Both the position numbers and the translations under genes were made by a program. This document shows, one piece after another, positions 1 through 64,000 of a stretch of 64,000 nucleotides of DNA (the stretch's first letter is position 1; each line of letters begins with the position of its first letter). Under the pieces are notes generated by a model. The model ran no database searches, was not told the DNA's origin, and saw nothing but the letters and a program-made list of their open reading frames with translations. The stretch comes from Anthoceros angustus (lineage: Eukaryota > Plantae > Anthocerotophyta): positions 179,757 to 243,756 of the forward strand of contig MU008218.1 in NCBI GenBank assembly GCA_010909165.1. Reading direction: 5' to 3'.

Positions 1-1334
1 GATGGTTTGCGGTTTGCCGAATGTTCTTCCATCCTCAACCAATCCAACCAGGCCGTACACAGTCAATACCATTGATGAACATATCGACATGCTTGTAAGT
101 ATGTTTGATGTGCATACTATGTTTCGCCGACCTGGTCCTGTGGTTTATCGTTCTTGACTTTGGAGACAAGCAGAGAATGTCATTCCGGTTCATGGACGTC
201 TGCGGTTTGTGTATGTGCAGATGGTCTGTCATCACCTCAACAAGAGCATAGCAGAAGACGTTGCTTTCGCAGAGTCCAGGATCCGTGGTGAGACCATAGC
301 TGCAGAGGATATCCTTCATGACATGGGCGCCATCAGCATGATGTCATCTGATTCTCAAGCCATGGGTCGCATAGAGAGGTTGCACAGGATCACTAAACCG
401 TGTGTACAGCTAGCTTGAGGAAAACTCGTTATGTGGAGGTGTGCTCATCAGTTTGACATTGTTTCAGGTTATAACGCGCACGTGGCAGACAGCTCATAAA
501 ATGAAGCAGCAACGGGGACAGCTGCCCGACGCATCAGCTGATGACAATGATAATCTAAGGATCAAGCGTTACATAGCAAAATATACTATTAATCCTGCTA
601 TTGCCCATGGTTTTCCAGGCTTGTTGGATCTGTTGAGGTGTGTACCACTTGTTGAGCTTGATTTAGGATATGTCTCTGGATGTCTCATAAATAGGAATGA
701 ACATCTGTGTCCTGAGTGCAGGTCGGGAAGCTTGCTGATTTAGTCTTATGGAAACCTGCCTTTTCGGACTAAACCGGAAATGGTTATAAAGGAGGAGTTA
801 TTGCCTGGGCTCAAATGGGTGATGCCAATGCAAGCATTCCAACTCGGAACCTGTATGTGTCATTGTGCTTCAGCCTGTTGAAAATTACGTGTCTTGATTC
901 TCGTCTCGGCTGTACTGCAAGCGCTGATCATTTTGTTGTTGAGAGATATTGCAACAGGTTTTGATGAGGCCGATGTTTGGAGCTTTGGGGAAGGCTGGGA
1001 GCTCACATTCAATCGCTTTTGTTAGCAAGGTATGGCTTTAGTCTTGAACATTTGGGTCTGGCTGCAGTCTATTTAGCGTAGGAATGCTGAAGAGAATCTT
1101 GGGCATTCTCCAGGCTGCCAAGTTGGCTGACGTTAAAGCGGAATATGGACTTCAGAAGCGTGTGGAGGAAATACAGAATGTTAGAAATCTAACCAAAAGG
1201 GACATGAAACTGAATGACTTAACGCCCGACATTGTCATCGACCATGAACATTACACTGTATCCGCCGATGGAGTGATGCTTACTTGCCAGCCTGCTGCCA
1301 CCTGCCACTGACACAAAACTATTTCCTGTTCTAG
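1..1334 (+). CDS. URE: Urease, 3' part. Exons approx <1-94, 221-378, 468-637, 722-852, 958-1029, 1114-1334
   Basis: Exons translate to [25 protein letters not shown] / [22 protein letters not shown]...SSDSQAMGR / [13 protein letters not shown]...[15 protein letters not shown] / [12 protein letters not shown]...[12 protein letters not shown] / LMRPMFGA / ...[10 protein letters not shown], the conserved urease alpha-domain C-terminus. All five introns are GT-AG (84-126 nt). A few 1-nt indels at homopolymers. Confidence 0.97.
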
Positions 1335-1352
1335 TTTAATTCTTCTGTTGCG

Positions 1353-1442
1353 ATGAGGACTGATCCTGACGATTGTGCAGCTCTGGACAAAACGCCTGGT
1401 CCAGGGGCCAAGAACCAGTCACTGAGGTACCTGATCCTTTAA
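1353..1442 (+). promoter_or_regulatory. Candidate 29-codon upstream ORF whose TAA overlaps the UreF ATG (TAATG)
   Basis: ATG at 1353, open to TAA at 1440-1442; UreF ATG at 1442-1444. Could instead be an N-terminal extension of UreF broken by one sequencing indel. Confidence 0.35.
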
Positions 1443-2160
1443 TGGGTACCTCGGCTCGAGCAAGCCATGAAAGTGATGTCAAACATCTTCCATTGGAGTG
1501 GAGTGTGTGGCAGCTGCTTGATTCCCTACTGCCAACAGGTGGATTTGCTCATTCCTACGGTCTGGAGGTTGCTGCGCAAACTCATCTGGTAGCGGATGCT
1601 ACCTCACTTGAAGACTTTATCACATCATCTCTGGAGGGAGTAGGTGCTCTGATGCTGCCGTTTATTTATTGTGCTCACAAGCAGCCAAGGACAGACTCTT
1701 GATTCAGTTAGACCAACTGTTTCATGCAACGCTGACGAACCAAGTTGGAAGAAAGGCATCGTTGGCTCAAGGAGCTGCCCTTCTGCGAGTGGCTGCCACG
1801 GTGTTTGTAGATATTGCAGAGTTGCCGACCATGCGTGCTACTGCCAGGAAGCCCGGCACAGTGCATGTCCATTACGCACCCATGTATGGAGTTTTATGTG
1901 GCCTTCTTGGATGGGATTCCATGACTGCCCAACGATCTTTCCTGTTCTTAACACTTAGGATATTCTGTCAGCTGGGACGCGGTTGAATGTGGTAGGTCCT
2001 TTGAAGCAGCGTTCCTGCAGCACCGGCTTTCTAAAGTTGCAGAAGCTGTCCTGAAGAAGTATGCAAATCGGCCAGCTGAAGATGCACATCAAACATCGCC
2101 TCTACTGGATACAGTTCAAGGCTGTCATTCTCATCTATTTTCACGGCTCTTTGCTCTTAG
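1442..2160 (+). CDS. UREF: Urease accessory protein F, intronless, about 240 aa after correcting indels
   Basis: WSVWQLLDSLLPTGGFAHSYGLE, LTNQVGRKASLAQGAALLRVAA, FLFLTLRD, and C-terminal SPLLDTVQ...LFSRLFCS* (TAG ending 2160) match plant UreF. Confidence 0.93.
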
Positions 2161-2343
2161 GTGACGGTTCTAGGGGTTTGAGAGGAGAGTTTGTGCAAAC
2201 TGGGTTGTTTCTACCTTTGGTTCCTGTGCGTCAACTTCTGCCAGGACTGTGACAGGAAGCTGCGGCTTTGCCTGCCTGCGCGAGATATTCAGGTGGTGCG
2301 GTGACAGACTGCCGGAGTAGCTACAGGATATTTTGCGTTTGTG

Positions 2344-3110
2344 TCAGGTTTCAATTGGTTTTCTCTCTCTCGACGCTTGCATGCTGTATCCGCTTGTGTC
2401 TCTTATGGCGTCCACAATGCCATTGTACCCGTTTTCGGTCGATCTAAAACTTCGCGGCCATACCGGGATACCAAAGAATCCTCTTGTCTCAAGAAATGAA
2501 AGGTGTTTGAAATGCAATTCGTTGGATGTTGGTGCTTTTTCACGTTCCGTTGCCTCCTTCCCTGTGTAGGTAAGAATGCACCACAGATCGGGTTCTTTGG
2601 TCTCATTTTTGTTTGTGTGGATTGCGACCCAGTTCAGCACCACTCTCAGCTGAACAGATCTGTCGAACTGTGACGAACATACTTGAAATCTGGTGAAGGG
2701 ACCTGCCTTTCATAAGCACTGAGGCTCTCACGAAGCTTAATTCCCAACCGGAGATGATTTGGACTTGTTTTCACCTTCCTTGGCGTTGTGTATGCTGCAA
2801 CCATAAATTCTCAGCAATATGCAGTTTTCAATGCGCCAGCCAACCACAACGTAGTGGACTGGGTGGATGAGCGTGTGGCATCGGCCTCGCGACGTCTGAC
2901 ATTTTTGTTGAGTGGTTCCACCACATTCGAAAGATGCAGCCTGGGTGACATTTTCACGGAAGCACTTGTTGGTTCTCAATGGTATTCCGCAGCAAAAGTG
3001 TTGTAGCAAAATTGCAAATCCGTGAAGAGGCAAATCCCAGCCAGGCCATAGGGTTAGATTAGCGTGTCATGTTGGCACACACAAGCAATGTATGGCGACG
3101 GTTGGATGGA
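2344..3110 (-). pseudogene. Unidentified coding-like remnant, paralogous to 9739-10266
   Basis: Motif WDLPLHGFAIL..HF.CG.PLRTNKC.RENVT.A.SFECGGTTQ is shared with the diverged copy at 9739-10266; family not recognised. Confidence 0.35.
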
Positions 3111-3373
3111 TAGTTATCATGTAGGACAAAGAAGAAACCTTGAGCTTTGAAAAGGTATGCCAACCTTCTACAAAAATTAGTGCAATATCATCACCCTAGT
3201 GCTCATCCACCGAGGCTCAACGGACATTTGTGGTTCCATTCAGTTTTGTCCAAAGGGGTTCAGCCCGTGGACTGCCTCCCGAATAAAGAAATCGGATCGT
3301 TGAACCAAACTCAACCACATACTTTTCATTCTATGATTCAAGCAGTGGATGCGGTTGGATGTGGTTGTCTCTG

Positions 3374-3610
3374 GGTGTAATAACCGTTGGCTGCGGCTTG
3401 AAATATAATTCGTTGAATTTTGGTGCTTTATCATATTCTTTTCCTGTAGGCCAAGAATTCACCACAAATAGGCTTCTTTGATCTCATTTTCGCTTGTGTG
3501 GATGGCGACCTAGCTCACTCCATTCTCGATTGAACATATCTGTAGGTGTAATAACCTTTGGTTGCGGCTTGAGATATAATTCGCTGAATTTTTGCTTTAT
3601 CGTATTCTTT
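3374..3610. repeat. Short tandem duplication (about 171-bp unit); second unit interrupted by the copia insertion and continuing at 9739
   Basis: GGTGTAATAACC...TATCATATTCTTTTCCTGTAGGCCAAGAATTCACC at 3374-3460 recurs from 3545 up to ATTCTTT (3610) and resumes as CTTTTCTGTATAGGCCAAAAATTCACC at 9739. Confidence 0.8.
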
Positions 3611-3788
3611 TGTGAATAAAAGCTGTAATCACAATAATGAGAATTAAAATATTATGAATATACATGAGGGCTTATATAGCAAAACTGTCTAAGGTTGTGT
3701 CGCTCAAGTTAACCTAATTATTTATTAGATAACTAATATCTAATAGGCTTCGTTTATAAGGAGAACCGTAGAGATTCTCCTTCCAACA
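3611..3788 (-). repeat. 3' LTR of copia element
   Basis: TGTGAATAAA...TTCCAACA, matches 9558-9738. Confidence 0.93.
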
Positions 3789-4269
3789 CGCCCGTAACGG
3801 AACGCACGCTTGTTAGTGGAGTGTGGCGGCGTAACGATGCCAAGCTCCATAGCTCAATGCCTCGCACTCGCTCCTTCGTGATTGCCACTTATCTCTTGTA
3901 CCAAAGACCGCGCGATGAGCAAAGAAAGAGCGACGTGGGAGGATGCGGAGGCGAGAGACGATGCGGTCGTCACCCGGATACAAGCGTTACCGAACAGCGA
4001 TGGCAAATTGCTGGCTGGGAGTGGCAGCTGCAACTCTGGCTGACTGTGAAGAAGCTTGACGCCATCCCAGCACTGCATCCTGAAGAGGAGTTACGCGCGC
4101 AATTCAAGTGTGCCGCTGCAAGCCCACTGCCTCAAGACAGCTAAGTACTCTAGTAGCTGCAGTATGCGATTGGGTTTGAGCTTGTTGCTTCATCCACCAT
4201 AATCTGCAATGGTCAAAAGTCCATAGAGATTGGAGTCCGTGAGGCGGGCATCGCCCTGCTCCATGTGTT

Positions 4270-7200
4270 GATAATGCTTGCTAGCGGTGACACTTCATCG
4301 TAATGTCGGCGTGTTTAGTGCATCGACACATGCCGGATTCTCACATGCGGCTCCGCAGTGTCGGATAAAGTGATGATGCACTTCGATGTGCTTTGTACGC
4401 GCATGAAACCGAGGGTTTGCGGCACGCAATGGTAGACATGTTGTCACAAGAATAGGAGTAGGGTCATGTGATGAATACCAAGGCCCGAACTGCGTTCCCA
4501 GACAGCCTCTTTAGCGCTCCTACGCTTTGTATTCACCGGTGGAGGACAAAGCCCAAGATTGCTTCTTCGAGCTCCAGGTGACAGTGGAATTCAAAGTGAA
4601 GCAATATGCCGAGATGCTTCGTCGGCATCGGGTCGTGGCCTAGTCGGCATCGTAGTAACCACACAAGGTAGGTGCTTGCCTCGCCCCAGGCAGGCCATAT
4701 TGCTGAGTGCCTTTTAGGTATCGGAGGACCCTCTTAACCGCACTCCGATGCGGGGCCGATTGTCGGCGGGAGGCGAGCTCACACTCGAATATGCGGCCTT
4801 GTCCGGCCTTGTCCAAGAATCGATGTAATTGAGGCAGCCCACGGCATGGCGATAGGAACTGAGCCATGGCACAGCGCTCCTCATCTGTCTGTGGACACGA
4901 TCATGAGACAACCCGAGGCCGGCAACACGGGGGTGGACATAGGTTTGGCGTGTCCGATGAAAACGGTCACGGAGTTTCGATATATTTAGCTTGATGAAGC
5001 ATAAGGGAGCCAGCTTCCAGATCACGAACAAGTTGGACACCGAGGACAAAGGTAAGAGCTCCAATGTCTTTCATGTCAAATTTTTGGCGAAGCATGTCTT
5101 TAACCGAGGATAACAAGCCTTGGTCGTTGGATGCGAGGATGGCATCACGACATACAAAGCAAGAATCACAAGGGAACCATCCTTGCTTTGTAAAATACAC
5201 GTTTGCATCACTGTGGTTTTGAATGAAACCAATAGAGCGAAGGTACTTGTCAATTGTTTTGTACCATTCTCGTGCATTGCTTTAACCCGTAGATAGTCTT
5301 CTTCGGATGGCGGACCCAATCCGGGTGCTTAGGGTCTATAAAACCCTCGGTTGGGACATATATATGTCCTCCTCCAACTCACCGTATAAAAATGCCGGGG
5401 CGTCCATCTGTGGAGGTCCCAAGCATTTCTTTGCAGTGAGCAAGAATCATACGGATAGGCGGGTCTTCTAGCAGGGGTGAAAGTCTCGAAAGTCTATCCA
5501 CAGGATGGGTGAAACCCACGGCCACGAGCCTCGATTTGTAGCGAGCAATCTCACCACGAGCATTCAACTTGTGCTTGAAGACCCACTTGCGGTGACAACT
5601 TTTCGACCTTTAGGTAAGGGGCACGACTCCCATGTATCGTTTTAATCAAGGAGTCGTGTTAGTCCTTGATAGATGGTATCCAATGTGCCTTGTCACTCCG
5701 GTGGTTGCCTCTCTAAGGTGAGGTTCGAGCTTGAGAAAAAAGCGGAGTGCTCACGGGGACTTGGATTGTGGCATGGATACTCCAGCTCTAGGTCGTCGAA
5801 AATCAATAGAAGCATATGGAGGTTAGTCGCTGCGAGGAGGATTCCTCGTCGTTGAGGATACCGCGTTCTTGGTGACGGCCACGGGGACTTGATCAGTCAT
5901 CCTCAGCGGAAGCAGAATCGGGTAAATTTTCATTCAAACCAGATTACGTAGAGTGAGCAGACATCTTCCACAGCCTAACTCATCAACCTCGTCCTCTGCT
6001 GATCGTTCCGGAAATCGTGTATATCCGGAGCTGGTCCTCATGAGCCAAGTCGGCGGGAGTGCTTCATGGGTAACTAAATCGAGCATGATCATCCGGTGCA
6101 GCAAGGTCATTAGCCCGTGGATGTGCGGGACCTCTCGTGGTTTGGCTTGTTGCGGGGGCATCAATAAAAACAACACCGGTGAATCATCTTGTGGGAATTC
6201 GGATGAAGCTTCCATATCATCAAGTCTACATGAGTAACACGTTATTTATCGGACGTGATCAAAGTATGGCTTGGCGGGACATGCGAGCTCCTTGAAAGTC
6301 ACACTTCTTGCAAAACCGCGGTCAAGGTAAGTGGATCAATCACTTATAAGCTTTACTTCTTCTCCATATCCCACGAAGACAAGTGGTGCTCGGTCTTCTA
6401 ATTTCAGCCGCCGCTCTTCATGGATGTAGGCATATCTTTGAGCCGAATACCCTCGGATGGGAGACTAGGCTTCCTACGCCATATCACCTCAAATGGGGTC
6501 CGCCATCCACAAGACTAGTCGAGCCTGCTTAAGAGATAAGTCGGCGTGACCCGCCTCACCCAAGTATGCCTTGCTTAAGCCCGCCCATTCTAACATCTGC
6601 GTGTCATGCCCAGGAGTAGTTGATTCGCTCAACACCGTTACCTGCTGAGTATAAGGGACAATCAGTACACCTCTTTCCAACAAGAATCGGTTGAAGTGGG
6701 CGTGAGTGAATTCGCCCAGATTGTCATCTGACGAATTTGTTGTAACAAACACCACGTTTGTCTCTCCGCCATCACCAACCATTCCTTAAATACTTGAAGG
6801 TATCGGACTTCAACCTAAGTGGGTAAGTCCAGAATAGCGACTAAAGTCGTGGGTGATGGTAAGGTAGTATAGGGCGCCGCCTAGAGAGGAATATGTATCT
6901 TGCAGATATGCTGCATGTACTAACTCTAATACTTGTGATGCTCGATGAGCCAGATCGAGGAAAAGGAAGTTCCTTTGTGGCTGATTACGAGCATCACAAA
7001 GAGGTAAGTCTTTAAAACATTTCGCAAGGGCTCTCTATAGCATTGTGAGACATCTTTATGACTTATCTTTATTAGCATGACCTAATCGGCATGCCATAAA
7101 CTAGCTTAAGACTGTGATAGATAAGTAGCATGCCTGACTGGAGGGATGCATGTGAGATCAAGCTGGTACAAGTCATGAAAGAGATGTCCTTTAGCTACGA

Positions 7201-8430
7201 CTGTCCTTCCCCTCGCTTCTTAAGTGCACAACTATGAGAAGTGAAAAGAGGTCGTACTCTGGAGGACAATAATTGACCCGAAAGTAGATGCTTGGCCATA
7301 AGAGGTACATGCAGGGCGTTGTCAAGATGGAGGATGGACCCATCGTTCAACCGAAAGCGACATGTACCGCACCCGACAATATCGCAGAGATCTTGGTAAG
7401 TTCCCCAATAACTTTATCCGATGTACGAGAGGGTCTCAGAGTGAATGAGCGCACTCCTATCATTGCGGATGTGAGAGGTTGCTCAATCTAAATACCAATC
7501 GGCGGGAAGGAGGATTTGCGAAGACGTGCAAAACAGCGATCATGAATGGAGGTTTGTTGGAAGTTGAGAAGTCTTGGCGGCGTGGGCCTCGACTGCTTTG
7601 GCTTCTCGACCGAGCACTTGACTTTCTTCTTCCGAGTCTCTCTCAGGCCTTATGCCACACATTACCTGTAACCAGCCCTTGGAGGAAGGACCGGAAGGTG
7701 AGTCACCGGTCGATCGACCCTTCCGTCCTTTCTCAAACTTGTTTCCTTTGGTATAAAGAACCTCGTCGGTTTTGTTTTCCACCATGTGGTGTGGAATAAA
7801 GCCCACTTTGTTCCTCTTGCGGAGAGCACCAATTACGCCGACAAGATCGATTAGAGGTGCCGTGCTGACCTTATGCCTTGTGAATGGAAGATCCATAGCC
7901 GGGCAGATATGCGTAGCCGGGTGGTAGCAGTGAGGAGTTGGGCAACGGCGTCAACTCGAGCGAGATCCTAAGTTCAGAGCTGGGCCCTTAAGCGCCGAAA
8001 CTTCACGACGAAAGGTCCCACCTTCTCGCCTTCTTTAAGTCTCATTAGCTTGAGTTCTCCACGGATTGCACATGCGTAAGTATGTTCTTTGCCTCGTCGT
8101 TTGCGATAGTTGTGTCCGGTTCGTTGGAGTCTTCCGGGTAAGCCACATCGAGGGAGTACCTCATCAAGACCACTAATCAAGACCGTGACGAGCCACATGA
8201 TTCAGTTATCCCACTTCGATTTCATCCACCGGAGCGATGAATCTTTGGTTTAGGAATGGAGCCACTAACAATGCCCCACACGTGCACAGAGCGGCATCTT
8301 GAACACGCCATCCATGGAACTTCGTGCCATTAAAGCGGTCTTTCTCCTTAAATTCCATTGAGAAAGAGGCGGAGCGGGGATAATGTATATGGGTGGAAGA
8401 GGTGGCGACCACTCCTCCTCCTGCGCCTCA
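4270..8430 (-). pseudogene. Copia gag-pol (frameshifted in this sequence)
   Basis: DRFNGTKFHGW (gag N-terminus), LKLMRLKEGEKV..FVVKFRRLRAQL, integrase LELVHADIC...LGGALYYLTIT..FSRY and DNLGEFT, RT KWVFKHKLNARGEIARYKSRLVAVGFT and FDMKDIGALTFVLG, RNase H CGYYDAD and HIEVHHHFIR. Confidence 0.92.
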
Positions 8431-9544
8431 CCTCTGCCTGCCTCCACCTCCATCGACCCCTCCCAGCCATGCAGGGCGTATTACATGTAAAAAATTATCA
8501 GCGCACAAGGGTGATGTAGGGGAAACAAGGCAATTCTTCTCGTAATATGTCTCGCAATGCTGAAGAGTGGAGCGGCGAAGGGTGCGAGGCAACTCGGATG
8601 GCACAGGACACCTTTGGGGCGTCTGTGACGGTTAGTCGATGAATGGCGGCGTGGTATATTCGACATGGCGGTTTGCATAATCGCGTCCTGTGGGTTCTTC
8701 TTGCGATGATACCAAGATACAAGGTGCCTCCCGAAGACTTAGCGACAAGCTGGCCATCGACCCCGGTAGCCCTACCGCCCGAAGACGGCGCTTGAAATCT
8801 GGGCTTCGCGGCGAGGCGGCGCCTGGCATCCGTTGAGGTAGAATTCGCGACCAAGTCGTGCGCTGATTTCCTTTGCAATTCGGTCCACAAGGTCATGCAA
8901 TTTTCTAACATCCTCAATCGTTGTTCGCTTATGCTAATGAGGTCAACCGCGGTGAAAGCTCTTGATGGCGCGCAGTTGCACCTCGCCACAGCCGGAATCA
9001 CGGTAAGCAAGGTTGATTACGTAGTGTTCAACCTTTCACTCGGCCGGTAGGCTCCAATTATCTCTGGCGGTGAGTAGCCCGAGATCCGAATGTATCCGCA
9101 AATCGTCCTCACAAAAATCTCGAACTTGGGATGTCGCAGACGTGCACCCGGTTGGAGTCCGGATAAAGGCAACGTGTCTGATTTCTTCACTTGCGTGATT
9201 TTGTATGGTCCTCAAGCTGGTCCTGATGCTTAGTTGTGGGTGATTGCGGGGAGCGAGACGACACTCACAATGAGAACGCCCGTCGAGTCATCTTTAATTA
9301 GGCGACATGATCTGCTGGCAGCGGCCCAGATCCGCGCGGAAGTCTTTGATTTCGCCATACATATTCCTATCAATAATTTCGCTAACGTGGTAATGCGGTG
9401 TAGTGAGAAGGATTCTTCGACACATGATCCCGGAATCACAAATTCGTGATTCAAGGATTCGTGTCCTACAACCTATTCTTACTACATGCACCTACCATAG
9501 CCAAGTACATTGATGTAGATAGTAGAATCAAATCGTGTATCCGA

Positions 9545-9557
9545 GCTCACGATACCA
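9545..9557 (-). promoter_or_regulatory. Primer-binding site (tRNA-Met-like) of copia element
   Basis: Minus strand reads TGGTATCGTGAGC immediately after the 5' LTR, close to canonical TGGTATCAGAGC. Confidence 0.7.
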
Positions 9558-9738
9558 TGTGAATAAAAAGCATTGTAATCACAATAATGAGAATTAAAAT
9601 ATTATGAATATACATGAGGGCTTATATAGCAAAACTGTCTAAGGTTGTGTCGCTCAAGTTAACCTAATTATTTATTAGATAACTAATATCTAATAGGCAG
9701 CGTTTATAAGGAGAACCGAACGGATTCTCCTTCCAACA
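9558..9738 (-). repeat. 5' LTR of copia element
   Basis: TGTGAATAAAAAG...TTCCAACA followed by CTTTT. Confidence 0.93.
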
Positions 9739-10266
9739 CTTTTCTGTATAGGCCAAAAATTCACCACAAATAGGCTTCTTTGATCTCATTTTCGTTTGTG
9801 TGGATGGCGACCACTCCATTCTTAGTGAACATGTCCGAATTGTGATGAGTAAACCGGCAAGGCAAAGAGACCACTGTCATAAGCACTCGAGGCTCTCACG
9901 AAGTCTAGCTCCCAAATCGTAGATGATTTGAACATTTATTTCACTTTCCTTGGTGTTGTGTGTGTTGCAACCATAAGGTCACAGTATATAGTTTTCAATC
10001 TTGACCAAGCACAACCTCGTGGGCTGTGCGGATGAGTGTGTAACCATATGACGTTTGACATTGTTATTGAGTGGTTCCACCACATTCGAAAGATTGCGCC
10101 TAGGTCACATTTTCACGGACGCACTTGTTGGTTCTCAATGGTACTCCGCAACCAAAGTGTTTCGCCAAAATTGCAAATCCGTGAAGAGGCAAATCCCATC
10201 TTGGCCATAGGATTAGAGTAACGTGTCATGTTGGCACACACAAGCAATGTATGGTGACGGTTGGAT
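9739..10266 (-). pseudogene. Second, diverged copy of the unidentified remnant at 2560-3105
   Basis: Long collinear similarity, e.g. GAGTGGTTCCACCACATTCGAAAGAT and CAAAATTGCAAATCCGTGAAGAGGCAAATCCCA in both; contains in-frame stops. Confidence 0.5.
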
Positions 10267-11805
10267 GTGTTTGTGTATAGGTATTGCAACCATTAGTTCT
10301 TGGTACCAGACAAAAGCTTGAGAGGAACATCCGGTAGGTTTCAAAGCCACGCTTTCCTGTGTCACTAATTTGACCTCAAATGCGTTCGCCGCCCAAGGAG
10401 CTATGGAGAGAGTGAAATTGAAGGCCCACCTATTGCAAATTTTTGATGCAGCATGAAATCAAGGTAGAACATGGAGTGCGATCATGAGCACACCATGATG
10501 GTGCTTGCAAAAGCTTTATGCGAGCTAAGTTGAAGGTCACAACTAACGAGGTCTAATATATAGAGCATGTCACGCCACTCGTTGATGGTGAGGAGTATAT
10601 AGCCAAGACAATAGTCTTCACTCCCCGCAATGTATGGCTCAGCCAAAAATGGCTGAGGTGGAGGAGACAAAATGAGGTGGAGACCAAACATTTTTGGGGG
10701 CGGAATGGAGCCACAGTGAAGAGCGGGAGTGAAGAATGGAGAGCCAATAATATAGGTGAAAATGGAGAGCCAACATGAGTGAACCTATCGGGCTTATACT
10801 TCACTCAAACGTAATATATTCTCTAATATTCTCGTACTCTTTATGTTCGTCTATTAAAAGATAAGTTAAATAAGGATTTGAAGTACAATATATGGTGCAT
10901 ATAAAATAAAGAGTTAACGATAGGTACCTTTCATTGAAAAATTGAGGATTAAGTTAGTGAAGTATTAGTTAGCTAATTTGATCATCAATAAAAAAAACTG
11001 ATTAACATAGTGATAATAAATCTTCATATGAACTTCAATAAAATAAAAATTAATTGAACCATCGATGACATACATGGTTGTCGAGAAAAATATAAAAGCT
11101 TGTTCTATATATGTAACGCTATACCTTCATTAATCATCACAAATTTTTGATGTCAATATGGATGCCATAATTGCTAGAAAAGTTATAGATGATATTATGC
11201 CCTATGAGAAAAAAATAAATTATTATTTCGTAGATGCACTATTTGTACATGAAACTTTCTATGAACCACAAAACAAAGAGAATAAGAAGGTATATTAACA
11301 TTCTTCACCTTTTTATAATATTTTATTTTATTTCTTTGTTTTTCTTCCTTACGTAAGGCTATGATTGATTGCGCATACCTTAAGCGATATGAGTTTATAG
11401 GGATTTTGTGTTAAGTTTCTTGATCTCAACATTCTTCTACGAAAATTATCCGGACGTACATTCGCACGTTAAGCGATATCACGCAGTGAATAACGGCCAC
11501 TTGGCTACTATTTGTGTGAAACAAGGTATTGTTAGATACTTTGTATACATGTTTGAATCTATTGTATAAAACAAGCAACTGTTAGATACTATGTATGCAT
11601 GTTTGAATCTTTGTATGAAACAAAATCCGTTAGATACCATGTATACATACTTGAATCTATTGAATGAAATACGGTACTTTTAGATACTTTGTATACATGC
11701 TTCATCTATTGCTTCATGCCTTCATGTTTGCTATTATGACGAATGTGTAAAGGATCCTCACTTGCTACTTTGTATGTTTAAAGGTATTCAATGCTTTCGT
11801 CATAG

Positions 11806-13700
11806 ATTTTGGATTATGATACGATCGTGGAGGAACTTATTATTCCAGCTGAAGAAGATCATATACCATGGGGCACAATGAAAGCGACATGTAAGTATTT
11901 TGTTATTGGTATAGTATTTCAACTTGTATCATTAGGACATATCCATATGTTCAATACGTTCTTTAGAGTGTTAACACGAGTTTTCTATACATATTGAGCC
12001 TCGTGTGTTTGGATTTGATATTTTGTTTAATACTAATATCGGTATTACTACACCTGATTTTGCCAACTATTATGAAAGTATTCTTGGAGTTATATATGTT
12101 GATAGTAACTATAACATTCGGAGGTGAAAAGAATTATCAAACCACTTTATTCACGAATAAAGAAGTTTACTCCATGGAACTTGCCACAAAATCTGTTAAA
12201 TGCGCTACAAGAGATATGCCGGTGAAAGGTCTCAATGGGAGGTAGAGTGGAAAGTTTTAGAAGATGGAACCACAAAGGCTAAAGGAATAGTAGCGACAAT
12301 AGAAGACAAGCCTCGACATATTGTGATGCCGCGAATCGAACCATACGTCGGTAAGAAAGCGACAAGGATAAATCTAGCGAGCGTATGCTACCACAACTAC
12401 AATTACTTTTATTGTACTTATTTTGAATGTACTAGATGTTTACTTATTGACCTTTCAAATATGTGCTAATTATTACAGATAAGTGTTATGATGCGAGCTT
12501 ACCCGATTTTAGAAGAAAAACTTCTAGCGTGCAATGTAAATTTTTTAAACTTTCATTTATTTAAATTATACTAAATTTTTTCTCTTATCTTCATACATAT
12601 AAAACAAATTTCTTTTATGGATTAATGGGCTGCTGAGCTAATTTTTTCAATCTAACTTTTGCGCTTACTATGTGCAGAAAGCAGTGCAAATTGAAGCCCC
12701 TTACAATCCAATCACATGGACGAAGATGTACAGAGATGGGCGAGGCATTGAACTATCAATTTCATCATAAGTTCATTGTACGGGATATTTATGCGCCTTC
12801 AAGTGACCAACAAATTCAGTGGATAACTTTCAAACTAATTTTATTTATTCCTATTATAAATATAGTATTACCTCTAAAAGGTTAACTTTTCTTAGATTTA
12901 TGTTTTGGTTTATGAGGCACATTGATGTTTTAGACAATGCACTATGTTTTAATGATCATAATATTATTATTCATAAAATGTTAACAAATCTAATCTTAAT
13001 GGTTGTAGTACATGGAGCGCCTAGCATTTTGGGTGACGCGTGCTTGGCTTCCTAGTATCCAAGCACACATTCAAGTATATCCAAACGAAGATTACGGAAA
13101 GTTAAGCGACTTGAGAGCAAGATAAACAATGGGCACTTGGCAAATGTATTTATGGACAAGGGCATAGCTCAATGTTTCACGAATAGAGCGACAATGATAT
13201 TGTCAAAGATCTCAATGCGAAAAGGACAACAAGCATTACATGGGGTAGTCCAAGAAGGCATCAGTCAACATACTTCATCATATTTGTTTCAAACTTTAAA
13301 TTTTATTGTTTTTGAGCTAGATAATATTGAAACAAGACATGTTTCTTGGTTCAGTTTTGATTACTTGAACTATCATTGGCGCAATATTTTGGGATATGCG
13401 GTTTGATGAGGAGAAAGTGTATGATTTTACGTCAACTTATTGATAGTATCACAAGTTCCAGTGGAAGACCTGCCGATAAACCCAAATCCGTCTTGTCCAG
13501 GAGGCATGTCGAGAAAAAGGAATAAACTTTGTTACAACATATGAAAATCTAGATGGTACTCACTTGAAGATGGTCTGGGAGTTTTAATCGATCCAAGGAG
13601 GCCACAAGATCCCTTGTTGACGATGACATCGGATCCTTCATCAAGTCAAAAGGCGGCCGTATAAATTTAGCGAGAAGATAAAACCATATTTGGAGGTACC
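11806..13700 (+). pseudogene. Unidentified multi-exon gene in AT-rich DNA (copy 1)
   Basis: Coding-like blocks bounded by GT/AG, e.g. DTIVEELIIPAEEDHIPWGTMK|GTAAGT; ITFGGEKNYQTTLFTNKEVYSMELATK...WEVEWKVLEDG; HLANVFMDKGIAQC...ALHGVVQEGISQH. Frames are conserved in copy 2. Family not recognised. Confidence 0.45.
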
Positions 13701-14875
13701 CTCTCGTGAATCTCTTGGATAGTTTTTAGATGTTTGTCAACTCGACATGAAATACTAATCCCTTGTTTTGTAATGTGTTAGGGCTTACCAACTTGCAAAC
13801 AAGAGAATTCAAGAATGCATCGTAATGTTCACACTTCCCTCTTTCTTTTCTTGACTTTGACATTTGTTTTGTGGATAAATTTCAATATTCAAGTCAATCT
13901 AATTGAACTCCTCGGTGACATGCAACGTCAAGAGTTGATAAGTGCGCTCGACTGATTTGGAAAAATTGGAGGTATTGTGTTTTCGCATGAAATATGGAAA
14001 ACCTAAAATTAAACTCTTGAGAGAAGAAGGTCCTCCAAATTGCAAAAGTAAGATTTGAAGTTATTTGAAAAATAATGTTTATTTATTAACTATGTTTTTG
14101 TACTAAACAATTTTTTAATTTTAACCATGCATTACTTATATGGTGAATATTGATGTACCTCAATTTGGTACAATGGGTGCCTTGCGACCCAAAGCCTAAA
14201 ATGTTATTAGCTCGACACTCGCCATTATACAAATGCTCACAAAGTTGGAAGTATCCTCGAATGATCCGAAAAGGCCAAAAGTAACCTTGTACAAATTTGA
14301 ATTTTGTACAAGTTTGCGAAGTTATGATTGGAGATTTCGCTTTGAGACTTCATTTTAAGGAGGATTTAGTCTTTAGAATACATTTGATATGGTAAAAGCG
14401 ATAAAACTTCTAAAGTTACTCATAATCTAAATCTTGCGTGGATTTTCTTTGAGATGAACATGATGTCATAAATAGACCTTACCGTTATCGTTTGATTGTC
14501 AACCTACACTCCGCATTCATATATATGAGCAGGACATTTTCCCAAAGAATTCCTGCACACAAGGCCTCGGATTCACAGTAGGTTAGCACGCTTCCAATGT
14601 CTAAGCAGAATTGCAAAACAATTGCAAATCCGCTCGTCTTCCTACAAGTGAATCGTGCGCAGCCGATTCACCGGGTGTGACACAATTCTAGGCAACCCAA
14701 CCAAATAAGCGAGTCCGAACGAGGTGGATCGTCGCCGATTTTCTAACTCTTTGTGTTATGATGAGAGGTGAGCGATTGATGTTAGCCAACCGTGTCCTCG
14801 GTTTGGGCCGGTGGAGTTAGGCAAACACGTTCACACGCGGTGAGCACTGGCGCTGCCGTTATTTTCCACGATCGA

Positions 14876-15990
14876 CTAGGCGCAACCCGCAACAACCAAT
14901 AGCAAATCGATGCACCGCAGTACCCATCCGTCACAACAATGTCTCTCCATTCAAGCCTTGACATGATCTCTATGGGCTGCAATCATTGCACATGTATAGA
15001 TTCTTGGTTACCGCCGAGCTATCCTCGAGTGTTCAAGAGGCTAAAAGCTAGAGCTAGCTTCTCAAAGATGCCCACAAAGTACATCTTTCTTTCCTTCTCA
15101 AGTACACCGGCTATACCAAATTTGTGTGAGGGTCGTGGCCTCCTTCACACCTTTAGGTGGGCATTTGTGCTCTCTTCCAAGCAAATGTCCTCTCTTCTTT
15201 CTCAACCAAATCCATGTACTTGCTTAATCACGTCCATGCTTGCAAAAGCGCGTAGGTTTCTTATTAGCTACTACTACCCTTCTTTGTGTTTCAATCATGT
15301 TACGTCGGTCTATCTACATACTGCATCACCATAGGCATTGGCCGTGAGCACATTGCTCTGGGCCGCTTCCTAGGGGTCCGGCTTACAATGCTTTCAAAAC
15401 CCCACATCGCCTCTATATCTCCATGACTTTGCAGGCATTCAACAAAACATCAAGCCCATAGCATTACTTATTAAATTGGTTGGCCCTCCGGTGATAATAG
15501 CATCTTCTCTACCTCTAAATTGCCCGGCCGCCCAAGAAGATCAATCATGTAGGCGTAATGGTCAATAGGAGGTTTAATGCCATCTTTGTTGACCATGGAA
15601 TCGAAGTGCTGCGACCCTCATGGGCGATCCCATATGCATGATTTGCATGCTCCTAAAAGGCAAGTGAGCAAGCACCATCAAGGCGAATGCCCGGCGTAGC
15701 TAACATCTCCTCAAAACAAGCTAGTGCATTGTGGCCACCATCACAAGCACCATACCCGAGATGTGGTGGTCCATCATATGTCACCACATCCTGCTGACCC
15801 ATCTTTGTCAAAAGCGTGGTGTGCATCGTCGATGGTTCACCACATTTTGCATATGTCCACCAGCAAGTGCCCAACACTACATTATCTGAGTCCTCTTTCA
15901 ACACGATAATTTTGAAGCGGCTCAATATCTGAGCTTCCTACAAAATGGAAGCCGCTTAGGAAAACACGACAACTAAACATAGCTCCTACA
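14876..15990 (-). pseudogene. 5'-truncated PLS-class PPR gene with E and DYW:KP-type domains (copy 1)
   Basis: Across frameshifts: NVVLGTCLVD.YAKCGE.DDAHHAFDKM.QQDVVT; HFDSMVNKDGIKPPIDHYAYMIDLLG; LLNACKSHGD; NKKP...VHGF; EGGHDPHTNLV; KKDVLCGH.EKLALAFSLLNT; VTKNLYMCNDC; IEIMSRLEWRDIVVTDGY.VHRF. Confidence 0.88.
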
Positions 15991-16299
15991 TTTGTAGTGA
16001 ATTCACATGGTTTCTAGGTTTAGGGTTTTATAAAAGAGCATTTACAACATCGAGCTAGATAGTCATTAGTGGTCGTGGCGCGGCATGCACGGCCAGATTT
16101 CTGACAATCCAAAAATATGGCGTACATAGATTACCCAAAAATAGCGTTTGGCATACATGCATGCTAAGGTAAAAGCAGTGGTGAAGCCTGGCGCCCACCC
16201 TGACATGTTTGATAAATGTAAGCGGCCTAAAACAATTTGATCAGCTGATCTAAGTAGAAAGGTCTTCCATTCCGGTTTGAGTCTCGGAGGCATTTTCCA

Positions 16300-18205
16300 A
16301 GCCGCGCTATTCATGACCACTTCCAGGTCCTTTTAGTGAGCATGCTCCGTATTTTCAAAGTTATCATTTTCTTCCATAGCATTATCTTCGTCGATATGGT
16401 CTTCTTCCACCATTGTTGGAGTCGTTTTGGGTCCAAAGCAGCATCTAGGGGTCCTGCTGCCCATCGTCCGGGATGTCACCGATATTCTCCTTCCTTCATT
16501 GGTATCAAACAAAACAATGTGCGATCGAGACTCATCCTTTTTGGACAAACTCACCTCTTTTGCAGAACTAGGTCGGGCCCCGGCGATGTGGTTCATGATT
16601 CAACTCTTCTTCTACGTCCGGCGCCCGTAGCCATGGATCCTCCGAGGAATAAACTTTTTGCACCTCTTGTCTTGCTCGATTGCAGAATGCGATTGCGTTA
16701 GCAAAGCCGCCAAAGTTGTTGACCCACTCGACCAAGCATCTAGAATCCAATCCCCTCCTTGAGAAGCTTTTGATGAGCCTCATCGTCAAAGCCAAAGGCC
16801 TTTGATAAGCACGGACCACTTGTCCAATGATGTGTACAACAACGTCTTCACCAACATGGGATGCAGATGACGCCCATTGTTGAAAGACCCATGGATGTTA
16901 GTGGGGATCATGGAAACTTTGGTCTTCTTGCTATCCGATGTTTAACCCCACCCTAGGTTGGCGTACTCCATAATGTCGTATCCACCCAAGTCGTTGTGCA
17001 TATTTGTTTTGACAAACGTCCGCATATACTCCGGAAGATTCAACTTTTGTCCTCCGCCATTCGATCTTCCTCTCTCGCTCAATGCCTCATTAGTCGAATG
17101 CCCTAAAATATCTAGGACCGGCCCATCCTCTTCATCCAAGGCCCAAACTCATTGTCTTCTTCATCTTCTACAAAATGTCTCCTTGTGCGAAAGCTTCAAG
17201 ACCTTGTCGAGTACTCCGATGTGAGATTTCTACTTTGAGTTTTGATGGATTGTGTTATCATCAAGACAAGGCCCTCACACAGCTCCCAGTGAACATCAAA
17301 ATTCCGGATCAACATTCCTTAGTACAAGACATGAATGTTTCGACTTACGTTCAAAGCACAAGCAAAGATATCACGAGTTCTTGCAAATAACACTTACACT
17401 CTATGCACATAGCGCCTCATGAAATTTCGGAGATACATCTCCGGGCTCGCACTCGGGCATTGAAGTTAGACATACTCGATTACCAAATACACATGTGCCG
17501 TCATTGTCACGGAAGAGTATCAAATTCATAGGGTCTTCCTATGCGAGCACTTGGAACTCGTAACCTCGTGCTCCAAGGCAAGTGTGCCCACACAACCGCC
17601 CTCACTCTTTGGTTCGGCGGAGCTCGCGTGTCCATACATCCACAACTTCAGCATTGGAGTCCACATAACGTTCTCTGTCAAGCTCCCTAGCACGAGTGAA
17701 AAACCATTCGGGGCCTAAAACTTAAAGGCGGGGCCAAACGGTTGGCCCTGTTCCTCGCCTTCACCGACGCGCGAGAGGTCGCGTCCACCATGACTTCAAC
17801 CAAAGCGACTATGGTGGATGCGAGCTCCACCACGGTGCTTGGCGCATGGCTCGCCTTGACCGCAGAGCCGGGCGATGATGCTGAGGCGGTGCATCCACAA
17901 TTTCAGAGGGCGACATCGTGGCGATTCGCGGTGTGTGCGCTGCGCCACGGAGTGCAAGACTCCCATCAGCTGAAATTGCTGCAAAATTTCAAGAGGTCAA
18001 GAAGGAAGAAAAGGGGTAGGCGTGCGGTGGTGCCCGCCTGTAAGCATGTTGATGGAGCCGATGGTCGCCTCTCATGCGGTAATGATGAAGACGCCCCGGT
18101 GCTAGATCTTGTGCTCGCAAGTTTTGATGGGAAGGAGCGGCGTCTTGGAAAACTGCTGGAATGTGAGTTGGGAGCATCGCCCCAAGCACTTGTTCACAAT
18201 GGTCG
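16300..18205 (-). pseudogene. Possible KDZ (Kyakuja-Dileera-Zisupton)-type transposase remnant (copy 1, 5'-truncated at the block junction)
   Basis: Fragmentary motifs in KDZ order: C.QLTF..F, GVFIITA(C)....INML.GG..HAYPF, and GEE.EQ.N. Recognition is by eye on noisy sequence only. Confidence 0.4.
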
Positions 18206-18323
18206 ATTTCACGGTAGGTTTCAAAGCCACGCTTTCCTGTCACTAATTTGACCTCCGTCGTTCGCCTTCGCCCAAGACTATGGAGAGAGTGAAATTGAAG
18301 GCCCAGCCTATTGCAAATTCGTT

Positions 18324-21300
18324 GATCGACATGAAATGCAGTAGAATATGGGTACGATCATGAGCACACCATGATGGTGCCGCTTTATCGACTAAGCTTT
18401 GAAGGTCACAACTAACACGAGGTCTAATATATAGAGCATGTCACGCCCACTGCTGATGGTGAGGAGTATATAGCCAGCACCAAATCTTCACTCCCGCAGT
18501 AGAGGGCTGCAGCCTCAAAAATGGGGGTGAGGTGGAGGGAGAGATGCCGAGGTGGAGACCCAACATTTTTTGAGGAATGGAGCCGCAGTGAAGAGCGGGG
18601 GCTGAAGAATGGAGAGCCAATAATATAGGTGAAAATGGAGAGCCAACATGAGTGAACCTATCAGCTTATACTTCACTCGGGCGTAATATATTCTCTAATA
18701 TTCTCGTACTCTTTATGTCTGCTTCTATTAAAAGACAAGTTAAATAAGGATTTGAAGTACAATATATGGTGCATATAAAATAAAGAGTTAACGATGGGTA
18801 CCTTTCATTGAAAAATTGAGGATTAAGTTAGTGAAGTATTAGTTAGCTAATTTGATCATCAATAAAAAAAACTGATTAACATAGTGATAATAAATCTTCA
18901 TATGAACTTCAATAAAATAAAAATTAATTGAACCATCGATGACATACATGGTTGTCGAGAAAAATATAAAAGCTTGTTCTATATATGTAACGCCATACCT
19001 TCCGTTAATCATCACAAATTTTTGATGTCAATATGGATGCCATAATTGCTAGAAAAGTTATAGATGATATTATGCCTCAAAAAATAAATTATTATTTCAG
19101 AGATGCACTATTTGTACATGAAACTTTCTATGAACCACAAAACAAAGAGAATACAAGGTGTATATTAACATTCTTCACCTTTTTATAATATTTTATTTTA
19201 TTTCTTTGTTTTTCTTCCTTACGTAAGGCTATGATTGATTCGCGCCTTAAGCGATATGAGTTTATAGGGATTTTGTGTTAAGTTTCTTGATCTCAACATT
19301 CTTCGAAAATTATCCGACGTACGTTACAGCACGTTAACTGATGCAGCATGAAATCAAGGTAGAATATGGGTACGATCATGAGCACACCATGATGGTGCTG
19401 CTTTATGCGAGCTAAGCTGAAGGTCACAACTAACCTGAGGTCTAATATATAGCATGTCACGCCACTCGTTGATGGTGAGGAGTATATAGCCAGCCGCAAT
19501 CCGTCTTCACTCCCCTGCAATGTAGGGCTGCAGCCCAAAAATGGGCTGAGGTGGAGGAGACAGCCTGCCGAGGTGGAGACCCAACATTTTTGGGGGGAAT
19601 GGAGAGCCACAACGAGTGAAGAGCGGTGAAGAATGGAGAGCCAATAATATAGGTGAAAATGGAGAGCCAACATGAGTGAACCTATCGCTTATATACTTCA
19701 CTCACGTAATATATTCTAATATTCTCGCATTTTTATGTTCGCTCATTAAAAGACAAGTTAAATAAGGATTTGAAGTACAATATATGGTGCATATAAAATA
19801 AAGAGTTAACGCATGGGTACCTTTCATTGAAAAATTGAGGATTAAGTTAGTGAAGTATTAGTTAGCTAATTTGATCATCAATAAAAAAAACTGATTAACA
19901 TAGTGATAATAAATCTTCATATGAACTTCAATAAAATAAAAATTAATTGAACCATCGATGACATACATGGTTGTCGAGAAAAATATAAAAGCTTGTTCTA
20001 TATATGTAACGCCATACCTTCCGTTAATCATCACAAATTTTTGATGTCAATATGGATGCCATAATTGCTAGAAAAGTTATAGATGATATTATGCCTCAAA
20101 AAATAAATTATTATTTCAGAGATGCACTATTTGTACATGAAACTTTCTATGAACCACAAAACAAAGAGAATACAAGGTGTATATTAACATTCTTCACCTT
20201 TTTATAATATTTTATTTTATTTCTTTGTTTTTCTTCCTTACGTAAGGCTATGATTGATTCGCGCCTTAAGCGATATGAGTTTATAGGGATTTTGTGTTAA
20301 GTTTCTTGATCTCAACATTCTTCGAAAATTATCCGACGTACGTTACAGCACGTTAACTGATGCAGCATGAAATCAAGGTAGAATATGGGTACGATCATGA
20401 GCACACCATGATGGTGCTGCAAAAGCTTTATGCGAGCTGTGAAGGTCACAACTAACCTGAGGTCTAATATAGAGCATGTCACGCCACTCGTTGATGGTGA
20501 GGAGTATATAGCCCAGCCGCAATCCGTCTTCACTCAAATGTAGGGCTGCAGCCTCAAAAATGGGCTGAGGTGGAGGGAGAGATGCCGAGGTGGAGACCCA
20601 ACATTTTTGGGAATGGAGCCACAACGAGTGAAGGCGGCTGGTGAAGAATGGAGAGCCAATAATATAGGTGAAAATGGAGAGCCAACATGAGTGAACCTAT
20701 CAGCTTATACTCACTTCACGGGCGTAATATATTCTCTAATATTCTCGTACTCTTTATGTTAGTCTATTAAAAGACAAGTTAAATAAGGATTTGAAGTACA
20801 ATATATGGTGCATATAAAATAAAGAGTTAACGCATGGGTACCTTTCATTGAAAAATTGAGGATTAAGTTAGTGAAGTATTAGTTAGCTAATTTGATCATC
20901 AATAAAAAAACTGATTAACATAGTGATAATAAATCTTCATATGAACTTCAATAAAATAAAAATTAATTGAACCATCGATGACATACATGGTTGTCGAGAA
21001 AAATATAAAAAGCTTGTTCTATATATGTAACGCCATACATACATTAATCATCACAAATTTTTGATGTCAATATGGATGCCATAATTGCTAGAAAAGTTAT
21101 AGATGATATTATGCCTCAGAAAAAATAAATTATTATTTCAGAGATGCACTATTTGTACATGAAACTTTCTATGAACCACAAAACAAAGAGAATACGAAGG
21201 TATATTAACATTCTTCACCTTTTTATAATATTTTATTTTATTTCTTTGTTTTTCTTCCTTACGTAAGGCTATGATTGATTCCGACCTTAAGCGATATGAG

Positions 21301-21380
21301 TTTATAGGGATTTTGTGTTAAGTTTCTTGATCTCAACATTCTTCTGAAAAATTATCCGGACGTACATTACACACGTTAAG
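18324..21380. repeat. Tandem triplication of a ~1.02-kb segment within copy 2
   Basis: Units start near 18324, 19341 and 20360; the junction ...ACGTTAACTGATGCAGCATGAAATC occurs at both 19330-19355 and 20350-20375; single copy in block 1. Confidence 0.9.
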
Positions 21381-21705
21381 CGATATGCAGTGTGAATAAC
21401 GGCCACTTACTATTTGTGTGAAACAAGGTATTGTTAGATACTTTGTATACATGTTTGAATCTATTGTATAAAACAACTGCTAGATACTATGTATGCATGT
21501 TTGAATCTTTTGTATGAAACAGTACCGTTAGATACCATGTATACATACTTGAATCTATTGAATGAATACGGTACTTTTAGATACTTTGTATACATGCTTC
21601 ATCTATTGCTTCATGCCTTCATGTTTGCTATTATGATTTAATGTGTAAAGGATCCTCACTTCGCTACTTTGTATGTTTAAAGGTATTCAATGCTTTCGTC
21701 ATAGA

Positions 21706-23580
21706 TTTTCGGATTATGATGATCGTGGAGGAACTTATTATTCCAGCTGAAGAAGATCATATACCATGGGGCACAATGAAACGACAGGCATGTAAGTATT
21801 TTGTTATTGGTATAGTATTTCAACTTGTATCATTAGGACATATCCATATGTTCACACGTTCTTTAGAGTGTTAACACGAGTTTTCTATACATATTGAGCC
21901 TCGTGTGTTTGATTTGATATTTTGTTTAATACTAATATCGGTATTACTACACGATTTTTGCCAACTATTATGAAAGTATTCTTGGAGTTATATATGTTGA
22001 TAGTAACTATAACATTCGGAGGTGAAAAGAATTATCAAACCACTTTATTCACGAATAAAGAAGTTTACTCCATGGAACTTGCCACAAAATCCTTATGCGC
22101 TACAAGAGATATGCAGAAAGGTCTCCAATGGGAGGTAGAGTGGAAAGTTTTAGAAGATGGAACCACAAAGGCTAAAGGAATAGTAGCGACAATAGAAGAC
22201 AAGCCTCGACATATTGTGATGCACGCGAATCGAACCCGCACGTCGGTAAGAAAAGAAGGATAAATCTAGCGACGTATGCTACCACAACTACGTACTTTTA
22301 TTGTACTTATTTTGAATGTACTAGATGTTTACTTATTGACCTTTCAAATATGTGCTAATTATTACGGATAAGTGTTATGATCACGAGCTTACCCGATTTT
22401 AGAAGAAAAACTTCTAGCGTTATGTAAATTTTTAAGCTGTTTCATTTATTTAAATTATACTAAATTTTTTTCTCTTATCTTCATACATATAAAACAAATT
22501 TCTTTTATGGATTAATGGGCTCTGAGCTAATTTTTCAATCTAACTTTTAGCTACTATGTGCAATGAAAGCAAGTGCAAATTGAAGCCTTACAATCCAATC
22601 ACATGGCCGAAGATGTCTGAGGCTGGGCGGGCATTGAACTATCAATTTCATCATAAGTTCATTGTACGGGATATTTATGCGCCTTCAAGTGACCAACAAA
22701 TTGGTGGATAACTTTCAAACTAATTTTATTTATTCCTATTATAAATATAGTATTACCTCTAAAAGGTTAACTTTTCTTAGATTTATGTTTTGGTTTATGA
22801 GGCACATTGATGTTTTAGACAATGCACTATGTTTTAATGATCATAATATTATTATTCATAAAATGTTAACAAATCTAATCTTAATGGTTGTAGTACATGG
22901 GCGCCTAGCATTTTGGGTGTGACGTGCTTGGCTTCCTAGTATCCAAGCACCGATTCAAGTATATCAAGCGAAGATTCCGGAAAGTTAAGCGACTTGAGAA
23001 CAGAAGAAACAATGGGCACTTGGCAAATGTATTTATGGACAAGGGCATAGCTCAATGTTTGATCCGCATAGAGCGAACAATGATATTGTCAAAGATCTCA
23101 ATGCGAAAAGGACAACAAGCATTACATGGGGTAGTCCAAGAAGGCATCAGTCAACATACTTCATCATATTTGTTTAAAACTTTAAATTTTATTGTTTTGA
23201 GCTAGATAATATTGAAACAAGACATGTTTCTTGGTTCAGTTTTTCTGATTACTTGAACTATCATTGGCGCAATATTTTGGGATATGCGGTTTGATGAGGA
23301 GAAAGTCGAGATGATTTTACGTCAACTTATTGATAGTATCACAAGTTCCAGTGGAAGACCGGATAAACCCGGTCAAATCTTGTCCAGGAGGCATGTCAAG
23401 AAAAAGGAATAAACTTTGTTACAACATATGAAAATCTAGATGGTACTCACTTGAAGATGGTGTGGGAGTTTTAAGCGATCCAAGGAGGCCACAAGATCCC
23501 TTGTTGACGATGACATCGATCCTTCATCAAGTCAAAAGACGCGTATAAATTTAGCAGAGAAGATAAAACCATATTTGGAG
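21706..23580 (+). pseudogene. Unidentified multi-exon gene (copy 2)
   Basis: Same peptide blocks as 11806-13700 (IVEELIIPAEEDHIPWGTMK; VLGFLVSKHRFKYIKRRFRKVKRLE; VQEACQEKGINFVTTYENLDGTHLKM). Confidence 0.45.
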
Positions 23581-25800
23581 GTACCCTCTCGTGAATCTCT
23601 TGGATAGTTTTAGATGTTTGTCAACTCGACATGAAATACTAATCCCTTGTTTTTGTAATGTGTTAGGGCTTACCAACTTGCAAACAAGAGAATTCAAGAA
23701 TGCATCGTAATGTTCACACTTCCCTCTTTCTTTTCTTGACTTTGACATTTGTTTGTGGATAAATTTCAATATTCAAGTCAATCTAATTGAACTCCTCACG
23801 GGTGACATGCAACGTCAAGAGTTGATAAGTGCGCTCGACCGATTTGGAAAAATTGGAGGTATTGTGTTTTCGCATGAAATATGGAAAACCTAAAATTAAA
23901 CTCTTGAGAAGAAGGTCCTCAAATTGCAAAAGTAAGATTTGAAGTTATTTGAAAAATAATGTTTATTTATTAACTATGTTTTTGTACTAAACAATTTTTA
24001 ATTTTAACCATGCAGATTACTTATATGGTGAATATTGATGTACCTCAATTTGGTACAATGGAGTGCCTTTGCGACCCAAAGCCTAAAATGTTATTAGCTC
24101 AGCACTCCGCCATTATACAAATGCTCACAAAGTTGGAAGTATCCTCGAATGATCCGAAAAGGCCAAAAGTAACCCTTGTACAAATTTGAATTTTGTACAA
24201 GTTTGCCGAGTTATGATTGGAGATTTCGTTTGAGACTTCATTTTTAAGGAGGATTTAGTCTTTAGAATACATTTGATATGGTAAAACGATAAAACTTCTA
24301 AAGTTACTCATAATCTAAATCTTGCGTGGATTTTCTTTGAGATGAACATGATGTCCATAAATAGACCTTACCGTTATCGTTTGGTTATCAACCTACACTC
24401 CCGCATTCATATATATGAGCAGGGACATTTTCCCAAAGAATTCCTCGCACACAAGGCCTCAGTTCACATGAGGTTAGCACTCTGCTGATGTCACAAACCG
24501 AGGAATTGCAAAACAATTTGCAAATCCGCCTCGTCTTCCTACAAGCTGAATCGGCAAGCGCAGATTCCACGGGTGTGAGAATTCTAGCAACCAAATTGCC
24601 TTGTCCGGAGGCATGTCAAGAAAAAGGAATAAACTTTGTTACAACATATGAAAATCTAGATGGTACTCACTTGAAGATGGCGTGGAGTTTTAATCGATCC
24701 AAGGAGGCCACAAGATCCCTTGTTGAGATGACATCGGATCCTTCATCAAGTCAAAAGAGACGTATAAATTTAGCAGAAGATAAAACCATATTTGGAGGTA
24801 CCCTCGTGAATCTCTTGGATAGTTTTAGATGTTTGTCAACACGACATGAAATACTAATCCCTTGTTTTTGTAATGTGTTAGGGCTTACCAACTTGCAAAC
24901 AAGAGAATTCAAGAATGCATCGTAATAATTCACACTTCCTCTTTCTTTTCTTGACTTTGACATTTGTTTGTGGATAAATTTCAATATTCAAGTCAATCTA
25001 ATGAACTCTCACGGGTGACATGCAACGCGTCAAGAGTTGATAAGTGCGCCGACCGATTTGGAAAAATTGGAGGTATTGTGTTTTCGCATGAAATATGGAA
25101 AACCTAAAATTAAACTCTTCGGAGAAGAAGGTCCTCAAATTGCAAAAGTAAGATTTGAAGTTATTTGAAAAATAATGTTTATTTATTAACTATGTTTTTG
25201 TACTAAACAATTTTTAATTTTAACCATATTTACTTATATGGTGAATATTGATGTACCTCAATTTGGTACAATGGAGTGCGGCGACCCAAAGCCTAAAATG
25301 TTATTAGCTCAGACCGCCATTATACAAATGCTCACAAAGTTGGAAGTATCCTCGAATGATCCAAAAGGCCAAAAGTAACCCTTGTACAAATTTGAATTTT
25401 GTACAAGTTTGCCGAAAGTTATGATTGGAGATTTGTTTTGAGACTTCATTTTTAAGGAGGATTTAGTCTTTAGAATACATTTGATATGGTAAAACGATAA
25501 AACTTCTAAAGTTACTCATAATCTAAATCTTGCGTGGATTTTCTTTGAGATGAACATGATGTCCAATAGACCTTACGCTATCGCTTTGGTTATCAACCTA
25601 CACTCCCGCATTCATATATATGAGGGACATTTTCCCAAAGAATTCCTCCGCACACAAGGCCTCAGTTCTCAGAGGTTAGCAGCTCTGCCTCCAATGTCAC
25701 AAACCGAGGAATTGCAAAACAATTTGCAAATCCGCTCGCCTTCCTACAAGTCAACTGGCAAGCGCAGCCGATTCCACCGGTGTGACTCACCTAGCAACCC
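23379..25800. repeat. Tandem duplication of a ~1.22-kb segment within copy 2
   Basis: CTTGTCC.GGAGGCATGTCAAGAAAAAGG starts units near 23379 and 24599; single copy in block 1. Confidence 0.88.
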
Positions 25801-25975
25801 AACCAAATAGTAAGCGTTAGAGCGAGGTGGATGCGTCGCTCGATTTTCTAACTCTTTGTGTTATGATGAGAGGTAGCAGATTGATGTTAGCCAACCGTGT
25901 CCTCGGTTTGACGGTGGAGTTAAGCAAGCACGTTCACGCGGTGAAACCTGGCTACTTCGTTATTTTCACGGTCGA

Positions 25976-27100
25976 CTAGGCGTAACCGCAACAACCAATA
26001 GCAAATCGATGCACACGGTACCCATCCGTCAATGTCTCTCCATTCAAGCCTTGACATGATCTCTATGGAATCTGCGGCAATCATTGCACATGCATAGATT
26101 CTTGGTTACCAGAGCTATCCCCTCGAGTGTTCAAGAGGCCAAAAGCTAGAGCTAGCTTCTCAAAGCATGCCCACAAAGCACATCTTTCTTTCCTTCTCGA
26201 AGTAGGGCTTCAATACCAAATTTGTGTGAGGTCGTGGCCTCCTTCCCTGCTTTAGGTGGGCATTTGTGCTCTCTTCACGAAGCACAATGTCCTCTCTTCT
26301 TTCTCCAACCCAATCCATGTACTTGCTTAATCACGTCCATGCTTGCAACCGCAGCTAGGTTTCTTATTAGCTACTACTACCCTTCTTTGTGTTTCAACTC
26401 ATGTTACGTCGGTCTATCTACATACATCTGCATAGGCATTGGTCAGTGAGCACATCTGCTTCCTAGAGTCCGGCTTAACAATGCTTTCAAAACCCCCATC
26501 GCCTCTCTATATCTCCATGACTTTTGCGTGCATTCAACAAAACATCAAGCCCATAGCATTACTTATTAAATTGGTTGGCCCTCCAGTTGATAATAGCATC
26601 TTCTCTACCTCTAAATTGCCAAGCCGTAGCAAGAAGATCAATCATGTAGGCGTAATGGTCAATAGGAGTTTAATGCCATCTTTGTTGCCATGGAATCGAA
26701 GTGCTTGCGACCCTCATGGGCTGGTCCATATGCATGACCGCATGCTCCTAAAAGGCAAGTGAGCGAAGCACCATCAAGTGAATGCCCGGCAAGCTAACAT
26801 CTCCTCAAAACAAGCTGGTGCATTGTGGCCACCATCACAAGCACCATACCCGGATATCGGGTGGTCCATCATATGTCACCACATCCTTTGCGCCATCTTG
26901 TCAAAAGCGTGGTGTGCATAAATCGATTTCACCACATTTTGCATATGTCCACCGAGGCAAGTGCCCAACACTACATTTAGTCCTCTTTCAACACGATAAT
27001 TTTGAAGCGGCTCAATATCTGAGCCGCTTCCTACAAAATGGAAGCTTAGGAAAAACACGACAAAAACTAAAAGCAGTTCCTACATTTGTAGTGAATTCAC
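25976..27100 (-). pseudogene. PPR-E-DYW:KP gene fragment (copy 2)
   Basis: LVLKP...EGKKDVLCGHA.EKLALAFGLLNT...LVTKNLCMCNDC...IEIMSRLEWRDI..DGYRVHRF; upstream HHAFDKMAQ.DVVT. Confidence 0.88.
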
Positions 27101-27379
27101 ATGGTTTCTAGGTTTAGGGTTTTATAAAAGAGCGATTTACAACATCGAGCTAGATAGTCGTGGTCGTCAGGCGCCCGGCCAGTTCAACAATCCAAAAATA
27201 TGGCATATAGATTACCCAAAAATAGCGTTTGGCATACATGCGTGCTAAGGTAAAAGCAGTGGGCGGCGGCATGCCGGCGCCACCCTCTGAACATGTTTGA
27301 TAAATGTAAGCGGCCTAAAACAATTTGATCGCTGCAGCCTAAGTAGAAGGTCTTCCATTCGGTTTGAGTTCCTCGGAGG

Positions 27380-27993
27380 TGTCATGCCGTGATACTAATC
27401 TACGCACTTGGGTTTAGTGTTTGATTAGCATTAATTAATCTAATTACTTATCTTTAAGTAAGTAATTAGTGTTAATTAATCTAAAGTGCTTATGTAATTA
27501 AGCATTGATTAGTGTTAATTAAACTAATGCTTATGATTAAGCATTGATTAGTGTTAATTAATCTAATGTGCTTATGTTAATTAAGCATTGATTAGTGTTA
27601 ATTAAACATGGTTAGCAATAGCTAAGTGGATAAGCTCAAGTAATATGCTTTGGCATATTCCTTGCATATTATAGTGTATTCTTAGGATACAATAGCTAAG
27701 TGGATAAGCTCAAGTAATATGCTTTGGCATATTCCTTGCATATTATAGTGTATTCTTAGGATATTTACGGCATAATGCCAATAGGATATCTTAGGAATAT
27801 GCCGATGCCAGGTCTAGTATATATAGACCCTTCCATTGAGGACAAGCTCGGATCATAGCTTGTCCTCTAGATATCTAATGCAAGGCGTTGTGAGGAGGCC
27901 AAAGCTATGACTCGAGGCGATGTGAGGAATTTGCGTGTTGTTCTCGTGGGAGAGTGTGTTTGTGCCACGACGTGCGAGCTACTCCCTCCTGTT
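27380..27993 (+). repeat. Terminal repeat A1, containing ~44-bp and ~77-bp internal tandem repeats
   Basis: TGTCATGCC...GCTACTCCCTCCTGTT matches ~34195-34806 and 62246-62808. Confidence 0.9.
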
Positions 27994-28019
27994 GTTGCTA
28001 TGATCTCGTGTGTACACTA

Positions 28020-28345
28020 GATAGGCGTGCTAGGCTTAGTGTGATGCTAGGCGATGCTAGGCGATGCTAGGTGCTAGGCGATGCTAGGTGGCTAGCGGTG
28101 CTAGGCGATGCTAGGCGTGCTAGGCGAGGCTACGCGAGGCAACGTTCTTTAAGCAAGTAGGCAAGGGACTCTCAAGAGTGCCCAAGGCTTAAGGCCAAGG
28201 AGGAGGCGAAGCCCAAGTCCAAGGCCAAGGAGGAGGAGAAGCCCAAGTCCAAGGCCAAGGAGAGGAGGCGAAGAAGCCCAAGTCCAAGGCCAAGGAGAGG
28301 AGGCGCCAAGTCCAAGGCCAAGGCCAAGGAGAGGGAGGGCAAGAA
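28020..28345. repeat. Two short tandem arrays in the element's 5' leader: (GGCGATGCTA)n and (CCAAGTCCAAGGCCAAGGAGGAGG-like)n
   Basis: Directly visible at 28020-28140 and 28190-28345. Confidence 0.85.
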
Positions 28346-28970
28346 GCTACCAAGGAGAGGAATGAGGCCTCACAAGGGGCTGGCCTTTTAAGGCCAACCA
28401 ACCAAGGGAGAAACAAGAGTATTTTACTCTTGGGCCCGGATTCAAGGGATAAGGGAAGCGGATAGACATGGGTATGTCATCAGTCCATGTGATTTCACTT
28501 TCTGTCCAAAAGTCCTAGTTTGTACCCCATCCAGTACTGATCCACCACGGGTGCTTAACTGGAGTTCTGCCTTTGCTATCCAACTCACCCAGCTCACTTT
28601 TTTTGACTAGTAGCCTGCAGAGTATTTGTATGATTTTAACATGCATAGATACTTAGAGGTTTCACTAATCACGATCTAAGATAGCGGGGTGTTAACCTTG
28701 ATTAAGGGTTTGATCTAGCCACTAACCGCCTGGAGTGCATGCCGGACACACTCGATCCGGACGGAGCTACCAACCAGCAAGTCCATCGAGGCGGGTCAGT
28801 CCCGACCAAGAGGAGAAGTGCGACACTCGATTTTGGTACCACCGAAGGACGGAGGAACCATGACACAATCAACAATCTTTGAAGGATCTGAGTGGCAACA
28901 CACAAGACACGTTAGTCTGCCGGGACAACTCGGTAGCGGCGAGGAGGACTTGTCTCTTGGAGTCGTCAAG

Positions 28971-30760
28971 ATGGGAGGAGACAAGGATCGAATGGAGTTG
29001 TTCACAGGGGAGCGGCACCTTGCCCTGGAGGACTTCATCGAGAAATGCAGTGCGGTGTGTGCGGAGATGGAATTGAAGACCGGATACAGCGATACGGCTT
29101 CATCCAAATGCCAAGTACTTGGGGATGAAGCATTGGCGTGCTATCGAGCACAAGCGAGCGAGGGCTGTTGGAGGACCGGTGAGTAGTTCAAGCTCGAAGG
29201 AACCCGGTCTGAGGCGGAGCGGTGGCACCGAGTGGGCACGATCCCATCGAAGAGATGTTTGACATCTTCCAGTTTCCTGCAAGCACGGATGAGAAGATCT
29301 CGGTGACACACTTCAAGATGAAGTCGCGAGACGCAAGATGGCTTATCGAAGAATCGACCAGTTGGTACGTGACACCAAGATCATGAGTGACCGGTGGCTG
29401 CAGAAGTACTTGCAGGCATTGCCATATGCTGCGCATGAAGGTGCAACAAGCGGTGCACAGACGAAGGGCAACACTACACCCTCAAGGAAGTGTACGAGAT
29501 GGGCGACAAGATAGGGCCCACGACACTTTCTCTCGTCTTTGCAAGTGATTACTCCGGCACAAGTAGGAGTGGTGGGCGACATGACGGGAGGTCGAGTGGA
29601 GGAGCTCGGCGAGACAAGCCGCCCACAAGTGGAGCCCCTGAGGTGCCGAGGACGGACCATTCCCTCATGAGTGCGAGCATGCATTCGGAGGAGTCAAGGG
29701 TGAGGAGCCATGCCCTAGGTGTGGGAGTGCAGGCACAATGAAGCGGCATGTTGGGAGAAGCATCCGGGTGCGGCCTACGGGTTATCGGCAGCAACCCGGC
29801 CAATGCATCTGCGTCAACCTCATCCACAAAATCAGTGAGCAAAGGCGCCGTGGAGGAGGCACGGCGAAGTCCGTGGACAAAAGAAAGCGGGAAGCATCAA
29901 GAAGACGATGGGCCACGTGGCACGCCTTGCAAAGCTGGAGAAGTTGGTGCGGAAGGCGAAGATCAAGGAGAGCGGTTCATCATCAGAGGGACGAAGAAGA
30001 TGAGCACAAGCTTGGATACATGGCGGTGTGACCGGATCCAAGGGCAGGGAAGAAACCTCAGCCTACGAGAGAAGATAGCTCGGAGGAAGAAGAGGATGTC
30101 TTGACACCGGTCACGGAAGACACGGAAGGAAGCTTGGGATCCTCTTCCGAACCTATGCCAAGATGCCAAAGTCGTTTGAGCCATTGCCAGCAGGAACAGC
30201 GTGGGAGCAACATCAAAGTCCAGTGGGCGATGTGGAGAAACCCATGCAGATTCTTGTGACGATGGCACAAAAGCTTGGAGATGCCATGTTTGCCTACAAG
30301 ACATGGGGTTGGCGTGAAGGAAGTCGGGGTTTGACTCGGCGGATGTTGACAACCCTTGAAGGCGAAGCAAGTGTCGACAATGTGCCACAACGGTGGCAAT
30401 GATGTCATTCGACCTCGGGCCAAGCATCTCTGGAGAAGCGGAATCTTTGCAGTGGGAGTGGCTTTGGTCAACAATCGGAGAGGCACATTGAAATCAATGG
30501 ATTCGCACCAAGGAGGTGTTGATTGACAAGAGCAGGTGATCGTTGGAAGAAGAGTGAAGGAAGCGTTGGGTCTCCACCAAGAAAGGTTGAAGGAAACCAA
30601 GTGGAAGATCCGGCCGTGGGACCACGGAGCATGTGTTGGGGTGACAAGGTACATGTCAAGGTTTCATTCAAACCAAGAACAGACTTCACCTTTGTCGAGG
30701 TACACCGCTTGGTCACCGACACACTTTTGATGTCTTCTTTGGAGCGGACGCTTTGTACAA
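28971..30760 (+). pseudogene. Gag and retropepsin-like protease of the split-repeat element
   Basis: RMELFTGE..LALEDFIEK; HYTLKEVYEM; Cys/His knuckle-like segment near 29720-29770; HIEINGFAPRRVLID(TGA).VIVGRRVKEALGL (IDT visible in copy B at ~60484). Confidence 0.8.
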
Positions 30761-31199
30761 ACCACAGTCATGGTGGATTTGTGGACGGAGAGTCTACTAT
30801 CGACCGGTGGAGAAGCTGGAGCAAAATGAGAACGGATTGCCGCATCCCTCTGCTGCATGGCAAGGATCATGAGAACCTCATTGCCAGCGTCTACCCAGTG
30901 TTTGGCGTGTAGTGAAGGACACGCCATACGTGCTTGAACCTCTTGGCGTGTGTCTAACAACCGCAACGGCGATGGAGGATTTCGGCGAGGAGGAGGAAAC
31001 AAGCTAGGGTTGCAACCACCCTCGGAGGAGGTTCTTCAAGTCACTCGAAGCTGGTGGCAGCAATGAGCCGTGCAAAAGGCTGTGGAGGATGGTGCAAGAG
31101 GACCGTGCCTATGAGCCGGAGAACTCTGTAAGTTCTTGCCTAGGGTTGAGCCTGTTTGTGACCTAAACACCCGGTCATCACATGGCGACCTCGGGAAGG

Positions 31200-32060
31200 C
31201 GGCATAGTGCTCGTGGAACTCTTTGGAGGCATCGAGGCCGGTGCTAAAGTGTGGCATCAAAGTGCGAAGATCGTGCATTGTGACCCGGATCCAAAAGCAA
31301 GGATTGTGTCAGGCGTAAGAGACTTGATGGGGAGTACCTAACCTCGGCGTGGGAGTCGGTGAAGGGTTACCGAGGCCGATGGATGTTCGCATGATAGGGT
31401 TGTCCCATTTGAGTTGTCTTGGGCAAGTGGACCTTGTCATCGCGAGTTGGGAGTGTCAAGGACTATCCTCTGCAGGCAAGGGTCAAGGTCAGGATCCACG
31501 AACATTGTTCTATGACTGATGAGGATCTTGCGCTTGATCCAGAAAGGGCAAGAAAGGCCTTGTGGATACATGTTGGAGAATGTGCCGGCATGCATGAGCG
31601 TGAAGAAGCAAGTTCGGAGGACTTTGCCACGATCCGAGGAGTGTTGGGTCGAGCTTCTATTGGATGCGCTCAATTTGGTTCGAGGGCTCATAGGTTGAGG
31701 TCCATGTGGACTAACCTTGCTCCCTTGGAACATTTGAAGTGTCGTCGTTCACCAAGCGACCTAATCATGTTGTCAAGGATGTGCTAGCATCGGAAGGCAT
31801 GCCCAACAAGTCATCAAAGACAAGCTGCCGCACTTCCGTGAACACGCTGGACACCCCATGGCGGCTTGGCCAACCTTTGTGTCTAAGTCCAAGTCTTACG
31901 CCTTGGGAACCATGGCGTTGTGGTGGACAGACATGGCGAGGCCTTGGGAGAGCCAACAGCCACAGAGAGGAGTTGGCCATGGGATTTGATGAGCCACAGA
32001 CACCGGTGGCCGAGAAGGCAGTGTCGATTGCTTGGGCAAGCATTTGACGTGAACATGATG
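31200..32060 (+). CDS. C5 cytosine DNA methyltransferase domain inside the retroelement pol region (frameshifts may be sequencing errors)
   Basis: Motifs in canonical order: I VELFGGIEAG (31213); IV VDLVIASWECQGLSSAGKGQG.DPRTLF; VI YMLENVP; VIII AQFGSRAHRLRSMWTN; IX ERELAMGF; X RLLGQAFDVN. Confidence 0.88.
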
Positions 32061-32427
32061 ACCGTTGTTTAGCTAGTCGCTTAACCGAAACCAGAAGGCG
32101 GGGTTGAAGCGGCGGGGTTCGGTGGGTGAAGGACATTGCACTCGCATCTCAGGAGAAGGCGAGTTTGGAGGGCAAGGAGGCGAGCACGTAGAGCGTGCAA
32201 GCCATCGAGACAACCACATGAGTGGTTAACGTCGAGTTGAAGAGCAATCAAGCGTCGGCTAAAGGAGTTGTTGGGCATGCATGACATGTATTTGCTTTCA
32301 CGCGAGATGGGGAAGTACACCAAAGGGAAGTTCCACATAGAACTAATCAAGAATGAACCCGATTCTCAGCGAGGCTGCATGGGCAAGAAGAAAATGACGA
32401 GCAGCGCTGGGGAGAGTAGTCCACATG

Positions 32428-33913
32428 TGGCGGGACTTTGCCGATGATGGCCAGCCAAGGCCAGACAATCCTGTCGTTGTGGGAAGTCCGCTCCCAAGGG
32501 AATGGTCTCTGCTTATTCTGCGAGTTTACAAATTATCACTGAGCGGACTTCTATCAGTTGGGTCAAGCGGCTCCAGACAACCCTAAGTGTGTGCCCTCCA
32601 CAACCTCGTCGGACCAAGGTAGCCCACCTGACCTTCCCACAAACCCGCCTTGGATTTCTCCAAGATACCTAACGGGTTTAACGACGCTCCTTCCTGGGCC
32701 CATCGTGCTCTAGCGCCCCAGCGGCTCCTCAACTCTCCGGCCCACCCACCTCAACACACACGCCGTGCTCCACCCTTCTCTCTTATCCATTCCTGCCTAG
32801 TAGTCACAACACCAACACGCCGATGTATTCACACAGGCCGCCTTTGCCCCCCTCCGGGGCACGCGTTTGCGGAGAAGTGGCTCACTGCATCCCCTGCTCC
32901 GTTCAGCCTCCAAGGATGGCTTCCGCCCAAGCGCTTCGCCTCCCATCCCCTCCGGGCCTTCACGTTGGAGAAGTGGCCGCATGCAGCCTGCATCCCCACG
33001 CTCCGCCCGGCCTCAAGGTTGGTCTCGCACCCAGCAATCACCCGCGAGCACCTCCCGAGCTCAGTCCGACCCAGTGCGCACCCATCAAGCGTGTTGGAGC
33101 TCCGTCAGAGCTCTAAACACATCCTCTACTCCATTAATCACCTGCGGTGACGCAGAACTCACTCGCCTCCTCGAGCACGGAAGAGCAAAAACGGCACGCC
33201 AAGATGGTACCGGATAGTCTCGCCGTCTTGGACGCCGGGCCTTCCTATATACTCCCCATACCCTAACCTAACCCTGCCTATGTATGTATCCTAACCACAC
33301 TATGTATGTACTTAACCCTAGGTCGCGGTAATCACATGGGACGTAGCTCATCACCTGCACGGACTTCTTGCACCAGCCGCTCCCGCCAAACAGTAGATCC
33401 ATGCCAGCGATGCCCACCCAACCAAACCACCCTACCCGACCACTCGGATTGGGACTTGCCGACCAGACCACTCGCGACCTCTCAAGGACCGAGACCACTC
33501 GGCGGGCCCGCCCGGAGCCGGGACCACTCGCCCGGACCTCGCCGGATCCAGACCTGGGCCCGGACCCTACGGGACTCAGACCACTCCGTCGGACCCGCCG
33601 GACCCTCTAAGCCAGACCCTCGACGGACTTCCTCGGACCTGGCCCCGGACGGACCACTCCGGACTCTCGCCGGACGGACACCCGGGCCCAGACGGGGACC
33701 ACTCCGTCAGACTCGAATGGACCACTCACGGACCTCGCCCGAACCGGACCACTCCGTGGACCTCGCCCGAGGGGCAGTAGGGATTGCAATCGTATAACCG
33801 CCCAAAAATGGCTCATTGGCTAACTTTCCTCCCTATCCCTCTTAACAAAGAACGACCCGAAAAAAAGCAAAACAAATGGCTAAGAGTACTGGACGCCAGT
33901 TTGGCACTCCACA
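32428..33913. mobile_element. Solo LTR (~1.49 kb) nested in copy A
   Basis: TG...CA ends, ACATG duplicated at 32423-32427 and 33914-33918; absent from copy B at the homologous site (~61985); internal GGACCACTC-type repeats at 33440-33770. Confidence 0.85.
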
Positions 33914-34080
33914 ACATGAGATGTGCCCATAAGGATGTCAAGACAAGCTCCTCATGGACAAGGTTCATAACCTCCTGGGCGACTTCCCAAGGAGATTGGT
34001 TTTGTGCTGTCGCTACATGAGGTGCGTCGTGTAGTCCTACTAATGATAATGTTTTGACTTAGAGTCTCACATTATCGAGG

Positions 34081-34897
34081 ATTGGTTGCACCTATATATC
34101 CGCTGTGATTCGATTTGTTCACTTGGTTGTTGTGGTCAGGAAGTGCTTGTAGAATTCAAGTGCTTACTGCGTACATACCGGCCAATTTTATCGTCAGTGA
34201 TACTAATCTAAGCATGGGTTTAGTGTTGATTAGCATTAGTTAATCTAATTACTTATCTTTAAGTAAGTAATTAGTGTTAATTAATCTAAGGTGCTTATGC
34301 TAATTAAGCATTGATTAGTGTTAATTAAACTAATGTGCTTATGCTAATTAAGCATTGATTAGTGTTAATTAATCTAATGTGCTTATGTTAATTAAACATT
34401 GATTAGTGTTAATTAAACATGGTTAGCAATAGCTAAGTGGATAAGCTCAAGTAATATGCTTTGGCATATTCACTTGCATATTATAGTGTATTCTTAGGAT
34501 ACAATAGCTAAGTGGATAAGCTCAAGTAATAGCTGTTTGGCATACCTCGTATATTATAGTGTATTCTTAGGATATTTACGCATATCTTTGATGTAATAGG
34601 ATATCTTAGGAATATGTCACGCCAAGGTCTGAGTATATATAGACCCTTTATGAGGACAAGCTCGGATCATGGCTTGCCTCTAGATATGCAATCTGAGGCG
34701 TTGTGAGGCCAAGCTATGACTCCCAGGAGGCGTGTGTGAAATCGCGTGTTGTTCCTCGTGGGGAGGTGTGTTTGCGCCACCATGACGTCAGCTACTCCCT
34801 CCTGTTATCGGTTGCACCTATATATCTGCGTATTCGATTTGTTCACTTGGTTGTTGGTCGATAAGTGCTTGAATTCAAGTGCTTACCGCTATTTACA
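34081..34897 (+). repeat. B1-A2-B2 right terminus of copy A
   Basis: The ~95-bp B (TGGTTGCACCTATATAT...TTCAAGTGCTTAC) occurs both before and after a second copy of A. Confidence 0.85.
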
Positions 34898-37200
34898 TTT
34901 TCCAAGCACGCTATTCGACCACTTTCCTTTTAGTCGAGCGTCTGTGATTTTCAAAGTTATCATTTTCTTCCATAGCATTATCTTCGCCGAGCATGGTCTT
35001 CTTCCCGCCATTGTTGGAGTCGTTTGGGTCCAAAGACATCTAGAATCTGCTTGCCCATCGTCAAGATGTCATACCGATATTCTCCTTCCTTCCTGCATAT
35101 ATCCAAACAAACAATGTCGACTCATCCTTTTTCGGACAAACTCACCTCTTTTGCCCGTAACTAGGTCGGGCCCCGACGGCGATGTGGTTCATGATTCAAC
35201 TCTTCTTCTCGTCCCAGCTGACACTTAGCCATGGATCCTACGAGGAATAAACTTTTGTGCACCTCTTGTCTTCTTTCGATTGCAAGCGATTCGCGTTCGC
35301 ATAGCCGCCTTGTCGTTGATTCCTCCAGCACAAGCATCTAAAGATCAATCCCCTCTCGAGAAGCTTTTGATGAGCCTCATCGCCAAAGCCAAAAGGCCTT
35401 TGATAAGCACGGACCACCGTCGTCTATGATGCTTTACAACAACGTCTTCACCAGCCTAGGATGCCCGGCGATCGCCCATTGTTGAGACCCATGGATGTTA
35501 GTGGGGATCATGGAAACTTTGGTCTTCTTGCTATCCGATGTTTAACCCCACCCTACTGGTGGTGACGTACTCCATAATGTCGTATCCACCCAAGTCGTTG
35601 TACATGTTGTTTTTGACAAAGCGTCCACCATAATGCTCCCGGAAGATTCAACCTTTTCCTCCGCCATTCGATCTTCCTCTCTGTTCAAATGCCTCATTAG
35701 TGAATGCCCTAAAATATCTAGACCGGCCCATCCTCTTCATCCGGGGCCCAAACTCATTGTCTTCTTCATCTTCTACAAATGCCGACTCCTTGTCAGAAAG
35801 CAAGGGCCTTGTCGAGTACTCAGATGAGATTTCTGCTATGAGTTTTGATGGATTGTGTTATCACTTAAGGCCACATACACACGCCTCTCAGCGTGAACAT
35901 CAAAATTCCAGCATCAACATTCCCTTAAGTACAAGATACTTAATGTTTCACCTCTACGCTTCGTTAAAGCACAAGCAAAGATATCACGAGTTCGCAAATA
36001 ACACTTACACTCTATGCACGCAACGCCTCATGAAATTTCTAGATACATCTCTGGGCTGCACCCGGCATTGAAGTGCTAGACATACTCGTGGCAAATACCT
36101 TCACTGCACTCGCCTCTACATTGTCACAGGAAGAGCATCAGAATTCATAGGGTCTTCCTATGCGTAGCACTTGAACTACCGTAACCTCTGCTCCAAGAGC
36201 AAGTGTTGCCTACCACACACCCAACCTTGACCCTCACTTCTTTGGTTCCTACAGCTCCGCGTGTCCATACATCCACAACTTCAAAGTGATTGGAGTCCAC
36301 ATAACGTTCTGCGTCTGCCCCTAGCACGAGTGAAGAAACCATTCGGGGCCTAACTAAAGACGGGGCCAAACGGTTGGCCTCGCTCGCTCTTCACCGACGC
36401 TACGAGAGGTCGCGTCCACCATGACTTCAACCAAAAACGCACTATGGTGGATGCGAGCTCCACCATCGCAGGCTGACGATGGGTCGCCTGACCGAGCTGG
36501 CCGCGGATGTGGATGCGGTGCATCCACAATTTCGTGGCAGAGGCTACATGCGCTGGCCGATTCGGTGTGTGTCACGCTGCGGAGTAAGACTTCATCAGCT
36601 GAAATTGCAGTAAAATTTCAGCCCAACGGAGGCTAAGAAGGAAGAAAGGGGTAGGCGTGCGTGCACTGGCAGCATGTTGATGGAGCTGATCAGTCGCCCT
36701 CTCATGCGGTAATGATGAGAACGCCGGTGCTAGATCTTGTGCCCAGTTTTGATGGGAAGGGAGCTGCTGTCTTGAAAACGTGGAATGTGAGTTGGGAGCA
36801 TGCGCCCCAAGCACTTGTTCACAATGTCGATGCAGAAAACAAAGGGCCCTCTCCTCCAGCAAACATGAGTTGGAAGAAATGGGTCTAGACCCCATATGGA
36901 GCCTTTTGGAGGTCGCCATCTCGTGACCTGTCAACTTCTAGGAGCCGTAGCATGGATGGAGAAGAAAAAATGCCTGCCAGCCGCTTTGCATCGGTTGAGA
37001 AGGCCATATGATCTTCGCCAATGTTGCCTGTGATTCAGTTGTCCTCCTTCACCACTTCAAGTTGGGGAGCTTTCTCAAATGGTGCTGCTGCAATCTCCTC
37101 GGCACACAAGTTGTAGGTTCCCCATACTGAAGATGTTGCTCACCAAGTGCCAATATGTGAAGGAAGCCCAAGCTGGAGATCACGTCCACTAGTCACTTCA
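34898..37200 (-). pseudogene. KDZ-like gene of block copy 2, extending about 400 bp further 5' than copy 1
   Basis: Collinear with 16290-18200 up to GCACTTGTTCACAATG (~36825), then continues as unique coding-like sequence. Confidence 0.4.
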
Positions 37201-38799
37201 GATTTTGTTGATGCCAAGGATGTTGATAGACTCAACAAATTTGTTTCTGGTAGAGTGACCTGTTCTTCACAAATGTTGAAAAGTGAGAAATGGCAAGGTG
37301 TAACCTTGTAGGCTGCTCCATGTGTAGATTGGAAGTTGGGGAAACTGCGGCTAGGGGAAGATGAAGACTCAAGATGAAATAGAGAGTGGTGAGAAACAAA
37401 GTGAGTAGAGTAGAATGAGTAGTGCTTCCTTTGTAACCCTTATATGAGGTTATAAGAATGTGTGGTTGCAGGTAGAGACAAGTGTGTAGGTACTTGTCAT
37501 GGCATGAATTGACAAGAGGCTGTGTACATAATAAAGCTATAGGCTGTGTAGCTAGGATGTATGATGGATGACGCCATGGGTGCATGACATGTGTATGTGA
37601 CCGATGTATGGCATGTGGCATGTGGATGGGCATGGACATAAGGATTTGTCCATAGATATTAATCATAGAATATAAGGGTAACGGACAAAGGGATATTTAT
37701 AGCATAGATATTTAGATATTATATAGCTGGCTGATATCGAGATAAAGGAAATATGATAGCAAGATAAAGGGCAGCCATAGGCTATATATGTAGGGCCTAG
37801 GGCCATTTAGAACTTGGATTAGTAGATGTCATCACTATCTGATAGATTATCTTATTGATAATAATGAAGGCAGACATACTTGTCCCACATCTTGTCCCCT
37901 TTCCTTGCATGTTGTTGTGTGTGTTAGCATCCCAGGTGGCTGGGAGCGCTTTTCATACCCTCCAGACTCCAACTCTAGCGATCTTCAACGAAACACCAAG
38001 TCCGATCCACGCAACTTGTTGATGATGTTCCTGAGGAAGTTAGGCATAGGAGGAGGTTTGCTAACTAGGCATGGTTGTGCTAAGGTCATATGATGATGTT
38101 CCCGAGGTAGTTAGGCATAGGAGGAGGTTTGCTAACTAGGCATGGTCGTGCTAAGGTCGTTGGCGGATTTTGAGGAGAAGTTCCAATGGGCACTCGATGA
38201 AATGAGGTTAAAATACAGGGAGCAGTTCACGGTGGAGATGGCCTTCACAAAGATGAGTACTTTCCTTGCAGGGGAGGTGTTGATGTGTGATCGGGCGATC
38301 AAGGATGGAATCTTGGAAGAGGCAGAAGATTTTACTTGCAGAGCTGGAATAAGGCAAATGATGAAGAAACCAGCAGGAGAAACATTCTCCGTTGAAGACG
38401 TCATGACAGGGGAAGAGAAGATGTCTGTCAATCACCTGGTAAATATGGGGTTTGGCAAATTCAGAGACATGTTTAGTTCGCCTTTTGGAAAATTGTGAGT
38501 TATCCATTTTTCATTCAGCTAGTGAGCCATTAGAGAAGATGTCTCAAGGCACTTGGTGGTGGACACCAAGGTAAAGACGATGAGGGAAGCTGCTGAGATT
38601 TTTATTATCGCCTGAATATTAGGCAGAGGTTAGAAAACGATTTGTACTGCACATGATTCATGGAGAAGCCTATGATCTCAAGGAGGCATATTCAATTGCA
38701 GAGAAGGTGTTAAGGGGAGACACTATCATCAGTAATCACTGGGAAGAGCACAACTTGGTGAGAGGCGCATTATCTGTGCAAACTAAGGTGCTAGCAGAC

Positions 38800-39110
38800 A
38801 CCAAAGATAAATCGATATGGGCGTGAGGCATTGTCTTGCTACTCGAAACTCTTTGTAGAAGGAGAAATCACTTGTTGGAACAATTAGTGAGAAGTGCACA
38901 CGGTGTCATGGAGTGCTCTATGACACAGAGTGCTCACATCAATCTCTGCTACGTATGCCATTTTGTTGAGGTGTATGTACAAATGTAAGCTTTACCTTCA
39001 GCTCGACAAAAATCAGCAAATTCATGTGATGTGAACTCTCCTCCGTCGTGTGGACTACGTCGTGTGCGTGCATTCTTGGAGGAGATCACGCAAGGAAGTG
39101 GCTCAACCTC
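38800..39110 (-). pseudogene. Ty1/copia integrase fragment
   Basis: DGGEFTSHEFADFCRAEG...TYTPQQNG. Confidence 0.65.
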
Positions 39111-41262
39111 GACATCTTCATCAGAATGAGAATTTGTAGGTGAATTTGATGATCTCTGCAATGAACTATTAGAAAATATGGTTTCCAATTTTTCAATCCA
39201 TTTAGATAGACGATTGAAACCAAAAATTAGCCATGATAATTGCTGAATTGTGGCTTTATGATTTAGTTCTGTATCTAATTTGATGGATTCTACAATTGGC
39301 TGTAAGAGAGCAATATTGAGGAGGCTAGCAGGATAGTTGGAGAGTGTTGATGCGAGGCGCAGCGTGTGCTTTGCTTGATTTCAGCATACATCACGGTAAA
39401 AGGCGGGGGCTGAGGTAGCCTTCCTATCTGATTGCCATGCAGTAGGCATCGTGTACGGATTCTGTAGTGACATTGTGCCTCTGCCGGGCGACCATATGCC
39501 AATTTTGGGCGATTAAGCTTTGGGAGAAGACAGCGGTTCAAAGCGCGATTTAGACAAAGGACATCAAGCAGGGTATTAGTAGCCGGTTTCTGGACATGTA
39601 TGCAAAGTTAAGCCCTGAGAGACGGTAGGAAGTGGTTGTGAAGTGATCAGTATTATGTGGTGATATGGAGTGTCCTAATTAATTGCATGGTTAGTGTACG
39701 TCTTTGAGTTTCGCATGCACGATGGGCAAACCATACGATTTATTCGGAGCTTTGACTAGACTCAATCTAACCTTGCCCAACTGAGAAATGAACTCCCGAA
39801 CCTGCTCCCTTTTCAACTCAAGTTGTATGCTACTTGTATATCACTGAAGCAACAAAGTAAATCTCTTTTAGCAAGCTTGATAAATTGTCCTTGATTATCT
39901 GATTTGATTAGAATAACTCCAATGAAATTACTAATAATTTTGGAATCTCTTTCAATTAGATCTCTAATGTGCTTTGAATGAATGTATTTTGGTTGTTTCT
40001 CAGATTCACAGACTAATCATGGCACTTAGTTTTATAGGAAAAAAAGTCCTTGGTCTTTGGTAGGTCATGGTAGGAAAAAGTACCTTGATCTTCGGAGGAT
40101 GGGGTAGGTGACCCTTGGCCTTCGGATAGGAAAAGTTGGGCGGTTATTTGAGAGAGCAGGAGAGAGCCTTCACTTGGTCTCAAAATCAGCATGCGTGGAC
40201 TATAAATGCATCTAAGAGGGTTTTGAGCAAATCAGTTTTGAAGTTTGGCCGTCGATGGTGCCAGACAGATGGTGCGGAAAAATGAAGAAATCCCGTGGAT
40301 TACATGTAACCCCAATAAGCCAGGCTTTGGACATTTCGGGAAGTAACTTGAAGGAGGAGGCCAGCGGCCGCAAGGACTCGGGGAAGGCCACCTGGCCTTG
40401 AGCTTAGATTAAGTTTTTGCAGGCGAAATACCTCATGTGAAGGAAGAGAGGAAGCCAATCAAGCTTTCTGGAGTGAGGACAACGGAGAAACGAGGTGGTC
40501 TGCCACCTTTTGAGGCGGCTGGCAAGAAGCAAAGCGAAGGCTTTGTACTGGGGCCGAGAGCATAAACTGTTGTGGCATGAGAAAGTTCTTTGTATGGAAG
40601 AAGGCGCTAGCAGTATAGTGTTTGAGAATTGTGAAGGCGCAAGTTGGAAGGAGCTAGAGGCGAGATTTGGGAGAGGAGCTATCTTTTTGGCAAGTGTTGG
40701 CGAGGAGTTTGTGGGGTTTAGTTCCAGTTTGAAGGAGGAAGACCTCTCGATTGGCATCCTTGGCGTCTTTCCTTTTTGCTTACTCTTCCCCTCTCTAGTC
40801 TAATAGGTTGCTCTTCCCCTACCCTCCAGATTCTATCCTTGTGTGTGCTCCTTTTGTGCAGATGGTGAGAATTGTGAGGACGGGTGGTGGCACCCCAACT
40901 CAAGGGGATGGGAGAAAGGCAGTGCCACCCACCCTCCGAGTCGAGGCAAAGGCAAAAAGCATCCCATGCCTGAGTTTGACTGCCGCCCCATCCAAATTTC
41001 ACCTCTCGAGACACGGGCCTTTCCGGGCGATATCTTGAAGAATTGAAGATGGAGTGGTTGTATGCTGCTGGATTCTTTCCGTTGGATTTCGGGTGTCGGC
41101 GGTTGCGCGCCACAGGAGAAGCCAGGATGCAGGGCGTCACAGTCAAAGTCACCACAGGGCGTGGAAGAGTCACGCCATTTTCGTGAGACATATTTGATAC
41201 CCGAGGCGCATAAGGGAGGAATCATCCCATCGGCCTAGTTTTCTAAGAATCAGATTCCGGAA

Positions 41263-41688
41263 GTGGCCATGGATATGTTCCTACGACCCAAAGAGGAGAT
41301 TTGGTCTCCTGGTAATGGTTGGCGATTCTCCATGTTCAAGGAGAGGAAGTGGAATCTCTTTGCCAAGATTTGGTTGGGATTGATCTGTGTCACCAGGAAG
41401 ACCTACATAAGCAATTCCCACCTCATGATGATCTATGAGATGTCCAAGGGCAAGTTGGTAGATTGGGCGAGCATTCTCTATGAGCAGGTGGTGGCTCATA
41501 GAAATCATTTGATGAGTGAGGAGGCCAAAATTAGCTTTGTCTCCACCTTCCTAGTGCACTTGTACCACAAAGAGGAAGTTCTGAGGGAGGAGGAACTGGA
41601 GGAAGCTAAGATAGAAGCTTCCTTGGTTCAAGTGGTGGAAGGAGAGCCGTCCATGGCAGCAGAGGGTCGACCAGGAGGAGGTAGATAG
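41263..41688 (+). CDS. Retrotransposon-associated accessory ORF of unknown function
   Basis: 141-aa ORF with GKLVDWASILYE...FVSTFLVHLY, a pattern I associate with extra ORFs of plant Ty3/gypsy elements; lies in TE-derived context. Confidence 0.4.
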   Translation: MAMDMFLRPKEEIWSPGNGWRFSMFKERKWNLFAKIWLGLICVTRKTYISNSHLMMIYEMSKGKLVDWASILYEQVVAHRNHLMSEEAKISFVSTFLVHLYHKEEVLREEELEEAKIEASLVQVVEGEPSMAAEGRPGGGR

Positions 41689-41989
41689 TCGACCACCCGG
41701 AAAGAGACCACCACCCCCACCCGACCACGGATCGGTAACCGAGGAACGAGGAAGGAGAAGAAGCCTGTGCGCCTCCTACGGAGGAAGGTTGTAGGAAAGG
41801 ACTCGACCACCGTGGACAAGGAGAGGCACATGGACTCCCCTTGAGTTAATAGGCAGCTTTTTTTGGTTTTCGTGAATGTGGGTGGAAAATAAAGGAGGAA
41901 AAGGGGAAATAAGGTTGAATAGGGGGAATGGCGATGGACAAGAGGATGGCGGCGGCGAAGCCTGCACGGGGACGCTTTAGGGTAAACCA

Positions 41990-42185
41990 CTCCGGATGAG
42001 CTCCGGAGTAGCCCTGGCAGGCCGACTCGAGTGAGCCACCGGGGTGAGCTCCGAGTAGGCCACTCCGAGGCGGAGCTCCGGAGTAGCCACCCGGTGAAAC
42101 TCGGAGTGAGCCACTCGGGGTGAAGCTCCGGAGTAGGCCCTCCAGGGCCCGAGCTCCGTGGGCCACTCCGAGGTGGCTCGGAGTA
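41990..42185. repeat. GC-rich tandem repeat (CCACTCCGAG...GAGCTCCGGAGTAG-like units)
   Basis: Directly visible degenerate ~25-30-bp units. Confidence 0.75.
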
Positions 42186-42331
42186 GAACACAGTAGAAGT
42201 CCATTTGGGAAAGGTGATCTGAAAGAGGTGGGCGTAATAAGCAAGAGGCCACATGTGCATACTGATCGAGAGGGAGGACGGGCAATCCTTGCCCACCATC
42301 CCTCAGCAGTGGATCAGCTGGAGCACAAGCA

Positions 42332-43195
42332 TGGGACCTAAGAAGGTGGCGAGGTGCAGGAGCCTGGCGCCCGGTAGCCGGCGGAGGAGGTTAGTGCAGT
42401 GGCACCTAGACATTTCGGCAAGATGGACCTTTGATAGCGTGGCGTTGGTCCGAGAATACGCCCGAAAGATGTTGGCGGCGGCCTCCAAGTCTATCCGCTC
42501 TAAGAGTTTGGGAGGACCCGAGGAGGTGGTATGGAAGTCCCTTAGAGGCGGTCTGCAGTCGCCCGAGGAGGAGGTAGGGGCGTAGTGCCGGAGCCCCTAC
42601 GAATGAAGGGAAGGTGGGGGCCGCTAAGGTGGCGCTCTGAGACCCGGGGCCTTGGCGTGTCCTCGATGGGCCAGCTCATGTCCGGGACCTACTAGACAGT
42701 GAGGCGGTGGTAGAAGATTATAAATCCCTGGAACATGCTCACCAAGATAGACCACCTTGGTGACAATCTGTAGTTTTCCTACACGCCCTTGAGGAGGGGC
42801 AAGAGGAGGCGGATTGAGGCGGATCATCTTCGCCCATGTTTAGGAGTCGAGAGCTAAGGGCAGGGGCCACCACCCCTGCGTTGTCTCCGTTCATTGTCCA
42901 TCCTGGGACACCTCAACCTTCTAAAGGAAGAGGAGGAGGAGCGAGCGCTCCGGAGGGTGCGACCTGCTGGAGAGTGAGCGAGAGGAAGAGCGAGGCAGGA
43001 GGCCCGCCCAAGGCAAGACGCACCCAGGAGGACGAAGACTGGGAGGGAATTCCGGACTCCATACGCCTAGAGCGGACCCCCTCTCCTCCAAGCTGGGAAG
43101 TATCCCTACTAGAAATGGCAGCCTATGTTACAGTCGTTGTTGCAATTTTATGTTACACTTCTAACTTGCAACATCATTTGGAGGCTTGGTATTAA
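42332..43195 (+). pseudogene. Accessory ORF homologous to minus-strand 52700-53140
   Basis: MGPKK...EYARKMLAAASK here versus MAPKK...EFARKMLAAVNK there. Confidence 0.5.
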
Positions 43196-44899
43196 GTTTG
43201 TCATTTCTTTCCCCAAGTGGGCCTACAATCTTAACACGAACCTGGCTCTCTCTCCTACCACTTCACCCTCTTAACTACATCCCCTCTCTCATACGCATTG
43301 TTTAGGAATTCCCTCATGCAATTGCAACATGACTGTAACAAGGACCCCTCTCTCTCTTCTCTATCAGTCCCCCTCTTTATTACACCCCATTGGAAGTACA
43401 ATTAGTTAATGTTTTTCCCAGTGCTCTTCATTGCACTCTCGCTTCACAACTATTGTTTATGGCGCCCAAACCTGAATATCACAGTAACATGCCCATTAAT
43501 TGTCACCTTCCTCTTCCACCTCACAAGGTCATAATTCCTATATCAACCTTTTTTCCCTACCATAGCTATTATTGGCTTGTATACTGTGGAGTGTGAACTT
43601 GTGTCTAGGGACACAGTGAGGTCCACATTCACCCTCAATGTCGTTGTAGGCTTAGGATTCGCTCCCAAGGGAATGGTTTGTGCCAAGAGGCGCTAACTTC
43701 TATCTCTTGACCTTCACCTAAGTCGGGACTTGCTATTACTCTTACCTATCTACTCAACTACTACCTCCCGACTTGTCTAACTACCACGGATCTTATTCCA
43801 CAACCCGATCTTATTCCACCACAAATCTTATTCCACGACCGCAAATCTTATTCCACGACGCGGTGGCTCTCACCACTCTGGGTAGTTGCCCGACTACGAG
43901 GTGGGTCCCACCAAACCCTAGCGACTTATTTCCGGGCGCCGCCGCGGATCCCCACGGCGTCTACCGCATGCAGGTCGGACTTTATTCACTCCACACTTCA
44001 TGCACACACACCGATTCCTAGGGACCAAAGTTCCACAAATCCCTCACGCTTCACACACACACACAAGGCGCCACACTCACACAATTTTACAAGGAGCGCT
44101 GTTTCCTCTTGTGCACACTTCCTGTGACACGGTTTGGATTCTTTTGGATCCACAAATCTCCTTTAGTCTCTCAATTAGTTCCCCTTCTCAACTCCTCTTA
44201 CACCTCGCGCCGTCTGTTCGATCACTCCTTCACCCAATCTTCTCTCTCTCTCTCTCTCCCTCAATTCGCCCATGCTTCAACCATCCACTCAACACTTCTC
44301 TCTCAATTTGAACACAACTAGGGAACAAGGGTGAAGGAAAGAAGAACCCCAGGCGTCACGGCAGGCGTTACGAGCAAGCTCCGGACCCGCGCCAATCCCT
44401 TGGTTTCCTCCTCCTTTGTCGGCAAGATTGCTCTATCACCCCTCCTCCCCAGTTGCGGGCAAGCTCGACCACCCCAGGCGTCTCGCGCACACCACCTCAT
44501 CAATCGGACGTCTCCAACCAGCCACAGGCGTGGGGATCTCAACCGAGTTGCTCGATGTGAGGCACAACCAAGCCCCTTTATACAATTCTTTTGGGCGTCA
44601 TAGCCAGACTTTCCAGTCCTAAAAGAGCGAAGAGGCGCCTACAATTTCGGACGGCCTTAGGTCCAAGATGGCATCCTATCCAAAGTTCTATTCCTAGGAT
44701 GCCACTACTCACCCATGTTATCTCCGCACTCCCCTCCGATTTGGTGCTTTGGCCCTTAGTCCTTTCTTTGCTGAATTTATGGGTCCTCCTTCCTCGTTCT
44801 TTGATCTGGAAAATCCTCCCATAAACTCTCCTTTGTTTTCCATGATCCCAAGTCCCGCTCCCTCACCAATCCTCCACCTCGGACCTCAATGGTCCATAT

Positions 44900-45660
44900 T
44901 TGGCCATTAGGCGGGTCAAATTGTGATGGAAGGCCCTCCTCAACAGTCCTTCCGTCCTCCCGCATCACTGATCCCATTTTTGACCCAACCTCCATCGCGC
45001 AGTGGTAGCCATAAACACTCCTCCGCCCGTGGAGCACTCACAATACAATGATAGCGTGGTCGAGGTTGCTTACCGGCCAGTATTGTGGTGAGTTCTCCTA
45101 TCTCCGCCGAGTTGCGGTGGTGGGGGACGTCCCCGTCTTCCCGTTCTTCCATATCACCCACCTCGGCCCTCCTCACCCAGTTGTCCTCGCCTCGCCATTT
45201 CCATCCATCCTGAGTCGTGTCTCGGCCTACGGGTGGCTTGCCCCCTCAACCTGGCCTCATCTCCCACATCCAGCTTCTTCACATTGGAGGTCGGAGCATG
45301 CCGACGATGGCCATCAGGGCGATGGACTCAAGGTTGCTCTCCCATCCATTGCCACAGGAGACGGCCAGACGGAAGGTTGCTCTCCGTCTGGCGCCATCGA
45401 GGACTGGTGTGCACGGTCCTCGCCTCCCAGGCATTCGGTCTCTTCATAGGTACACCGGTGGAGGGAGGGAGGTGTAAACCTTGGAGGTTGAGTGCAGGCG
45501 GGGTAATGTGGAGCGACTTGCGAGAATGTCCATTCGGCGGTGGAACTCTATGCCTGTGGTACAGGAATAAAGCGGGCACACAGGTGCAGTTGGGCGGAAT
45601 GGAGGGGGGGTATGGAGTGGTGCCACACTCCATCACCGTCCCAGGCCGACGCAGCAACCC
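44900..45660 (-). pseudogene. Degenerate gag-like remnant with possible zinc knuckle
   Basis: RPRYHCIV(C)...RAEEC resembles CCHC; no pol detected downstream. Confidence 0.35.
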
Positions 45661-46789
45661 TTGATCGTGACATTCAGAGTGGCGTCATGATTAAACGTTG
45701 CCTTCGACTTCCGATTGTAGGCTGGCCGTGAGGATGGACATGAATTAAACAAAGGCTACTAATTCGCACACTGCATGGCCCAAAAGGTCACTGCTACAAA
45801 GGGCAAGTGCGGAATGTGTGTCATGATACATTATAGACCCGAATTAGGAAGGAAGGAGTTCATACCGCAGAGCGAGAAAAGAAAGGTGAAGGGAGAGTCG
45901 AAAGGCAGGCGAGGCGAAGGGGAGCGCGGCGTCCGGCGATCGTCCCGGTGAGCAAGCGGGAAGGGAAATCAGTTGAATGCGGGCGGGGGCTCTGCCTTTC
46001 GAGGCCCAGCGGCAACCCCTGAGGCCAGGGGAGTCCCTTGGGAAGAGGCACTGCCGGAACTGGCCGAAATTCTTGCAAAAGCTAGTGCAAGTCGGAGATG
46101 TTGTGCGGTAAGTGATACATTTTTGACGAAATGAAGCTAGATGTGGAGGTTCGCGGATGCACGCCTTGGATGAAGATCCACAATTCCGAGGAGCATGGAC
46201 TAGGAGAGGGAGGGCGAGGCGGCATGGGACGCGATTTGCACGTGGGTGCGGTGTATGGATTTTCCGGGCTTGTTTTGGCCGCTTGGAGCTCTGAGATTTC
46301 GAAGCATGAGCTCCACGCTTTCCCTCGTGAACAAGTCACGGGATAAAGGAGTTATGCACACTAGCGATGGTGGGCGCCCTGCAAATGTTTTGCCTTTCGC
46401 ATTGTTGACAAATTTGTGGAAGAAATGTTGACCGCCTCTGGCGATCTCTTTCCTACATCTGCGGTGATAAAGTTAAAGAAACTTCCAGCTCCGAGTCCCT
46501 GTTTCTTCGAGGCATTTTGCACTTGAGATATATTTTGCATATCTCCCTTTTTAGCAGTGCAGCGGAAACGTTTTCATGTGCCAATAGAGAACTTGGAAAT
46601 TCCCCATCTGTGGCACAGAGTAGAATTTGCAATTTTTGATGAAGGAGAGAAACTATTGGGAAGTATAGATACGATAATGCATAGAATCTATATATGATAG
46701 ACATATTAGATTATGCACACTGTCGCATCCTGTACTTCTTAATAGTGATTCCTTTCATGAAAAATCAATGCAACTAAAAATATCAGATT

Positions 46790-47249
46790 GCTCTGATACC
46801 ATGTCAAGGCTAGAGAGAGACAAACTTGACAATAATAATAATGATGATAAATTTACAAAGAGAGTTNAGCCCTGGGCCTGGAGCCTCCAGGCCTAAGGCC
46901 CTGGGCCACAAGGCCACAGACCCTGGGCCTGGAGCCCGCCCACGGCCCACGGACCCTGGCCCAGACCTGGGCTAGACCTAAGACCTGACCCCCCGCCTGG
47001 GCCCGAACTGGGCCGGGACCACTGAGCCTGAACCCACAGGACCACAGCCTAGGCCCCTGGACCACAGACCCTAGGCCTGGCCACAGACTGAACCTCTGCC
47101 CTGGGCTGAGCCTGGGCCCTATTTCGACCCTGACACTGAGCCCTAACCCTGGGCCAACGCCTGGGCCTGGGCCTGGCCTGGGCTAGGGCTAAAGCCTGGG
47201 CCTGGGCACTGGGCTCCCCACTTCCAATTTGCCTGGGCCTTCCTTGACA
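46790..47249 (-). mobile_element. tRNA-Met PBS (46790-46801) plus 448-bp LTR (46802-47249)
   Basis: Minus strand TGGTATCAGAGC abuts a segment with 8-bp terminal inverted repeats TGTCAAGG...CCTTGACA; no partner LTR in the window. Confidence 0.75.
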
Positions 47250-47989
47250 GTAGCCCTGTCTGCACCTTCAAAATAAGGCTTCCCTTAACAAGACAAGCTT
47301 GGGCACTTGCGTGCTGAACCAGTTGTCACCCCTGGGCCCCAATTGCAAGCTTTCTTCACTGCCACACAAAATCCACCAAGAGAGCAACTTTCCACTTACT
47401 TCCTCTTCTCCACGGTCCCACCTAGCTCAAACTTGATGTCCTCACGACCTTACTCCTTATGCCCAAATCCCTCACTCAAGGTCCTTATGCCCAAATCCCT
47501 CACTTGCAAGGTCCTTATGCGCCCAAGGTCCTAGGCACAAAAATTCAGCGCCCTTGCCCTCTTCACGCAGGTTGTGCTTCAAATCTCTTCACACACTCAT
47601 AACGCACACCTCCTTCTCCTTGCACACACACGCGTTCCCACCAAGTCCTTGCTCTAGCTTTCCTGCATGCACAAGCTCTTCTGCACTCGCAGCTCCCTAG
47701 GTGTCACTCCCTACACACCGCCAGCACCAAGTCCTTGCCTAGCTTTCCTTGCATGCACAAGCTCTTGTGCAATTCCTAAGCTTCCTAGGTGCCACTCCAC
47801 ACCCGCTTGCATGGCCACACACTACCACCCCACATATTTATGGCTATTATTCCTAATATATCCTATTTATCCACAACCTTGCCTGCAGCCCTCTTTAGCA
47901 ACTTCCTAGGTTTGTACTTTATCCGAAAACTTGCTTCCCAATTATCCAAGTAAGCTTTCCCTATCCAAGTAGTGTCGCACCCCATCTCC

Positions 47990-48700
47990 GCCACGTAGGG
48001 AGACCTCACCACTCCCTATGGTAGGGAGACACTCTCATGACACTCTCATCCTACCTACCTATCCAACTACCGTCCGTAGGGAGCCCCTGTCCTTATCTTA
48101 TCTATGCATGGTCACCCTCCCCACATCTTATCTATGCATGGTCACCGGTCTACCTACATCACCCTACCTGCTTCACCCTCCCTACCTTTACCACACGCAC
48201 CGCCCTACACATGCTTCACCCTCCCTGCACCACACTGCCCTACACTCACCTCCTCCTACGCTACCACACGCCATCCTGTCACACGCACTGCCTCTACCCC
48301 CTACATAGGGGCCCTCACGGTCGACACACACCTTGCCTCGCCCTACCCCTATGTAGGGTCACCAGACTACCCTACATACTGCCTACAAGGTGTCCCTACA
48401 CATACATGCTAGGGACCCATGACCTGCTATGTAGGGTCACCTTTGTCACCCTACGCCTACGTCCCCATGACCTATCTACCCTACATACTACCCTACAAGG
48501 TGTCGTCCTACCCACATACATACCCGTGGGGACCCATGACCTATCTATGTAGGGTCACCTTTGTCACCCTACGCCTACGTCCCCATGACCTATCTATGTA
48601 GGGTCACCTTTGTCACCCTACGCCTACTCTATGTAGGGTTAGCATTTGACACCCTACGCACTGCATTTGACACCCTACGCACTGGCTTAAAGTGTCATGT
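47990..48700. repeat. Degenerate tandem array (CACCCTACGCCTAC / GACCTATCTATGTAGGGTCACCTTTGT units) in LTR-element DNA
   Basis: Near-perfect ~55-bp units at 48520-48630 plus many CCCTAC submotifs. Confidence 0.75.
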
Positions 48701-51182
48701 AGGGAGCCCCCCTCCATTCTTGTAGGGCCAACTATCACCCTACATCTACCCCTTGTAGGATGCACCTCCCTCCCTACGGTAGGGAGTGCCATGCCCTACG
48801 TCCACCACCACCCTACACCTCCTTCGCGTAGGGTGCACCACTCAAACACTCTCCCAATCTCCCAATTAGCTCTCATGACTTGCAAATATAACAAGTTGAA
48901 ACACCTCACAAAAGGTGCCCCATCCGATTAATCCACCCCTAGGACGCTTAACTCCGTGGGTTCTTACATTTCATTGTCCAACACACCAATTGGCTTGTGC
49001 ATAACACTCATCTAGAATAAAATGAACTTATCCTCGGTGAACTTCTCACGCCCAACCCTCCTTGCTATCCATTTCTCCTCGGCCATCACACGGCCTCCCT
49101 TCACTTTGACTTGCAAATTCACGCATTCCGCCATGATGCACACCCTGCTGATCCCTTCACCATGTTGCGTACCCGCAACACCGCCTTCCTATGGTTTGGC
49201 CACACCTCCATCTTGCAGCCTGGCCCATAAATTCAGCCGTGAGTGCTCTACCATGGCCTTTCCTAGTTCAACACACGGCCCTATCATGCCATCCTCCCAT
49301 CGTGACTCCATTAAGAGCACTTCCATGTGCCTCACCGCCATGGCCTCCTCTTGCAACCCTTGTGGCTGCTCACCCTCAACATGAGCTCCTCGCCCCATCC
49401 TTGCACCAACGCCTCCTCTCTCTCGCATCGAGCTCCCAACCTAGAGCCCCGCAGCATCTGCACAATTCCATCATTACGCACTTGGCCCATCTTCCTGCAG
49501 CAACCCTTGCCACACATCTCTACCTAGCGCCCTCCCCATCGCAAAATCTCAAAGAATATGATCACCTGCCCATGTCTCACTTCTTCCACACGTGGCAAAT
49601 TACTTTGCCTTCCTCAAACCTGTGGTGGTCCCCAATAATCGTGCCTTTGCCTCTCGTAGTTTATCACCTGCTGCAGCAACCTCAAGCTACTTCCTTGGCT
49701 TAATTGCCTTCACCCTCTACTCCTCATTCTCCAACAAATTGCCTCAATATCTTGACAATTCTCTTCCACTTCACTTCAATTCTCTCCGTCAGCCTCTCTA
49801 GTTTTGCTCTAGTTTGATCCTTTTGATCCAAAAGTAGGAGTGCCCAAACTTTCATATTCCACATACTCCCCACCTCACTTGTTTGCGTCCTCAAAACAAC
49901 CTACCATTGTAGATACTCCATCGCCTTCCACATTCATCGAGTGACAAGTGGTCATGTTAGATGCCCTAGCTACGTACACTTTCCGTGAAAATACAAAACA
50001 TCACTTCCTTAAAACACAACCTCTCCATCTCGTCTGTGCATGTTGTGGAAGGACATCTTCAAATTCCAAGACCTCGAGCTCCTAAATGTGCCATGAATGC
50101 TCCCAAGCCTCCCACCAAATTTCCACATAATCCTTCGTGAGCAACTTCAAAAGCTTGCAATTCCTCTCTTCAAGGCTTTGGTCATCACTCCTTCCTCAAG
50201 ATGTCCACTTCAATCCGCAATTCCTCCTCAAATTCTTCCAACTTCCTTCAAGTGACTCTCTCCCCACCTCGCTCCTTGTCTTCCATCTCCAATCTGCTCA
50301 TATCAAGACAAAGCAAAGCCTCAAGATGCAACTTGAAGCAACCTCCTTGAGATAGCTCCTCCACTTGACTCCTCCTTGCAACATAGGCAACCCCATCTTG
50401 AGCACGGTACCAACCCGTCACGCATACAACAAGAACACTCACAATAACATTGGAAGCACTCACTCTTCAATGGCCTTAGACATCTCCCAAATAATAGCTA
50501 CACAACCCGCTCAACAACACAATTACTTCCTCCCTTGATGCCAAAAGAAGCATCCAAGCCCTCCAAGCTCGAATTCAAGTTCTTCGTCTCAACCACACAC
50601 CGCAAGGCAAGACCTTGAGCATGTCCCCACAGGGCCCCTTCCTCAAAGTAAGCCCTCGGCCACCACCTAGCCTCCATAAACTATCCATTGGTCAAGAACA
50701 CCTCCACTTCCTCCTAGACATCATCCTCATGAAATCTTAAGTACAACAACATATGCCCACTCTCAAGCTCTTTCTTCTAACCAACGCCCCAGACAATAGC
50801 CCGCTCCTCATGCTCGCATTCTTAGCTCGCCTCCAAATCCCTCGAAATTACTAACACTGCTCAATTCTTGACCCTCACCCCACAAGAACTCCTCGACAAC
50901 CTCCTTCCTCTTGTTGTCCGTGAGCACATCCTTCTCCGCTCTTAGAAACTACCTTCTTCCTCACCGTAACCCTTGAAGATGTTAGCACATGTAGCTTCCT
51001 CAAGAGCTCTCTCCTCGCCTTCTTCCTCTACCGTCATGCAACTCTCACACCACTTGCAAAATCAGCGGGCGATCTCCTCTCTATGCCCGCAATAAAACTT
51101 CTTCTTCTCATCCCCGATTAGAGATTCTCAACAATGTTCATGCCTCTTCCACTACCGACTTGCCAAAGCAAAGAGTCTTAAC

Positions 51183-53842
51183 GGCGCCAAAATGTGGGAG
51201 GATCCCCGCACCAAGGGCGCCAAAATGTGGGAGGCGGATCCCTTTTCCAGATTCATCCTCTAGTGGCTACACTTATCCAGCCGCTAAGTACAATAGGTTT
51301 CGTCCCATGAGACTCTTGTTTGTCAAGTCACCAGCATCCAAGGCACAAACCACACGCCTCTTCACACCCCCAAGCTCCCTCACACACCGGGAGCAACTTC
51401 AACTCACTCCACACACAGGCCCACGCCACCATGCGCCGTCAATCACCGCTTCTAGACCTACAACGACACCTCACGACTAGGTCCACACCCCACGGCAGAT
51501 TGGCCGTGGCTACCCCAGCCTCCCTCCACCGCCTCGATCACTGGAAGTGATCGCGGCCTTGCCGGTGGCTTCCGCCTCCCGGCCACCTTCATCCGCCCAG
51601 CTTGGTCTCAGCCTGCCGCCTCCAGCTGTCCCGATCCTCTCGCTGCGCCCGGGCCTCTTCCGCCTCCTGGCGCTACCCTCTCCGCTGCAGGAGGTCCTCA
51701 CTGCTTGGGCCTCCTTAGCCTCGCTTCCATGCTCCTCCACGAAGGAATTTAGTCCGTCCTGAATGGACCACTTCCTCTCGGCCTCCCTTTCCCTTCTCAA
51801 TGCCGAGCTTGGCCTCCTCCTTGCCTCCTGGGCCCCTCCAACCGCCTCCCTGAGGAGTACCATACGCCCGGGTGGCTTCTACCTCCGGGTCTTCTCGGCC
51901 ATCCGCGAGACCCCAAAGCATCCCACACGGAGCTGTGATCACTGTTTCTTCCACGCCGCCATGAGGCTCCCACAAAGTCCGTAGGGAGCCGCATTTCCTG
52001 TCCTTGGGGACCTCCATACTGCATCAGAAGTAAGTCCGGACTGGGTTCTCCTCGGACCTAATCGGGACCCTTAGGTCACAGTGCCGAGCTCCCGAGCTTC
52101 ACCCTCCTTGGCCCTTTGGGTCGCGAGGTTCCCTTCTCCGCCCTTTTTCTCCCGGGCTCGGAGGAGGTGAGGGGTCCGGAGCAAGCCCTTTTGCCTCTTC
52201 CCGCTGGAGACAGACCAGCCCGGTGCGGCTGCCGTGACCTCCTGCCTCCCACAGGGAGCCCCTTCCGCCTCCTCACCTCGCTTCTCACACCTGCAAGGGG
52301 GTAAGTCTTGGCACCGTCACGAGGTGCTGTTGCACGCTTGCCTTCTGCCTCTCTTGGTCCCAGCGGGCTCCGCGGTTGTGGTTGTGGCCGGGCTATTGGA
52401 GTGGGCCGCCTCCCCAGACCGGGCCGCTCACTGAGGCACCAAGAGGAGGCGGGATTTCCTCCATACCAGGGTGGTGAGGGGTCCGTTCGGGACGTATGGA
52501 GTCCGAATTCTCCTCCGCCTCCTCCCGGTCCGCTTTGGCCTTGAGGGTCGGCCCCCCACCTCGGGCGCCCTTGCATGCTCCACTTCCAAGGCCTCCGGTC
52601 CTTTCCCGAGTGCCCGCTCAAGCTCTCCTCCTTCAGAGCTGAAATGTCCCCATACATGTATGGGGACCGGTGGCGGGGGCCTACTCATGAAGCGAGATAA
52701 TCCGCCCAGCTTGCGTCTTCGATCGAACCGTGATCCACCTTGTGATCAATGGGGCCCGCCAGTCGGATATCAACCACCGCTGGTTGTCTCCTGCCCAGCC
52801 TCAAGATCGCCGGTTGTCGGCCCTATCATCCTTCGCCTTGAGGGGCTCGCACCACACCCCTTCTTCCTCCTTTGGCGGCCGCCTCGGGACCTCCAAGGTC
52901 CATCGGGTCCTCCCGAGGTTCTTGGACCCGAACCTCCTTGTTGACCGCCGCCAGCATCTTCCGGGCAAACTCCGACCGTAGTGACGCTTGTCAAACGCGT
53001 CGACCGCCGGAACACATCCGGTGCCACTCCTCAACTACCTCCGCCTCCACCAGGCCCAAAGTCCGGATAGCGCCGGGTCACAATGTTGCGCTCTACGAGG
53101 TTCCATGGCTCCCAAACTTCCGCAGGCTTTTTGGGTGCCATCGCCTGCCTCCTTGTTGCCGAGGTGCCGACCGGAGTTGGGCACGATGCGCCCTCCTCGC
53201 CGCGTTGTCGCTCCAACCGGCGAACCACGCCGAAGGTGCTTGGGCGCCAAAGAGATAGCGCCAGAGCTGGGTTGCGAGCGCAAGAGCTCAGAATTGTCTC
53301 GAGCTGCTGAAATGACCTTCCTTCGGCCGCGCTTTGGGAGTAATCACCGGGCGGAAGGCGCCTCTTCCCTATCCGTAGAATCGCGCAGGTCCGCATGGCT
53401 TATTTCGACCTTACGCCCGCTTACTCGGCCTTACGCCGCTGCATCGGTTTTACGCTGGCGCATGGGCGTGAATACCGCTATAACGGCCCCTGCAGCACGG
53501 TCCTGCCACCCAGCATGCCCCGACCTCCACTGGGGCCGCCCACGTGGCGCCGCCTAGTCTGTCCTCACGGCTCAACTTCTAAGTTACTTTCCCTGGCGTA
53601 CTTATCCTGCTTTGGACTGGAGTGGGTCCGGACTTATCCCGTTACCCCGACGTAGTCCGGTGCCTGCCATAGTAGGTCCGGGGTACGTTGCCCACTCCGG
53701 AGTCCGGAGTATACTCCGGAGTGCAGTCCGGAGTGCTATCCATGCTTATTCCTCCTTTTCCGCCTTATTTTATCCTCCGCTCCTACGAAAAAAACAAAAC
53801 CCTACTTATTTCTTAACCCCCAAGGGAAGTCCGTAGTCCACA
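51183..53842 (-). mobile_element. LTR-region of a Ty3/gypsy element with PBS TTTTGGCGCC (LTR-PBS junction duplicated at 51183 and 51216)
   Basis: TGTGG at 51226; CCACA ends possible at 51487 or 53842; purine tract GAGAAGGGAGTA on the minus strand just outside 53842. LTR length cannot be fixed without a second copy. Confidence 0.5.
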
Positions 53843-53875
53843 TACTCCCTTCTCATACATATGCCTCCGCCAACA

Positions 53876-56800
53876 CTAGGCATGATACTTTTTTTCACCG
53901 CCACCCTGCTCACCCGAGTGGGTAGCACCATCATCAACCGCCAGTTTAACGGACCCATTGTATACTGCATTCACTTGGTAAGGTCCCATCCATCGTAGGT
54001 GGAGTTTACCCGGAAAGTGCATATGGCGACTGTCGTAAAGAAGGGCCAAATCTCCCTCCTCCACATACTCCTGATTCCGGAGGCGCCTGTCATGCCACAG
54101 CTTGCGTTGATTCTGTACCAGTTGCATTCGCCGTTGCACCTCCTCCCGACCCTCCGTATGCTGAACAAACCCTAGCAAACGCTCCAGTTGGCTTTCTTCA
54201 TCCGTGAAGCGCCTCTCCATCATGACTCGGAGTGTTGGCACCTCAAACTCTACCGCATAATGGGTGAGTGCCCATAGACCGTAATACGAGTTCCACAGAA
54301 GCTACCTTCTTCTCGCGCTCAACGCCCAGCACTGGTAGCTTTGTATCCCGCCGTGCGCGCATAGTTAACCGTAAGCTTATTGAGGATGCGCGTGATAAGT
54401 CCGCTGGTCTTCCACAATCCGCTTGGCCTTGGGTTGTAGAGGCGACGATGTGTGATGCCAAAATAGTCCGTCATTGCGCTTATCACATCATTGAGGAAAT
54501 GGGTTCTATCGCTACCGAAATGAACGTACCGCATTTGTGATGTTTTCGTGAGAGGAATTTGGCCACCGTGCTCGCATGAGTCCGCTCTAGTAGCGACCGC
54601 CCACCCACCTGCGTGAGTCCGCTGCCACCAAGATGTACCGCTTTTGTGTGTGCCTGCTATCATAGGTCCAACGAAGTCGATGCCCACTTCTCAAAAGGCG
54701 CTTAGTGCACAAGATGGGCACTAACGGCCATTGGTTGTGGCGTTGCCCGATCCGACAAGCATCACACTTCTTCACGAATTGGTGTGTGTTTCCCCATACA
54801 TGGTGGGCCACCAAGGACCTCCAAGATTTTCTTGGTGGTGACCACCGCATAATGTCCACCACCCAGTCCTTCGTGCATCCCTTTATTACCACCTCCGTCT
54901 CACTGCTGGAGGTACCTTCGCTCCACGCCATCCGCCCCACCTTAAAGATGCAAAATACAACCAAAAAGGCGAGCGTAGTGCACAAAGGCTACCTGGACCC
55001 TGCCCGAGTTGCGTTTGGTAGCTCCATCTCCCATAGGTACTGCCAACTCCATAAGAGGGCCGCCCGCCCGCCTCCCCTTCTCCGCTGGGTCCGCTATTCC
55101 CGCCTTAGGGTTTGTCCGGCCTGCTTCCTCTTCTATCGCCGCCACCAATTCCTCATCCGGAAGGCGTCCTCCGATCCTGCAGGATAGGCTCCGCTTTAAC
55201 TGACAAGAAGTCGGGCGTTTTGGTGTTGCCGCCTTGCCTAGTCTCTACCTCAATCGTGAACTCCAGAACAGTAATCCACCTCGCACCAGTCCGACAAGTC
55301 TGCCTTGTTCACCAAGTGCTTTGAGCCAAGTGATCAACATAGAACACAAACTCATTGGGCGGTAGTGTCTCGAATTTCAATCGCTGTATACCATTCCTAA
55401 TGCCTCTCGCTCCGTAGTAGTGTACCTCCGTTCGGCGTGAGCTGTCTTCCAGCGTAGTAGATTGGATGATCCCTCCGTTGTCGCCTTTTGATCGAGCACT
55501 ACTGGCGAAGGCGACATCCACATACACATGGAACCGCTTTCCCCAGTCCGGTCCTTTCAGTACCGGGGCACGATCAGAGTGGTCTGTAGGTCTCTGAATG
55601 CCGCCTCCCTTTCTGGTGTCCAGGTCCATTCTTCCTCCTTCCTGAGTAGCTCCGTTAGCCTGGAGGCCCGCTTTGCAAAGTCTTGGATGAAACGCCGATA
55701 GTAACCCACCATGCCCAGGAATCCCCTTAACTCCTTCAAGTTCGTAGGCGGCTGCAGGGACTGAATGACCTTCACCTTGTCTTGATCCACCTCTATCCCT
55801 CTTGCCGACACGCGGTGTCCCAACAAGATTCCCTCTCGTCACCAAGTAGCATTCCTGATGCATAGTTGAGTCTCCTTACAACGCCCAAGCACTTCCAGAT
55901 GTCCAGCGTGTTTGTCCTCTTCTCGCACGCAGGGTCGCCCAAGAACACCTCCATGAAGTCCTCGGAAAATTCCTAAGACGTTGGTCACCATCCGCATAAA
56001 TGATCCGTGCTCTGTCATCCGGCGCTTCGTTTAGGCAAACGCCTCACTCCGTGGTGAGCGTTGTCTTATCCTCCGACTCCTTAGGTGCTGGTTGTAGCCG
56101 AGTAGCCGCCCAAGAAGGAGTAGGTATGTCCGCCACCTTGTCCAAGATGTCGCCTACAAAGGGCATGGGAAATGGTCCTTCTGTATGGCGTTAAGCTTTC
56201 TCCGATCTGATAGACACGAACATCCCTTCTGCTTTCTTGACAACAATGGGCTACCCATTCATTGCTCACGATTGGGAAGATGATGTCGCCTCGTGACTTA
56301 TCCAGACTTCTTGACCTTGAGCGAGTGCTTGGGATTCGCTTTACATAGAATCGAGCAGAACCGCCTCACGGCTTCGATCTATCCGGTGTTCGCCCCACTG
56401 TTTCGGAATGCCCTTCATGTCCGTGACCTTGAAAGCGAACACCTCGCTGAATTCCCCAACAATTGTGTGAGGTCTTGTTTGACTCGATGGCATACCCCGC
56501 GAATTTTAGGAATTTTCCGGACGAACCTCTACGTCTTCCACATCGTCAGGATTGACCGTCTCTCTTTCCCTCGCCGCTTCACTACGCCCAAAGCCATCAT
56601 CTTCCACCCGCGGTTCATCTTCACGCATTCCCCACTCTCGGAAGAGTTCGTCTGAGGTGAACCGGGTCACTTCTTCGGGGTCCTCCTCATCCGGTGGGTT
56701 CCCCGCCTTTTGTTCGTCCTCCGCGACTTCCACTTGGAAGCAACTGATCACCTCCGCTCCGAAAGTGTCCCTCCGGTAGTCCATTTCTTCTTCGGACCAC

Positions 56801-59360
56801 GAGATTTTTGGAAAAGGGTAGTCCTCATTCGTATCCTCGCGCTCATCGTCCCCACTGGAGAGTGTACCTCCGTGGTGCTTACTTGCCACCACAAGATGTG
56901 TCCTTACTCCGTAATCGCCACTCCGCCCTTCCTCACCTTGGATCCCCATCGGCTTAAAGTGTATTTCCTTCCAAGTGTAGTTTTGTCTCGAGTCCCACTG
57001 TGGTCGCTAACAAGACTCGTGACCCCGAGGTCCGTGGTCCGATGCGACGACGAAGTCCAATGTAGGTGCCCCGCTATCGTGGCTTGACTCGGACAACTCC
57101 CCGGGCGCTCGCCGTGACATGTCCGCCATCCCGAGGGTTTTGGTGGATGGCTCGGCGTGAACCCCACGCCTTGCGTGGCCTCATGATGTGGTTCACTCCG
57201 GCCCCGTGTCCGTGGGGCACGTTCTTAATCACACACCCCGCAATTTCTACGAACCACTGGCGCCCGGTCCGTATGAGATCTACCCTTACCTCCACGTTCT
57301 GCCCTTAGGGCCAAGGAGTTCCGGCGTGGTTGTGTCTCCCTGATGGCCCTCCGGACTTCCCCGCCGATACTTGTCTTTAACAATCGCTTAAGGGACACCA
57401 AGTGTTGTTGGTCCATCATCAAGTCGGCCACCTTGAAAGGCGGATGGCTCCTTTGTCCGCGTCCGCCTTGACCCTTCCAGCCCGCCACCTGCGTGGTGGT
57501 CGGACCACTGGGTCCCCGCCGATTTCTTCCTCATCTCTACTTCGGACCATCCGTGGAATCAAGGTGTTGCCTTGGTGAGTCCGCTTCTCCGACATTTCCG
57601 GGGTTTTGGTGGCCGCCTTCTTCCGAGAGCTGCTCGATTTAACTCGTCCTCCTTGGTGGACGGCCTCCTTCGCAGTGTGTCCTGGCCCTCCGTATCCGTG
57701 GCTATCTCATTTTTCTTCCTCTTAAAGCTGTCTCCTTTCCTTTCATTCCTTGGGCTTCGGTTGATACTTCAGTCTCCTCAGTCCGCCTCCTCCTTAGCCG
57801 AACTTGCTTTGTACCACTTCGTTCCAAGCTCCCTCGGCGCCTCTTCCCACTCCGCCGCCAACCGTAAGTCCTATCAATCGGGCGCAGCTTTTAGGGAGGG
57901 GAGGGCGAGGCGTCGCAGCCTGCGGGTGGCGTGGCGTCCTCGAACGAGGATTCGGACACAAGGTACCGCCCGCCATGCCCCTGCTGCACATACTCCACAC
58001 AGCGCTTCAAAGTCCCCGTTTTGCTGAAAAGTGGACACGTTGGAGTAGTGCCCGGGTTCCCACAGCCTGAGCACCACCGCCGCCTCGAGAATTCTCGAGG
58101 GGCTCCCATGCGGTGCATCGGAGTCGATGCATGGGATGGACCAGCCGAGGGTGCACGCCCCGTCACAGGATCTGGTGGTTTCTTGCACTTGGTATGCATC
58201 CTCCCACCTGCTCCTCGACTCTTCCCGTAGTCATACTCCACCGTTCACGGGTCCGAGGGGCGCTAGCCTTCAATGCCCATGTTGGTGACACACCGCACCA
58301 CGTATGAGTCCGGACTGTGGTGGCCGCCTTCGCCTGTTCTTTATCCTTCACGGTTGATCGTCAACTCCTCCACCCTCTTCATTACCGTTCGGATCTTCCC
58401 TCGGCCCGCTACTTCCTTCAAAGGAGCCGGGTCGCGGACCTCTCGCATCGCAAGGGCATCATGACCTCCTTCTTCTCCACCCTCCACGACTCATGTGCTT
58501 TTCTTCTTAATTCTTGACGGGGTTCTTCTTCTTCCATGACATCTCGGATTCTTCTTCGTAGTCCTCTTCCTCCTCCTCCCATGCTACCTCGGTCTCATCA
58601 TCCTCTTCCGAGGGTTCTTCATCTTGAGTCCGACCCCGCTTTCTTCTTTTCTTTCCTCCCTGGAGGCGCCTTGGCCGTCGTTGGTGCATCGATTCTTCAT
58701 AGTTCTCACGCCCGGACCGCCTTGCTCACATCCTTCTCGCCAACAGCAGACGTGTTAGCCATGGGCTTGGATAAGAACCAACCCACGCGCATGGTAGTGT
58801 GAGTGGGTCCCAAGCGTCAGAACCGCTCGATGTCTGATCCCAACTTCTCCGTCTTGCCCCGCCTGTGGTTCTCGAGTTTGGACAAGACGTAGCCTTCTTG
58901 ATCAATTCCACGGAATCTTTTCTAAGAACGCATCCTTCAATGCTTGGGCGGGGGAGCATGGGCCCAGCTTCCTCCTGCGACTGTCCCCGTAGGACCCTTG
59001 GAATACTGGATGAGTCATGCATCCGAACCTTCTCCGTTGAAGTTAGCCGACACCCAAATCCTCCACGGAAGGTTTGATCTCTCTCCTTCTTACCTCCAAA
59101 GAGAATACGCTTGCTTGGTCGACGTTTGACTGTGGGGTTGAGGAACCGCTCCCACCACACCGACTTGGTGCCGCTTCCTCCTCACGATCCGGCAACTCCA
59201 GGCGCTTACTGCTTGGTGGTGACCTCGCCGAGCTCGTTGCCCTCACGCGCTCGCCGAGCGCGGACACAACGTCCGACTCTCTCGCAATTGCCCCAACTAC
59301 CTCACGCCCCTCCACGCATCCACGCCACTTTTAACCGATTTCATTCCAACGGCGCCAAAA
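53876..59360 (-). mobile_element. Ty3/gypsy internal domain gag-PR-RT-RH-INT, 5' LTR missing
   Basis: PBS TTTTGGCGCC at 59351-59360; gag knuckle VRTH.WC; protease DTGAGV (~57210); RT LGHRVSARGIEVDQDKVKVI...LRGFLGMVGYYRRFIQDFAK; RH PDWGKRFHVYVD; INT GIDFVGP; C-terminal FPGKLHLRWMGPY. Confidence 0.9.
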
Positions 59361-59374
59361 TGTAGCGACTACCA

Positions 59375-62300
59375 ATGACCATATGCACCTGATGAAGGTG
59401 CAACAAGCGTGCACAGAAAGGGCAACACTACACCCTCAAGGAAGTGTACGAGATGAGACAAGATAGGGCCCGACACTCTCTCTCTCGTGGTCACAGTGAT
59501 TACTCCAAAGACAAGTAGGAGTGGTGGACGACATGACCGACGCCGGAGGTCGAGTGGAGGAGCTCTGAGACAAGCCACCCCACAGCCCAAGTGTGACGAG
59601 CCCTGCGTGAGGTGCCGAGGATGGACCATTCCCCTCATGAGTGCGAGCATCTGAGGAGTCAAGGGTGAGGCCATGCCCTAGGTGAGGTACCGGCACAATG
59701 AAGCGGCATGTTGGGAGAAGATCCGAATTGCGGCCTACGGGTTATCGAGCAGCAACCCGGCCAATGCATCTGCGTCAACCTCATCCACAAAATCAAGAGC
59801 AAAGGCGCGTGGAGGAGGCACCGTGAAGTCCCGACAACAAGAAAGCGGAAGCATCAAAGAAGACGATGGGCTACGTGGCACGCCTTGCAAAGCTGGAGAA
59901 GTTGCGGAAGGCGAAGATCAAGGAGAGCGCTCATCATCGAGGATGAAGAAGATGAGCACAAGCTTGGATACATGGCGATCGTGACCGGATCCAAGGGCAG
60001 GAAGAAACCTACAGCTACGAGAAGATAGCTCGAGGAAGAAGACGACGTCTTGACACCGCAGCGCGGAAGACACGGAAGGAAGCTTGGATCTTCCCTAACC
60101 TATTAAGATAAAGTCGTTTGAGCCATTGCCAGGAACAACTGTGGGAGCAACATCAAAGTCCGTAGTGGGCGATGTGGAAACCCATGGCCGATTGTCGACG
60201 GAGACGATGGCACAAAAGCTTCCGGAGATGCCATGTTTCAGCCTACAAGACATGGGGTTGAGCGTGAAGGAAGTCAGGGGTTTGACTCGGCGGATGTTGA
60301 TAACCCTTGAAGATGAAGCAAGTGTCCAAGATTTTCCACAGCAAATAGCAATGATGTCATTGCTGACCTCCGAACCAAGCATCTCTAAGGAAAAGCGAAA
60401 TGATGCACGAGTGGGGGTGGCTTTGGTCAACAATCAGGAGAGGCACATTGAAATCAATGGATTCGCACCAAGAAGGGTGTTGATTGACACCGAGCCCGGG
60501 TGATCGTTGGAAGAAGAGTGAAGGAAGCGTTGGGTCTCCACCAAGAAAGGTTGAAGGAAACCAAGTGGAAGATCCAGGGCCGCGGTGGGACCACGGAGCA
60601 TGTGTTGGGGTGACAAGGTACAAGCTGAAGGTTTCATTCAAACCAAGAATGCAGACTTCACCTTTGTTGAGGTACACCGCTTGGTCACCGATGCGTATAC
60701 ATTTGATGTCTTAGAAGTCGGAGCAAACCGATGAGGAGTTGCATCCCTCCTGCAGCTGCATGGCAAGGATCATGAGAACCTCATTGCCACAGCGTCTACC
60801 CAAAGGTTTGGCCAGAAAGGACACGCCACTCGTGCTTGAACCTCTTGGCGTGTGTCTAACAACCCGCGACGGACTGATGGAGGATTTCGAGGAGGAGGAA
60901 GACAAGCTAAGGTTGCAACCACCCTCGAGGAGGTTCTTCAAGTCGACGGAGCGTGATCGCAAAGAACGAGCCGCAAAGTTGTGGAGGATGGTGCAAGAAG
61001 ACCAAGGTCCCATGAGGAGATCTGTAAGTTCTTGCCTAGGGTTGAGCCTATTTGTGACCTAAACACCCAAGTGATCACATGGCGACCTCGGGAAGACTAG
61101 ATAGTGATGGTGGAACTCTTTGGAGGCATACTGCAAGCAAGTAGTCAAGTGTGGCATCAAAGTAGAAGATACGTGCATTGTGACCCGGATCCAAAAGGAT
61201 TGTGTCATAGAAGCCGTAAGGGACTTGATGGGGAGTACCTAACCTCCTCACGTGGAGCCGTGAAGGGTTACCGGGCTGCCGATGGATGTTCGCATGATAG
61301 GGTTGTCCCATTTGAGTTGTCTTGGGCAAACGTGGACCTTGTCATCGCAGTTGGGAGTGTCAAGGACTATCCTCTCTGCAGGAAAGGGTCAAGGTGCAGA
61401 AAGATCCACAACAAGACTGCTTTTATGACTGATGAGGATCTTGCGCTTGATCGAGAAAGGGCAAGAAAGGCCTTGCATACATGTTGGAGAATGTGCCGAC
61501 ATGCATGAGCGTGAAGAAGCAAGTCCAAGAGGATTTCGGCATGATCCGAGGTGACCGAGAAGGAACGGTGTCGATTGCTTGGACAAGCATTTGACATGAA
61601 CATGATGACACAGTTGTTTAGCTAGAGTCGCTTACCAAACTCGAAACCAAGGCGAGGTTGAAGCGGGGTTCTATGGGTGAAGGACATTCCAAGACTCGCA
61701 TCTCAACAAGAGAAGGCGAGTTTGGAGGCAAGGAGAGTTGCCCAGAGGAAGGCGTGCCATCTCGAGCCTACTACATGAGTGGTTAGGCCGAGTTGAAGAG
61801 CAACCAACGCCGCCTAAAAGAGTTCTTGGAGGCATCGCAATATGTGTTTGCTTTCACGCTATGGAGATGGGGAAGTACACCAAAGGGAAGTTCCACATAG
61901 ATCTAATCAAGGATGAACAAGTGTTCCGCAGAGGCTTTCGAAGACAAGAAGAAAATGACGAGCAACCTACGGGGGAGAGTAGTCCACATGATGCATGAGG
62001 ATGTTGAAGATGCACCTCCACTCATGGACAAGGTTCATAACCTCCGACGACATTCCGAAGGAGATTGGTTTTGTGCACAATGCGCTATACGAGGTGCGTG
62101 TGAAGTCTACTAATGATAATGTTTTGACTTAGAGTCTCACATTATCGGGGATTGGTTGCACCTATATATCTAGATCGTATTAGATTTGTTTGCTTGGTTG
62201 TTGATCGAGGAAGTGCTTATATGAATTCAAGTGCTTACCTGCGACTGTCATGCCGCGCTGATACTAATCTCTGCACTTGGGTTTAGTGTTTGATTAGCAT

Positions 62301-62903
62301 TAATTAATCTAATTACTTATCTTTAAGTAAGTAATTAGTGATAATTAATCTAAAGTGCTTATGTTAACTAAGCGTTGATTAATGTTAATTAATCTAATGT
62401 GCTTATGTTAATTAAGCATTGATTAGTGTTAATTAAACATGGTTAGCAATAGCTAAGTGGATAAGCTCAAGTAATATGCTTGGCATATTCCTTGCATATT
62501 ATAGTGTATTCTTAGGATACAATAGCTAAGTGGATAAGCTCAAGTAATATGCTTTGGCATATTCCTTGCATATTATAGTGTATTCTTAGGATATTTATAT
62601 CGTCATAGGATATCTTAGGAATATGTATGCGGTCTAGTATATATAGACCCTTCCATTGAGGACAAGCTCGGATCATAGCTTGTCCTCTAGATATGCTGAG
62701 GTGTTGTGAGGAGGCCAAAGCTATGACTCAGGAAGCGATGTGTGAGGAATTTGCGTGTTGTTCTCGTGGGAGAGTGTGTTTGTGCGACGCGAGCTACTCC
62801 CTCCTGTTGATTGGTTGCACCTATATATCTAGATGCGTATTAGATTTGTTTGCTTGGTTGTTGATCGAGGAAGTGCTTATATGAATTCAAGTGCTTACCT
62901 GCA
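59375..62903 (+). mobile_element. Copy B of the Gag-PR-methyltransferase split-repeat element (5'-truncated; ~340-bp deletion within the MTase)
   Basis: Collinear with copy A from ~29420; MTase motifs VELFGGI (61108), VDLVIA.WECQG, MLENVP, RLLGQAFD; B1 62151-62245, A2 62246-62808, B2 62810-62903. Confidence 0.88.
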
Positions 62904-64000
62904 CCCACCACACCACCATGCGGTGACGTTGGTTCGGTGGCTTACCTAAGCCAATGGCTAAGCACGTCTTCATGGCGAAGGATGTGAGCAAGGCGGTCCG
63001 GCGGAGAACTACGAAGAATCGATGCACCAGCGATGCGAGGCCTCGGGAGGAAAAAGAAAAAGCGGGGTCGGACTCGAGATGAAGAACTCTCGGAAGAGGA
63101 GGATGATGAGGCAGGTGGCATCGGAGGAAGAGAGGACTCGAAGAGAATCAGAATGAGGAAGAAGAACCTCGCCAAGAAATAAGAAGAATAAGCCCGTAGT
63201 CAAGCGGAGGTGGAGAAAAAGGAGGATATGGCACGCACTGCGAGAGGTTCCGACCAGCTCCTTTGAAAGAAGCGGGGTTGAGGAAGATCTGGAGCAGGTA
63301 ATGAAAGGTGGAGGAATTGACGATCAACCAAGTGAAGGATAAGAAACGGCGGGCGGCCACCGTCCGGACCCATCTGTGGTGTGCGGTGTCTCACCAACAT
63401 GGGCATTCGAAGGCTAACTGCCCCTCCAGACCCGTGAACCAGGTGGAGTACGACTACGGGGATGAGTCCGAGGAGCAGTGGGAGGACGCATACTAAGTGC
63501 AAGAAGCACCACCTGGGCCGCGGTATCCCAAGACGATGTACCCAACGTCAGCTGGGCCATCCGTGCATCGACCTCCGATGCAGCATCGTGTGGGAGCCCC
63601 TCGAGAATTCTCGGGGCGGTAATGCTGGGCTTGGCGTGAGGAACTTTGGAGGAGAATTTCGTTTCAAATCATATGAGTTGGTGCTTGGGAAGGCTAGGGT
63701 GCAAGGCCAGGTGGCTTGTGGCAAGGTGAAGAAGAAGGGCGTGAGCAGAGGTGGAAGTCCTGAGCGCCCAAGAGAAAGAGCGGGGAGGAAATTGAGGAAG
63801 AAGAGAAGGAGAAGAAGGTTGGGCGCAACCCAACACTTGCCAAGCTCGTGAGGGTGCCTAGGAGGGTGGAGCGTGGCAAGATTGCTAGGAAACCGTGAAG
63901 GAAGGGCTCCTAAATTGCTTATGGCGGTGTAAGAGCCCGTGGGGAATTTTGGTGAGCTTTCTCTTGCAGAGCTCGGGTCACTACGGGTTCCACAGTGGGC
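62904..64000 (+). pseudogene. Ty3/gypsy gag fragment, inverted homologue of ~57700-58810
   Basis: Shares e.g. GAAGGATGTGAGCAAGGCGGTCCGG and AAAGCGGGGTCGGACTC with the reverse complement of 58540-58810; VRTHLWC knuckle. Confidence 0.8.

What the first reader, a model, noticed from the sequence alone, without database searches (positions are those of the whole stretch)
1114..2160. Urease and its activator UreF in an operon-like tandem in a plant genome
Seen: the urease stop (TAG 1332-1334) is only 18 nt from the next ATG and 107 nt from the in-frame UreF ATG (1442), on the same strand. Established: UreF with UreD and UreG is required for nickel activation of urease; the genes form operons in bacteria, and to my knowledge are unlinked in angiosperms. 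Inference: there is little room for a urease 3' UTR/polyA site plus an independent UreF promoter, so a bicistronic mRNA or overlapping transcription units are likely. A spliced enzyme gene followed by an intronless accessory gene would be a eukaryotic functional cluster.
Basis: partly seen in the sequence, partly recalled or inferred. Interest (0 to 1): 0.75.

Follow-up and report, generated by a model that had tools for sequence, protein, structure and literature searches.

The report
Urease–UreF neighbour genes in a plant
In this land-plant-type genome the gene for urease is followed only about 107 bases later, on the same strand, by the gene for its nickel-loading helper UreF; the same gene order occurs in several green algae and in bacterial urease operons, so it looks like an old arrangement that was kept, but nothing here shows that one mRNA serves both genes.

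Summary
The last six exons of a single-chain urease end at TAG 1332-1334. An intronless UreF gene starts at ATG 1442, 107 nt later on the same strand, and there is an earlier ATG at 1353.

As assembled, both genes are broken by about 11 one-base deletions, each in a base run and none giving an in-frame stop. I read these as long-read assembly errors, not decay.

UreF is about 56-61% identical to every land-plant UreF and groups with streptophytes, not bacteria. No close relative was found.

The same order, urease then UreF (usually then UreD), occurs in:
- Klebsormidium nitens
- four unnamed eukaryotic assemblies, with gaps of 166-416 nt
- dozens of bacterial ureABC-F-G operons

It is absent within 10 kb in Marchantia, a lycophyte, Chara and the other plant-like contigs.

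The algal urease/UreD/UreF neighbourhood is already published (PMC7826186). I found no paper on a land-plant case.

A bicistronic mRNA is untested. The spacer has no poly(A)-like hexamer and no unusual RNA structure.

This scan already reported the same kind of pair 23 kb upstream on this DNA piece (s1-267886). The present copy is therefore either a second tandem copy or an assembly duplicate.

Verdict: real, modestly interesting, a new member of a known kind.

The parts
1..97 (+). Urease exon, cut by the window start. Donor GT at 98.
   Evidence: Aligns to urease residues 557-587 of L095 and to the K. nitens urease.
221..378 (+). Urease exon. One 1-nt deletion near 373.
   Evidence: Amidohydro_1 at E=3e-7. 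84-88% identical to algal ureases.
468..637 (+). Urease exon. One 1-nt deletion near 612, in a T run.
   Evidence: Amidohydro_1 at E=2.5e-6. The reading frame changes within the exon.
722..852 (+). Urease exon with about four 1-nt deletions, near 766, 772, 789 and 847.
   Evidence: Frames 2, 3 and 2 are needed to read [37 protein letters not shown].
958..1029 (+). Urease exon.
1114..1334 (+). Last urease exon. One 1-nt deletion near 1299. Stop TAG at 1332-1334.
   Evidence: The C-terminal [10 protein letters not shown]-stop matches L094, L095, L098 and L099.
1335..1441 (+). 107-nt spacer between the urease stop and the UreF ATG.
   Evidence: No AATAAA-like hexamer (one mismatch allowed). RNA fold z-score -0.08. 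No Rfam match.
1353..1442 (+). Upstream ORF of 29 codons. Its stop TAA (1440-1442) overlaps the UreF ATG as TAATG. Alternatively it is a UreF N-terminal extension broken by a dropped base.
   Evidence: Which reading is right was not resolved.
1442..2160 (+). Intronless UreF gene of about 240 codons. It reads in four frame pieces: 1442-1690, 1693-1959, 1959-2003 and 2009-2155.
   Evidence: PF01730 at E=1.8e-12. PDB UreF matches. Colinear alignment to plant UreFs at 56-61% identity. Groups with streptophytes in the tree.

Best explanation
This is a real head-to-tail pair of vertically inherited plant genes. A spliced single-chain urease gene is followed about 107 nt (at least 18 nt) later by the intronless gene for UreF, the accessory protein that acts with UreD and UreG to load nickel into urease.

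The pairing is a retained piece of an older urease-UreF-UreD neighbourhood. That neighbourhood is still present in streptophyte and other green algae, and it has the same order as bacterial ureABC-F-G(-D) operons. Here UreD is no longer next door, and transposon-rich DNA follows UreF.

The roughly 11 frameshifts are assembly errors (dropped bases in runs), not gene decay.

On expression (inferred, not shown): the two genes most likely form overlapping but separately translated mRNAs. The UreF promoter or 5' leader would lie inside the 3' end of the urease gene, and the urease 3' UTR would run into UreF. Tight linkage would then give co-regulation, not true operon-style translation.
For: Identity and anatomy of the two genes.

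Vertical origin: the window's UreF is 56-61% identical to gymnosperm, angiosperm, lycophyte and Marchantia UreFs. In the tree it sits in the land-plant plus Chara group (SH-aLRT 85), apart from the bacterial clade (98).

Same order and same strand elsewhere:
- K. nitens has urease, a lipoyl-ligase gene, UreF, then UreD.
- L094 has a spliced urease, a 166-nt gap, an intronless UreF, then UreD.
- L095-L097 have urease, 313 nt, UreF, 248 nt, then UreD.
- L098 has urease, 416 nt, then UreF.
- L099 has the urease C-terminus, 265 nt, UreF, then UreD.
- About 55 loci that I take to be bacterial, found in metagenomes, have ureC directly before ureF. In L036 the order is ureAB, ureC, a 4-nt gap, ureF, ureG.

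Error signature:
- Every frame break I could resolve by eye is a single-base deletion in a base run.
- No piece has an in-frame stop, and conservation holds along the full length.
- The longest ORF in the 64 kb is 223 aa.
- Base runs of 5 or more are depleted compared with the other plant loci, though close to the GC-rich K. nitens locus.

No poly(A)-like hexamer lies between the urease stop and position 1749. The first one after UreF is at 2491-2500.

Plant UreF ORFs are always intronless and usually carry a 5'-leader intron (PMC3130180).
Against: - No transcript of this species was seen, so the mode of expression is inference only.
- No close relative was found in any collection. The spacer length and the frameshifts therefore could not be checked against cleaner sequence.
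- Marchantia, Diphasiastrum, Chara and the plant-like metagenome contigs lack the pairing within 10 kb. Retention therefore requires several independent break-ups.
- K. nitens has another gene between urease and UreF.
- The depletion of base runs is only moderate, and K. nitens shows similar values.
- The land-plant placement has moderate support, and the hornwort assignment comes only from other notes of this scan.
Confidence: 0.6

Rival explanations
1. Shared transcription unit. UreF is made from RNA that starts at the urease promoter. Either it is a read-through bicistronic mRNA, with UreF translated by reinitiation or internal entry, or an alternatively spliced mRNA joins upstream urease exons to an acceptor in the spacer.
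For: - The spacer is only 18-107 nt and has no poly(A)-like hexamer. The first such hexamers after the urease stop are inside UreF (1749) and after it (2491-2500).
- The upstream ORF stop overlaps the UreF start as TAATG.
- An acceptor-like ttgtgcag at 1372-1379 resembles this gene's own intron ends.
- Seed-plant UreF genes have 5'-leader introns that remove upstream AUGs (PMC3130180).
- The tight spacing persists in a transposon-rich genome.
Against: - No RNA data were available.
- Scanning ribosomes would meet about 840 urease codons and many AUGs before reaching UreF.
- The spacer shows no unusual RNA structure (z-score -0.08) and no Rfam element.
- The TAATG overlap and the acceptor-like motif are short enough to arise by chance, and the reading frames here are unreliable.
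- Plant poly(A) signals are degenerate, so the absence of AATAAA says little.
Confidence: 0.13
2. This copy is a decaying duplicate. The functional urease-UreF pair is the one reported 23 kb upstream, and the frameshifts in this window are real.
For: This copy carries about 11 frameshifts in about 1.57 kb of coding sequence.
Against: - All the breaks I could resolve are 1-nt deletions in base runs.
- There are no in-frame stop codons and no larger indels.
- Conservation is at the level expected of orthologues up to the last residues of both proteins. A pseudogene old enough to carry 11 indels should carry many substitutions and several stops (inference).
- Other notes on this genome report the same error type in expressed genes (unchecked).
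Confidence: 0.12
3. This copy is an assembly duplicate. The genome has one urease-UreF locus, and the noisy assembly wrote it twice about 24 kb apart.
For: A second pair with the same spacing lies 23 kb upstream. Other notes on this genome describe repeated pieces inflated by the assembly and carrying nanopore-type errors (unchecked). Duplicated regions are typically polished poorly, which would explain the error load here (inference).
Against: I could not see the upstream copy, so its identity to this one is unknown. Tandem segmental duplications are common in plants. Nothing in the window itself shows a 24-kb period.
Confidence: 0.15
4. The pairing arose anew in this lineage by chance rearrangement or selection for linkage, and was not retained from algal ancestors.
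For: The pairing is absent in Marchantia, a lycophyte, Chara and the other plant-like contigs. UreD is not linked here. K. nitens has an intervening gene.
Against: Order, strand and close spacing are the same as in five independent algal-grade loci that branch just outside the land-plant group. Re-creating exactly this arrangement by chance is unlikely (inference).
Confidence: 0.1

Closest known systems
Green-algal urease / UreD / UreF gene neighbourhood (Ostreococcus tauri chromosome 15, Bathycoccus, Klebsormidium nitens; Foflonker & Blaby-Haas 2021, PMC7826186; Qiu et al. 2013 is cited there for a urease-assembly cluster)
   Same: A eukaryotic single-chain urease is physically linked to its accessory genes. 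In K. nitens the order and strand are the same as here: urease, then UreF.
   Different: - Here only UreF is linked. No UreD lies within the 62 kb downstream.
- The gap is much shorter: 107 nt against 1067 nt, with an intervening gene, in K. nitens.
- The host is a transposon-rich land-plant-type genome, not a compact alga.
Unnamed eukaryotic assembly L094 (Logan run SRR9302961)
   Same: Closest in anatomy. It has a spliced urease ending in ..YFLF-stop, a 166-nt gap and an intronless UreF on the same strand.
   Different: UreD follows directly in L094. Its UreF branches outside the land-plant group. The organism is unknown.
Bacterial urease operons of the ureABC-ureF-ureG(-ureD) type (for example metagenome locus L036; the Mycobacterium-type order is from my own knowledge)
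   Same: The catalytic subunit gene is followed directly by ureF on the same strand.
   Different: - Bacteria transcribe and translate these genes as one operon, with gaps of a few bases.
- Here the subunits are fused into one spliced gene.
- ureG is absent from the cluster.
- UreF is only about 40% identical to the bacterial proteins, and co-transcription is unproven.
Polycistronic loci of green algae
   Same: Two ORFs lie on one strand with a short gap between them.
   Different: In the described cases, as I recall them, the upstream ORF is short enough for ribosomes to scan past it. Here the upstream ORF is about 840 codons. No transcript evidence exists for this locus.
Angiosperm urease system (Arabidopsis, soybean)
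   Same: The proteins are the same, and UreF has an intronless ORF (PMC3130180).
   Different: The genes are dispersed. Soybean UreF lies on chromosomes 2 and 14 with no other urease accessory gene in the mapped region. Angiosperm-like contigs show no urease within 10 kb of UreF.

Membership tests
UreF (Pfam PF01730) | Significant match to the family profile, and colinear alignment with known UreF proteins over the whole length | tested here: met
   PF01730 at E=1.8e-12 above the curated cut-off. PDB UreF chains at E=0.002 for the N-terminal piece. Four pieces align end to end with plant UreFs at 56-61% identity, including the C-terminal PLLD..QG.H..LFSRLF.
UreF (Pfam PF01730) | One uninterrupted reading frame | tested here: inconclusive
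   The assembled sequence has three certain and one probable 1-nt frame breaks. Their pattern fits sequencing error, but no cleaner sequence of this species was found.
Eukaryotic single-chain urease | C-terminal alpha (amidohydrolase) domain colinear with known 838-aa ureases and ending at the conserved C-terminus | tested here: met
   Amidohydro_1 hits. Alignment to residues 557-838 of the L095 urease and to the K. nitens urease. Only the last third of the gene lies in the window, so the gamma, beta and N-terminal alpha parts could not be seen.
Operon / polycistronic transcription unit | Same strand and a short gap between the genes | tested here: met
   Both genes are on the + strand with a 107-nt gap.
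Operon / polycistronic transcription unit | One RNA molecule carries both ORFs, and the downstream ORF is translated from it | not testable with these tools
No transcript of this species was reachable. I could not check this, and overlapping UTRs would give the same signal.
Conserved functional gene neighbourhood | Same genes, order and orientation in distant lineages | tested here: met
   K. nitens, L094, L095-97, L098 and L099, and bacterial operons. Absent in Marchantia, Diphasiastrum, Chara and the plant-like contigs.
Full algal urease-UreF-UreD cluster | UreD directly downstream of UreF | tested here: not met
   A tblastx comparison of the K. nitens cluster with the whole window gives no credible UreD hit. 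A repeat region and a copia element follow UreF.

The most novel reading that the evidence does not exclude
A land plant still runs a remnant of the urease operon as one transcription unit. UreF would be expressed from RNA started at the urease promoter, either as a read-through bicistronic mRNA with reinitiation at the TAATG overlap, or by alternative splicing into an acceptor in the spacer. The 107-nt linkage would then be held by selection for making the enzyme and its maturation factor together.
Probability: 0.12. Interest if true: 0.8.

Novelty: new member of a known kind. Interest (0 to 1): 0.42.

Why it matters
Urease accessory genes are the textbook case of genes that sit in operons in bacteria and are scattered in flowering plants. 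A land-plant-type genome that keeps urease and UreF about 100 bases apart links those two states.

Together with the algal loci found here, it suggests that the order urease, UreF, UreD is old in the green lineage and was broken up repeatedly. It also offers a concrete, easily tested candidate for overlapping or shared transcription of an enzyme and its maturation factor in a plant.

Practically, it warns annotators of this assembly that both genes are probably intact despite many frameshifts.

Tried and rejected
- A word search with the 86-aa N-terminal UreF piece found nothing. Its length limits exclude full-length UreFs.
- A profile search weighted towards the window pieces found no same-genus UreF. 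The best hits were gymnosperms at about 60% identity.
- A metagenome scan with the 89-aa middle piece found no close relative.
- No UreD is present in the window.
- A literature search for the Logan run accessions, meant to name the algal assemblies, returned no papers. The organisms of L094-L099 stay unknown.
- Searches for hornwort plus urease, and for polycistronic plus urease, found no relevant paper.
- The spacer has no significant RNA structure and no Rfam family.
- Ten of the 17 ORFs of 150 aa or more in the window had no Pfam match, so they give no second gene against which to judge the error rate.
- A retrocopy origin for the intronless UreF is rejected, because plant UreF ORFs are always intronless.
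- Bacterial contamination or gene transfer is rejected. The urease has spliceosomal introns, and UreF groups with streptophytes.
- I sent no joined (spliced or frame-corrected) urease or UreF model to any search tool. Exons and frame pieces were searched separately by reference. Only for the tree did a script join the four UreF pieces, with X at each break.

Full report
**What is in the sequence**

The window opens inside a gene on the + strand. Reading the three frames and comparing with an uninterrupted 838-aa urease from locus L095 and with the Klebsormidium nitens urease gene gives six exons. They lie at 1-97, 221-378, 468-637, 722-852, 958-1029 and 1114-1334. Together they cover urease residues of about 557-838.

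Pfam Amidohydro_1 matches two of the exons. The gene ends with the conserved [10 protein letters not shown] followed by TAG at 1332-1334.

After a 107-nt spacer (1335-1441), an ATG at 1442 opens a UreF gene without introns. Its identity rests on three results:
- The middle piece matches Pfam UreF at E=1.8e-12.
- The N-terminal piece matches solved UreF structures.
- The whole gene aligns end to end with plant UreFs.

**State of the genes**

Neither gene is open as assembled. Urease needs about seven frame changes, near 373, 612, 766, 772, 789, 847 and 1299. UreF needs three or four, near 1690, 1959, 2006 and probably 2155.

Every break I could resolve by eye is the loss of one base from a run of identical bases. 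No in-frame stop occurs inside any piece, and conservation continues to the last residues of both proteins.

Across the window as a whole:
- The longest ORF is 223 aa.
- Base runs of five or more are scarcer than in the other plant loci, though close to the GC-rich K. nitens locus.

I conclude, as an inference, that these are long-read assembly errors and not decay. Other notes on this genome say the same of other genes (unchecked). One consequence is that the 107 nt is approximate. A 29-codon ORF starts at ATG 1353, and its TAA (1440-1442) overlaps the UreF ATG as TAATG. It may be a true upstream ORF, or it may be the real N-terminus of UreF put out of frame by one dropped base. In the second case the gap would be 18 nt.

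**Whose genes**

The window's UreF is 56-61% identical to gymnosperm, angiosperm, lycophyte and Marchantia UreFs, and about 47-49% identical to the K. nitens and Chara proteins. I built a maximum-likelihood tree from the four UreF pieces, joined with X at the breaks inside a script only. It places the window's UreF in an unresolved group of land plants plus Chara (SH-aLRT 85). Algal sequences branch just outside, and the bacterial clade is clearly apart (98).

No near-identical protein or DNA was found anywhere. I can therefore say "streptophyte, of land-plant type". The hornwort label comes only from other notes of this scan.

**Is the pairing conserved?**

I looked up the genomic context of UreF in other lineages. 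These loci have the same order on the same strand:
- K. nitens has urease, then a real lipoyl-ligase gene, then UreF, then UreD.
- L094 has a spliced urease, a 166-nt gap, an intronless UreF, then UreD.
- L095-L097 have an 838-aa urease, 313 nt, UreF, 248 nt, then the start of UreD.
- L098 has urease, 416 nt, then UreF.
- L099 has the urease C-terminus, 265 nt, UreF, then UreD.

In the tree these loci all branch outside the land-plant group.

About 55 soil-type metagenome loci have ureC directly before ureF. In L036 the order is ureAB, ureC, a 4-nt gap, ureF, then ureG.

By contrast, these loci show no urease within 10 kb of UreF:
- Marchantia polymorpha
- Diphasiastrum
- Chara
- five long plant-like metagenome contigs
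- one chlorophyte-like contig (L100)

The window holds no UreD. UreF is followed by a repeat region and a copia element.

The simplest reading is that urease-UreF-UreD is an old arrangement in the green lineage, with the same order as one type of bacterial operon. It was broken in most land plants, and half of it survives here.

**What is already known**

Foflonker & Blaby-Haas 2021 (PMC7826186) list a urease/UreD/UreF neighbourhood in Ostreococcus tauri, Bathycoccus and K. nitens, and they cite Qiu et al. 2013 for a urease-assembly cluster. The algal cluster is therefore not new.

For plants, PMC3130180 reports three points:
- The UreF ORF is always intronless.
- It usually has a 5'-leader intron that removes upstream AUGs.
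- Soybean UreF genes sit on chromosomes 2 and 14, with no other urease accessory gene in the mapped region.

I found no paper describing urease-UreF linkage in a land plant.

**How it probably works**

UreF acts with UreD and UreG in the nickel-loading complex for urease. This is established and is described in the papers listed.

A gap of 18-107 nt cannot hold both a 3' UTR with a poly(A) site and a promoter, so the two transcription units must overlap (inference).
- The spacer has no AATAAA-like hexamer. The next ones are inside UreF at 1749 and after it at 2491-2500.
- The spacer has no unusual RNA fold (z-score -0.08) and no Rfam match.

I favour separate, overlapping mRNAs, with UreF started from inside the 3' end of the urease gene. 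Translating UreF from a true urease-UreF mRNA would mean restarting after about 840 codons.

A shared promoter with alternative splicing remains possible. An acceptor-like ttgtgcag lies at 1372-1379. No RNA data were reachable, so this step is unproven.

**Relation to earlier work of this scan**

Note s1-267886 reports the same kind of pair, also with a 107-nt gap, 23,109 nt before this window on the same DNA piece. Its follow-up reached the same reading: an algal arrangement kept in one land-plant lineage, with the mRNA question left open.

I confirmed the algal gene order independently. I could not check its statement that the gap is transcribed.

The present locus is thus a second copy. It is either a real tandem duplicate or a duplicate written by a noisy assembly (one search gives leads for the latter), and I could not tell which.

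**Verdict**

The "functional cluster" reading is supported and extended by comparative evidence. The bicistronic reading is untested and less likely.

It is a new land-plant-type member of a known algal and bacterial kind of neighbourhood, of moderate interest.

Noticed in passing
window 1422-1454: A 10-bp inverted repeat (CTGAGGTACC ... GGTACCTCGG) brackets the UreF start codon, which sits at the 3' end of a 13-nt loop. A second 8-bp hairpin lies at about 1381-1407. The region as a whole folds no better than shuffled sequence (z-score -0.08).
   Followed up: partly
window 3624-9739: A copia-type LTR retrotransposon on the minus strand. Direct repeats of at least 166 nt at 3624-3789 and 9574-9739 are 97% identical, and a fragment at 4967-5197 matches RVT_2. 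All its ORFs are fragmented.
   Followed up: partly
window 2566-3600 and 9749-10267: The DNA just after UreF is built of repeated units. 64-nt copies lie at 2566, 3447 and 9749. 54-nt copies lie at 3368 and 3539. A 218-nt copy at 2891 recurs at 10050. The order of the units differs on the two sides of the copia element.
   Followed up: no
L011 9217-9870 (Klebsormidium nitens): An intron-free lipoyl-ligase-type gene (LplA-B_cat, E=2e-45) sits between urease and UreF in the K. nitens urease cluster.
   Followed up: partly
L095-L097 (Logan SRR8128903/06/07): Contigs of 4.5-5.2 kb carry an unknown 218-aa ORF, an intron-free 838-aa urease, UreF and the start of UreD in a row, with gaps of 115-313 nt. 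If these runs are RNA-seq, they could be polycistronic or overlapping transcripts. The organism and library type are unknown.
   Followed up: no
window 28000-34000 and 48000-60000: GC-rich stretches (0.53-0.61) have strong GC skew, down to -0.44 at 48-52 kb. The five ORFs of 160-192 aa that I tested there gave no Pfam match.
   Followed up: no
window 46867: A single N in the assembly.
   Followed up: no
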